Below are positions 1 through 48,671 of a DNA stretch of 48,671 nt, one piece after another. Position 1 is the first letter of the stretch. The number at the start of each line of letters is the position of its first letter. The stretch spans positions 1 through 48,671 of the forward strand of contig JBBIOM010000014.1 in NCBI GenBank assembly GCA_037443365.1, read 5' to 3'. The position numbers and the translations under genes are program-made. This DNA comes from Armatimonadota bacterium (GTDB lineage Bacteria; Sysuimicrobiota; Sysuimicrobiia; Sysuimicrobiales; Humicultoraceae). The notes below the pieces were generated by a model, which made no database searches, had not been told where the DNA came from, and was given only the letters and a program-made list of their open reading frames with translations.

Positions 1-724
1 AGAGCATGTCGAAGGACACGTTGTTGAAGGCGTAGTTGTGCCCGAAGCGCACGTCATAGTTGATCCCGGTGTTGTTCGCGGCGTTGTTGGCCGCCAGCCG
101 GATCACTGCCGTCGCGTTGGGCGCAATGGTCCCGGTGAAGGTCAGGCGGGTGCGCATCCGCGCGTCGGGGTGCTTGTTGGCTGCTCCGCCGCCGGTCGGG
201 CCTGCCGGGAACACGTTGTAGCGGAAGCGCGCGTCGCCGGTGACCCGGGTGTTGTCCATGCGCGCGCGGAGCGCGGCCAGCTCCTCCTCGACCGCGGTCA
301 CCCGCACGCCGAGGGCAGCCAGCTCAGCCCGGAACTCCGCCACCAGGCGGTTCAGGGTGGTGATGCTGCCGGTCAGACGCGTGTCAAGCGCGCGAAGCGC
401 CGTCGTCTGCCTTCCCTCCGCGGCCGCGATGGCAGCGGTCACAGCGGGAGTCCGCGCCAGGTCCGGGGGCATCGGTGGGATCTTGATGGCCTCGATGCGC
501 GCCAGCACGCGCGCCACAACCATGGCCATCTCGTAGCGGGTCATCGCTCGGTCGCCGCGGAACGCTCCATCGGGATATCCCTCGATGAGGCCCTTGGCCG
601 CCAGCTCAGCGATCGCGTCGTACGCCCAGTGATCGGTGGGCACGTCCGCGAACGGCTGCGCCATGGCGGGGGCGACCAGCGTGAGAGACAGCAGTGCTGC
701 GAGAACGACAGCAATGTGCTTCAT
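1..724 (-). CDS. SLH-domain outer membrane porin (OmpM/SlpA-like), 3' part outside window
   Basis: Not in ORF track (runs off the edge). Manual translation from ATG 724: MKHIAVVLAALLSLTLVAPAMA (signal peptide), QPFADVPTDHWAYDAIAELAAKGLIEGYPDGAFRGDRAMTRYEMA (SLH motif), coiled coil (LVAEFRAELAALGVRVTAVEEE), then beta-strand start VTGDARFRY. Purine-rich RBS upstream. Confidence 0.9.
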   Translation of the reverse strand, partial: MKHIAVVLAALLSLTLVAPAMAQPFADVPTDHWAYDAIAELAAKGLIEGYPDGAFRGDRAMTRYEMAMVVARVLARIEAIKIPPMPPDLARTPAVTAAIAAAEGRQTTALRALDTRLTGSITTLNRLVAEFRAELAALGVRVTAVEEELAALRARMDNTRVTGDARFRYNVFPAGPTGGGAANKHPDARMRTRLTFTGTIAPNATAVIRLAANNAANNTGINYDVRFGHNYAFNNVSFDML

Positions 725-950
725 CGTTGGCTTCTTCCCCCTTCAGATGTGTTGCGTGTCTTAGGCCTTCCGGCACGCGGCGCGGGGGGATGGAGTGAGC
801 GTGTTTCCTCGCACCCTCCCTGCCTGTCCCTTCGGCCCCTCGTCCCGCTGCCTCGGTGCCCTGCCCTCTCCCCGGCCCTCCTCTGCGGGCGGGCGCCGCA
901 ATGCCTCTTCGGCTGCGGCATCGGATGACGCCTTGCGAACGATTATTCAC

Positions 951-979
951 AAACTACCAGAGGCCCGCCTCCGGCGCAA
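951..979 (-). promoter_or_regulatory. putative sigma70 promoter of SLH porin gene
   Basis: Minus strand TTGCGC-N17-TAGTTT with TG extension (TGgTAGTTT), next to an AT-rich patch in a high-GC genome. Confidence 0.5.
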
Positions 980-1112
980 GACCCCGACCGCAGGCGGCCC
1001 AGATGTTCGTACTGACCTTCGTGCTTCGCCATTCGGGGCCGGATTCCTCCTGCCCTGGCTTGGGCTTCCCTGACTTGGGCTCAAGGAAGACGGCTCGGGC
1101 CGTCTGGCGTGA

Positions 1113-1523
1113 TCACCCTCGCCCCTCCATCGCGGTCTCGGCCAGCAGCACGGCCGCGTAGTCGTCGTAGGGCTCGGGCGGGATTTGCAGGCCGAGCGGC
1201 ACCAGCCGCCGCCACCCGCGCGGCGGGTGCTCGGCGAAGTAGCGCAGCCGGGCGCGCAGCGTCGTGCCCCTTTCTTCGACCAGCGCGACGCGGCCGATGC
1301 CGGCACTTGCGAGCAGCGCGACCACATCCGCCGATCCGGTGCGGTTGCCCACGACCACCTCTGTCAGCGCGTATCGCTCCTTCCAGTCGCGCACGAGCGC
1401 CGGCAGGTCCTCGCGCGCAACCACCGCCCTCGCCCGCACGACCCCGGGTTCGCAGACGGCCACCCCGCACTTCCTTCTACCGGGGTCGATCGCCATCACC
1501 ACGCGCCGACAGGCAACGCTCAC
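1113..1523 (-). CDS. yqgF: YqgF/RuvX family nuclease (pre-16S rRNA processing / resolvase-like)
   Basis: MAIDPGRRKCGVAV, VVVGNRT, VEERGTTLRAR, DDYAAVLLA motifs; GTG start overlaps tonB stop (GTGA). Confidence 0.85.
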   Translation of the reverse strand: MSVACRRVVMAIDPGRRKCGVAVCEPGVVRARAVVAREDLPALVRDWKERYALTEVVVGNRTGSADVVALLASAGIGRVALVEERGTTLRARLRYFAEHPPRGWRRLVPLGLQIPPEPYDDYAAVLLAETAMEGRG

Positions 1524-2386
1524 GGCGCCACCACGAACGCCACCCAGATCAACACGACGCTTGCGATGGCCGCACCGTCCCGCCGCGCCGGCAGGAAGCG
1601 CCATCCTGCCGCGGTCGCGGCAGCCGCGGCGTCAAGTTCGGGGCGTCCCGAGGGCACCGCGACCTCGACGCGCCCCACCGTGCCGTCCTCGCGCACCAAC
1701 AGGCGCAGGCGCACCCGAGCAGCCAGCCGCTCGGCGCGCACCTCCGCGGTGAGGCCCGGGGCCTCCACGATCACGCGCCAGGCATCGGGATGCGCCGGCG
1801 GATGCAGGGAGATCGGAACCGGGGGCGAGAGCACCGAGGCCGCGGCAGGCGGCGCCGGGGTTGCGGAGGGCGCTGCGGGCTGAGCCGGTGCGGCGACCGG
1901 GGCCGGCGCGGGGACCGGGGCCGGCGGCGGCTGATCCGCGCCGGTGGCGCTGCCTGGGACTCCCGTACCTGGATGCGGCGCTGCGCCTGGCAGAGGTCGG
2001 CCGCCCGAGGCCCCTTCGCCTGCGGCGGCAGGCGCGGCAGCACCACCGGCCTGCTCTGGCTTAGGTATGGGACTGCGGGCCTGAGGCTGCGCGGGCGGCC
2101 TCTGGGCTGCGGGCTTCTGCTCCGGCGGCTTCTTGGGCTTCTTCTCTGGGGGCTTGTGCTCCGGTAGCGGAGGCACAGATGCGGTCTCGTCTGCGCGCAG
2201 CCCGGATTCCTCTTCTGCCGAGGGCGCGGGCGCGCCCGAGGCCGGGGCGGGGGAAGCGCGTCGAGCAGCGCCCCCGCCAGGGGCCGCTTCATCAGAGGGT
2301 GTCCGACCGCCCAGCAGCAGGCCGGCGGCGAGGACCGCCACGGCGGCCAGCGCGGCCGGCAGGATGAGGGCAGGCAGGCGCTTCAT
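1520..2386 (-). CDS. tonB: TonB family energy transducer
   Basis: N-terminal TM anchor, Pro/Lys/Ala-rich linker, C-terminal TonB domain (VRLRLLVREDGTVGRVEVAVPSGRPELDAAA...WRFLPARRDG); ATGA overlap with receptor stop. Confidence 0.9.
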   Translation of the reverse strand: MKRLPALILPAALAAVAVLAAGLLLGGRTPSDEAAPGGGAARRASPAPASGAPAPSAEEESGLRADETASVPPLPEHKPPEKKPKKPPEQKPAAQRPPAQPQARSPIPKPEQAGGAAAPAAAGEGASGGRPLPGAAPHPGTGVPGSATGADQPPPAPVPAPAPVAAPAQPAAPSATPAPPAAASVLSPPVPISLHPPAHPDAWRVIVEAPGLTAEVRAERLAARVRLRLLVREDGTVGRVEVAVPSGRPELDAAAAATAAGWRFLPARRDGAAIASVVLIWVAFVVAP

Positions 2387-4182
2387 CTGCGCAGGACGTA
2401 CTCCACGGTAAGCGTTCGACCGGATGCGGGATAGCCCTGCACGGGTTCGTAGCGGGCATCGAGGAGGTTCTGGATCGAGAGGCGCAGCGCAGTTCCGGGT
2501 GATAGCGGCACCTGCGCCGACAGACCCACGCTCAGGTACGCCGGCAGCGTAACCGTGTTGGCGGAGTCGGCGAACCGCGCGCCAATGAGCGTGGCCGAGG
2601 CGGTCGCCGAGGCTCCGCGCGGCAGCGCCGCAGAGAGCGCCAGCGCCGCGGAATGGCGCGCCCGGTTGGGCAGGTCGAGCCCGGTCGCCGCATCCGTGGC
2701 CGCCAGCCATGTGGAGGACGCGCGCAGTCGCCAGGTCGGGCCTATCGCGCCCTCGAGCTCCACCGATGTGCCGCGGATCGTTGCCGCTCCCACGTTCTGC
2801 GGCGAGAAGACGAAGAGGTCATCGGGAACCCAGAGGATGAGATCGCGCACATCGCTCCAGAAGACGGTCACGCGTGCCGTGGCGCCGGGCCAGGGCGACG
2901 CCTCCAATCCGGCATCCACCGACCAGGCGTGCTCGGGGCGCAGCGCCGGGTTGCCGACCGCGAAACCGTCAAAGGGGTAGTACAGTTCGGCCATCGTCGG
3001 GCCGCGGAAGGTGCGGCCCGCGGCCAGGCGCAGGCGCAGGTCCGGGCGCGCGAAGTAGACCAGGCCTGCGCGCGGGCTGATCTGGGCGCCGTAGGCCGAG
3101 TGCAGGTCGGCGCGCAACCCGATCGAAAGCAGCAGGCGCGGTGTGAGCACCCGGTCGTCCTGCACGTAGAGCGCGCCGACAGTCGCCGACCGCTCTCCCA
3201 CGCTGGTGCTTCGCAGGTGCTGGAGCGCCAGGTCCGCGCCCAGCGTCACGGCGCGCGACGGAGAGAGCCGCGCGGCGCGCTGCCACTCGGCCGCCCATGC
3301 CGTCCCTGTGTGCCTGTCGTCAATCCACCAGCCGGGATCGCGGTAGGCGAGATGCTCGCGTTGCGCGGCGAAGCGCAGGCGGTTGGTGATGCCGCCCTGC
3401 TCCGACTCGAGCGTGAGCGAGGCGGCCAGGCGGCCGTCCTCCTGTCGGGCCAGCGGCGAGGGGAAGAAGGTCGAGCCCGGAGATCCCCGCGATGCGCTCG
3501 AGCCGATCACGCTGAGGTCCCACCGGCGCCCGGCGGCCGCGTCGCCCATGCGCAGCGAGAGGTAGCCGCCGCTCAGGTCGCTGTTGGGGCGCTCGCCGTC
3601 GGCCGCGTCGTAGCGCAGCGTCAGGCGGGCCTGGCCTCCGCCCGTGACCCCGAGACTGCGCAGGCCGAAGGAGCCGGCGCCCAGCGCGACCGCGCCCTCC
3701 GTGCGGCGGCGCGTGACGATGGATATCACGCCCCCCAGCGCACCGCTGCCGTAGATGGCGGAGAACGGCCCGCGCAGCACCTCGATGCGCTCGATGTCGT
3801 CCACCGGGATCGTGCCAAGGTCCACGGTCCCCGCGAAGACGCTGTTCAACGCAACGCCGTCCAGCAGCACCAGCACCTGCTCGGCGCTGCTCCCCCGTAT
3901 GCTGGGGGTGATCAGGCCGGCTGCGCCGCCGTAGGCGCGCGCCGCCACTTCGGGCAGGAACGCGATCGCCTCGCCCACGGTGCGCACGCCCAGCCGCCGC
4001 AGTTCCGCACCGGTGAGCACCGATACGCTGGCCGGGGATGCCGGAGCGGGCTGGGGACGCCGTGACGGCGAGACGACGTCAGGCAGTTCAAACTCGGGTG
4101 GGGGCTCCTGCGAAAGAAGCGGGACACAGAGCACCAGCGTGAGGAATGCGCACAGCGAAGAAGCCAGCAAACGGGCGAACAC
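2383..4182 (-). CDS. btuB: TonB-dependent receptor, BtuB-like (cobalamin uptake)
   Basis: Signal peptide, plug motifs (SIRGSSAEQVLVLLDG; IERIEVLRGPFSAIYGSGALGGVISIVT), C-terminal NLLDARY...GRT barrel end; directly downstream of a cobalamin riboswitch. Confidence 0.85.
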   Translation of the reverse strand: MFARLLASSLCAFLTLVLCVPLLSQEPPPEFELPDVVSPSRRPQPAPASPASVSVLTGAELRRLGVRTVGEAIAFLPEVAARAYGGAAGLITPSIRGSSAEQVLVLLDGVALNSVFAGTVDLGTIPVDDIERIEVLRGPFSAIYGSGALGGVISIVTRRRTEGAVALGAGSFGLRSLGVTGGGQARLTLRYDAADGERPNSDLSGGYLSLRMGDAAAGRRWDLSVIGSSASRGSPGSTFFPSPLARQEDGRLAASLTLESEQGGITNRLRFAAQREHLAYRDPGWWIDDRHTGTAWAAEWQRAARLSPSRAVTLGADLALQHLRSTSVGERSATVGALYVQDDRVLTPRLLLSIGLRADLHSAYGAQISPRAGLVYFARPDLRLRLAAGRTFRGPTMAELYYPFDGFAVGNPALRPEHAWSVDAGLEASPWPGATARVTVFWSDVRDLILWVPDDLFVFSPQNVGAATIRGTSVELEGAIGPTWRLRASSTWLAATDAATGLDLPNRARHSAALALSAALPRGASATASATLIGARFADSANTVTLPAYLSVGLSAQVPLSPGTALRLSIQNLLDARYEPVQGYPASGRTLTVEYVLRR

Positions 4183-4217
4183 CTGCCCACCTCCCTTGCC
4201 TCGAAGGCGTGTGGCAT

Positions 4218-4427
4218 CGGTGCAGGCAGGTCTTCTGGCTCGGGATCATCGCAGGGCGCCGGCCTTCCCAGGAGGTCTTCCCAGTGGCATGCCCCAAAGG
4301 GGGGCGCCTGCTCTCCGTGACAGCGGCGGGACCGCGCCGGGCTTCCACGGTCGCAACATGCGACCGGGCCACACCGGACTTCCCTATTATGGCGCAGTGC
4401 CTGGTACCCCTGCGCCGACCTGCACCG
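4218..4427 (-). ncRNA. cobalamin (AdoCbl) riboswitch
   Basis: Minus strand: P1 GGTGCAGG...CCTGCACC; AATAGGGAAGTCCGGTG; GCGGTCCCGCCGCTGTCA; GCCACTGGGAA...GGGAAGG; B12 box GAGCCAGAAGACCTGCC. Confidence 0.95.
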
Positions 4428-4473
4428 CCGCGGTCTGGATTCGACGGATGGGGCCGCGTTCCTCTTGCCCGTG

Positions 4474-5379
4474 CTACTTGAGGGCGAACGTGACCGTCAG
4501 CTGGGAGTCGGTCATGATGTTCGCGCGCGCCAGCACCGCCACCCGCACCTCGCGGTGCTGCCCCGCGATCCGCGTGATTGTGGCCCGGTGATCGTCCGCG
4601 TCTATCTGCCCACGCGGCAGTTCCGTGATGCGGGCAAAGGGCGGGGAGAGGACCTTGGCCTGCGCCTGCTCCGCGGCCGCGTCAACCAGGGCGAACAGGC
4701 CGCGCCCTATCTCCTCGCGCGTTCCCATCCCGCTGACCACGCCTTCGCCCAGCACGGTCCCCTTTGCGTAGACAAGACGGCGGTCCACGAGCTGCACGAA
4801 TATCCGCAGGGACTCCCCGCGCAGCGAGTTCTCCTGCGCCACGATGCGCACGACCGTTTCCCTGCCGCGGAGCGCGATCAGGCGCGCGAGCGCCTCCCAG
4901 GTCAGGTTGGGCGGGTAGAGACTGAACACCGCGCCGGTAGCCAGGTTGGGCGCGACGCCGTTGCCCGCGGCCAGGTCCACCGCGCGCAGCCGCAGCGCGT
5001 CCAGCCGGTTGAGTATTTCGGGTTGCGGCAGCCGGCCGTCAATCACCTCCCGGAGCACCTCCTGGTTGCGCATGTAGGCGATGTCCCCTCCGGCCACCTC
5101 GCGCAGCCGCGCCTCGGCCTCATCTATCTGCCGGCGGAGGTCGTCGAGCCGGAACAGCCCGATCCGGGCGTCCGATGATACAAGCACGACAGACACCAGC
5201 GTGATGAGGGTGATCAGCATGCCGGTCGCCACGGCGATGATGTGCGCGGTGTGCCGGGGGCGAAGCCCCAGGAACGTGAGACGGCGACGCCCAATCGCCC
5301 GCCCGACCGTGTTTCCAACGTAGGCGACCACCCCGCTGACGACGATCAGCACCGGGATCAGGATCAGGCCGAGCCTCAT
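4474..5379 (-). CDS. DUF3084 domain membrane protein
   Basis: N-terminus VVAYVGNTVGRAIGRRRLTFLGLRPRHTA matches the DUF3084 pattern; two TM segments then coiled coil; ATGA overlap with upstream gene. Confidence 0.8.
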   Translation of the reverse strand: MRLGLILIPVLIVVSGVVAYVGNTVGRAIGRRRLTFLGLRPRHTAHIIAVATGMLITLITLVSVVLVSSDARIGLFRLDDLRRQIDEAEARLREVAGGDIAYMRNQEVLREVIDGRLPQPEILNRLDALRLRAVDLAAGNGVAPNLATGAVFSLYPPNLTWEALARLIALRGRETVVRIVAQENSLRGESLRIFVQLVDRRLVYAKGTVLGEGVVSGMGTREEIGRGLFALVDAAAEQAQAKVLSPPFARITELPRGQIDADDHRATITRIAGQHREVRVAVLARANIMTDSQLTVTFALK

Positions 5380-7028
5380 CGGGCGCCCTCCCTCTCGGAG
5401 CACGGACCAGGCCCTTCCTTCAGGAAGATGCGATACCCGCGGTCCTCCACCTGCAAGCGCGCTCCCGCTGGCAGCAGCCGCGGGCTCCACCAATCCGGCG
5501 GGTCGGGCGGCAGGACGACGAACAGCCGCGCGTGGCCGGAGATCGCGTCTGCCATCTCCTCGGGGGCTTCTACCCAGACGATGCGGCGTCCGGAGTAGAA
5601 GCCGAGCGAGACGGCCGTGTTCATGCCCACCGCGGCGACGGCGTCTTGGGGGCACGCAGCCCCGGCTATCGCCCGCGCGATCCGCGGGATCGGACGGTAG
5701 CGCTCCATTGCAGGAAGCGTGACGTGCACCAGCACCGGCACGGCTACGACCGGGACCAACAGGAGCGCCGCAAGGCCTGCCCGCATCCGGCCCGACAGCA
5801 TGAAGCCGGCGGCCACGAGCGGCCCGGCGGCGAAGACCGCGGCCGCGGCCGCCACCGGCGCGCGCAGGTCTTGCATCTGTGATGGGAACTTGGTCCATCC
5901 GTGCAGCGCGATCGCCCCCACGAACACCGCCGCGCTTGCGGCCAGCAGCCCTGCGGTCAGGCGCACGAGACCGCGCGTCTCGCCCCGGGCGCCGGCGGCG
6001 ATCTCCTCCCACGCGCGCGCTGTCCCGATTGCCAACAGCGGGTAGACCGGCAGGATGTAGTTGGGCAGCTTGGTGCCGGCCATCGAGTAGAACAGCAGGG
6101 TAATACCGCTCCAGAGAAGGATCACCTGGCTGCCTATCTCGCGGTGCCGCCTCGCGTGGTGGAGCACCCCCACGGGAAGGAACGCTGTCCAGGGGAAGGC
6201 CCCCACGATCAGAACCGGGACGTAGTACCACCATGGTCCGGGCTGGTTCTCGACAACGCCGAAGAAACGGTTGAGCAGGTAGTAGCCAACCGCGCTGCGC
6301 AGGAACGGCTCGCCGTGCCGCAGCGCCTCAAGCGCGTACCATGATAGCCCGACCAAACAGAAGAGGGCGACGCCCGAGGGAGGGATCCTCCGCCAGGCCG
6401 ACCGGTCGCGCCGGACGATCCACAGGGCGACCACGGTCATGGCCGGCAGCAGCAGGCCGATCGGACCCTTAGTCAGTGTGGCCAGGCCGGCCCACACCCA
6501 CGCCCACACCGCTGCGCGGGAGGATCCGCCGGTGTACGCCACCAGATACGCGTAGAGCGCGAGCAGCATGAACAGCACCAGCGTGGGATCGAACACCGCG
6601 AGCCGCGACTGGGCCAGGAACTGGAAGGTCGTAGCCAGGATCGCCCCGGCAAGCACGCCTGTGGTCGGCCCGTAGAGCAGCCGCCCAATAAGGAAGGTGA
6701 CGCCCACCGCGCCGGCGCCGGAGATGGCGGACCAGATTCGCGCCGCGGCCTCGGTGAACCCAAACACCCGGCCGGTTGCGGCTTGGAGCCAGAAGAACAG
6801 CGGGGGATGCACGAACCACGGACGGCCGTTGCTGCGCAGTGTGATCGGATCGCCGCTCTCCAGGATCTCGCGCGCGATGCCGGCGTACCTGGGCTCGTCC
6901 TGGTCCCAGAGCGTCCCTGTGCCGATGCCGTAGCCAAAGAGCAGCAACGCCGCCAGGGTGACCGCAAGCGGCAGCCGCCATCCGGCGGGGGTGCCGCGTT
7001 CGCTCGCCGGCGCGGGGGCTCCGATCAC
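5376..7028 (-). CDS. ArnT/PMT-like (GT83/GT39) membrane glycosyltransferase
   Basis: DQDEPRYA, HPPLFFW, LATLTKGPIG, QPGPWWYY, TKLPNYILP motifs and many TM helices. Start is GTG 7028 (AGGAG RBS) or GTG 7043. Confidence 0.88.
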   Translation of the reverse strand: MIGAPAPASERGTPAGWRLPLAVTLAALLLFGYGIGTGTLWDQDEPRYAGIAREILESGDPITLRSNGRPWFVHPPLFFWLQAATGRVFGFTEAAARIWSAISGAGAVGVTFLIGRLLYGPTTGVLAGAILATTFQFLAQSRLAVFDPTLVLFMLLALYAYLVAYTGGSSRAAVWAWVWAGLATLTKGPIGLLLPAMTVVALWIVRRDRSAWRRIPPSGVALFCLVGLSWYALEALRHGEPFLRSAVGYYLLNRFFGVVENQPGPWWYYVPVLIVGAFPWTAFLPVGVLHHARRHREIGSQVILLWSGITLLFYSMAGTKLPNYILPVYPLLAIGTARAWEEIAAGARGETRGLVRLTAGLLAASAAVFVGAIALHGWTKFPSQMQDLRAPVAAAAAVFAAGPLVAAGFMLSGRMRAGLAALLLVPVVAVPVLVHVTLPAMERYRPIPRIARAIAGAACPQDAVAAVGMNTAVSLGFYSGRRIVWVEAPEEMADAISGHARLFVVLPPDPPDWWSPRLLPAGARLQVEDRGYRIFLKEGPGPCSEREGAR

Positions 7029-7039
7029 CGGGACTCCTG

Positions 7040-8110
7040 TCACCTGGCGAACCAGAGCAGGCAGCCTCCGGCGGACGCCACCATCAGGTTCGGCAGCCAT
7101 GCCGCCCAGAAGGCGGTGATCTGCCCGCGCTCCCCGAGGGTGATTGTTATGGACATGAGCAGGTAGTAGGCGATCAGCACCAGCACCGTGATCCCCAGGC
7201 CCGTGGAGCGCCCCGACCTGTGCGGCCGCAGCCCCAGGGGGACGGCGAGCAGCGCGAAGATCAGGCTGCTCGCCGGAAGGGCGATCTTCGCCTGGAGATT
7301 GACCGCGTATCGCACGGCGCTCTCCCCGGCCAGGCGGAGCGCGGCGATGTGCGCTCGCAGCTCGCCGATCGTCATCTCGCTGGGGTCGCGGCGCGGAAGC
7401 GCCATCTGCCTGGGCGTGCGCGCCAGGGCCACGCGCATCTGGTCGAACGTGACCTCCACGCCTGAACCGGCGCCAAGCGGGTACAGGGTGCCCTGCTTCA
7501 GAACCCATCCCGCCGCGGTGTAGCGCGCCTGCCGGGCCTCTATCAGGCGCACCGGCCGGCCCTGCTGGAACTGCGTGATGGTCACGCCGCGCATCGCGCC
7601 GTCGCTCGTGTCGAGCTCGATCGCGTAAAACACCGAATCCATGCCGTCCACCGGCTCGCGGAAGAGGACGTGGTGATGGATCGGGCGGGGCTGAGCCTGA
7701 ATCGCCTCGCTCAAAATCTCGCGGTAGCGCGTCTCGGAGCGCGGCACCACCCACTCGTTCATGCCCAGCGACGCCGCGGTGATCGCCGCGCCCGCGGCCA
7801 GCACGGGCAGCGCGATGCGCGCCAGGCTCCAACCCGTGGTGCGCAGGGCAGTGATCTCGTTGCGGTCGCTGAGGCGACCCGTGGCCAACAGCGTGGCCAG
7901 CAGCGTGGCCATCGGAAGACCGTAGACCGCCAGGTATGGGATCCGCAGCACGAGCAGGTAGAGACTTGTGCGCACGGGCACGCCCGAATCGGCGGCCAGA
8001 CGCGCCAGGAAGAAGAGGTGGTTGGCCAGCAGCAGCGTCGTGAAGACGGCGACGCCGAACAGGAATATGCCGCCGACCTCGCGCAAGATGTAGCGGTCAA
8101 TCAGGCGCAT
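7040..8110 (-). CDS. LPS export ABC permease LptF/LptG
   Basis: MRLIDRYILRE start, RLSDRNEITALRTTG, six-TM layout with periplasmic beta domain, AAWLPN end. Confidence 0.92.
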   Translation of the reverse strand: MRLIDRYILREVGGIFLFGVAVFTTLLLANHLFFLARLAADSGVPVRTSLYLLVLRIPYLAVYGLPMATLLATLLATGRLSDRNEITALRTTGWSLARIALPVLAAGAAITAASLGMNEWVVPRSETRYREILSEAIQAQPRPIHHHVLFREPVDGMDSVFYAIELDTSDGAMRGVTITQFQQGRPVRLIEARQARYTAAGWVLKQGTLYPLGAGSGVEVTFDQMRVALARTPRQMALPRRDPSEMTIGELRAHIAALRLAGESAVRYAVNLQAKIALPASSLIFALLAVPLGLRPHRSGRSTGLGITVLVLIAYYLLMSITITLGERGQITAFWAAWLPNLMVASAGGCLLWFAR

Positions 8111-8115
8111 GGGCG

Positions 8116-8838
8116 TCAGAGCCTGAACCGCTCACCGAGGTAGAAGCGCCGTGCGTCCTCGCTGGCCATGATCTCCTCGGCCGTCCCCGCGAACAGGATG
8201 CGGCCTTCGTGGATGATCTCCGATCGGTCGGTGATCGCGAGCGTGTCCCTGACGTTGTGGTCGGTTATCACCACGCCCAACCCGCGCCGGCGCAGCTGCA
8301 CGACAACCTCCTGGATCTCGGCCACCGACTTGGGATCCACGCCCGTGAACGGCTCGTCCAGCAGGATGAACGACGGCTCCATGGCGAGCACCCGGGCGAT
8401 CTCCACGCGACGACGCTCTCCGCCGGAGAGCGTGCCCCCGAGCTGCCGGCGCAGGTGCGCCAGCTCGAACTCCTCGATCAGCCTGTCGGCCGTCTCCTGC
8501 CATGACTCCCTGGGCCTGCCCGTGGTCTCGAGGACCGCGGCGATGTTCTCCTCGACGGTCAGGCCCCTGAATACCGATGGCTCCTGGCTCAGGTAGCCGA
8601 TCCCGCGCCGCGCGCGCAGGTGCACCGGCAGGCCGGTGATCGGCTGATCGTCGAGCCAGACATCCCCGGCATCAGGACGGATGAGGCCCACAATCATGTA
8701 GAAGGTCGTGGTCTTGCCGGCGCCGTTGGGCCCCAGCAGGCCGACGATCTCCCCGCGCTCGACGCTGAGGTCCACCCCGTCCACGACGGCGCGCCGCCCG
8801 TAGTGCTTGAAGAGCCCTCTTGCCGCCAGCATCCGCAT
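8116..8838 (-). CDS. lptB: LPS export ABC ATPase LptB
   Basis: GPNGAGKTTTFY, LSQEPSVFR, LSGGERRRVEIAR, LLDEPF, ITDHNVRDTL, FYLGERF. Confidence 0.96.
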   Translation of the reverse strand: MRMLAARGLFKHYGRRAVVDGVDLSVERGEIVGLLGPNGAGKTTTFYMIVGLIRPDAGDVWLDDQPITGLPVHLRARRGIGYLSQEPSVFRGLTVEENIAAVLETTGRPRESWQETADRLIEEFELAHLRRQLGGTLSGGERRRVEIARVLAMEPSFILLDEPFTGVDPKSVAEIQEVVVQLRRRGLGVVITDHNVRDTLAITDRSEIIHEGRILFAGTAEEIMASEDARRFYLGERFRL

Positions 8839-8844
8839 GCTCTC

Positions 8845-9687
8845 CTAGGGTGGCGCGATGTTCAGCCGCGGGGCTCCGCGCGCCGTGATCCTCACCCCGT
8901 CCAGGTCCACGTCAATCTGCTCGGCCGTCAGGCGGTCGCCACCCCTGGACACGTGCGCGTCGCCTGTCAGCGTGGCCCGGCGCTCCTTGAGATAGACGTC
9001 CACCCGACGAGCGCTTCCCGCGATGTCCGCGCGGCGCAGGCGCGCCGATCCTATCCCGCGTGCGATCTCCTCGTCCAGCAGCAGCGTGATGAGATCAGCC
9101 GTCATCTGGGTGTCATCGAAGCGCGCCTCGGGCTCGCCGCTGGCCACCGCGGTTCGGGAGGCGTCATCGTACTCAAGGCGACGGCCCGCCAGGCTCCATT
9201 CGCCGCGGCGCAGCGTGACACCGCCTGCCGCGGTCAGCTTCCTGGTCTTGAGCGTTCCTTCGACCTCGGGAGCCACGAGTGTCGCGGCCTTGGCTCCGCG
9301 TCCGCTCACCACCCGCACCGCGCCGCTCGCGCGTACGCGGTCATCGGTCAGGTGCATCTCGATCAGGTCGGCGCGCACGGTCAGGTCGGCATCGGAGAGT
9401 TCGGCGCCGCCGTCGGCGACGAGGGTCCGCGCGCGCTGGTCGTAACGGATGCGGGGAGCGCGCAGGACGAGTGCGCCTCGCGTTGCGATCGCCGGCGCTC
9501 CCTCCGCTCGCCAGACCCGGCTGCCCTCGTCGTACTCCAGGCGGGTCGCCCCGGAGAGTTCAACGGCCTGGGCCGAGGCGCCAGACGGCGGCTGCGCGCG
9601 GGCGGACAGGGTCTGGGACGCGCACAGCGCCACCACGAGGCAGGCGGCAGCGCAAGGACCCCAGGCGCTACTGCTCAACCGAGACAC
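8845..9687 (-). CDS. lptA: LptA/OstA-like periplasmic beta-jellyroll protein (apparently extended)
   Basis: Signal peptide followed by repeated OstA-like strands (LEYD...ADGG; LEYDD...ASGEP); located between lptC and lptB. Start codon uncertain. Confidence 0.75.
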   Translation of the reverse strand: MSRLSSSAWGPCAAACLVVALCASQTLSARAQPPSGASAQAVELSGATRLEYDEGSRVWRAEGAPAIATRGALVLRAPRIRYDQRARTLVADGGAELSDADLTVRADLIEMHLTDDRVRASGAVRVVSGRGAKAATLVAPEVEGTLKTRKLTAAGGVTLRRGEWSLAGRRLEYDDASRTAVASGEPEARFDDTQMTADLITLLLDEEIARGIGSARLRRADIAGSARRVDVYLKERRATLTGDAHVSRGGDRLTAEQIDVDLDGVRITARGAPRLNIAPP

Positions 9688-10270
9688 GCACGTTACCGGT
9701 CATGCGGGTGCGCTGCAGGGCAACATCCGCGACCAGATGATCCCCCAGAACCACCATCCCTCCCTGGCGCAGCGCCACGCTGCCGGAGGCCTCGATCTGT
9801 TGGGTCTTGGGAAACCACTTGACCACGTCGGCCTCCAGCGTGTGCCCCGCGGTGGCCCGCGCACGGACGCGCCCCGAGAGCGTGACGGTGCGCGCGGTCA
9901 CGTGGAAGATGCCCCGCGGAGCCGAGAAGGCGATGGCCGGTTCTCCGGCCCGGAAGTACGTGCCCTCGACCCCGGTAAGCGTGGCCGTGCTGGAGGCGCC
10001 GTCCACCGTCACGGCCTCGGCCCGGATGTCCCACTGACGCCGGCCCGCGGCGTCAACCGTGGAGATGCCGGTCCCCTCGACCTGAATGGCGGGCAGGCCG
10101 GCCGGCTTCGGGCTGGCAGACGCCCTGGGGGTAGGACTGGCTGAGCCCTCAGGCGGCGCCGCAAGGCGGCCGGGCGCGCTCTCGGGCGCCTGCAGCAGCG
10201 CCCAGATGACGAGGGGAATCACGGCGATGCCCACCCCAACTGCTATCCACCGTCCGCTGCGGGACATCAC
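9668..10270 (-). CDS. lptC: LPS export protein LptC
   Basis: Single N-terminal TM, Pro-rich linker, jellyroll (GRRQWDIRAE...VTLSGRV...IEASGSV); strong RBS GAGGAGG; position upstream of lptA-lptB. Confidence 0.8.
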   Translation of the reverse strand: MMSRSGRWIAVGVGIAVIPLVIWALLQAPESAPGRLAAPPEGSASPTPRASASPKPAGLPAIQVEGTGISTVDAAGRRQWDIRAEAVTVDGASSTATLTGVEGTYFRAGEPAIAFSAPRGIFHVTARTVTLSGRVRARATAGHTLEADVVKWFPKTQQIEASGSVALRQGGMVVLGDHLVADVALQRTRMTGNVRVSVEQ

Positions 10271-10295
10271 CGCTGTTCCTCCTCGAGTGCCGGTT

Positions 10296-11468
10296 TCATA
10301 CTACCGGACGCCCCACTGAGCGTTCAAGGCCGCGGGAAGCCACGGACAGCACCACGGCGGCTGCGCGGCGCGCGGCGCCCGGAGGTCCCAACGCCTCCCC
10401 CAGCACGCGCAGCCGTCGCGAGATCGCCTCGCGCGCCGGTGCATCGCAAAGCAGCGCCAGGACCGCGCGGCTCATCTCTCCGGCACTGGCCCGGGCCTGA
10501 AGCAGCTCGGGCACTACCTGCTCTCCTGCCATGATGTTGGGAATGGAGACCCACCGCACGTTGAACGCGGCCCGCGCATACCACCAGGTTGGACGCGAAA
10601 CCCGGTAGGTCACCACCATCGGCACGCCCAGGATCATGGCCTCAACCGCGGCGGTACCCGACGCCAGCAGCAGCACGGTGCTCGCGGCCATCACGTCGCG
10701 CGATCCGGGAACGAGCGTCACGGGCAGGCCGCTGGCGGCCACGCCCGCGGCCAGGCGCTCGTGGAAGACCGGGGATGCCTCGGCCATCGCGAACTCCACG
10801 TCGTGCGAGGCGGCGCGGATTGCGCGCGCCGCGTCCAGCATGCGCGGGAGCAGGGCGTCGAGCTCGAGCCCCCGGCTGCCGGGCAGCAGCCCGACCAGCG
10901 GGGCCTCGGGAGCGATCCCGATCCTGGCCCGCGCCGCCAGCCCACCGGAGGAGTCCACCAGGTCGGCCGCGGGATGCCCTACGAAGGTCACATCCGCGCC
11001 CACCCGCCGGTAGGCCTCTGCCTCAAAGGGGAAGATGGGCAGCAGTCGGGCGCCCAGGGCAGCCACGCGGGCGGCCCGGTTGCCGCGTCGAAGCGCTACC
11101 ATGGGCGGCACGTAGTACAGGGCCGGGATGCGACCCCGGAGCCGCTTCAGCAGCGCCAGGTTGAAGCCCGGGAAGTCGATGACCACCAGCGCACGCGGCG
11201 GATCGGCCAGCAGCCGGTCCACAAGCGCGGACAGGCGGCGCAGGAACGGCGCCAGGCGCAGCGCCGCCTCGTACCAGCCGATGACGCCCCAATCGCTGCT
11301 GTCCGCGACGAGCGAGACCCCGGCGGATGCCATGTGGCGCCCGCCGATCCCCTGCAGATGAACCGTGGGATCCGCCGCGGCGATCGCGCGCGCCAGTTCG
11401 GCGCCGTGCAGATCGCCCGAGACCTCCCCGGCCACAAGGAAGACGCGCCGGGGTCTAGGTGTGCTCAT
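10296..11468 (-). CDS. lpxB: lipid-A-disaccharide synthase
   Basis: VAGEVSGDLHG, IDFPGFNL, IFPFE, FVGHP, LLPGSR, ASGT, VVPELLQ. Confidence 0.93.
   Translation of the reverse strand: MSTPRPRRVFLVAGEVSGDLHGAELARAIAAADPTVHLQGIGGRHMASAGVSLVADSSDWGVIGWYEAALRLAPFLRRLSALVDRLLADPPRALVVIDFPGFNLALLKRLRGRIPALYYVPPMVALRRGNRAARVAALGARLLPIFPFEAEAYRRVGADVTFVGHPAADLVDSSGGLAARARIGIAPEAPLVGLLPGSRGLELDALLPRMLDAARAIRAASHDVEFAMAEASPVFHERLAAGVAASGLPVTLVPGSRDVMAASTVLLLASGTAAVEAMILGVPMVVTYRVSRPTWWYARAAFNVRWVSIPNIMAGEQVVPELLQARASAGEMSRAVLALLCDAPAREAISRRLRVLGEALGPPGAARRAAAVVLSVASRGLERSVGRPVV
10298..10327 (-). promoter_or_regulatory. putative internal sigma70 promoter for lptCAB
   Basis: Minus strand TTGAAC-N18-TAGTAT within the last codons of lpxB. 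Confidence 0.45.
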
Positions 11469-12294
11469 GAAACGGCGTGCCGAGACGCGGGGCATCGGCG
11501 GCGACCACCGTGATTCCCGCTGCGTCGGCATCGGCAATCATGCGCTCCCGATGGATCACGAGCGTGCGGTGCGCGTCAATACCCAGCACGCGCGCCGAGG
11601 CCTCGCGCATCGTGGCGATCGTGTCAGGACCGACGGCCGGGATGTCGAACCGGGGATCCTGGTAGTTCCGGCTCACCTTGACCACCACGGTTCCGGACGC
11701 CATGGCGCCGGCGCGCCGGATAGTGGAATCGGTGCCCTCGGCGGCCTCCACGGCCAGGATGACCCCGCGGCGCACGACCACTGTCTGCCCAACGTCCAGG
11801 TCCGCGATGCGCCGGGCAACCGCGCGCCCGAACCGCAGATCCGCCTCTTCCTCGGGCGTGGGACCGCGCGCGGTCAGCACGCCCGCGGGAGCCAGGAGAT
11901 CCCCGACAAACACGGTCTGATCGAGCAGCACGATGCCCTGCTCCGCCAGCAGCGCGGCCAGGTGCCGAAGGAGCGGGACGTCGCGGCGGTCGCCGGCGCT
12001 GGCCATTACGCTTTCCATCATGGCGTCGCCGCGCACCAGCAGCTCTTCCCTGCCGAAGCGCCCCGCCACCAGCACTTCTCGGATGCGGTGGGCGCACAGC
12101 GCCTCGAGCACCTCCCGCAGCGCACCGGGCCTGCAACGCTTGTAGTGGTCGGCCAGGCCCGCAAGCGCAGGCGATTCGCCGGCGACCTGCAGGCAGACCA
12201 GTGCCAGGCCGCGCGCCTTGATCGCCCTGGCAATGACCTCGGGGAACGCTCCCGTCCCCGCAAGCAGGCCTACGCTTCCGCTCTGGGCTGCCAT
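11455..12294 (-). CDS. lpxI: UDP-2,3-diacylglucosamine hydrolase LpxI
   Basis: GLLAGTGAFP, DVGQT, AVEAAEGTD, QDPRFDIPAVG; lies between lpxA and lpxB. Confidence 0.92.
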   Translation of the reverse strand: MAAQSGSVGLLAGTGAFPEVIARAIKARGLALVCLQVAGESPALAGLADHYKRCRPGALREVLEALCAHRIREVLVAGRFGREELLVRGDAMMESVMASAGDRRDVPLLRHLAALLAEQGIVLLDQTVFVGDLLAPAGVLTARGPTPEEEADLRFGRAVARRIADLDVGQTVVVRRGVILAVEAAEGTDSTIRRAGAMASGTVVVKVSRNYQDPRFDIPAVGPDTIATMREASARVLGIDAHRTLVIHRERMIADADAAGITVVAADAPRLGTPFHEHT

Positions 12295-13097
12295 CGCACG
12301 ATCCCCCGGTTGCGCCCTCTGGACAGGCGGATGAAGGCAAGGAACTCCTGCGCCGAAGGGCTGCCGGCGGCCTCGGCCTCGATCGCGCGCAGGGCCTCGT
12401 CCATGGTGCGCCGCTCTCTGAAGAACAGCCGGAACACGCGTTGCAGCGCGAGCCGGTCATCGGGCGGCACTCCCTGGCGTGCCAGGCCCACCCTGTTCAG
12501 GCCCACGGCCCGTGCCATGAGCCCGGCGGCCATCACGAAGGGCGGCACGTCCTGCCGCGCGCCCGAGAGCCCGGCCAGCATCACCAGCCGGCCGATGCGC
12601 ACGTGCTGGTGCACCCCGGAGAGGCCTCCCAGATAGGCCTGGTCCCCTACGTGGACCCAACCACCCAACTGCGTGCCGCTGACGATCGTTGTGTCGCTGT
12701 CCACGACGCAGTTGTGGCTTACGCGCACAGAGGACATGATGTAGTTCCGGTCCCCGATGCGCGTCTCGTTTCCATCGCCCGTGGCGCGCTCGATGCTGCA
12801 GAACTCGCTGATGCGGTTCTCGTCGCCGACCATGACGCGGGTCGGCTCTCCACCGTAGGACCGGTCCTGCGGGCGCGCGCCGATCACCACGTGCGCGGCG
12901 AGGGTGTTGCGGTCTCCCAGATGCACGTTGTCGTGAATCACCGAGTGCGGGCCGATCACGCTTCCGGCCCCGATAACGACACCGGCTCCTATCACGGCGA
13001 AGGCGCCGATCTCAACGCCCGCGCCCAGGTGGGCGCTGGGGTGCACCACTGCGCCCGGATGAACGGTGATGGCCTCGCAGGCGGCGGGCTCACGCAT
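12270..13097 (-). CDS. lpxA: acyl-ACP--UDP-GlcNAc O-acyltransferase (divergent)
   Basis: Hexapeptide repeats, PQD, HN-C, VHQ, QDVPPF, GLNRVGL; fabZ-lpxA-lpxI-lpxB synteny. Confidence 0.9.
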   Translation of the reverse strand: MREPAACEAITVHPGAVVHPSAHLGAGVEIGAFAVIGAGVVIGAGSVIGPHSVIHDNVHLGDRNTLAAHVVIGARPQDRSYGGEPTRVMVGDENRISEFCSIERATGDGNETRIGDRNYIMSSVRVSHNCVVDSDTTIVSGTQLGGWVHVGDQAYLGGLSGVHQHVRIGRLVMLAGLSGARQDVPPFVMAAGLMARAVGLNRVGLARQGVPPDDRLALQRVFRLFFRERRTMDEALRAIEAEAAGSPSAQEFLAFIRLSRGRNRGIVRWQPRAEA

Positions 13098-13563
13098 CGT
13101 CGTGCTCCTGCATCCCGGACTGCCCGACCGCCTCGGCCGCGGCCGAGAAGAAGAACGTCAGCGTACCGTCGGCCACGGGTTGCCCGTCCACCCGCACCTC
13201 GGCCTGCACCTTCAGGAACCTGCCCCTCTTCCTTAGGATCTCCACCCGGACGACCATCTGGTCGCCGGGCACCACGCGGCGGCGGAACCGGACACCGTCT
13301 ATCGCCCCGAAGTAGGCGATGCGCCCGCGCAGCGCGGGGTCATCCAGCACCAGGCAGGCGGCGACCTGCGCCATCGTCTCAACCACCAGCACTCCTGGCA
13401 TCACCGGATGCCCGGGGATGTGCCCCACGAAGAAGGGCTCGTTGATGGTCACGTTCTTGATCCCGGTGATGGTGCGCCCTGGGTCGAGGGCGATGATGCG
13501 GTCCACCAGCAGGAAGGGGTACCGGTGGGGCATCACGCTCTGGATCTTCTCAATGTCCCACAT
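13090..13563 (-). CDS. fabZ: 3-hydroxyacyl-ACP dehydratase
   Basis: PHRYPFLLVDRI, KNVTINEPFF, PVMPGVLVVETMAQ; RBS GAGGAGG before ATG 13563. Confidence 0.95.
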   Translation of the reverse strand: MWDIEKIQSVMPHRYPFLLVDRIIALDPGRTITGIKNVTINEPFFVGHIPGHPVMPGVLVVETMAQVAACLVLDDPALRGRIAYFGAIDGVRFRRRVVPGDQMVVRVEILRKRGRFLKVQAEVRVDGQPVADGTLTFFFSAAAEAVGQSGMQEHDDA

Positions 13564-14422
13564 GCTGGCCTCCTCGGGCGTTGCGGCCTCCTGCGAACCG
13601 CCGCGCGATCTCGCGTGCGAGCGCCACGTGCAGCGCGTGCCCGGCGCGCACCGCCACAATGTGCGCGCGCACTGGACGCCCGAGCAGCGCCAGGTCGCCG
13701 ATGGCGTCAAGGATCTTGTGCCGCGCCATCTCGTTGGGGAATCGCGGCTCGTTGAGGAACCCCTGCGGACCGATGGCCAGGACCGTCTCAAGCGACACCC
13801 CGCGCGCCATCCCCTGGGCCCGCAGGGCCTCGATCTCCGCCGCCATGCCCCAGGTGCGGGCCGGGGCGATCGAGGCCGCGAAGTCGTCCGCATCCTCGCG
13901 GAACTCGGCCATCTGGGGGGCGAGGGAGGCCAGGTGGGCCGTGACCACGTAGGTCACCTGGAACCGGCCAGCGGGCAGGGCCGCGATCATGCTGCCGCCC
14001 TCGCTGGCCCACAGCGGCTCGTCCACCACCAGCGGAATCCTGGGCGCGTCCTGGCGCGCGCTGCCCGCGGCCTGCAGCGCCTCGACGAAGACAAGGGCGC
14101 TGCCGTCGCCGCAGGGCAGTTCCTCTCCCTCAACCTCGACCAGCATGTTGTCTACACCCAGCCCCCGGGCCGCGGACATGAGGTGTTCCACCGTCGCGAC
14201 GCGCACGGATCCGCCGAGCACGATGCTCCGCGCCGTTGCCGCCACCTCATCCAGGCAGGCCGGAATGCGCGGCGCGCCCGGTAGGTCGGTCCGCGCGAAC
14301 GTGATGCCCTCATCGGGGTTCGCGGGCAGCAACCGCGCCACGGCCGGGGAGCCGCTGTGGAGCCCGGTTCCCCGAATCAGGACGGGCCGGGCGATCGTGT
14401 GCTGCCAGTCGCTGGGGATCAT
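13550..14422 (-). CDS. lpxC: UDP-3-O-acyl-GlcNAc deacetylase
   Basis: QHTIA, GTGLHSG, TVEHLMSA, DGSA, APARTWG, RHKILD, GHALH. Confidence 0.95.
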   Translation of the reverse strand: MIPSDWQHTIARPVLIRGTGLHSGSPAVARLLPANPDEGITFARTDLPGAPRIPACLDEVAATARSIVLGGSVRVATVEHLMSAARGLGVDNMLVEVEGEELPCGDGSALVFVEALQAAGSARQDAPRIPLVVDEPLWASEGGSMIAALPAGRFQVTYVVTAHLASLAPQMAEFREDADDFAASIAPARTWGMAAEIEALRAQGMARGVSLETVLAIGPQGFLNEPRFPNEMARHKILDAIGDLALLGRPVRAHIVAVRAGHALHVALAREIARRFAGGRNARGGQHVGH

Positions 14423-16200
14423 CGCGGTCGGAGTGCCAGGCGGACAGGGTAGTATGAGCCGGCCACCGGCATTGCAACGAGTGAGACGTCCCTCGCCCCG
14501 CCGGGCGCCACCGCGAACGCTGCCACCGGGCGCCCTTCGCCGGGGCGCATCAGACCGACATCAACAGGCGCTCCGTCCACGATGAACAGGCCGCGAGCCA
14601 GGCCGCCCGCGGCGGTGGCCACCAGCTCGGTCGCCACCTCGCGGGACGTGGGATTCACAAGGCGCAGGCGCACACGGTAGAGAACGCCGTAGTCCCCAAT
14701 CAGCGGCTCACCCGTTCGGACGTCGCGGAGCCCTGACATGACGCCCAGGTCGGCCAGATGCGCGGGCTCATCGGCCGCCTGTTCCCGGACGATCTCAACG
14801 AGCGACCCGGGAAAGGTGCCCCGTGGATGCTGAAACGCCCACGGCCCGAGATCGGTGGTCACGGTCCGATCGAGCAGCCAGGGCAGCCGGACGTGGACCA
14901 CTAGTTCCACCGGACCGCCCTCGGTTACCTGGAACTGCATGAGCCCGGATACCATGGCCAGCGGGGCAAGGGTGTAGGCGGTGAAGGCAGTGGCCCCCCT
15001 GGGGGGCACCTCTACGAAGTAGCCCTGGCCCGAGGCGAGCGCCCCCAGGAACCGCGCGGTCGAGGCAAACCCGGCGTGGATGAAGTCGGGCGAGGGCCCG
15101 GCGATGCCTCGCACGTAGTGCACGCGGGCCGCGGCAGCGCCGGGGTTCGCAAGCGTGACCTTCAGCACCCGCACCTGCGACGGCGTGCCGTTCATGTGGT
15201 GATACAACAGGCGCGCGGGCCGGTCACGCACCAGGGTCTCCTGAAAGAGCAGCCCATCCCCGGTTATCTTCTCGGGCCGGTTGCTGATCAGGAGTACCGC
15301 GGGATCCGCCAGAGGCAGGGGCTGGTTGGCGACCGTCACGTTCATCCTGCCGCGCACGCTCCCCGCGTAAGGGCTGCGGACCAGAACCGCCACAGCGGTT
15401 GAGAGCGATGCCCCGGGCTCGAGTGGAGCCGCAATCTCAATCGGCCCCATCTCCATGACGGCGCCGGGTGAGCGCAGCACCGCTTCCTGGAGGCGGCGCA
15501 GGATCGCCTCGCGGATGAGGTCGGGATCGGCCGGGGCGCCGGTGACCACCGTCTCGATGGCCGCAGGAATCACGCCGGCGGCCGGGCGAACCGCTATGCC
15601 CAGTTGGGAGCGGTACGCTCCGACGCGCAGGGGCACAACGGTGCTGCCCAACTGCCGGGCCGCAATACGCAGGGTGCCGGCTTCCAGGACCACGTCGGCG
15701 ACGCGGCGGTCGTAACTGCCCAGCCGGACCTCTCCGGGGATGGTCACCGCGATCGTTGCGGTCGCCGTTGCGCCAGGGGATAGAACCACGCTCGCTGGCG
15801 TGACGGCTATCGCGGGGGTCGCAAGCGCCTCGGCGAGTGCCCGCGCCCACTCGCGTGCCAGCGCGATGCGTCCTGTGCCGGCGCGCGCCGCATCGGACTG
15901 CTCCGCGGTCAGGAGCAAGACGCCGTTGGCCACAACTCCGGCTCCGCGATTGCCCACGACTACCCTGCTCGAAGGGGACAAGAGCGGGGCCAGGCGCCGG
16001 GCCGCATCATCGAGCCGGCGCCGCGCGGCAGGCCCGAAGAGCCGCACGACCGGAACTCCGCGCACCCTCATCTCGGCTCCTGCGGGGCTCCCTCGGAGCA
16101 GCACGACGGTGATCTCGCCGCTTGCGGGTTCGGCGGGCCGGATAGACCCGAGCAGCAGCCCCGTGATCAGGACCGCGCAGGCAGTCCAGAGGCGTCTCAT
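14419..16200 (-). CDS. exported hypothetical protein (C-terminal part possibly DUF3370-like)
   Basis: 593 aa with signal peptide, ATGA-coupled to lpxD and lpxC. LLISNRPE...GLLF...RLLYHHMN resembles motifs recalled from DUF3370-type proteins; family call is tentative. Confidence 0.6.
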
Positions 16201-17237
16201 TTCGGGCGTCTGCGGGCGCCCCCCCGGCGTGACCGGTCGGCGAGCCGCTCCTCGATCGCGGCCACCCGGTCCGCCAGTTCGGGCAGCCGCCGCAGGGAAG
16301 CGGCCGCCCGCATCTCCTCGCGGTGGTCGCGGGCAGGGAAGCCCGAGACAGTCGCGCCGTCTGGCACGTCCCTGGTGACCCCGGCGCGCGCGAGCACCCT
16401 GGCCCGCGCGCCGATCCGCCTGTGGTCAGCCACGCCGGCCTGGCCCGCCAGGACGACGCCGTCGCCGATGGTCACGCTGCCCGAGATGCCCACCTGAGAG
16501 ACGAGCAGCGCCCCCTTGCCGATCGAGACGTTGTGCGCCACCTGCACCAGGTTGTCTATCTTAGTCCCGCGGCCGATGAGCGTCTCTCCGAGCGTCCCGC
16601 GGTCCACCGCTGCGTTCGCGCCAATCTCGACATCGTCCTCGATCACCACGCGCCCCAGGTGCGGCACCTTGATGTGCGCGCCGTCCTCCGTGGCGTAGCC
16701 AAACCCGTCGCTGCCTATCACTGTGCCGCTGTGGATCGTGACGCGGTCGCCGATGGCGCAGCCCGGGTAGATCGTGACGTGAGGATGCAGCAGGCAGTCG
16801 GCACCGATCCGGACCCCGGCTCCGATGGTCGTGCCCGCATGGACCGCGGTTCGCGGGCCGATCGCGGCGCCTTCCCCCACGACGACGTACGGGCCGAGAT
16901 GCGCGTCCGGCGCGATGTCGGCACCAGGGGAAACCACCGCGGTAGGATGGATTCCAGCCGGGGCCCTCTCGGCCGGCGCAAACGCCGCCAGTGCGCGCGC
17001 GAACGTCGCTCTCAGGTTCTCTGCTCGCAACAAGGGCTTGGCAGATTCGGTGACCTCGCCCGCCACGAGCAAGGCCGCGGCAGGTGAGGCCTCGGCGGAT
17101 GCAAGGTCGCGCGGGTCCGAGACCATGACCAGCGCTCCGGCGTGGGCACGAGCCAGATCCGTGATGGCGCTGATCTCGATCTCGCCGGGCCCGATCAGCT
17201 CTGCCCGCGCGAGCCGCGCAAGTTGCGCGAGCTTCAT
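16197..17237 (-). CDS. lpxD: UDP-3-O-acyl-glucosamine N-acyltransferase
   Basis: Hexapeptide repeats, [29 protein letters not shown]. Confidence 0.96.
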
Positions 17238-17265
17238 AGAAGACCCCCGGCGTCGCCCCTGGACG

Positions 17266-17709
17266 CTACTTCAGCCTGTCAATCACGTCCTGCGTGATGT
17301 CCACGGTGGTCCCTGGCCGGCTGTAGACAACCGGGCCCTTCATGATCACCCCGCGCAGCCGCTTCTCACGCACGACCTGGTGGATGGCCTCCCGGACCTC
17401 GCGGTTCAGGTCTGCCTCCAGCTCGGCGCGCAGCGCCTGGAGCTCGCGGAAGTACTGGACCCGCCGCGCCTCCAGGTCCTCCTTGGAGAGCCGGCCCACA
17501 AGCATCTGGAGGTCGGCCGTCATGGCCGCCTCGCGGTCGTCAATCGCCTTTTGGTAGCGGAGCGCCCTGGCGCTCTCGTTGAGGATTCGCGGGCTGTCCA
17601 CGAGCCCGACCCTCCCGAACGTGCATCCCGCCGCCGTGGCTGAAGCCACCGCCAGGGCCAGGGCAAGCACCACCGCACGACGACCCATGCTCTCTCTCTG
17701 CCACCTCAT
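17266..17709 (-). CDS. OmpH/Skp-like protein, predicted lipoprotein
   Basis: Lipobox [18 protein letters not shown], helical body, [12 protein letters not shown] end. Start may be 17688. Confidence 0.8.
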
Positions 17710-17728
17710 TGCCTGCTCTGCCCCCTGA

Positions 17729-18862
17729 TCAAGGACGCCGGAGCCGGGCTATGACCGCGGAAGTGAGGTCCACCGCGGTCGTATTGGCCAGCACCCGGGT
17801 CAGCACCGCGTCTATCCTCTGATCCTGCGCCACTGCCGCGATCTCGATCTTGATCTCCGCCAGGAGACTGTCCTCCAGTCTGTGGCGCTGTCCGGCGAGC
17901 GTCTCCAGTTCCTGCCTCAGCCGGTTGGCCTGGGCTTCCAGCCGGCGCGCGTATGCTTCGTGGGCGGCCTTCATCTGCTGGTTCGTTGAGCCGACGAGCA
18001 GCGTCCGGCGCTCCTCCACCGCGTGGTTCAGCATCTCCTCCCGGGCGCGCACCGCCGCCTTCAACTCGGCGTCGGCCTCCTCCTGCTTCGTCTTGAGGCG
18101 GGCCTCGGCGTCCTTCTCGAGCGAGGCTATGAGGGCCTTCATCTGCGCGTCGGCCTCGGCGGTCCTGGCCTGCTGGAACTCCTCCAGCGACTTCTCGAGC
18201 GCCTGCGCCCTTGCCCGGATCTTGGCGTCGCGCTCCTTCGTGATGCGCTCTGCCTCCGCCGTGAGGCGCCGGGCTTCCTCTTCGCTGGCCACGCCCACCA
18301 CGTCACCTTTCAGGCGCAGGTTCAGCAGCGGTACGCGGTACTCGGCCATCGTCGCCAGCTCAAACCTGTCCAGCTCACGCTGCATCTCGTCACGCCTTGC
18401 CTCGATGACACGCTGCAGCTCGGCGTTGACCTGCTTGTGCCGGTCGGCCAGCTTGCCTTCCTGCTCGGCCTTGAGGTCGGCAACGAAGGCCTCCATCCGC
18501 TGCTTGAGCTGCCCTGAGATGATGTCCAGCTCCGCCCGGTACGCCGCCTGCAGACGCTCGATCTCGGGCCGCAGCTCGGCACCTATGTCCACGGCCGGGG
18601 CCTCAGGCGGGGGCGGGGGCGAGGAGAGGCGCACCTGCAGGACTCCAATCTGCCTGTTCAGGGCCTCCAGCTCAGCCCACCTGCGGTGGGCCTTCAGGGC
18701 TGCCACCAGGTCCACAATCCCGACGCGGTACTCCGAAGGGGTGACGACCGCCTTCGGGGTCGGGGTCGGCGAGGGCACCGCGCCGCCTTGCGGGCGGCAT
18801 CCCGCGAGGGGCAGGGCCGCCATCAGGACCAGGACGGCGGCCGGGCGCAGGCGCGTGATCAC
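17729..18862 (-). CDS. OmpH/Skp-like lipoprotein with greatly extended coiled coil
   Basis: Lipobox LAGC, RVGIVDLVAALKAH start and IDAVL...VDLTSAVIARL end flank a long E/A/K/R-rich helical region. Confidence 0.75.
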   Translation of the reverse strand: MITRLRPAAVLVLMAALPLAGCRPQGGAVPSPTPTPKAVVTPSEYRVGIVDLVAALKAHRRWAELEALNRQIGVLQVRLSSPPPPPEAPAVDIGAELRPEIERLQAAYRAELDIISGQLKQRMEAFVADLKAEQEGKLADRHKQVNAELQRVIEARRDEMQRELDRFELATMAEYRVPLLNLRLKGDVVGVASEEEARRLTAEAERITKERDAKIRARAQALEKSLEEFQQARTAEADAQMKALIASLEKDAEARLKTKQEEADAELKAAVRAREEMLNHAVEERRTLLVGSTNQQMKAAHEAYARRLEAQANRLRQELETLAGQRHRLEDSLLAEIKIEIAAVAQDQRIDAVLTRVLANTTAVDLTSAVIARLRRP

Positions 18863-19308
18863 TTGCTCTTTATCACCTTGATGACGTCGTCGGTGAGATC
18901 GGTCCCGCCGTAGAGCACGACCGAGCGGTCGAGCACCACGGCCACGCCCGCCTGCTTGGCCACCGTCTCGACGGCGGCGCGCAGCTCCTTGTCCAGGCCT
19001 CCAAGCAGCTCGTTGCGCCGATCGAGTATCTGCTGCTGGAGCTGGCGGTCCAGCTCCTGGCGCTGGAAGGCGCTCATGTTCTTGCTGCGCTCTTGGAACT
19101 CGCGCTGCTTGGCCTGGTAGAACTCCTGCAGCGCGCGTTCGGAGCTGGCCCTGCGCGGATGGGCGTCGAGAGCGCGCTGCATCTCGACGTAACCGACCGC
19201 AAAGGACTGCCCGAACGCCGGTACCTGCCGCAGCGCCACGACGGCGCCCACCGCAACCACCACGGCTAGTCCGACGGCCATGATGAGCTTACGCGCATCT
19301 ACACGCAT
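18859..19308 (-). CDS. ompH: OmpH/Skp outer membrane chaperone
   Basis: VGYVEMQRALDAHP, VVLDRSVVLYGGTDLTDDVIK; RBS AAGGAGG. Confidence 0.92.
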   Translation of the reverse strand: MRVDARKLIMAVGLAVVVAVGAVVALRQVPAFGQSFAVGYVEMQRALDAHPRRASSERALQEFYQAKQREFQERSKNMSAFQRQELDRQLQQQILDRRNELLGGLDKELRAAVETVAKQAGVAVVLDRSVVLYGGTDLTDDVIKVIKSK

Positions 19309-19386
19309 GTAGAACCTCCTTGGAATCCCGGCACAGGCCCATTGTACCCTACCGTGTCAACGCGGCCGGCGTGCCTCACCGCGCCG

Positions 19387-20673
19387 CTAGAGGTTGCTGG
19401 CGAGCCGGAGCCAGACCGTGCCGCGGGAGTTCGCCACGGCCTCCCACGACAGGAACTCGTTGAGCCGGTATGTGAGCGTGACCTCGACGGCCTCGGATCG
19501 GGGCATCAGCACGCCCCGTAGCGACATGTCTGGGGACAGCCGGTACTGCACGAACGGCTCTAACCCCTCATACTCGAACCGCGTCAGGACGCCCACCGCG
19601 AGATCCGAGCCCGCATGGACCCGCACGCCTGCGGCCCACCTCCAGGCCAGGTTCGATGGGACGAGGGTCATCTCCACGAAGGGCTCCACGGATCCGAACA
19701 GCCGCCCGAGCTGCACGCGGACATCCGGCGGCGGCGCGCTTGTCCCGAAGTTCAGACGCGCCTCGACGCGGCCGCGGTACAGCGTCGAGTCGGCCAAGAC
19801 GTTCAGGTACGTGACCTCGGCAATCCTAAGCGTTGGGCTGGTGGCAACACCGTACTGCAGCGCGGGCGGGTACGCGCTGAGCTGATCGCCCAGGAGCGAC
19901 TCAAGCCGTGTGCGCTGCGCCAGGGCGAACGCCACCGGCAGGCCTCTCAGCGGCTCGGCCATCGAGGCGATCTGCGGGGCGTGGCTCTCCAGCAGCATGA
20001 AGGGTATGGATGAGGACCGGAACCGCACGCCTATGTCGCGTATCACGCGCGTGTCCCTGGCCGCCGCGGTCAGGACCGCGCGCCAGGGAGGGTCGCTCTC
20101 GATCCGGACGGTCCCCGTAAACCCGGGAGCGGATCCTTCCACGACCTCGGTGACCCGGCGCTCGATGATCGGCGCGGCCCACTCCAGGGCCTCGGAAGGC
20201 AGACGGGCGACCATCCCGCGCAGATCGAGGACCGCGGGTTGCAGCGAGGCTCGCACCAGCGGCGCCGCATCGGGATGCACGCCCGGCAGCGAGATGGTGA
20301 CCTGGACGTCGGCCAGCATCGGCGGCCGGGGTTGCAGGCGCGCACGTACCAGCGTGGCGGCGCCGGCCTGAAACCCAACCTCGACCGTCCGGTAGCCGCG
20401 CACGACGCGATCAACGACCTCCCGCAAAACCCCTGCCAGGGCCGCCTCTTGCCGGGCTGCGACCTCGCTGTCGCGCCCAAGGAGCAGCCTCTCGCTGGCG
20501 GTAGTGATGGACTCCGCGATCCTCCGGGCCACGAGCGGGTGGGGATCTCCTCCCTCCACGACGAGGACTACCTCAACGCGCTGAATGGGGTCAGCGGCGC
20601 GCGCAGGCGCCGCCGCGAGGGCAAGTATCGCCGCGAGGGCCAGCGGAAGACCCGCCCGGGCCAGGGCGAGCAC
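19387..20673 (-). CDS. exported hypothetical protein, probable C-terminal beta-barrel/beta-sheet
   Basis: Signal peptide, alpha/beta N-terminal repeats, amphipathic C-terminal strands ending VWLRLASNL; located between bamA and ompH. Confidence 0.65.
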   Translation of the reverse strand: MLALARAGLPLALAAILALAAAPARAADPIQRVEVVLVVEGGDPHPLVARRIAESITTASERLLLGRDSEVAARQEAALAGVLREVVDRVVRGYRTVEVGFQAGAATLVRARLQPRPPMLADVQVTISLPGVHPDAAPLVRASLQPAVLDLRGMVARLPSEALEWAAPIIERRVTEVVEGSAPGFTGTVRIESDPPWRAVLTAAARDTRVIRDIGVRFRSSSIPFMLLESHAPQIASMAEPLRGLPVAFALAQRTRLESLLGDQLSAYPPALQYGVATSPTLRIAEVTYLNVLADSTLYRGRVEARLNFGTSAPPPDVRVQLGRLFGSVEPFVEMTLVPSNLAWRWAAGVRVHAGSDLAVGVLTRFEYEGLEPFVQYRLSPDMSLRGVLMPRSEAVEVTLTYRLNEFLSWEAVANSRGTVWLRLASNL

Positions 20674-20693
20674 CCGCCGGACCCGGGAAGAAC

Positions 20694-22586
20694 TCAGAAG
20701 GGCTGGCCTATGCTGAGCCAGGTCTGCCGACCCTCCGGTCCGATGGCGTAGTCTATCCGGATCGGGCCGACAGGCGTATTGATGCTCACGCCGACCCCGT
20801 ATCCAAAGTGAACCCCTGCGGCGATCGGAGCGCCGCCGAGATCGGTGAAGACGATGCCCGTGAAGTCCTTGAGCTGGGTGAGAAGCCCACCCAGGGGAGT
20901 TCTGTACTCAATGTTCAGGAGCGCGACATCAGGCCCGCGGTAGCGCGATAGAAGCGCGCCCCGGAAAGTCGAGGAGCCGCCGATGACGAACTGCTCCTGT
21001 ATCGGCAGGTTGCCGTGGCTCGCGCCCAGCAGCGCGCGGCCCACGAGCACGCCGGATCCGGCCGGGAAGTATCGGGAGTACTCGAAGGTGTACTTGCCAA
21101 ACCCGAAATCCCCCCCGAGGGCCTGTAGCCCGAAGTCCATCATCACGCTCATCCGGTCGCCCTTGGTGGGCGCGTGCCTGTGATCGCGGCGGTCGCGCGT
21201 GCCGGCGAGCGTGAGGGCCACGGTCCTGCCAGGGGTGAACTTCGTCGGGGGCGGCTTGGGGCAGGCCGGGTCGTCGGGATTGGTGTCACAGGGCGGCGTG
21301 GCCGGGTCGAGCGGCAACGGCGTTATCTCGGCGCGCTCCGAGCGCAGCCGGACGATGGCGATCGTAGTCGGATCGAGCGGTCGCGCGAACCCGACCATGC
21401 TTCCCAGGCGGTTCAGCATGAACCGCGACACCAGCGTGGTTCCCGAGTACTCGAAGTCCCAGGTGTTGTTCTCGTAGAGGGAGACGTCGAGCGCGGTCTG
21501 CTGTGCGTCGAACCAGGGGTCCCTGTAGTTGATCGAGAAGTTGCTGGCCGCCGGCCCGGTGATGGTGGGGACCTGCCGGTCTCCCAGCCCCCGCTCGATG
21601 CGCACCGCTATGGATTGGTTCCGGCCCTTCCAGTTGCGCTCTGAGTACTCGAGCAGGCCCACGATTCCTGTACGGTCGCCGTACCCGAGGCCGAAGCGCG
21701 CCTGCTGCGTGGGCTGCTCCTTCACCTCGATCTCGACGATAACGGCCTCGGGCGTGCTCCCTGGCATGGGCCGTGCCTGCACGTTCTCGAACAGCTCCAG
21801 GTTGTATATCCGCTGGAGATCCCTGTTGAGCTCGTTCACATTGAAGATCCGGTCTTTGCGCACGATCGATCCGCGATCCAACACGTAGCGCTGGGTCTTG
21901 ACCAGCCCCTTGTACTGAACGGCCTCAACACGGCCCTCGGTGATGCGCAGGCGAAGCCTGACGTCGCCGTTTGCGACCACCGAGACATCGGCGACGCGGG
22001 CCAGAATGAACCCGCGCTCCTCGTAGAGCTTCTCCACGGCGCGCGTGCCGTCCCGGAGACGGATGACGTTCAGCACCTGGCCCAGCGGAAGGTTCAGCGC
22101 GGTGGCCAGCTCTGGCGTGGCTATGACGGTGTTGCCCTCGATGATGACCTGGGAGATCGCCGGGTTCTCGACCACCAGGAACGCGACGCGCACGCCGTCC
22201 CGGTACGGCTCCACCCTCGCGGTGGCGTCGGCGAACCAACCGGTGGCAACAATCGAGGCCACGTCCGTGCGCAGCCGCTCCTCGGAAAGCAGTTCGCCCA
22301 CGCGCACCCCCACGGAGTCGAGCACGACCGCGGCCGGCACGCGCTCCAGTCCCCGCACCACCACTTCGGTGACCTTGGGCGGCGGGGGAGGCGTGGGCAC
22401 GGGCGTCGGCGCGGGTGAAGGGGCCGGTGACGGAGCAGGTGAGGGGACGGGCGAAGGCGCGGGCGCCGGTGAAGGGGCAGGCGCCGGCGCGGCCTCGGCC
22501 GCGGGCCCCACGCCCGATCCCAGAAAACCCAGCAACCCCAAGAGCACCGTTGAGACGATCAGGAACGCGTGTAATCGGCGGGGCAA
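20694..22586 (-). CDS. bamA: Omp85/BamA outer membrane protein assembly factor
   Basis: Signal peptide, about three POTRA domains (VENPAISQVIIEGNT; LYEERGF; LQRIYNLELFENV), barrel with ERNWKGRNQ, YRDPW, TPVGPIRIDYA, terminal SIGQPF. Confidence 0.93.
   Translation of the reverse strand: MPRRLHAFLIVSTVLLGLLGFLGSGVGPAAEAAPAPAPSPAPAPSPVPSPAPSPAPSPAPTPVPTPPPPPKVTEVVVRGLERVPAAVVLDSVGVRVGELLSEERLRTDVASIVATGWFADATARVEPYRDGVRVAFLVVENPAISQVIIEGNTVIATPELATALNLPLGQVLNVIRLRDGTRAVEKLYEERGFILARVADVSVVANGDVRLRLRITEGRVEAVQYKGLVKTQRYVLDRGSIVRKDRIFNVNELNRDLQRIYNLELFENVQARPMPGSTPEAVIVEIEVKEQPTQQARFGLGYGDRTGIVGLLEYSERNWKGRNQSIAVRIERGLGDRQVPTITGPAASNFSINYRDPWFDAQQTALDVSLYENNTWDFEYSGTTLVSRFMLNRLGSMVGFARPLDPTTIAIVRLRSERAEITPLPLDPATPPCDTNPDDPACPKPPPTKFTPGRTVALTLAGTRDRRDHRHAPTKGDRMSVMMDFGLQALGGDFGFGKYTFEYSRYFPAGSGVLVGRALLGASHGNLPIQEQFVIGGSSTFRGALLSRYRGPDVALLNIEYRTPLGGLLTQLKDFTGIVFTDLGGAPIAAGVHFGYGVGVSINTPVGPIRIDYAIGPEGRQTWLSIGQPF
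22381..22490 (-). repeat. Pro/Ala/Ser tandem linker in BamA N-terminus
   Basis: Encodes APAPAPSPAPAPSPVPSPAPSPAPSPAPTPVPTPPPPP; degenerate 12-bp periodicity. Confidence 0.8.
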
Positions 22587-22674
22587 TATTTTCCTCCCCT
22601 CGGTGGGCGAAACTGCAGGAAGAGTACCATTCGAGTCTGCCGGCGCGCAAGTCCGCGCGCGGACGTGTCCCTGC

Positions 22675-23301
22675 CTACTGGTTGCTCGCTCTGCGCAGCG
22701 CGCGTTCCGCGGCCAGCACCAGCTCGATCACGTCGGCCTCGCTCAACAGCACGTGCTGCGTCGGCGCGATGCCCGCGGCCGCGACCGGCGCCACAGGGGC
22801 CGCGGCCACGCGTTCCGGCGCGTGCTGGACAGCCGGGCGGACGGCGACCGGCGCCGCCTGCGGCGGCCCGCCCCCGGTCACCTTGACCGGCACATGCACA
22901 ACCACTGTTCTGGTCACGGTCCTGACAGCAGCCGGCTGCGGATCTGTCACCAGTCCCGCCAACGCGCCCTTGCCCCCGGAGAGGACAACCACCGGCGGCG
23001 CCTGGCCGATGCCGACGTCTACCGGAACGGCCGGACTGAGGGCGACCGCCAGCGTGAAGACGAGCGCGGCCGCGGCGAGCGCGGCCGTCGTCGCCGCCAA
23101 CCGGCCCAAGTGCGCCTGCCTGCCCGAATGCAGCCGCGCGAGTCCCCCGGCCTCGCGCGCGAGGCGAACCTCGGCCGCGGCCAGCACAAGGGTCAGTACT
23201 CCACGCTCAGGATGGCCGGCCTCGACCTGCTGCCGCGCCCTCGCCAGCCAGCCCTCGGCAAAGGATATGCGTTTGGTCAGATCCCCGGTATCCTGCTTCA
23301 T
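22675..23301 (-). CDS. hypothetical single-pass membrane protein (possible anti-sigma partner)
   Basis: Helical cytoplasmic N-terminus, one hydrophobic segment (AALAAAALVFTLAVAL), low-complexity C-terminus; directly downstream of the sigma gene. Confidence 0.55.
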   Translation of the reverse strand: MKQDTGDLTKRISFAEGWLARARQQVEAGHPERGVLTLVLAAAEVRLAREAGGLARLHSGRQAHLGRLAATTAALAAAALVFTLAVALSPAVPVDVGIGQAPPVVVLSGGKGALAGLVTDPQPAAVRTVTRTVVVHVPVKVTGGGPPQAAPVAVRPAVQHAPERVAAAPVAPVAAAGIAPTQHVLLSEADVIELVLAAERALRRASNQ

Positions 23302-23329
23302 GCCCGTTCCCCCCAGCCGCGTGACAATC

Positions 23330-23980
23330 CTAGTATCCTGTCACCCGGTGCGGCCGGTGCATCACCTCCACCCCCAGCACCTTGCGCAGGTGCTCGAGGG
23401 CCTGCTTCTGCAGCCGGTAGAAGTGCGAGAGACTGATCCGCAGCTCCTGCGCGATGTGCCGCGGCTCCCTGGAGCGGACCACGGACTCGAGCACGTGCCG
23501 CTCCCGGGGAGGGAGCATCTCGATGGCGGCCAGAACTCGCTCGACCGCGTCGTGGTCCTCAACGACCGCCAGCGCCAGGTCCGCGTCGGGATCGGCCAGG
23601 CGCGTCAGTGACGCGGGATCGTCGGAGGCCGCCGCCACCTCGTCGAGCGAGATCTCGACCCTGACCCGGTCCAGCGCGTTGAGCGCCCGGCCCCTGATGC
23701 GGTAGGACGCGAAGGTGGAGAACCGCACCCCGCGATCGGGGTCGAAGCGTTCCACGGCCTCTATCAACCCCACGGCTCCCTCCTGAATGAGGTCCATAAG
23801 GAGCTGCTCGGGGGGACGAAGCTGCATTATGACCTTGAAGACCAGCGGCTGATAGGCCTCGATCAGGCGGAGACGACTCGCGGGGTCGCCCCTGACCTTG
23901 AAGGCCTCCCAGTGATGCGCCTCCTCGGAGGGAGCGAGCAGCGAAACCTTCTGCAGTTCACGCATGTAGTCGGAGAACAC
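23330..23980 (-). CDS. sigma-70 family alternative sigma factor (FliA/WhiG/sporulation-like)
   Basis: Region 1.2 (DYMRELQKVSLL), region 2 (DLIQEGAVGLIEAVERFDPDRGVRFSTFASYRIRG), region 4 (LPPRERHVL...IAQELRIS). Confidence 0.9.
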   Translation of the reverse strand: MFSDYMRELQKVSLLAPSEEAHHWEAFKVRGDPASRLRLIEAYQPLVFKVIMQLRPPEQLLMDLIQEGAVGLIEAVERFDPDRGVRFSTFASYRIRGRALNALDRVRVEISLDEVAAASDDPASLTRLADPDADLALAVVEDHDAVERVLAAIEMLPPRERHVLESVVRSREPRHIAQELRISLSHFYRLQKQALEHLRKVLGVEVMHRPHRVTGY

Positions 23981-24058
23981 GCCCGGATGTCCCTCCGCCG
24001 GGGTCTGGTCCGGATCATGTAGGCGTTCGACCCGCGGCGCCGTTCTCCTGTAGGCTGC

Positions 24059-27000
24059 CTAGTATCGGACGGCGTACCAGAAGGCCGCGTCCCAGTGGCC
24101 GGAGGAGTCCGAGCGCAGGGCAAACTGCCAGAGGCGGGCGAACCTGTACTCCAGCGCCCACAGCCACCGCGTGCGCTCGTCAAACGTGGTCTGCGCGGTG
24201 AGGTAGAGACCGGGCAGCAGGCGCTTCCCGGCGCGCAGCGTCAGCGGCCGCTCGAAGTCGTACTCGATCACGAGCTCGGTCAGGCCGATCGCGCGGCCCA
24301 GCGCAAGGCTGACGCGCCCGAAGATCAGGCGGCCGATCTCCGCCCGAAGGGCACCCTCCATGTCGCCGGCGACGAGGCGCGCGAGGCCGGCCTGCTGGGC
24401 CAGGAGGGCCAGGATCTCCGCGCGCGGCCGTTCCGGATCGGAGTGCAGGTCGAGGACCAGGGCATCGGGCGCGATCCCGCGAACCGCCAGCGAGATTCGC
24501 GTCGCCCCGGCCTGCGTCTCCGCGCGCGCGGTTACGGCTGGGCGAAGACCCAGGTGCGGCTGGAAGGTGGCGGTTCCCTCCCGCAGATCGAACACGGCGC
24601 CCAGCGCGGACACGGTCCCCTCCTGGGCCTCCACGGTGCCTTCGAGCACGGGATTGCGCAGGGTGCCCGAAAGCAGGAGCGAACCCCCGGGCTTGATGTC
24701 GAACTTCAGCCCGCCGACCTTGACCGCGAGGTCCCTGCCTGCCTCGAACTGCAGGCCGCGAAATGCCAGCGGCGGGCGCAGGGCGGCAGGAGGGCCCGGG
24801 GCCGAGGTGATGTTCACCGATCCCCCGGAGACGCTCAACCGGCCGTCCGCGGTGAGTGGGCGGCGTGAATCACCCGGCACCCCCCAGAGGCGCACCGAGC
24901 CCGAAGCGCGGGCGTCCACGTAGGGGGGAACCACCATCCGCGCTCCCGAGGCCTGCAGCAGGAGCGGGGCGTCCTCGGCGATCGCCAGCACCGGACGGGG
25001 GGAGGCGATTCCCAGAATCCGCGCCGCGCCTTCCAGACGCACGGTGCCCTCCCCGAGACGGGCCGTGCCCTCGGTCACGCGCACGGTGGTCTCGTCGAAC
25101 TGCAGGGCGACGCGCAGCGATTCGACCGGCACCTGCATACCGCGCAGGCGCAGCCGTCCGTCGTTGATGCGCACCCCGCCGCGGAGCACCGGAGCGCCCA
25201 CGGTACCGCTGATCCGGACCTCGCCCTCGATCGCGCCGGTTCCCTCTTCCACGGCGTCGGTGGCCAGCCGCAACAGCCCGAGGTTCACATCGGCCAGGCT
25301 CAGTCGAAGGTCCAGGGGCCCCCGTTCGTCGAGGCGCCCCTGCGCGGGGTTGAACGGCAGGCTGCCCGCTAGCCGCAGTTTGTGCCCGCTCTGCACGAGA
25401 AGCGCCTGCTGCACCTGCAACAGGCCCTCGCGGTAGTACGCGTTCGCCACGAGCGAGTCGAACGTGGCGCCCTCGACGCCGCCGCGCGTGATCTCCAGGG
25501 AGGTCCCTATCTCGGGCACGTCGAGGGTGCCTCCCATCTGCATCGTGAAGTCGAGACGCCCGGTCATGGGCCGGCGCAGCCGGAGCAGCGGCCGCAGGAA
25601 GTCCAGATCGAGGTCACTGCCGCCTATCTCGATCTGGTTCTCGCCGCGCAGGTTCATCTGGCCGGCTGCGGCGATCCTGCCACGCCCGGGCCGCAGCTCG
25701 AACTCCTGCACCGCAAGGACGCCGTTGCTCAGGGCCAGATCGGCATGCCCGCCCTGGATTGCGTGCGGCCCGAACCTGCCCTCGGCCATGCGAAGGTCGA
25801 GCCGGGCGGAGGGGTTCGCGAGAAGGCCGTCCACTTCGATGGAACCCGAGACCACGCCGTCAAGCGGGAAGGCCGACCGTGCTCCGGCCAGGTCCAGCAG
25901 CGTCGAGAGCCGGGCGTCGGAGAGCGCCACCGACAGCGTGGCTCCGGGAGCCGCACCGAGCCGCACCTCTCCGGAGATCTCGTAGCGTTCGCTCCCGGTG
26001 CGCAAGGCGAGCGGTTGTACCCGCAGGGCGCCTGTTGCCCAGTTCACCTCGCCGGAGGCGTGGTCGAATCGCACGCCGTTCAACGCCAGGCCCGTTGAGG
26101 TGAAGGACAGGGCTACCGCCGGGGAGGCCGGGGGCCCGGTGAGCCGGACCACGGCGTCGAGCCGGCCTTCTGGCCGGCCGACTCCGTAGGAGGGCAGGTT
26201 GAGGCTGCCCAGGTCCAGGGCGCGGGCCGCCAGGTCAATCGCCAGCCCGGTTCGGCGGTGGTAGAGGCCCGAGAAGCTGACCTCGGAGTCCTGGCGGCGC
26301 AGCAGCCCGCCGGTCGCGATCAGGCGCGTGCCGTCCCACTGGAGGGAGGCTGAGGCATGATCCACCGGCTGCCCGCCTACCTCGGCCTCCCTCAGCGCCA
26401 CGGTGCCTGCGGCGGAGAGCCGCGCAAGGGGTCCCTCGATGCGGGCGCTGCCGTCAACCAGGCCGGTAACCGGCAGGGACACCGCCGCCGCCTTCGCCAG
26501 CGCTTCCGCGGGCGCGCGCTCGACCTGAACGTCCATCTCTAGCCGCGCCGACGGACGCCAGGCCACGGTCCCGGCGGCGCGCAGGTGGGCGCGCCCTGCC
26601 CGCACGGTCACGGCGTCGAGGCGGACGCCGTCCTGCCCCAACGTCACGCCGCCCCGGGCTACGTCGAAGTCGAGCCCAGCAAACCGGCCCTGACGCACGA
26701 TGACCGTTCCGGCAATCTCGGGCCGCCGCAGCGAGCCAAGCATCCATCCGGTGAAGTCGGCGTAGCCGGAAGCACCTCCGGGGGCGGAAAGTTCCGCCAC
26801 CTGCGCGATGTCGGCCGCCCCTGCGCGCGCCCGGAGCGCAACCTCACCCCCGGGACGCAGGTGCCCGCCGGCAATGACCCATGCCGTCCCGCGGCTCAGG
26901 TGGAACTGCTCTAGAGCGATACCGCCCGGATCCGACCTGAAGGAAGCCCCGACTGCGCCGAGCGCGATGCCGCCGAGGGCGGCATCGGTCAACGCAGCGC

Positions 27001-28459
27001 GCCCTACGAGCCGGATACCTCCACCCTGTCCCACCGCGGCGACGCTGCCGACGAGGCGCCCGCGCAGCCCAGGCGGGGCCTGGGGAACCCAGCGCAGCAC
27101 CTCTGATGCGTCGGCGTCGTCGAGGCGCGCCGTGAGCGCGAACTCTGGCGCGCCAGGCATCCACCACGCGCTTCCGCGCACCGTGCCCCCGGCGATCTCG
27201 CCCCGGGCGTTTGCGAGGCTCACCCACTGGCTCTGCAGAGAGAACTCGGCCGAGGCGTTCCGGAGCGTCACGCCGTCCAGCCGCGCCCCGGGGCTCTCCA
27301 GACGGCCCTCCGCCAGCAGGGTTCGCAGGGGTCCGGTCAGCCGGACCTCACCCAGCGCCCTGCCGGCCGCACGGCCGGCGGCGCGAGGGATGAGCAGATT
27401 CGCCACCGTGGCGATGTCCGCGCGGGCAGAGCGTAGAACCAGGTCGAGGTACGGCTCGCCGTTGAGGCTCACCTCACCGCGCACGTCCAGAGGGATCCCG
27501 TTGAGGATCCCCTCCAGGAGCGCGGTGCGGACCCGCCCGGTGTGCACATCGATCTCGCCGCGCACGCCGGCGACCTGTGCCTTCCTCGACGGGACGACGG
27601 CGCGACCGTCGCGCAGTGCTATCCGGCCGTAGTAGTCGGTGAACGATCGCGCGCCCGCGCGCGTCCAGAGCACGTGCACCGATCCGCCGAACCGCCCACC
27701 GGTGATGCGCATGCCCGGTGTCGCGATCAGATATGGCCCCCAGGCGCCGGCATCTCCCTCAGAGGCCTGGACGTCCAGATCGAGCGTGCGCGTACTCGTG
27801 GTGTAGGTGCCGCGCGTCGCACCCGACGCCCGCCGTCCTCCGCGATCTTCCGCGAAGGTGGCCTGGAGCGCGATGCGCGGCGCCCGGGCGAAGTCCGCGA
27901 ACCCGTCCACGGCGAGCAGCCGGGCGTGAAAGGCCTCCGGCGAGATTCTGCGGCGATCCGCGAACTCCACTACCCCGCCGCGCACGGCAATCCGTCCAGA
28001 AAACACGGGTGCCCCGGTTGCACCGGTTGCGCGCACCAGGAAGGCCGGGACGTTCCACGCCCCTGAGGCATCGCGCTCAAGGACAAGGGTTGGCCGATCC
28101 AACGCCACCTGCGCGATGCTGCGGGTCATGCCGGTCCGGCGGAGCAGTACGCCGGCAAGATGCCTCGTGCTGAATGTGACCGTCGCCCTCTGGGCTACGA
28201 GGAACGGCCGGCCTGCCCCGGGCGCTCCTGGCAGGACCACATCCTCCAGCACCAGGCCGCGCCAGGGGTCGCCACCCAGGCGACCGATCGTGATCCGCGC
28301 GCCCAGTCCTGCGCCGATGGCCGCAACCGCCACCTCCCTCACGCGGAGCCGCAGCGCTTCCAGCGCCCATACGGCGACGCCGACCGCCACCAGGACCGCT
28401 AGCGACGCCGCGGTCAGGGAGGCGAGACGGCTCTTGCCACCGCGCCGGCGCGTGCGCAT
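24059..28459 (-). CDS. tamB: TamB/AsmA-like translocation-assembly protein
   Basis: 1466 aa, N-terminal TM, AsmA-like start (LDRPTLVLERDASGAWN), repeated beta-taco segments, DUF490-type C-terminus (LHSDP...EILALL) with terminal aromatic strand. Confidence 0.9.
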   Translation of the reverse strand: MRTRRRGGKSRLASLTAASLAVLVAVGVAVWALEALRLRVREVAVAAIGAGLGARITIGRLGGDPWRGLVLEDVVLPGAPGAGRPFLVAQRATVTFSTRHLAGVLLRRTGMTRSIAQVALDRPTLVLERDASGAWNVPAFLVRATGATGAPVFSGRIAVRGGVVEFADRRRISPEAFHARLLAVDGFADFARAPRIALQATFAEDRGGRRASGATRGTYTTSTRTLDLDVQASEGDAGAWGPYLIATPGMRITGGRFGGSVHVLWTRAGARSFTDYYGRIALRDGRAVVPSRKAQVAGVRGEIDVHTGRVRTALLEGILNGIPLDVRGEVSLNGEPYLDLVLRSARADIATVANLLIPRAAGRAAGRALGEVRLTGPLRTLLAEGRLESPGARLDGVTLRNASAEFSLQSQWVSLANARGEIAGGTVRGSAWWMPGAPEFALTARLDDADASEVLRWVPQAPPGLRGRLVGSVAAVGQGGGIRLVGRAALTDAALGGIALGAVGASFRSDPGGIALEQFHLSRGTAWVIAGGHLRPGGEVALRARAGAADIAQVAELSAPGGASGYADFTGWMLGSLRRPEIAGTVIVRQGRFAGLDFDVARGGVTLGQDGVRLDAVTVRAGRAHLRAAGTVAWRPSARLEMDVQVERAPAEALAKAAAVSLPVTGLVDGSARIEGPLARLSAAGTVALREAEVGGQPVDHASASLQWDGTRLIATGGLLRRQDSEVSFSGLYHRRTGLAIDLAARALDLGSLNLPSYGVGRPEGRLDAVVRLTGPPASPAVALSFTSTGLALNGVRFDHASGEVNWATGALRVQPLALRTGSERYEISGEVRLGAAPGATLSVALSDARLSTLLDLAGARSAFPLDGVVSGSIEVDGLLANPSARLDLRMAEGRFGPHAIQGGHADLALSNGVLAVQEFELRPGRGRIAAAGQMNLRGENQIEIGGSDLDLDFLRPLLRLRRPMTGRLDFTMQMGGTLDVPEIGTSLEITRGGVEGATFDSLVANAYYREGLLQVQQALLVQSGHKLRLAGSLPFNPAQGRLDERGPLDLRLSLADVNLGLLRLATDAVEEGTGAIEGEVRISGTVGAPVLRGGVRINDGRLRLRGMQVPVESLRVALQFDETTVRVTEGTARLGEGTVRLEGAARILGIASPRPVLAIAEDAPLLLQASGARMVVPPYVDARASGSVRLWGVPGDSRRPLTADGRLSVSGGSVNITSAPGPPAALRPPLAFRGLQFEAGRDLAVKVGGLKFDIKPGGSLLLSGTLRNPVLEGTVEAQEGTVSALGAVFDLREGTATFQPHLGLRPAVTARAETQAGATRISLAVRGIAPDALVLDLHSDPERPRAEILALLAQQAGLARLVAGDMEGALRAEIGRLIFGRVSLALGRAIGLTELVIEYDFERPLTLRAGKRLLPGLYLTAQTTFDERTRWLWALEYRFARLWQFALRSDSSGHWDAAFWYAVRY

Positions 28460-28460
28460 G

Positions 28461-30260
28461 TCAGCGGATGAGGATGGGTATGCGCTCGGACCCCTGGATC
28501 ACCCAGTCGGTCCTGGTGAACCTGGCCGCGGGAACATCGAAACGGGTGAAGTCGCTCTGGGTGGCGGGTAGCCCGAAGGGCAGGACCCGGACCATGATGT
28601 CGGTGTTCTTCCCGTAGTTCTCGAAGAACCTGAGCGCGTTCTCCAGGCTGTCGATGCCCCAGGGCTCGGGCTCGGCGCCGAGCAACCTCGCCAGCTGGTC
28701 CTCCACCGGTGCCTTGGCCGAGTCACCGCCGGCCGACTGCACGACGACGACCGCCGGGCCGCGCGGGAAATCGCGCGGGATCGGAACCTCGATGATTCGC
28801 CTGACCGGGTTCTCGCCCAGGTAGGGCTGAAGGAGGACACCTACCACCAGCGTGCTTCCGGGGCTCACCTCACGGAACATGGCCTGGGCATCCACGATCG
28901 AGGCGGTGACCCGCTTGCGGGTGAGCGAGGTCTCCACGGTGAGGTCATAGGGTGCCAGCCTGCGCAGCTCGTTGTAGAACGCCAGCTCCATCGCGTCCAC
29001 GATGTCCAGCACCGATGCCACGGCCACGTTGCGGGCGCTGTAGAACGTGTTCTCCCGAACAATGGGAGCGGACAGTCCTCCCGCGCGCAGCGTCAACTTC
29101 ACGGTCGCGGTGCCCTCCCCGCCGCCCTGGCCGCGTGCTCGCTCCGTGGCGGAAAGGGCGACCAGCGGGGCCAGCAGCCGTGCCATGTCGGGCCGCCGGA
29201 TCATCTGCGCGCCCAGATGGACGCTCGCGCCGCCATCCAGATCCGTCACGATCACGCGCAGGTTGAACAGCCGTGGCATTGCCCCCAGCGTGCCGGCGAC
29301 CGCTCCTGCCCGATCCTGGTCAACGCGCCCAACCACCGCTCCGAGATTCCCCACCTTGAACGGGCGCGGCAGGGTGCGCAGCACCGTCAGGATCTCTGAC
29401 GCCGTGAGGATGTACTCGACCTCGCCCAGGTTGTCCCAGGGGTGAGCGCAGGCCAGCACGCGATTGCCGATGCGCGTGGTGACCGTGCAGATCCCCCCGA
29501 AGTCAACGTCCCCGCGCACCTGCTGGATCCCAACCGAGCTGCCCGGGACAATCGGAGCGGCCACGAAATCGGCACGGCCGCCGTGCCCCTGCAGGACCTC
29601 GTGCCCCATCGGCCGGATCAGGTCCGCCAGGATTCCGGCCGCCCTGGGGCTGAGACCCCGCGCGAAGACGGCCACCGCAGGGGCGGCCACGGCCAGGCCG
29701 GCCGGGCTTGAGGCCGCAAGGGCGCGTGCCGCGGTCGCCGTGGGAGCGACAAGCACGCGGTCGGCGAGGCGCCCGTTCACCTGGAACGGGCGCGAGGCGT
29801 GGTAGACGCCCCCTCGTCCACCGCTGGGCCGTCGGTGCTCCAGCACCTTGAGCATGTCCTCGATCGGGGTGGCAAGCGCGACATCACGCCTGGGCGCCTG
29901 CCACGCGAAGGAGGCGCTGAGCGCGCCGATCAACCTGCCGTTGATGTACATCGGGCTGCCGCTCATGCCGGCAGCGGTGCCGCCGGTCTTCTCGGCCAGC
30001 GGCCCGTACATGCGAAACAATATCAGCTTGTCTGTGCCCACCGGCCCGCCGCCGGACTGCATTACGTCCATGACCTCGAACTGGAACTCCTCAACGCGCT
30101 GGCCGTGGATCACCGTCTTGCCCACACCCCGCATCCCCGGCCTGATCTCACCAAGCGGCATGATCGCGGGGGCCTGCGCCGCGCTCCCGAGGCCCGGCAG
30201 CAGCAGAGCGCCCACCGCCAGGATAAGCATCACGCCCGGCAACTTCATCCGGTATCTCAA
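28461..30260 (-). CDS. SpoIVB-like peptidase S55 domain protein, exported
   Basis: Signal peptide, IRPGMRGVGKTV, GMSGSP catalytic-serine motif, AHP motif. Confidence 0.88.
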   Translation of the reverse strand: MRYRMKLPGVMLILAVGALLLPGLGSAAQAPAIMPLGEIRPGMRGVGKTVIHGQRVEEFQFEVMDVMQSGGGPVGTDKLILFRMYGPLAEKTGGTAAGMSGSPMYINGRLIGALSASFAWQAPRRDVALATPIEDMLKVLEHRRPSGGRGGVYHASRPFQVNGRLADRVLVAPTATAARALAASSPAGLAVAAPAVAVFARGLSPRAAGILADLIRPMGHEVLQGHGGRADFVAAPIVPGSSVGIQQVRGDVDFGGICTVTTRIGNRVLACAHPWDNLGEVEYILTASEILTVLRTLPRPFKVGNLGAVVGRVDQDRAGAVAGTLGAMPRLFNLRVIVTDLDGGASVHLGAQMIRRPDMARLLAPLVALSATERARGQGGGEGTATVKLTLRAGGLSAPIVRENTFYSARNVAVASVLDIVDAMELAFYNELRRLAPYDLTVETSLTRKRVTASIVDAQAMFREVSPGSTLVVGVLLQPYLGENPVRRIIEVPIPRDFPRGPAVVVVQSAGGDSAKAPVEDQLARLLGAEPEPWGIDSLENALRFFENYGKNTDIMVRVLPFGLPATQSDFTRFDVPAARFTRTDWVIQGSERIPILIR

Positions 30261-30359
30261 CGCACACCCCCTGTCGCGGGCTCGGCCGGAAACACGAACG
30301 ACGGGGTATCAACCCCGTCTCCGGCGAACGGCGTCATCCCGGCGGGCATGGTTCTCCGC

Positions 30360-30677
30360 CTACCTGGGTTCGATTCGAGCAACAACGGTTCCGAGATCTC
30401 GGATGATCGTACCAGACGTCACCAGCATCTCGGCGACCCGGCCGTCCACTGTGGCCCTGGCCGCCACCGATCGCCCTGTCTGCGTCCTGACAAACACAAG
30501 CGGGTCGCCCTCGCTGACGCTGTCGCCCACCTTGGCCAGTCCTTCGGCCAGGACCTCGCCTCTCAGGGTAGCCCGGACCTCAACCAGGGCCCTGGGCGCA
30601 GCGGGAGCCGACGCAGCGGCCCAGGCGAGCGCGATCGCAACGACCAGTGCGATGGATGCCAGCGTGCGCGTGGTCAC
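30360..30677 (-). CDS. exported biotinyl/lipoyl-like domain protein lacking the acceptor Lys
   Basis: Signal peptide; KVGDSVSEGDPLVFV...RATVDGRVAEMLVTSG is a biotinyl/lipoyl fold, but the hairpin reads RTQTG instead of xMKM/TDKA. Confidence 0.75.
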   Translation of the reverse strand: MTTRTLASIALVVAIALAWAAASAPAAPRALVEVRATLRGEVLAEGLAKVGDSVSEGDPLVFVRTQTGRSVAARATVDGRVAEMLVTSGTIIRDLGTVVARIEPR

Positions 30678-30697
30678 CGGTTTCTACCTCGTGTTTC

Positions 30698-30706
30698 ATT
30701 ATAGCA
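30698..30706 (-). promoter_or_regulatory. extended -10 promoter heading the OM cluster
   Basis: Minus strand TGcTATAAT (perfect extended -10) about 20 nt upstream of the GTG start. Confidence 0.7.
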
Positions 30707-30741
30707 CGCACAGCGATATACGCGCCCCGAGCCCGCGGCGT

Positions 30742-31893
30742 TCACCCGGAGAACTCCCGGGGCGGCTGGGCGGTCCGGCCGAACCAGTACCGCAGCGCGT
30801 GCACGATGCGCGGGGCAGCCCGACCGTCCCCGTAGGGGTTGCGAGAGCGGGCCATCGCCTCGCGCTCCCGCGGCTCCGACAGCAACCTGGCGGCGCGCGC
30901 GACGATCCGCTCGCGCGAGACCCCGACAAGCTCGACGGCTCCGGCCCGAACGCCCTCGGGGCGTTCGGTGACCTCGCGCAGCACGAGCACGGGCACGCCC
31001 AGCGAAGGCGCCTCCTCCTGAACGCCTCCCGAATCGGTCAGTATCAGGTAGGCGCGCGACATCAGCCGGACGAACGGGGCGTAGTCCGGGGGATCGATCA
31101 GGCGCGCCCGCGGGTGCCCATCCAGGATCTCCTCGGCCACGCGGCGCACCGCGGGATTGCGGTGGACGGAGAAGACGACCACGGTGTCCGGGAACGCCTC
31201 CAGGAGGTCGAGCAGGGCCAGGTAGATCTGCCGGAGCGGCTCGCCCCAGTTCTCGCGGCGGTGCGTCGTGACGAGGAGCATGCGCCGGGCGTCCAGCCCG
31301 GGCAGGCCATGCGGCAGTTCCGCTTCGGGGCGCCGGACGATCTCCTCCAGGGCGTCGATCACGGTGTTGCCGGTCACCCATACACGGTGGGCCGGGACAC
31401 CCTCGCGCAGGAGATGGTCGCGCGACAGCGCGGTGGGGGCGAAGTGCAGATCGGCCAAGACCGAGGTCAGGCGGCGGTTCATCTCCTCGGGGAACGGCTG
31501 GTACTTGTCCCCGGTGCGCAGCCCGGCCTCAACGTGCCCCACCGGCACGCGATGGTAGAACGCCGCCAGCGCCCCCAGCATCGTCGAGGAGGCGTCACCC
31601 TGAACCAGCACCATCGCCGGCCGGTGCTTGCCCAGCACCGGGTCGAGCCCGGCCAGGGCCCGCGTGCTGATATCGAACAGGGACTGCTCCGGCAGCATGA
31701 TGTCGAGGTCGCAGTCGGGCGTGATGTCGAACAGACGGAGCACCTGGTCGAGCATCTCACGGTGTTGCCCGGTGACGACAACGACCGGCTCGAAATCCCT
31801 GCTCTCGCGCAGGCGCGCCACCACGGGCGCCATCTTCACTGCCTCGGGCCGGGTCCCGAAGACTGTCATGATGCAAAGCCGCGCTGCGCTCAT
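30742..31893 (-). CDS. wecB: UDP-GlcNAc 2-epimerase (non-hydrolysing)
   Basis: FGTRPEAVKMAP, TGQHREML, HVEAGLR, PFPEEMNR, HRREN, TDSGGVQEEAP, NPYGDG. Confidence 0.96.
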   Translation of the reverse strand: MSAARLCIMTVFGTRPEAVKMAPVVARLRESRDFEPVVVVTGQHREMLDQVLRLFDITPDCDLDIMLPEQSLFDISTRALAGLDPVLGKHRPAMVLVQGDASSTMLGALAAFYHRVPVGHVEAGLRTGDKYQPFPEEMNRRLTSVLADLHFAPTALSRDHLLREGVPAHRVWVTGNTVIDALEEIVRRPEAELPHGLPGLDARRMLLVTTHRRENWGEPLRQIYLALLDLLEAFPDTVVVFSVHRNPAVRRVAEEILDGHPRARLIDPPDYAPFVRLMSRAYLILTDSGGVQEEAPSLGVPVLVLREVTERPEGVRAGAVELVGVSRERIVARAARLLSEPREREAMARSRNPYGDGRAAPRIVHALRYWFGRTAQPPREFSG

Positions 31894-32990
31894 CGGGTCA
31901 GCAGGCCCATGCGGCGGGCGCCGACCAGCAGGACCACCGCAATGACGCCCAGCGTGGCGATCGAGCCGGCCCGGTTCACGCCGGCCAGCGCCAGGGCGCC
32001 CAGCCCGAGCAGCGCGCTGATCATGTAGAGCAGGAAGACGGTCTGCCGCTGCGTCAGGCCCCGATCCAGCAGCCGGTGGTGCAGGTGCCCCCGGTCGGGC
32101 AGGTAGATGGGCCGGCGGCCCCGGAAACGCCGGACGATGGCGAAGGCGGTATCCGCGATCGGCACGCCCATCGCCAGGATCGGCACAACCAACGAGATCG
32201 CGGTGTAGGACTTGTAGAGTCCCATCACCGAGAGCCCTCCCAGGACGTATCCGAGGAACATCGAGCCCGAGTCGCCCATGAATATGCGGGCCGGGTTGAA
32301 GTTGTGCCGCAGGAACCCCAGCGAGCTCCCCACCAGGGCCGCCGCCAGCGATATCGCGACAACGTCGCGCTTGTACGCCGCGGTGAGCAGCAGCGTGGTC
32401 CCGGCGATGGCCACGATGCCGGCGGCCAGGCCGTCCACGCCGTCTATGAAGTTGATGATGTTGACCACGGCGACGACCCACACCACAGTGAGGGCCGCGC
32501 CCCACGCGCCCAGCGCGACGCTCTTCCCGGTAAGCGGGTTCGTCAGGAACTGGGTCGCAAGCCCAAACGGGATCAGAACCGACGCCGCGGCCAGCATGGC
32601 CAGGAACTTCAACGCGGGGTGTATACCGCGAAGGTCGTCATAGACCCCGACGGCCATGAGGAAGGTGCCGCCCAGCATGATCCCCAGAATCGCGCGGTCC
32701 GTCTGCATGGCAATGGGAATGCGTATGAACAGGTCCGTTCCGGTCCCGGTGAGCTCTATGGGACGCGTCACCACCATGGCCACGACCGCGGCCGCGGCGA
32801 ACCCGAGGTAGATCGCCACTCCCCCCAGCCGCGGGGTCGGCCGGGTGTTGATGCGCCGGCCGCCCGGGTAGTCGATGGCGCCCAGGCGCCGCGCCACGCG
32901 GCGCACGATCGGCGCCAGGGCGTTGGTCGCCGCCAGCGCCACGAGCCCGACGGCAATGAAGCCCGGGATGGACCAGCCTATGACCGGCAC
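31890..32990 (-). CDS. undecaprenyl-phosphate GlcNAc-1-P transferase (WecA/TagO)
   Basis: TPRLGG, GVYDD, NFIDGVDGLA, NFNPARIFMGDSGS, PDRGHLHHRL. Confidence 0.93.
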   Translation of the reverse strand: MPVIGWSIPGFIAVGLVALAATNALAPIVRRVARRLGAIDYPGGRRINTRPTPRLGGVAIYLGFAAAAVVAMVVTRPIELTGTGTDLFIRIPIAMQTDRAILGIMLGGTFLMAVGVYDDLRGIHPALKFLAMLAAASVLIPFGLATQFLTNPLTGKSVALGAWGAALTVVWVVAVVNIINFIDGVDGLAAGIVAIAGTTLLLTAAYKRDVVAISLAAALVGSSLGFLRHNFNPARIFMGDSGSMFLGYVLGGLSVMGLYKSYTAISLVVPILAMGVPIADTAFAIVRRFRGRRPIYLPDRGHLHHRLLDRGLTQRQTVFLLYMISALLGLGALALAGVNRAGSIATLGVIAVVLLVGARRMGLLTR

Positions 32991-32999
32991 GCGACCCTC

Positions 33000-33953
33000 C
33001 TAGGGGGCAACCGGCTCGCCGAAAAGGGTGCTCACCGAGCGATCCTGGTGAATCCGCGCGATCGCCTCCGCGAGCATGGGGGCGATTGACACGATGCGCA
33101 CCTTGTCTATCCGCTTCGACACCGAGACCGGCACCGTGTTCGTGACAACCAGTTCGCGGATCGGGCTCGCCGCCAGGCGTTCAACGGCCGGACCCGATAG
33201 GATCGGGTGCGTGCAGCAGGCGTAGACCTCCTCCACCCCGCGGCCGATCAGCGCGGCGCTGGCCGCCACCAGCGTGCCGGCGGTGTCCACGATGTCGTCC
33301 ACCAGGACCGCGGTCCGGCGGTAGACCTTGCCGATGACGTGCGTGACTTCCCTCACCTGGTTGGGCCGGTCGCGCCGCTTGTCAATGATGGCGATTGGGG
33401 CTCCCATCTCGGCGGCGAACTCGCGGGCGCGTCCGACCCCGCCGATGTCAGGAGAGACGACGACCGGGTTCTTCAGCTTCTTCTCCTTGAAGTGGGCGGC
33501 GAGCAGCATGCGCGACGGCAGGTGGTCGAGAGGGATGTCGAAGAACCCCCAGATCTGCCCCGCGTGCAGGTCCACCGCCAAGATGCGATCCGCGCCCGAG
33601 GAGGTCAGCAGATTGGCGACCAGCTTCGAGGTGATCGGTTCGCGGGGCCTGGTCTTGCGGTCCTGCCGCGCGTATCCGAGGTAGGGGATGACCGCTGTGA
33701 TGCGTCCGGCCGAGGCCCGGCGCAGGGCGTCCAGTATCACGAGCAGTTCGACCAGATGCTCGTTGACGGGCGGGCTCATCGGCTGTATCACGAAGACGTC
33801 AGCGCCGCGCACGCTCTCCACGATGCGCACGCTGACCTCGCCGTCCGCGAACCGGTAGGTCTCCATCTCCCCGAGCGGAAGGCCGCGCTGCTCGGCGATC
33901 TCCTCGGCCAGCCCAGGGTTGGCGGAACCGCTGAAGATCTTAAGGGGCATCAT
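33000..33953 (-). CDS. prs: ribose-phosphate pyrophosphokinase
   Basis: LKIFSGS, FADGE, YARQDRK, DLHAGQ, VSPDIGG, DDIVDTAGT. Confidence 0.97.
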   Translation of the reverse strand: MMPLKIFSGSANPGLAEEIAEQRGLPLGEMETYRFADGEVSVRIVESVRGADVFVIQPMSPPVNEHLVELLVILDALRRASAGRITAVIPYLGYARQDRKTRPREPITSKLVANLLTSSGADRILAVDLHAGQIWGFFDIPLDHLPSRMLLAAHFKEKKLKNPVVVSPDIGGVGRAREFAAEMGAPIAIIDKRRDRPNQVREVTHVIGKVYRRTAVLVDDIVDTAGTLVAASAALIGRGVEEVYACCTHPILSGPAVERLAASPIRELVVTNTVPVSVSKRIDKVRIVSIAPMLAEAIARIHQDRSVSTLFGEPVAP

Positions 33954-35349
33954 CGTCGCGCCCTGCCCGATCCGGGATTGGGGCGGCGGGCGTCTCGGGC
34001 ATGGGTCTGCGCCGGACGAGCCGCGCGGGCATTCCCACCACCACCCCGCCGTCGGGCACGTCGCGCCGGACCACGGAACCCGCACCGGTCACCGCGCCCC
34101 GGCCGACTCGCACGGGCGCGATCAGCATCGTGTCGCTCCCGATGAAGGCGTCGTCCTCGATGTGCGTGTGGTGCTTGGAACGCCCGTCGTAGTTGCACGT
34201 AACCGTCCCTGCTCCGATGTTGACCCGGGCGCCCACGGTGGCGTCACCTATGTAGCTCATGTGGTGCACCTTGGTGCGATCGCCCACCGTGGCGTTCTTC
34301 ATCTCGGCGAAGTTGCCCACCTCCACGAACCGGCCGAGGCGTACTCCCGGCCGCAGGTGGCTGTAGGGGCCGACACGGCTGCCCTCGCCTATCTCCGCGG
34401 CGGTGACGGTCGAGTAGGAGATGGTCACGCGGTTTCCCACACGTGCGTCGGTCAGGCAGGCCCCCGGCCCTATGCGGCACCCTTCGCCGATCGCAGTACG
34501 TCCCTCCAGCACTGTGCCCGGGAGCAGCGTGGTGTCACGCCCCACGCTGACCCCGGCGTGCACGTAGGTGGTCCCCGTATCCAGGACCGTCACCCCCGCG
34601 GCCATGAGCGCGTCGAGCAGCGCCGCGTTCATGATGGCCTCGGCCCGGGCCAGATCGGCGCGGCTGTTGATCCCTGCGGCCTCCACCCTGGACCCGGTGG
34701 TGACCGCGGCGACGGTCTTCCCGCGCTCCAGCAGGGCGGCGATTGCATCGGTCAGGTAGTACTCGCCCTGCGCATTGGCCGGGCGCAGGGCGCGCACGGA
34801 GTCCCGCAGGGAGCCGCACTCGATGGCGTACACACCGGCGTTGACCTCGCATACCTCGCGCTCCTGGGGCGAGGCGTCGGCCTCCTCGACCACGCGCCGG
34901 ACGTTGCCGCCCGGGTCGCGCAGCACCCTTCCGTAGCCGAATGGGTCGTCCCGCAGGTCGGTGAGAATCGTGGCTGAGGCTCCTGTGAGCCGGTGGTGCG
35001 CCAGCAGGGTCCGGATCGTCTCGGGCCGGAGGAAGGGCACGTCGCCATAGACGATGAGCACGGTGCCCTCGTGCCCCTCCAGGTGGGGCAGCGCCTGCAT
35101 CACGGCGTGCCCGGTGCCCAGTTGCTTCTCCTGCACGGCGTAGCGCGGGCCCTCGCGCAGCGCACTGCGCACCTGCTCTCCCCCGTGCCCTATCACCACG
35201 ATAGGAGAAGAAGCGCCGACGGCGGCCAGGGTATCCAGCACGTACGCCACCATCGGACGCCCGCATATCGGATGAAGCACCTTGGGGAGAGCGGAGACCA
35301 TCCGCTTGCCCTCCCCGGCGGCCAGCACGACCGCTTCGATCTCACTCAT
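33940..35349 (-). CDS. glmU: bifunctional UDP-GlcNAc pyrophosphorylase / GlcN-1-P acetyltransferase
   Basis: LAAGEGKRM, QLGTGHAV, YGDVP, NAQGEYYLTD, hexapeptide domain, NYDG. Confidence 0.97.
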   Translation of the reverse strand: MSEIEAVVLAAGEGKRMVSALPKVLHPICGRPMVAYVLDTLAAVGASSPIVVIGHGGEQVRSALREGPRYAVQEKQLGTGHAVMQALPHLEGHEGTVLIVYGDVPFLRPETIRTLLAHHRLTGASATILTDLRDDPFGYGRVLRDPGGNVRRVVEEADASPQEREVCEVNAGVYAIECGSLRDSVRALRPANAQGEYYLTDAIAALLERGKTVAAVTTGSRVEAAGINSRADLARAEAIMNAALLDALMAAGVTVLDTGTTYVHAGVSVGRDTTLLPGTVLEGRTAIGEGCRIGPGACLTDARVGNRVTISYSTVTAAEIGEGSRVGPYSHLRPGVRLGRFVEVGNFAEMKNATVGDRTKVHHMSYIGDATVGARVNIGAGTVTCNYDGRSKHHTHIEDDAFIGSDTMLIAPVRVGRGAVTGAGSVVRRDVPDGGVVVGMPARLVRRRPMPETPAAPIPDRAGRDDDAP

Positions 35350-35411
35350 GCCTGCACTCCGCAACCTGGAGCGTCCGAAAAGAGGCCCGAACCTGAAAGC
35401 CCATACCCGCT

Positions 35412-35485
35412 TGGCTGCGGGGCCAGGAATCGAACCTGGATTTGAGGTTCCAAAGACCCCCGGCTTGCCGTTAGCCGACCCCGCA
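35412..35485 (-). tRNA. tRNA-Gln (anticodon TTG), CCA encoded
   Basis: Minus strand cloverleaf TGCGGGG-TC-GGCT-AACGGCA-AGCC-G-GGGGT-CT TTG GA-ACCTC-AAAT-CCAGG-TTCGATT-CCTGG-CCCCGCA-G-CCA. Confidence 0.97.
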
Positions 35486-35534
35486 GCACGCAGACCTCAC
35501 AGGGCAATCTTACCCCAGAACCCCTCCCGCGTGC

Positions 35535-35915
35535 CTACGCCAGCGCTATGGCCTCGATCTCGACCAGTGCGTCACGCGGCAGCCCTGCCACGGCCACTGT
35601 AGTGCGGGCCGGCGGCAGTTCCCTAAAGAAGCTGGCGTACTCCTCGTTCATGGGCCCGAAGTCGTTCATGTCCCTGAGAAAGACCGTGGTCTTGACGACA
35701 CGGTCGGGCGACGACCCGGCCGCCTCGAGCACGGCCGCGAGGTTCCCGAGCACCCTGCGGGTCTGGGTCTTGATGTCTCCTCCCAGGAACTGCCCGGTCG
35801 CGGGATCGAGCGCGATCTGGCCTGATAGGAAGAGCATTCCCGATATCCTGATGGCCTGTGAGTACGGGCCGATGGGCATTGGCGCATCGTCGCTGCGGAT
35901 GACTTCCTTGGGCAT
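35535..35915 (-). CDS. ridA: RidA/YjgF enamine-imine deaminase
   Basis: [43 protein letters not shown]. Confidence 0.95.
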
Positions 35916-35990
35916 CGAACCCTCCTTGACGGGCGTGGGAATCGCCTAGTCGTGTGTTCGAGAGAGCCGGGGTGATTCCCTGGCGGGGCG

Positions 35991-36227
35991 CTACCCGGGA
36001 TCGCCGAGCAGCCGGTCAAGCGCGGCGCGAAGCGCGAGGGGGGCCCGCTCGCCGCTGCACTTCGCCTTGATGATCGCCCGCAGGCGACGCTCGAAATCGG
36101 CATGCTCGCGGCAGTGCAGGCAGGCCTCGATGTGCGCCTCGAGTTCTCGACTCGACGCCTCGTCGGCCTCCCCGTCCAGGAAGGCCCACAGGCGCTCCAG
36201 TACAACGTTGCAGTCTATCTCGCTCAT
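35991..36227 (-). CDS. zinc-binding (ZAS) anti-sigma factor, RsrA/RshA-like
   Basis: DCNVVLERLWAFLDGE...HIEACLHC (C...HxxxCxxC), KCSGERAP; ATGA-coupled to the ECF sigma. Confidence 0.9.
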   Translation of the reverse strand: MSEIDCNVVLERLWAFLDGEADEASSRELEAHIEACLHCREHADFERRLRAIIKAKCSGERAPLALRAALDRLLGDPG

Positions 36228-36865
36228 GACGGCACCTTCGGTGGCGGGCTGGCCGCGTCACGTCCGTACCCGGCCCTGCGCGCGTAGTCCCACAACAGAC
36301 GTTGCAGGTGACGGCGCCCCCTGTACAGGCGCGACATCACCGTGCCCACAGGTATGTCCAGGATCTCCGCGATCTCCTTGTACGAGAACTCCTCCAGGTC
36401 CGCCAGGATGACCGCGGCCCGGAACGGTTCGGGAACGCGCTCCAGGGCTTCCTTGACGTCTGCGTCCATCACGCGCGAGAGCAGTATCTCCTCGGGATCG
36501 CCCGCCTTGCGGTACTGCTCGCTCTCCTGCGCCTTGGCGTAGAGGTAGAAGTCGCCGATGTCCTCCTGGTCCACCTCCTCGGGAAGGCGCGAGGAACGGC
36601 GGTAGCCGTCTATGTACGCGTTCATCAGGATCTTGTAGAGCCAGGCCCGGGCGTTGGTCCCGGCCTCGAAGGTGCCGAACGAGCGCCAGGCCTTCAAGAA
36701 GGTGTCCTGCACCAGGTCCTCGGCGGCTGCGCGGTTGCGCGTCAGCCGGAGCGCCGAGCCGTACAGCCCGTCGAGATGCTCGGCCACCAGCGCCTCGAAA
36801 CGCGCCCGGTCATCGGCCGATGCCTCCACGCCGCGATGCTCAGGAGTCACAAGCAGGGCACCCAT
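36224..36865 (-). CDS. ECF sigma factor, SigR/SigH-like
   Basis: LYGSALRLTRN..AEDLVQDT, FEAGTNARAWLYKIL, LADLEEFSYKEIAEILDIPVGTVMSRLYRGR. Confidence 0.92.
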   Translation of the reverse strand: MGALLVTPEHRGVEASADDRARFEALVAEHLDGLYGSALRLTRNRAAAEDLVQDTFLKAWRSFGTFEAGTNARAWLYKILMNAYIDGYRRSSRLPEEVDQEDIGDFYLYAKAQESEQYRKAGDPEEILLSRVMDADVKEALERVPEPFRAAVILADLEEFSYKEIAEILDIPVGTVMSRLYRGRRHLQRLLWDYARRAGYGRDAASPPPKVPS

Positions 36866-36880
36866 GGTATCCCTCCGTGC

Positions 36881-36906
36881 AACGGAGGGATGAACTGAAG
36901 CATTCC
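36881..36906 (-). promoter_or_regulatory. SigR/SigH-type autoregulatory promoter GGAAT-N18-GTT
   Basis: Minus strand GGAAT gcttcagttcatccctcc GTT: exact 18-nt spacer, immediately upstream of the sigma gene. Confidence 0.75.
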
Positions 36907-36933
36907 CTGGCAGGGGACCATTCGCGCATCCGG

Positions 36934-37350
36934 CTACCGCCGCAAAGCCTCGCCCCGCAGATCCGCCAGGCTCAACCTGTCCAGCACGCCGTCGGCGGCA
37001 CCACGCACCGCGCGCCAGAGAAGCCGCAGGCCGCAATCAGGAGCATGCTCGCAGTCGGGGGCGTCCTCCTCCACGCACCGCCAGGGCGCCGTTGACCCCT
37101 CCAGGACCGCGAACACCTCGCGCAGGCTGATCCGCTCGGGCGGACGCGACAGCTCGTGCCCGCCCAGGCGGCCACGCTTGCTGACAACCAGCCCTGCTGT
37201 GCGTAACGCCGCCATGAGCTTGTGGAGGTACGGCTCCGGCAATCGCTGCCGCGACGCGATCTCCTGGCTGTGAACAGGGCCTTCCCCGTAGTGGGCGGCC
37301 AAGTCAATGAGCGCCCGGATGCCGTACTCGGCCCGCGTGGAGACCCTCAC
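36934..37350 (-). CDS. Rrf2 family regulator with three Cys (IscR/CymR-like)
   Basis: STRAEYGIRAL, LVVSKRGRLGG, LEG; C-x7-C-x5-C cluster (RCVEEDAPDCEHAPDC). Confidence 0.92.
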   Translation of the reverse strand: MRVSTRAEYGIRALIDLAAHYGEGPVHSQEIASRQRLPEPYLHKLMAALRTAGLVVSKRGRLGGHELSRPPERISLREVFAVLEGSTAPWRCVEEDAPDCEHAPDCGLRLLWRAVRGAADGVLDRLSLADLRGEALRR

Positions 37351-37763
37351 AGCGACACCACCAGATCCTCCTCGGTCACAACTCCACCCTGTATCCGAAA
37401 CGCGCGCAGCTCCACCTCGTGCGCCGGCGCATCCGCCGATGGGAGCGATACTATGAGATACGCCACCTCGGGGTAGGAAGCCTGCGCGACGTCGGTCTGG
37501 GACGGCCGCGCCGGTGAGCCGGGATGCGAATGGTAGATGCCCACCAGCTCCATCCCCAGCGCGTCCATCTCCCGGAAGGCCAGGAACTGCTCCTGCGGAT
37601 CGAGGCGGTAGGTAAATGGGCTCGGGTCAACGTTGCCGGCCCGGAACACGCGCTCGATGCGGCTCCCCCTACCCGCGAGCAAACCGCAGCACTCGTTGGG
37701 GAACTTCGTGCGCGCGTGGACTGTGATCTCCACGGCGTGCGCCAGGCCGATCTCAAGAGCCAT
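37347..37763 (-). CDS. JAMM/MPN (M67) metallopeptidase, Mec-like
   Basis: PNECCG and GIYHSHPGSPARPSQTD JAMM motif. Confidence 0.9.
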   Translation of the reverse strand: MALEIGLAHAVEITVHARTKFPNECCGLLAGRGSRIERVFRAGNVDPSPFTYRLDPQEQFLAFREMDALGMELVGIYHSHPGSPARPSQTDVAQASYPEVAYLIVSLPSADAPAHEVELRAFRIQGGVVTEEDLVVSL

Positions 37764-37793
37764 GGGTCGGATGCAGCCACCCTGCCACGTCGG

Positions 37794-38642
37794 TCACTCG
37801 TCGTAGAGGACCGTGGGCTCGGGGTAGCGGCGCACGCGGTTCTCCATGATCCTTGCGTGCACGATCGCGTCAAGACGCGCCTGCTTCGTCGCGGTGGGCT
37901 CATCGGCGCGCAGTATGCACAGGTCGAGATTCACGCGCAGCGCGCGCTGGGGAACAACGTGCCGGCTGATGCCGGTGGGAAGCCTCACCGGAAGCCGGGC
38001 GATCGTGCCGATGTCCTGCTTGGTGAAGCGCGGGAAGATTACGAGCGCAGCCGCCGGGCCGTACTCGTGCTCCAGATCGCCCAGGTGAGAACCCTGGACT
38101 CGGAAGATCGGCACGCGCCCCCTGTACCGGGTCACCACCTCGCCCAGCGCCCTGACCCGTCCGGCCAGCCCGGTGTCCGAGGGAAGGCCAAAGGCCCCGC
38201 CCGCGGCTATGATGCCGCATGCCAGGTCGCCTCCCGCAAGCCCGGCGCGCACGTCCTCTTCCGGCATCGGCCGCCAGGCAAGGAAGGGCGGCCCCTGGCT
38301 CCCGACCAGCACGCCGTCGTCCCGGAGCAGGTGTGACCAGACGTCGAGAACGACCGCGGGATCGGCGTAGTCCACGACCTGAACAAGCTGGTCGGGAAAC
38401 CCGGCCTGCCGGAGCACGGTCACCCGGTTGGCGCCGTCGAGCACCACGTACATCCCCCCATCCAGGTGAGCGACGATGGGTGGGTTGCGCAGAACCCCGT
38501 CGGCGACAAGGACGCGCGCAAGCCGCTCCACGCGGCCGGGATCGCATTCCTCGTGCAGCAGCAGCGACGCCGACGGAACGATGCGCAGCACGGGCAGCAC
38601 GTGATCAGAGGAGGCCCTGGGCGGGCCGGAGACGCCTGACAT
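37794..38642 (-). CDS. ParB/Srx-fold protein, SbnI/SerK-like putative free L-serine kinase
   Basis: LLLHEE...RVERL...LRNPPIV...YVVLDGANR, DVWSH, and C-terminal LPTGISRHVVPQRALRVNLDL parallel the S. aureus SbnI motifs as recalled (LHE...HPILV...IDGVHR...TWQH...PAGVTRF..RCLNL). Confidence 0.65.
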   Translation of the reverse strand: MSGVSGPPRASSDHVLPVLRIVPSASLLLHEECDPGRVERLARVLVADGVLRNPPIVAHLDGGMYVVLDGANRVTVLRQAGFPDQLVQVVDYADPAVVLDVWSHLLRDDGVLVGSQGPPFLAWRPMPEEDVRAGLAGGDLACGIIAAGGAFGLPSDTGLAGRVRALGEVVTRYRGRVPIFRVQGSHLGDLEHEYGPAAALVIFPRFTKQDIGTIARLPVRLPTGISRHVVPQRALRVNLDLCILRADEPTATKQARLDAIVHARIMENRVRRYPEPTVLYDE

Positions 38643-38651
38643 GGTACGATC

Positions 38652-39350
38652 CTACACCAGGGCGAGGGCCGCTTCCAGATCCCGACGAGTGATCGGCGAG
38701 AGCACGATGCCAAAGGACCGGCCGAACTGCTCGGGATAGACCCGGCGCACCTCCGTGATCTCAACGGGGTGGCCCAAGACCGCGCTCATCGAGGTGACCG
38801 GGCGGCCCAGCCCGCACGGGTTGACCAAGGAAAACGCGTCGAGCGCACCTGCCACGTTCAGGGCGAACCCGTGCATGGTCACGCGGCGCCTGACCGCCAC
38901 CCCCACGGAGCAGATCTTGGCGCCGCCAACCCAGACGCCGGGATAGCCCTTCTCGCGCACTGCCGCGATGCCGAAGCACTCCAGGGTCCGGATTATGGAC
39001 TCCTCCATCGTGCGCATGTACCGGGTCACGTCCTCGCCCATGGTCCCCAGATCCACAATCGGGTAGCCTACGAGCTGCCCGGGACCGTGGTACGTGACGC
39101 TGCCGCCGCGCTCCACGCGATAGTGCTGGATGCCGCGCGACGCCAGATCCTCGGGCGATGCGCGAAGGTGCTCGGGCCTCCCGCTGCGCCCCACCGTTAT
39201 CACCGGCGGATGCTCCAGCAAGACCACCACGTCCGGGATCCGTCCGGCCTGGCGCGCAGCGACAAGCTCCTTCTGGAGGGCCCATGCCTCGGCATAGGGA
39301 ACGGCTTTCCCCCCCAGGTCGAGCAGCCATCCCGCCGGCGCCTTCATCAC
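38652..39350 (-). CDS. lipB: lipoyl(octanoyl) transferase
   Basis: LLEHPPVITVG, RGGSVTYHGPGQLVGYPI, KICSVG, MHGFALNV, NPCG. Confidence 0.95.
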   Translation of the reverse strand: MMKAPAGWLLDLGGKAVPYAEAWALQKELVAARQAGRIPDVVVLLEHPPVITVGRSGRPEHLRASPEDLASRGIQHYRVERGGSVTYHGPGQLVGYPIVDLGTMGEDVTRYMRTMEESIIRTLECFGIAAVREKGYPGVWVGGAKICSVGVAVRRRVTMHGFALNVAGALDAFSLVNPCGLGRPVTSMSAVLGHPVEITEVRRVYPEQFGRSFGIVLSPITRRDLEAALALV

Positions 39351-39356
39351 ACGGGA

Positions 39357-39385
39357 AGCGTACCAGAGCCGCTGGGGGCCAACAA
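39357..39385 (-). promoter_or_regulatory. putative sigma70 promoter of leaderless lipB operon
   Basis: TTGTTG-N17-TACGCT with TG extension, 6 nt before GTGATG; no SD sequence. Confidence 0.55.
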
Positions 39386-39456
39386 GAGACGTTGCAGGGA
39401 TTGGGCGGCGCTGCGCGCAACATACCTGCGATGGGCACAGCAGGGGTGATCTGCCG

Positions 39457-40137
39457 ATGACCGTCCACGACATCTCGAAGACCGAACGGACCGAGATGTA
39501 CCTCAAGGCGGTCTACACCCTGTCGCAGACCGCGCCGCCTGTTACGATCACGAAGGTCGCCGAGTACATGGCCGTCTCGGCGCCGGCGTCCTACGAGATG
39601 CTCAAGCGCCTTGAGGCGCAGGGACTCCTGCAGTCCGCGGCAGGAGAAGGGCACACACTGACCCGGCAGGGGATGCGTACCGCCACCCGTGTGGTCCGAC
39701 GGCTGCGCCTGGCTGAGCGCCTGCTCTCGGACGTACTGAAGGTCGAGCTGCCCCAGGTCTACGCCGAGGCCTGCAAGCTCGAGCACGTGATCAGCCCCGA
39801 GGTCGAGGCGCGCATGGCCATCGTGCTGGGGCACCCGGCAACCTGCCCGCACGGCCTGCCGATTCCCGGCGATGCCGCGCCGCCCGCGCAATCGCTGCGC
39901 ACCGTTGCCCAGCTCGAGACAGGGGACCACGCCGTGCTCGTGGGCATCCCCGAGGACGACGAGCCCGTCGTGACGCACCTGGTGGAGTTGGGCCTGACCC
40001 CGGGAACCGCGATCGTGGTCGCGGAGGCAGCAGCGCTGGGCGGTCCGGTCACGCTGCAGATCGAGGGACAGACAAGGGCGCTGGCGCTGGAGATGGCCCG
40101 GCGGCTCTTCGTGCGACGGGAACGCACCTCATCCTAG
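39457..40137 (+). CDS. DtxR/IdeR/MntR family metal-dependent regulator with FeoA-like domain
   Basis: EMYLKAVY, HTH, RLAERLL, EACKLEH, PATCPHGLPIPG, LGLTPG. Confidence 0.92.
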   Translation: MTVHDISKTERTEMYLKAVYTLSQTAPPVTITKVAEYMAVSAPASYEMLKRLEAQGLLQSAAGEGHTLTRQGMRTATRVVRRLRLAERLLSDVLKVELPQVYAEACKLEHVISPEVEARMAIVLGHPATCPHGLPIPGDAAPPAQSLRTVAQLETGDHAVLVGIPEDDEPVVTHLVELGLTPGTAIVVAEAAALGGPVTLQIEGQTRALALEMARRLFVRRERTSS

Positions 40138-40383
40138 GACGCCGCACGCGTGAGAGAGCCGCGAGAGGGCGTCCAGTCAGGCTAGTCGGGCGGTCCGGGC
40201 AGAGGGGATGGCGGGACGCTGCCGCGGCGTCTGGATGCCGGCCGTCCCCTCGGGGCTTCACGCCGGACCTTCTACATCCACCCCCCCCCTTGAAATGCGC
40301 CCGAATAAGCCGGAGAATACAGAACCGGGCATTGGTCCGACGGACCAGGGCCCGCGATGTTCGAGATCCTCGGAGGTGTGTAG

Positions 40384-41568
40384 ATGTCGCGCGTGTTGCT
40401 ATTGATGGTAGCCGCGGGGTTAGCACTGTCCATGAGCGTCCCCGGCTCCGCGGTCGCTGCTCCCGGCCCTGAGCCGACCCCGGGATACCGGGGCCTTGGG
40501 CTCTCGACGCCCTATCCCAGCCAGACCGTGCGCGCCGGCGAGACCGTCACGCTGGCGATCACCGTTCGGAACTACGGGCTGGCGCCGCAGATCGTAACAC
40601 TGGCGGTGGCCAAGAGCGTCCCTGGATGGAAGGTCAGCTTCCTCGGCGGTGGGCGCACCGTGACTGCGGTGGCGGTTGGGACGGATCAGGAAGCGGCGTT
40701 GAGCGTCCAGCTCGACCCGTCGCCTGCTGCCAGGGCCGGGACCTATCGGTTCGTGCTGACAGCGCAGGGGCAGGGCGTCGCTGCCGAGTTGCCGCTGGCG
40801 CTCACCGTGGGCAAGGTCCAGCCGGGCCGCCTGCAGATGCAGGCCGAACTCCCGGTGCTGCGTGGGCCCGGGACCTCCAGCTTCCGCTACCGCCTGACGC
40901 TCAAGAACGAGAGCGAGAAGGACATGCTGGTCAGCCTGGAGGCGCAGATGCCCAAGGGCTTCCAGGTGGCCTTCACCCCGGCCTTCGCCAGCCAGCAGGT
41001 CACGAGCCTGCCGGTGAAGGCGGGTGAGGCGCGCGATCTCGACGCGGAGGTCACCCTTCCCCAGGATGTGGCGGCGGGATCGCACGCGCTCAGCGTCCGG
41101 GCCGTCAGCGGGGAGGCCAGGGCCGAGGTCAAGCTCACCATAGAGGTCACCGGTCGCCCTGATCTCTCGATAAGCACGCCTGACGGCCGGCTGTCCGGTC
41201 GGGCCTACGCCGGGCGCGACACGCCGGTCAAGCTGGTCGTGCGGAACCGGGGCAGCGCGCCCGCGCGCGCGGTCGAGGTCTCCTCGTACGAGCCCACCGG
41301 GTGGCAGGTCAAGTTCGAGCCGTCGCGCATCGAGGAGATCGCGCCCAAGGGCGAGGCGCAGGTAACCGCGACCGTGCGGCCCTCATCCAAGGCGATCGCC
41401 GGCGACTACATGCTGACGCTGCGCGCCACCGCGGGCGATTCGTCCTCATCGGCCGAGTTCCGCGTCACCGTCTTCACCTCCACGCTCTGGGGCATCGTGG
41501 GCGTCATCGTGATCGCGGTCGCCCTGGGCATCGTCAGCCTGGTGGTCTCCCGCTACGGACGGAGATGA
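40384..41568 (+). CDS. NEW3 (NPCBM-associated) Ig-like repeat protein with C-terminal TM anchor
   Basis: Signal peptide, three Ig-like repeats (VRN.G; PGWKVSF / PKGFQVAF / PTGWQVKF; AGxY), C-terminal TM and RYGRR. Confidence 0.85.
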
Positions 41569-42500
41569 GCGCGATTATCGAGACACAGGGCCTTACCAAG
41601 CACTACGGACCGATCGCGGCCGTCGAGTCGCTGAACCTTCGCCTGCAGGCCGGAGAGGTCTTCGGCCTGCTGGGCCCCAACGGCTCGGGGAAGACGACGA
41701 CCATCCTGATGCTGCTGGGCCTGACCGAGCCGACCTCCGGGTGGGCGCGCGTCCTGGGGGAGGATCCCCTGCGCAACCCGCTCGAGGTCAAGCGGCGGGT
41801 GGGCTACATGCCCGACTCGGTCGGGTTCTACGACGACCTGAGCGCGCGCGAGAACCTGCGCTACACCGCGCGCCTGAACGGGCTCTCCCGCTCCGAGTCG
41901 GAATCGCGGATGGACGAGGTGCTCTCAGGCGCAGGACTCTCGGAAGTGGCCGACCGCCCGGTGGCGACGTACTCGCGCGGCATGCGCCAGCGCCTGGGGC
42001 TGGCCGATGTGCTCCTCAAGCGGCCCCAGGTGGCAATCCTGGACGAGCCCACGATGGGGCTCGACCCCGAGGCCGCGGCTGAGTTCCTGGCGATGATCCG
42101 GGGGCTGAGGTCGCAGGGTATTGCGGTCCTTCTCTCATCTCACCTGCTCCAGCAGGTCCAGGCGGTGTGCGACCGGGTGGGCCTCTTCCACAAGGGGCGG
42201 CTGGTTCTCGAGGGCAGCGTGGAGGCGCTGAGTGACCGGGTGTTGGGCGGCGCCTACCGTATCGTTGTGGAGGCCTCGGGCGACGGCCTGGAGCGCACGC
42301 TTGGCGCCGTACCAGGCGTCGTGCGCGTTGCGCAGGAGCGCCCGGGTACCTACCGGGTGGAAGCCCAGCAGGACTGCCGCGCCGAGGTGGCGCGTCGGGT
42401 GGTGGCCGGCGGCGCCCAGCTTCTCGGGCTCAGCCTGGAGCGCGCCACCCTGGACGACGTCTATGCGCGTTACTTCCAGGAGGCCCGCCATGAAGCGTAG
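41565..42500 (+). CDS. ABC transporter ATP-binding protein
   Basis: [30 protein letters not shown] overlap. Confidence 0.95.
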
Positions 42501-43443
42501 AGGATCCCCCTGGACCGGCCTTGGGGCCATACTGATCAAGGAGATGGCCGATCACCTCTCCAGCGTCCGCATGCGGCTGCTGGAAGGCCTGGTGCTCCTG
42601 ACCGCGATCGGCACGGTGTTCGCCGCCACGCAGACCCTGCGGCAGACCATCGGGGAGGACCCATTCCTGTACCTGAAGATACTGACCTCGGCCCAGGACC
42701 CCTTGCCGTCGTTCGTGGCCTTCATGGGATTCCTGATCCCGCTTGTGGCCATCGCCCTGGCGTTCGACGCCATCAACGGCGAGTACATGCGCCGGACGCT
42801 CAGCCGCGTTCTGGCGCAGCCCATCTACCGCGATGCCGTGCTGCTGGGCAAGTTCCTGGCCGGCATCTTCACCCTGGGCATAACGCTCCTCGCGCTCTGG
42901 TTGCTGGTAGTCGGCCTGGGCATCCTGCGCCTGGGCGTGGTGCCGGAGGCCCGGGAGGTCGGGCGTGGGCTCGTTTTCATCTTTGCCACGCTTGCCTACG
43001 GCGGGGTGTGGCTGGCGCTGGCGATGCTGTTCTCGGTGGTGTTCCGCCAGCCCGCCACGTCGGCCATGGCCACGATCGCGGTGTGGCTGTTCTTCGCGGT
43101 CTTCTGGGAGATACTGGCGGGCCTGTTCTTCAACATCATAAGCGCGAGCGCATCGGGCGGACCCGAGACGGAGCTGGCCCTTGCCAACTTCCGCCTCTTC
43201 CTGTCGCGCATCTCGCCCAACACGCTCTACTCGGAGACCGTGCTGGCCCTGCTCAACCCGGACGTGCGCGCGCTGGGCCCGGTCCTGATAACACAACTCG
43301 AAGGCGCGGTGCGGGGCACGCTCCTGCCGTTGTCGCAGAGCCTGTTGCTCGTCTGGCCCCAGTTGACCGGGCTGGTCGCCACCGTGATCCTGCTGTTCGC
43401 CGGCGCCTACGTGGCGTTCCAGCGGCAGGAGGTAAGGGCGTAG
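42490..43443 (+). CDS. ABC-2 type permease (NosY/Gld-like)
   Basis: Multi-TM; FDAINGE...[20 protein letters not shown]; ends FQRQEVRA. Confidence 0.9.
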
Positions 43444-43530
43444 CATCAGGCGCGTCGCGTTGATATCGCCCAACTCCACGTGCGCAATGTGGATGTAGTC
43501 ACAGATATGACCACTCGTGGGGAGTGCTAG

Positions 43531-43585
43531 GTGCCCGAGTCCGGTGTTCGCGAGCTGAAGATCCGCGCCTAGGAGATTCTCCGCG
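43531..43585 (+). pseudogene. Phd/YefM antitoxin N-terminal remnant with internal stop
   Basis: RBS GGGGAG, then VPESGVRELKIRA*EILR (TAG at 43570); matches the GVRELK...SEIL start typical of Phd-type antitoxins. Confidence 0.65.
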
Positions 43586-43744
43586 GTGGCCGGTGCGATC
43601 GGCCGGGGACAAAGAGATGCGGACCTGGCGCGCCGTGTCATCGCCGCTCTCCGCCGGCTTCCATACCTGCTCTTAATCGCCCTCGACGCCAGGCTGGCTG
43701 ATCGGGCGGCCGGCCTGGCCGCGGGGCACCGGCTGCGCGGCAGT
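43586..43744 (+). pseudogene. VapC/PIN toxin internal fragment
   Basis: VAGAIGRGQRDADLARRVIAALRRLPYLLLIALDARLADRAAGLAAGHRLRGS resembles a PIN-domain core, truncated just before the conserved D of LRGxD. Confidence 0.6.
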
Positions 43745-44534
43745 CGCTCGAAGCCCGGAGGACCTTCGCGAAGTCGGCAACTACGTGGTTGCCCTCGAAT
43801 ATGGGCTGGAGCGGCTCAAGGCCCTCCCCCTCTCCCTCCGACTCGTGCGCGAACTACACGCGCGACTGATGGGCGGGGTTGGCGGCAGCCAGGCGATCCC
43901 CGGGGAGTTCCGGAGCACACAGAACTGGATCGGGCCTCCCGGGGCCAATCTGGCCTCGGCCACCCCTGTGCAGATAGCGCTGGCCCATTACCAGTTCGAG
44001 GCCATTCATCCATTCCTGGATGGCAAAGGCCGCGTGGGCCGGCTACTCGTCACGCTGTTTCTGGTCGAGCGCGAGATCCTGCCGAAGCCCATCCTGTACC
44101 TCAGCGCCTTCTTCGAAGCAACGCGGCGCGACTACTACGATCGCCTGCTTGGGGTCAGCGAACGCGGGGAGTGGAGCGGCTGGCTCGAGTACTTCCTGAC
44201 GGGCGTGGCCCGGCAGGCCGAGGATGCCCTCAGAAGGTCCGCGAGGATCAACGAGCTCCTGGCGGAGTGGCGGGTCGCCGCCTCGGGCTTCGCGGCCAAG
44301 ACGCCGATCACGGTGATCGATCTGCTGGCCGAGAACCCGTACTGCACGATACGAGGGGTCGCGAAGCGCCTGGGTGTCGCCTACACAACGGCGCAGCGGG
44401 CCATCGAGAGACTGGAATCGCTCTCCATCGTCGCCCAGGTGGGGAAGGCGAAGCGCGGTCGAGTGTTCTGCGCCAGGGCCCTGCTGCAGGTTCTTGAGGC
44501 GCCGGCGACGCTGCATCCTGTGAAGGCAAGTTGA
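43740..44534 (+). pseudogene. Fic family protein, N-truncated and internally deleted
   Basis: DLREVGNYVVALEYG, GEFRSTQNWIG, HYQFEAIHPFLDGKGR (N->K in Fic motif), C-terminal HTH. No upstream in-frame start (TAA at 43674), and the segment expected between ASAT and VQIALAH is missing. Confidence 0.75.
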
Positions 44535-44562
44535 TGCGGCGGCGGTCTGTCGCCGCTTGCGC

Positions 44563-45921
44563 TCAGGGCTGTAGCACCGCCAACTCGCGCATCGCCTTCC
44601 TGATCGCCTCCTCCGGGTAAGCGAAGTCCTCTAGACGGCCGGCCAGGTGCGCCTCGTAGGCCGCCATGTCGAAGTGGCCGTGGCCGGATAGCCCGAAGAG
44701 AATCGTGCGCGGCCGGCCTTCCTTCTTCGCCTCCAACGCCTCGTCAATCGCCTTGCGGATGGCGTGCGCCGCCTCCGGCGCCGGGATGATCCCCTCGGCG
44801 CGCGCGAACTGAAGCGCGGCGTCAAAGACCGTACGCTGCTGGTAGGCCGCGGCCTCCACGTACTTGTGGTGGTAGAGCAGGCACAGCAGCGGCGCATCGC
44901 CGTGGTAGCGCAGGCCGCCCGCGTGAATGCCCGGCGGCACGAAGGTGTGTCCCAGCGTGTACATCTTGACCAGGGGCGTGGTGGCCGCTGTGTCGCCAAA
45001 GTCATAGAGGTAATCGCCGCGGGTCAGCGTTGGGCACGCCTCGGGCTCGACGGCTACGAACCGCGTAGCGCTCCCCTTGAACTTCTCCGGCATGAACGGG
45101 AAGGCAAGGCCCGAGAAGTTGCTGCCGCCGCCGACGCAGCCGATGACGACGTCCGGAGCGTCGCCGGCCAGTTCCATCTGGCGGCGGGCCTCCAGTCCGA
45201 TGACGGTCTGGTGCAGCATCACGTGGTTCAGCACGCTGCCCAGCGAGTACTTGGTGTCATCGTGCGTGGCGGCGTCCTCGACCGCCTCGCTTATCGCGAT
45301 GCCCAGGCTGCCAGGCGAATCGGGCGCCTTCTCGAGGATCGCCCTGCCGGCGTGCGTGCGGTCGGTCGGGCTGGAGAACACGTCCGCGCCCCATGCCTGC
45401 ATCATCAGCTTGCGATAGGGCTTCTGATCGTAGGAAACCCGCACCATGTAGACGGTGCAGTCGAGGCCGAACAGCCGGCAGGCCAGCGCCAGCGCGCTTC
45501 CCCACTGGCCAGCGCCGGTCTCGGTGGCCAGGCGACGCACGCCCTCCTGCTTGTTGTAGAACGCCTGCGCCACCGCGGTGTTGGGCTTGTGGCTGCCGGC
45601 CGGGCTGGTGCCCTCGTACTTGTAGTAGATGCGGGCGGGCGTATCGAGCGCCGCCTCCAGCCGCCGCGCGCGGTAGAGGGGCGTGGGCCGCCACAGGCGG
45701 TACACGTCGCGCACCGGGGCGGGTATCTCGATCTCGCGCTCGGCGCTGACCTCCTGCTTGATGAGCTCCATCGGAAACAGCGGAGCGAGATCGGCCGGGC
45801 CGATCGGCTGCCTCGTCCCCGGATGGAGCACCGCCGCCGGCGACACCGGCAGGTCGGCGACGATGTTGTACCAGGAGCGGGGCACGTCGCCTTCGCCCAG
45901 CAGGATCTTGGTGGAATCCAT
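44563..45921 (-). CDS. trpB2: TrpB2-type tryptophan synthase beta (stand-alone)
   Basis: [67 protein letters not shown]. Confidence 0.95.
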
Positions 45922-45969
45922 CTCCAGCACCTCCCCGTTTTCCCGTCGCCGGTCGGTCCCCCGACGGGT

Positions 45970-46236
45970 GAAATGATGCCGGCCTCCGTCGAGGGACGGA
46001 GGCCGGCTCCGTGGTGCCACCCATGTTCCGGGGGATCGCTGTGCGCGAGCCCGCAGCGCTCTGATCCGCTAACGGCGAATCAACCGGCGCGGCTACTGGA
46101 GCGGTTTGGCGCTTGGCGCCTCCCGCCCGTTCACCGCGCGCCTCGCGGGTCCATTCCGCGCCGCGCAGCGGCCGCCTTCCACCTTAGCGGCTCTCTGTGC
46201 GCCCGCCTGGCGCGTACTCGTCCCGTTCATCGGGCT
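45970..46236 (-). ncRNA. T-box riboswitch with Trp (UGG) specifier
   Basis: Minus strand order: GATGAA..., AGTA, AGAGAG box, GGTGGAA loop, specifier loop GAA-TGG-A (46151-46153), stem II GGTGAA...AGTAGCC, CCGTTA F-box, T-box AACATGGGTGGCACCACG (46010-46027), CGTCCC antiterminator 3' arm. Confidence 0.9.
45978..46007 (-). terminator. T-box terminator hairpin
   Basis: 13-bp perfect stem GCCGGCCTCCGTC/GACGGAGGCCGGC followed by a weak U tract (ATCATTTC); overlaps the antiterminator. Confidence 0.8.
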
Positions 46237-46370
46237 GATTGAACCGCGTGCTTCGCCGTCTCTTGCCGATCTCCTGCCTGCCGAACCCGGCGCCTGCGGC
46301 ACCTCCAGCCGTACCGCAGGGGCGCAACCCAGGCCTCGGTGACCGGGCGGCCGGAGCCATCCGCATCCTG

Positions 46371-47276
46371 TCAGAAGCGTGGGATCTGTAGCAGCAGGTA
46401 TCCGGCTTCCTCAGCGTACGCTGCCGCAGGATCGAGTCTGAGGTAGGTTTCCAGCGCACGACGCGCCGCAGCGAAATGCTCTTTGATGAGATCCGCGTTC
46501 CTGCTTGCACGCGCCAGCCTCAGGTGAACCACGCCAAGCCAGTAGTATGGCTCTGCCCAGTCTGGCCGAGCCGCAGTAATCATCATGAGTTCTCGCAGTG
46601 ACGCGAGCACATCCTCGCGGCGAAGCAGAACCCGAACGAGGCGCAGCCTGGCTTCGTGATCGCGCGGGTTGGCGGCGATGTGGCCCCAGTACGCAAGTAT
46701 CAGGGCTTGATCTATGAACCGAGCAAGGTCGTCTCTCTCGAAGAGCGTCGGCCTGGCCAGAAGTTCCGCCGCAGCGGCCTCCTCGAGGGTTTGTGCGGCG
46801 GAATGGTGCTCGCCCATCTCGTGCAGACACCTCCCGACGAAGTACAGGACGGTCGCCCGCTCCTCGGGGGGATAGCTCACGTTGGCCAACGCCTCTCGCC
46901 CTTCGGCCACAGTCTCCTTGCAGCGTTCCCAGTAGAACAACCCGGCGATCAGCCAAAGGCGGACACCAGGATGCCCAGGGGCCCGGCGCTTCGCGCGCTG
47001 GAGGAGATCAACCGCAGACTGGTATTCCATGATGTTCACCCAGAGGCGTCCGAGCACTAGATAAGCACTCAGCATCGCCGGGTCGGCCTCAATGGCTTTC
47101 AGGCAGTTCTCGACAGCCGCATCCACCTGTGCTTCGTCAAGCGCGGCTTCGCAGGCATCGAACAACTGCTGCGCTGTGGGCTGAACCGCCGCGCCACCCA
47201 CGGCAGCGCAAAGCAGCACTACAACCCCTGCGATGAAACCGCCTGCTCTCAAAGTTCGTCTGCCTGCTCGCGCCAT
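46371..47276 (-). CDS. exported tetratricopeptide repeat protein
   Basis: RBS GAGGGAG, signal peptide, TPR motifs (AYLVLGRL; LYFVGRCL; PYYWLGVV; YLRLDP). Confidence 0.8.
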   Translation of the reverse strand: MARAGRRTLRAGGFIAGVVVLLCAAVGGAAVQPTAQQLFDACEAALDEAQVDAAVENCLKAIEADPAMLSAYLVLGRLWVNIMEYQSAVDLLQRAKRRAPGHPGVRLWLIAGLFYWERCKETVAEGREALANVSYPPEERATVLYFVGRCLHEMGEHHSAAQTLEEAAAAELLARPTLFERDDLARFIDQALILAYWGHIAANPRDHEARLRLVRVLLRREDVLASLRELMMITAARPDWAEPYYWLGVVHLRLARASRNADLIKEHFAAARRALETYLRLDPAAAYAEEAGYLLLQIPRF

Positions 47277-47355
47277 GGTCTCCCTCAAGCAGCGGGGCCT
47301 CCTCCGAACCGGAACGATACGTTTCACCGACGGCCACCCAGCCACGGACCGCGGG

Positions 47356-48093
47356 CTACGGGCATCGCGGCGGGATCACGACGGCCCCGATCTCCATCAC
47401 CTCGCCGGACTCGGCTTCCATGTGAAGCCCCAGGTCGTACCAGTACATCTCCACCCGAGTCGCTCCGAGGAGCGATGGTACGATCCGGCGCGTATCCGGC
47501 TCACCGAAGTACTCGGGCAAGAGAAACGACGGGGTTCGAATGCCGAACTGACGCTTGATCTGATACCGGCCGATCTCTACCATCAGATCCTTGAGTGCCT
47601 CCGCGGGGAGAGGAGGCGCGTAGACGTTCACCTCGACGACTTCCTCCGACCGCCCGCAGACCTTGGCGTTGACACCTCTGCTCGGCCAGTAGAGCGCCTT
47701 CCCTTGCCCCCAGGGGGTCCGCCACGATCCAGAGGCCTCCTCGCGACCCAGCAGCGCTGTCATGCGGGCCACCGGGACGCCTACGCGGAAGTGGCTTACC
47801 CGAGATCCGCCGTGGATCTCGTAGTCCTGGGGCTGGGCCGCTGCCAGAGCAGCACCGGCGAACAGCACAGTGGCGCACGCTCCGACAGCCCGACGGATCG
47901 GCATCCTTACGTGAAACACTACTCTCCCGTCAGCATTAAGGATCTCCATCCCGGCTTCGGTCGCCAGGTAGTGGCTCGTGGCGACCGCGCCGCTGCGCCC
48001 GGACGACGGCGCCGGAGCGGCGACCAGTCGGGGGTTGAGAAGGAGGGCCAGAAGGAGAGCAGTGGCAAGAAGACCAGCCGCAAGTCGCCTCAC
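47356..48093 (-). CDS. hypothetical exported protein with in-frame N-terminal gamma-glutamyltransferase fragment
   Basis: GTG 48093 with AAGGAGG RBS; signal peptide plus GAVATSHYLATEAGMEIL (GGT N-terminus); second signal peptide from ATG 47904 (MPIRRAVGAC...). Confidence 0.55.
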   Translation of the reverse strand: MRRLAAGLLATALLLALLLNPRLVAAPAPSSGRSGAVATSHYLATEAGMEILNADGRVVFHVRMPIRRAVGACATVLFAGAALAAAQPQDYEIHGGSRVSHFRVGVPVARMTALLGREEASGSWRTPWGQGKALYWPSRGVNAKVCGRSEEVVEVNVYAPPLPAEALKDLMVEIGRYQIKRQFGIRTPSFLLPEYFGEPDTRRIVPSLLGATRVEMYWYDLGLHMEAESGEVMEIGAVVIPPRCP

Positions 48094-48129
48094 GCCAACC
48101 TCCTTCAGCGCGGGAGCCACCGCTGGGAC

Positions 48130-48671
48130 CTATGGAATCACGAGCCGCACTGTCGCGGGCCCGCCGCCGGAAACGGACACCCGCACCGGCTCGCTCACCC
48201 CTCCAGACTCACGCCACGCGCGCACCAGCACGGGACCCAGCGGGACCTTCATCTGGAACTGCCCATCGAGCGCCCTGACGGGCCGCCCCCACATCATCCA
48301 GTCCTCGTGGCGAACCGCCGATACGGCCTCGACCCATGCATCCGGAACGGACCTGTTCGCGGCATCTACGACCGACCCGGCAACAGCACCCGAGGCAGGA
48401 ACGAATCGGAAGTCGACAAAGGCGACGGTGCCTGCGCCTCCCTGCACGCGATGTGCGGCGGGCACCGGGAACCCACCGGGCCGCCAGGCGAAGGCGTGGT
48501 TCGAGCCGGCGCTGGATGCTGGCGCCAGCACCGCATAGGTCTGATCGGCGCGCGCCTGGGTCTGGGCGACGACGCGGTGACGCCCGCCGGACCAGGGCGT
48601 GTACAGGCCGACCGTTGTCATAGAATACGCTGGACCTATCCGCTCAGTGATGAGACCGGCTTCGAAGACAA
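48130..48671 (-). CDS. carboxypeptidase regulatory-like domain protein, 5' part outside window
   Basis: Frame stays open to the window edge; GAVAGSVVDAANRSVPDAWV...DGQFQM..PLGP.LVRA is a transthyretin-like/CarboxypepD_reg pattern. Confidence 0.6.
   Translation of the reverse strand, partial: VFEAGLITERIGPAYSMTTVGLYTPWSGGRHRVVAQTQARADQTYAVLAPASSAGSNHAFAWRPGGFPVPAAHRVQGGAGTVAFVDFRFVPASGAVAGSVVDAANRSVPDAWVEAVSAVRHEDWMMWGRPVRALDGQFQMKVPLGPVLVRAWRESGGVSEPVRVSVSGGGPATVRLVIP

Follow-up and report, generated by a model that had tools for sequence, protein, structure and literature searches.

The trp-operon T-boxes of Firmicutes combine a Stem I that carries a UGG specifier and the AGAGA and GGUGNRA motifs with an antiterminator that contains a UGGN bulge, and they control tryptophan-related targets. 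In known Trp T-boxes a hairpin further downstream is the competitor of the antiterminator. There is debate over what TrpB2 does physiologically, its cellular role has been argued mostly from enzymology, and in most described hosts TrpB2 coexists with a full tryptophan pathway. In genital strains of the intracellular pathogen Chlamydia trachomatis, indole rescue is carried out with trpBA only, under the TrpR repressor. For Dehalococcoides, a passage of Wels et al. 2008 (PMC2494555) describes T-boxes on 'trpE and trpB-like' genes, and a T-box on a 'trpB-like' gene is thus already known from that study. Indole salvage is the role proposed for TrpB2 in passages of two further papers (PMC2700814, PMC11917138).

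The locus analyzed here lies in a stretch of 48,671 nucleotides (the whole stretch of DNA analyzed, referred to below as the window) from an Armatimonadota MAG near Candidatus Nitrosymbiomonas, which is 97.7% complete, consists of 69 contigs and encodes LPS machinery. The locus resembles the Firmicutes leaders in each of the features listed above, and shares with the Dehalococcoides case the pairing of a T-box with a TrpB-like gene (PMC2494555, in the same passage). It differs from the known Trp T-boxes in its host, an LPS-encoding diderm of the phylum Armatimonadota, its score below the Rfam cut-off, its very high G+C content and its weak U tract, and in that no tryptophan-pathway enzyme other than the regulated TrpB2 remains in the genome. 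In contrast to most described TrpB2 hosts, this genome combines tRNA-Trp control of trpB2 with the absence of TrpA, TrpB1 and the upstream pathway. As in C. trachomatis, a tryptophan auxotroph keeps the last step only and would need exogenous indole, but a stand-alone TrpB2 under a T-box in a free-living environmental bacterium takes the place of TrpB1, TrpA and TrpR. Probably, a tRNA-Trp T-box riboswitch controls this stand-alone trpB2 for indole salvage in a lineage without a trp operon, and turns it on under tryptophan starvation.

The trpB2 gene, its leader and the cognate tRNA

The features of the locus, with the basis of each assignment in brackets, were as follows.

43785-44534, plus strand: Fic/HTH gene, the convergent neighbor downstream of trpB2 (gene list)
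44563..45921, minus strand: trpB2, 452 aa, monocistronic, ATG at 45921 and stop at 44563 (NF009057, TIGR01415)
45930..45936, minus strand: Shine-Dalgarno-like GGGGAGG; the ATG follows after 8 nt, and the hairpin lies ~40 nt upstream (read from the sequence)
45971..46007, minus strand: terminator-type hairpin with a 13-bp perfect stem, loop CCUC and U-poor tail AUCAUUU (folding, shuffles, alignment)
45989..46239, minus strand: Trp-specific T-box leader with Stem I, Stem II, IIA/B hairpin, Stem III and antiterminator (RF00230 covariance model)
45992..46023, minus strand: antiterminator helix, UGGG / bulge / ACGGA ... UCCGU / CCCU (covariance-model structure line; helices 10 and 11 of the pair count)
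46016..46019, minus strand: antiterminator bulge UGGC (complementary to the GCCA 3' end of tRNA-Trp)
46151..46153, minus strand: UGG (Trp) as specifier codon, with A as the next base (46150) (covariance-model alignment reads GAA-UGG-A)

The identity of the gene as trpB2, proposed in the initial annotation, was confirmed by two protein family models, NF009057 (736.8 bits, cut-off 366) and TIGR01415 (642.6 bits, cut-off 518.85), both over their cut-offs, whereas the TrpB1 model TIGR00263 gave 145.1 bits against a cut-off of 392.45. The best solved relatives were 6hul_B (453 bits) and 4qys_B (379 bits), with which the motifs GSHK, ETGAGQWG and GGGSN were aligned; the likeness to the Sulfolobus TrpB2 enzymes (6hul_B, 4qys_B, 6hte_B) extends over the full length, at 379-453 bits. 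We take GSHK, with the PLP lysine, and ETGAGQWG, the catalytic glutamate motif, to be the catalytic motifs of this TrpB2.

The covariance-model search bore out the annotation of a complete T-box leader directly upstream of trpB2. The match to RF00230 at 45989-46239 (minus strand) covered model positions 1-219 of 219 and scored 72.9 bits, with an E-value of 6.9e-16 in a 601-base search and of 6.2e-16 in a whole-genome search. A default Rfam scan over the whole window reported no T-box because this score is under the Rfam gathering score of 93, whereas a permissive scan of the leader alone returned a T-box. The G+C content of the genome is 70%, and just one of its 11 T-box matches in the whole-genome search passed the Rfam cut-off; most T-boxes of genomes this rich in G+C escape the cut-off now in use.

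The model alignment of Stem I contained GAGUA...GAA-UGG-A, CAGAGAG and AAGGUGGAA, so that the AGAGA and GGUGGAA motifs are both present and UGG, the specifier named in the initial annotation, falls at the specifier position. The T-box sequence of the leader is GGGUGGCACCACG, with the bulge UGGC at 46019-46016, and the conserved T-box sequence GGGUGGCACCACGG was located at 46022-46009, in an antiterminator with a UGGN bulge.

The single tRNA-Trp of the genome has the anticodon CCA, the discriminator G73 and an encoded CCA end. The specifier UGG is complementary to the anticodon CCA and the bulge UGGC to G73-CCA, as expected for the cognate tRNA. The neighboring specifier frames AUG (Met) and GGA (Gly) were ruled out because tRNA-Met has A73 and tRNA-Gly(UCC) has U73, neither of which fits the UGGC bulge. 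Among the other T-boxes of the genome, the Ser-specifier (UCC) T-box has the bulge UGGC and the tRNA-Ser genes have G73, while the Leu and Phe T-boxes have the bulge UGGU and their tRNAs have A73.

Based on this anatomy, when tRNA-Trp is charged the 13-bp hairpin would form and the transcript would most likely end before trpB2. Uncharged tRNA-Trp would pair through its anticodon CCA with the Stem I specifier UGG and through its free GCCA 3' end with the UGGC bulge, which would stabilize the antiterminator and allow trpB2 to be expressed.

The terminator-type hairpin and the Shine-Dalgarno region

The 13-bp stem extends from 46007 to 45978, and its 5' strand doubles as the 3' strand of the antiterminator (common sequence CUCCGUC). 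The hairpin and the antiterminator are mutually exclusive, which is the competition of structures characteristic of T-boxes. The terminator of the initial annotation thus corresponds to a real hairpin of the terminator type, which folded with -35.3 kcal/mol (z -5.8; 0 of 200 shuffles equally stable), although its tail is U-poor, with three consecutive U at most, and was not called by a simple scan. Over nine aligned leaders, 90.6% of the hairpin was paired, and two pairs (four cells) had changed in a compensatory manner, from G-C to A-U and from C-G to U-A. The consensus scan near the leader, which is uninformative here, listed 0 terminator sites and 0 sigma-70-type promoters. Because the U tract is weak, we infer the read-out (termination or sequestration) from the structure, and transcription termination appears to be the probable one.

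A different reading, modeled on the ileS T-boxes of Actinobacteria, is that control by this T-box is exerted at translation instead of transcription, with the hairpin, or a more extensive fold involving its 3' strand, gating access to the Shine-Dalgarno sequence. Translational T-boxes are known (a passage of PMC1262725), and the weak U tract, the lack of a canonical terminator call in the scan, and the many other T-boxes in the genome that stop 0-45 nt from a start codon, consistent with Shine-Dalgarno sequestration, agree with this reading. In one fold of 45905-45990, GGUGCUGG, beside the Shine-Dalgarno sequence, is paired with the hairpin's 3' strand, but this fold was no better than those of shuffled sequences (z -0.93; 31 of 200 shuffles folded equally well or better). 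It would also keep translation shut off when the antiterminator has formed, opposite to the sign required. Furthermore, the Shine-Dalgarno sequence (45936-45930) lies ~40 nt downstream of the hairpin and outside it, and in relatives the hairpin is still followed by a U-rich tail (UGUUUCGUG, AUUAUUCUU); in genome G092, the aligned tail continues as UAUUCAUUUUU. In the leader alignment, the Shine-Dalgarno region was kept as GAGG/GGGGAGGTG. Exclusive action on translation is considered unlikely at trpB2. Because most other T-boxes of the genome end 0-45 nt from the start codon, the sequences do suggest that this organism often uses translational T-boxes, and a translational component may contribute at trpB2 to the control that we attribute to termination.

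Loss of the trp operon and conservation of the leader

No trpA, trpB1, trpC (IGPS), trpD, trpE or trpF (PRAI) was found anywhere in the genome. The absence of trpA next to trpB2 had been pointed out earlier, and the genome check for trpA and trpB1 extended it from the neighborhood of the gene to the whole genome. Two candidates for other steps were rejected: the sole chorismate-binding enzyme, considered for TrpE, is an isochorismate synthase, and a weak TrpD-like match is a pyrimidine-nucleoside phosphorylase.

Operon genes would vanish together with a single contig, and in a MAG of 69 contigs the missing trp genes might be an artefact of incompleteness. The congener G028, however, has the operon order T-box-aroG-trpE-G-D-C-trpS-trpF-B1-A-Y-Z, whereas on contig C21 of the genome studied here (G000) aroG-trpS-Y-Z are contiguous, so that the flanks of both gaps are joined with no N. 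The collinear blocks of C21 and G028 share 81-87% nucleotide identity, and no trp remnants were detected in this comparison. The loss of the trp genes is considered real because the congener comparison shows two clean deletions, of trpEGDC and of trpFBA, from a T-box-aroG-trpEGDC-trpS-trpFBA operon. In addition, four more congeners (G027, G029, G030 and G031; 91-96% complete) likewise lack both trpA and IGPS. MAG incompleteness is rejected by this synteny as the cause, and the chance that it accounts for the missing genes is negligible.

The leader of aroG was found to be a second Trp T-box, with UGG and UGGC. The lineage therefore retains one Trp T-box on aroG-trpS and another on trpB2, and in all five genomes of the operon-loss lineage both the T-box leader and trpB2 have been kept. 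The same tRNA-Trp signal would thus control trpB2 and the operon remnant aroG...trpS.

Because trpEGDC and trpFBA are deleted, indole-3-glycerol phosphate would not be synthesized, and TrpB2 would therefore be the only route to tryptophan. TrpB2 is predicted to condense free indole with serine or O-phosphoserine, being on only under tryptophan starvation, which suggests that scavenged indole is turned back into tryptophan by this enzyme whenever the cell is short of the amino acid. The earlier argument that control by tRNA-Trp marks this TrpB2 as tryptophan-making is strengthened, since TrpB2 is the only pathway enzyme left after the two operon deletions. These genomes represent a natural experiment on the role of TrpB2, in which trpEGDC and trpFBA were deleted while trpB2 and its tRNA-Trp sensor were kept in all five, a retention that is difficult to account for unless, under scarcity, TrpB2 on its own provides the cell with tryptophan from indole. 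The idea is directly testable, as it involves a single enzyme, leader and tRNA, each of known sequence.

Conservation of the leader was examined in a structural alignment of nine Armatimonadota leaders. In total, 94.3% of the cells were paired, compared with 41-50% when the partners were slid, a proportion that is inflated because the structure was taken from the window's own sequence. Compensatory changes were found at six pairs, against 0-3 in the slid controls, and the Stem I helices were 94-100% paired. The UGG specifier was invariant (9/9), and the bulge was UGGC in eight leaders and UGGU in one.

A T-box was located 5' of trpB2 in all six genus genomes with readable upstream DNA, in four further genomes (G092, G007, G004 and G038) and, by nhmmer, in G039. 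The pairing was also found at four Chloroflexota loci, all four with UGG. On the other hand, no T-box was seen in at least 38 of the 50 upstream regions of trpB2 examined in the order, nor, by regex or nhmmer, at the Dehalococcoidales loci L020-L024; the upstream sequence was shorter than 400 nt at L023 and also at L041. The strict T-box regex had already caught every case found later by profile search, and L086 was missed by nhmmer itself. A single origin of the T-box/trpB2 pairing across phyla was rejected, as at least five changes are forced on the TrpB2 tree (quick search, midpoint root).

The lack of a T-box upstream of trpB2 in most relatives, together with the debate over the role of TrpB2, would also agree with a TrpB2 that does not make tryptophan but catalyzes another beta-replacement or a deamination, or with a leader that is an inactive relic. 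Both tRNA-Trp contacts and the helices, however, are kept across genera with compensatory change, the lineage that lost the operon kept leader and gene in five of five genomes, and GSHK and ETGAGQWG are intact. We also know of no Trp-specific sensor on a Trp-unrelated gene. A role outside tryptophan synthesis, or a relic leader, is accordingly very improbable, and salvage of indole under tRNA-Trp control is preferred.

In the initial annotation, the T-box was presented as one in a diderm with lipid A, T-boxes being mainly Firmicutes elements. The description of the host was correct, as the window encodes LpxD, LptB/C/F-G, an LptA-like protein, BamA, TamB and a TonB-dependent receptor, but its combination with a T-box is not exceptional for the lineage: 93 of the 94 genomes of the order carry T-boxes, and Armatimonadota are placed within the kingdom Bacillati in the NCBI taxonomy. 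A rich T-box regulon of Armatimonadota is thereby documented, comprising aaRS genes, ilvB, leuA, aroG-trpS and trpB2. Armatimonadota are absent from the T-box literature searched, and a full-text search for T-box with words beginning in Armatimonad returned no paper, although TBDB or the Chloroflexi regulon lists of Sun 2013 may already have entries. The pairing of a T-box with trpB2 under that name was not reported in the papers found.

Indole supply and the SbnI/SerK-family protein

The indole used by TrpB2 may come from neighboring cells or from the cell's own tryptophanase-family lyase. A tryptophanase-subfamily gene is present in all eight genus genomes (NF009709, 670.8 bits, cut-off 285); in G000 it lies on contig C6 at 31606-33006. 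The protein is under both TnaA equivalog cut-offs (596.7 against 750 and 520.6 against 825.8) and scores nearly equally against tyrosine phenol-lyase (586.7), and for these reasons it is uncertain that the cell produces indole of its own.

The initial annotation had also proposed that a nearby kinase supplies TrpB2 with O-phosphoserine. The gene in question is the following.

37794..38642, minus strand: SbnI/SerK-family protein, candidate free serine kinase, 7.3 kb from trpB2 (fold, phmmer)

If this protein, the lyase and TrpB2 work together, a T-box-gated indole/tryptophan cycle could operate in the tryptophan auxotroph, with indole as a reserve, a scheme that we regard as doubtful. When tryptophan is plentiful, the tryptophanase-family lyase would break it down to indole, pyruvate and ammonia, with trpB2 off; uncharged tRNA-Trp would then turn TrpB2 on to recapture the cell's own or the community's indole, and the same signal would raise TrpRS via the aroG-trpS remnant. 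TrpB2 would use O-phosphoserine from the SbnI/SerK-type kinase, and the phosphate leaving group would make the synthetic direction effectively irreversible. If such a cycle exists, indole would serve this subsurface lineage as a store from which tryptophan can be regained, or as a good shared with the community.

The fold proposed for the kinase was supported. The protein scored 49.3 bits against NCBIfam SbnI (cut-off 350), over the N-terminal 100 residues only, and no Pfam family matched at E 0.1, but phmmer matched it to SbnI 5uje (E 2e-10). Its AF2 model (pLDDT 89.3) matched SbnI (TM 0.78-0.83) and SerK (TM 0.81) over both domains in Foldseek, with E 1e-15 to 1e-17. The nine best matches, over 235-263 aligned columns and with TM (target) of 0.72-0.83, were three SbnI, five SerK and the Pyrococcus homologue 1vk1, which assigns the two-domain fold, whereas ParB/Srx proteins matched the model over ~80 columns only. 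E31 (LHE) and D69 (DGxxR) were invariant in 21 of 21 homologues and aligned with the same SbnI motifs, and PDB titles name SerK E30 mutants; we take E31 and D69 to be the putative catalytic residues.

The co-occurrence check with trpB2, in contrast, was uninformative. The gene is present in 88 of the 94 genomes of the order, including lineages without trpB2 (6/7 against 0/7 genomes in g23, 3/3 against 0/3 in g6, and additionally G033). Because the kinase is near-universal in the order, its co-occurrence with trpB2 neither supports nor refutes a dedicated phosphoserine supply, and its presence where trpB2 is missing indicates that the gene has another core role.

Phosphorylation of free serine by this protein and use of O-phosphoserine with indole by TrpB2 would be an addition to tRNA-Trp-controlled indole salvage and compatible with it. 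Besides the fold and the invariant residues, no canonical SerC (best 20.6 bits) or SerB (best 29 bits) was found in the genome, so that the usual phosphoserine source is not evident. A passage of PMC11917138 cites TrpB2 enzymes as dependent on phosphoserine (Busch 2014), and in ~30 genomes, by raw count, a single contig carries both genes at a distance of 5-20 kb. Against this stand, in addition to the SbnI equivalog score and the wide distribution, the fact that the kinase gene shares no operon with trpB2 and lacks a T-box, and the presence of a CysK/M-like enzyme (309.5 bits, cut-off 344). Alternatively, a class-V aminotransferase controlled by a Ser T-box could be a non-canonical phosphoserine aminotransferase. 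The phosphoserine link is therefore put forward tentatively, as the less likely case.

Like SbnI of Staphylococcus and SerK of Thermococcus, the 37794-38642 protein combines the two-domain fold with N-terminal LHE and DGxxR motifs; it differs from them in its low identity (17-19%) and in having no siderophore (sbn) genes nearby. Its gene neighbors encode LipB, a JAB/MPN protein and an Rrf2 regulator.

The T-box leader of trpB2 and its cognate tRNA

When the leader, the RNA upstream of trpB2, was searched alone with permissive filters, the complete Rfam T-box model (RF00230) was matched at 45989-46239 on the minus strand (72.9 bits, E 6.9e-16), with UGG at the specifier position and the expected parts present. 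The T-box that the initial annotation had proposed here was thus recovered by covariance model, although its score falls under the RF00230 gathering score of 93, and with default settings an Rfam scan of the entire window gave only a cobalamin riboswitch and a tRNA, and no T-box. A whole-genome search of the window's own genome (G000, 70% G+C) returned the identical location, and since only one of the 11 T-box matches in G000 reached the gathering score, the sub-threshold score is typical of the genome rather than specific to this leader.

Features of the trpB2 locus, all on the minus strand (leader elements other than the hairpin and ribosome-binding site from the RF00230 alignment)
Within 45989-46239: GA/K-turn region
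46153-46151: UGG of the specifier loop, GAGUA ... GAA-UGG-A
Within the leader: AGAGA and GGUGGAA motifs
Within the leader: Stems II and III
46019-46016: bulge UGGC of the T-box sequence GGGUGGCACCACG
46007-45978: 13-bp perfect hairpin (-35.3 kcal/mol, z -5.8)
About 40 nt past the hairpin, 8 nt before the ATG at 45921: Shine-Dalgarno-like GGGGAGG
44563-45921: trpB2 (NF009057, 736.8 bits; TIGR01415, 642.6 bits; both above their cut-offs)

The hairpin shares CUCCGUC with the 3' strand of the antiterminator and is followed by a U-poor tail, AUCAUUU; simple scans found no terminator and no sigma-70-type promoter. The trpB2 product scored far under the cut-off of the TrpB1 model and aligned end to end with solved Sulfolobus TrpB2-type chains, with GGGSN among the conserved motifs. 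The gene is monocistronic, since its 3' neighbour is convergent. A gene at 43785-44534 (plus strand), convergent with trpB2, encodes a Fic/DOC domain joined to a winged-helix HTH.

The GAAUGGA stretch offers three possible specifier frames, AUG, UGG and GGA. In the single tRNA-Trp of G000 the anticodon is CCA, the discriminator is G73 and the CCA end is encoded; the UGGC bulge is complementary to its G73-CCA. A methionine frame was rejected, as both tRNA-Met genes carry A73, and so was a glycine frame, as tRNA-Gly(UCC) carries U73; UGG is therefore the sole frame that satisfies both contacts, as the initial annotation had read it. The same rule holds elsewhere in G000, where UGGC in the Ser (UCC) T-box goes with G73 in the tRNA-Ser genes, and UGGU in the Leu and Phe T-boxes with A73 in the corresponding tRNAs.

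Loss of the tryptophan pathway and the probable role of TrpB2

No trpA lies beside trpB2, as had been noted initially, and searches of G000 (97.7% complete) found no trpA, trpB1, IGPS or PRAI. A weak TrpD-like match proved to be a pyrimidine-nucleoside phosphorylase, and the sole chorismate-binding enzyme, considered as TrpE, is an isochorismate synthase. Both trpA and IGPS are also missing from four congeners (91-96% complete) and present in a fifth, G028, whose contig C158 (L176) carries, in order, a Trp-specifier T-box, aroG (DAHP synthase), 0.8 kb, trpE, trpG, trpD, trpC, trpS, trpF, trpB1, trpA, Y and Z, every trp gene scoring above its family cut-off. The counterpart in G000, outside the window, is a reduced aroG-trpS operon (C21:11468-15786; L010), in which the orthologues adjoin with no N: aroG (93% identity), trpS (90%), Y and Z. 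Three collinear nucleotide blocks (81-87% identity) abut at two junctions, and nothing is left of the 3.9-kb trpEGDC block or of the 2.6-kb trpFBA block; the missing genes thus reflect a real loss, by two precise deletions. In G000 the leader kept by aroG is itself a Trp T-box (GAA-UGG-G with a UGGC bulge), which scored 28.4 bits with E 0.006 in the corresponding search, so the Trp T-box regulon comprises aroG...trpS and trpB2.

The best explanation, which we consider probable, is that TrpB2 serves indole salvage induced by tryptophan starvation: the T-box, sensing tRNA-Trp, would release trpB2 expression on starvation, most likely through transcription attenuation, and the induced enzyme would then make tryptophan from indole. 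The observation in the initial annotation is confirmed and its interpretation partly supported.

The TBDB preprint places Trp T-boxes among the commonest T-box classes, and Wels et al. 2008 (PMC2494555) list Dehalococcoides T-boxes on "trpE and trpB-like" genes; the leader thus belongs to a known kind. Distinctive are the host phylum (Armatimonadota), a regulated TrpB2 as the sole tryptophan enzyme surviving clean operon deletions, and the Trp T-box kept on aroG-trpS.

Possible sources of indole and phosphoserine

Two tryptophanase/tyrosine phenol-lyase paralogues are encoded in G000 (C6:31606-33006 and C16:402-1871; L154, L155). Each of the eight genus genomes has both, consistent with a lifestyle of amino-acid degradation. 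One scores as a clear tyrosine phenol-lyase (783.6 bits, cut-off 720.7); the other matched the tryptophanase subfamily model best (670.8 vs 285) and fell under both TnaA equivalog cut-offs. It is possible that this candidate tryptophanase allows the cell to produce indole itself.

The initial annotation had further proposed that an SbnI-like kinase could feed phosphoserine to TrpB2. The protein at 37794-38642 matched no Pfam family and matched the SbnI family model weakly (49.3 bits vs 350). Its structure model (pLDDT 89.3, built on 21 homologues) superposes over both domains on SbnI and SerK, the latter a free serine kinase from archaea (TM 0.78-0.83, E 1e-15 to 1e-17), and ParB and sulfiredoxin match its N-terminal domain only; the label is therefore correct at the fold level. 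A dedicated partnership with TrpB2 was ruled out, because the gene occurs in 88 of the 94 genomes of the order, including lineages without trpB2. In an uncontrolled tally, the two genes lie 5-20 kb apart on one contig in about 30 genomes from three families of the order. The gene itself sits in a minus-strand row (36934-39506) with genes for an Rrf2-family regulator, a JAB/MPN (desampylase-like) protein and LipB. Canonical SerC or SerB was not found in G000 and its SerA-like dehydrogenases are ambiguous, which keeps the phosphoserine idea alive; supply of TrpB2 by this candidate kinase would be an unlikely addition to the salvage reading.

Upstream of a class-V (AGXT-like) aminotransferase gene, itself followed by serS, lies a T-box with a Ser specifier (UCC) (C21:23316-24747 and downstream; L005, L149). 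Because of the missing SerC and SerB, this aminotransferase may be a non-canonical serine-pathway enzyme.

Distribution of the leader and of T-boxes in the order

By covariance model the leader precedes trpB2 in all six genus genomes with readable upstream DNA (G000 and G027-G031), leaving out G032, where trpB2 runs off the contig, and G033, which has no trpB2. Among the 50 upstream regions examined in the order, other genera contributed full-length matches with UGG (G092, G007, G004), a match limited to Stem I by covariance model and nearly full-length by nhmmer (G038), a leader positive by nhmmer and regex only (G039) and a 3' fragment (G008); the remaining 38 showed none. Outside the phylum, four Chloroflexota loci among 80 trpB2 loci bore a T-box, in each case with UGG. 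Close to one Chloroflexota trpB2, the Ca. Promineofilum locus L087 contains long perfect palindromes of GGGATTA-type heptamer repeats (5980-6050, 4353-4438, 7108-7292), which gave spurious "microRNA" matches.

In nine aligned Armatimonadota leaders UGG is invariant, and 94.3% of cells are paired vs 41-50% with slid partners, a percentage favoured by deriving the structure from the window's own sequence; compensatory changes occur at six pairs vs 0-3 in slid controls. The terminator hairpin is 90.6% paired, with double changes G-C to A-U and C-G to U-A. In a TrpB2 tree of 109 rows (quick tree search, rooted at the midpoint) the proteins of the order fall into a single clade (SH-aLRT 99), within which the T-box has a patchy distribution (8 of 32 rows). 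Those from Chloroflexota belong to other clades, and the starred branches force at least five changes. As the Armatimonadota leaders are mutually alignable, the simplest reading within the order would be one ancestral leader, lost repeatedly.

LpxD, LptB/C/F-G, an LptA-like protein, BamA, TamB and a TonB-dependent receptor are encoded in the window, which therefore derives from an LPS diderm, in agreement with the initial annotation. The nearest named relative of TrpB2 (95% identity) is from a MAG labelled Candidatus Nitrosymbiomonas sp., placed by NCBI taxonomy in Armatimonadota, kingdom Bacillati. Reviewed T-box hosts include Firmicutes, Actinobacteria, Chloroflexi, Deinococcus-Thermus and Geobacter (PMC3766115; TBDB preprint), and a full-text literature search returned no paper linking T-boxes with Armatimonadetes or Armatimonadota. 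The view that a mainly Firmicutes element is exceptional here does not extend to the order, since T-boxes at E <= 1e-9 occur in 93 of 94 genomes (flagged unpublished genomes G025 and G017 included) and are therefore ordinary for the lineage. The other T-boxes of G000 precede ilvB, leuA, leuS, the class-V aminotransferase gene with serS behind it, pheS, valS, proS, ileS, hisS and the DAHP synthase gene.

The cobalamin riboswitch (4208-4438, minus strand, 97.5 bits) lies directly 5' of a BtuB-like TonB-dependent receptor gene (2383-4182, minus strand). The leuS leader (specifier CUC; C1:21693-22025, minus strand; L004:1501-1833) contains, on the same strand, a complete tRNA-Ala(GGC) gene with encoded CCA, the only one in G000 (L004:1566-1640), between the Stem II/IIA-B region and Stem III/antiterminator. 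RNase P/Z processing of this tRNA would separate Stem I from the antiterminator. The congener G027 has a T-box match of comparable length (340 nt), a hint that this arrangement may be conserved.
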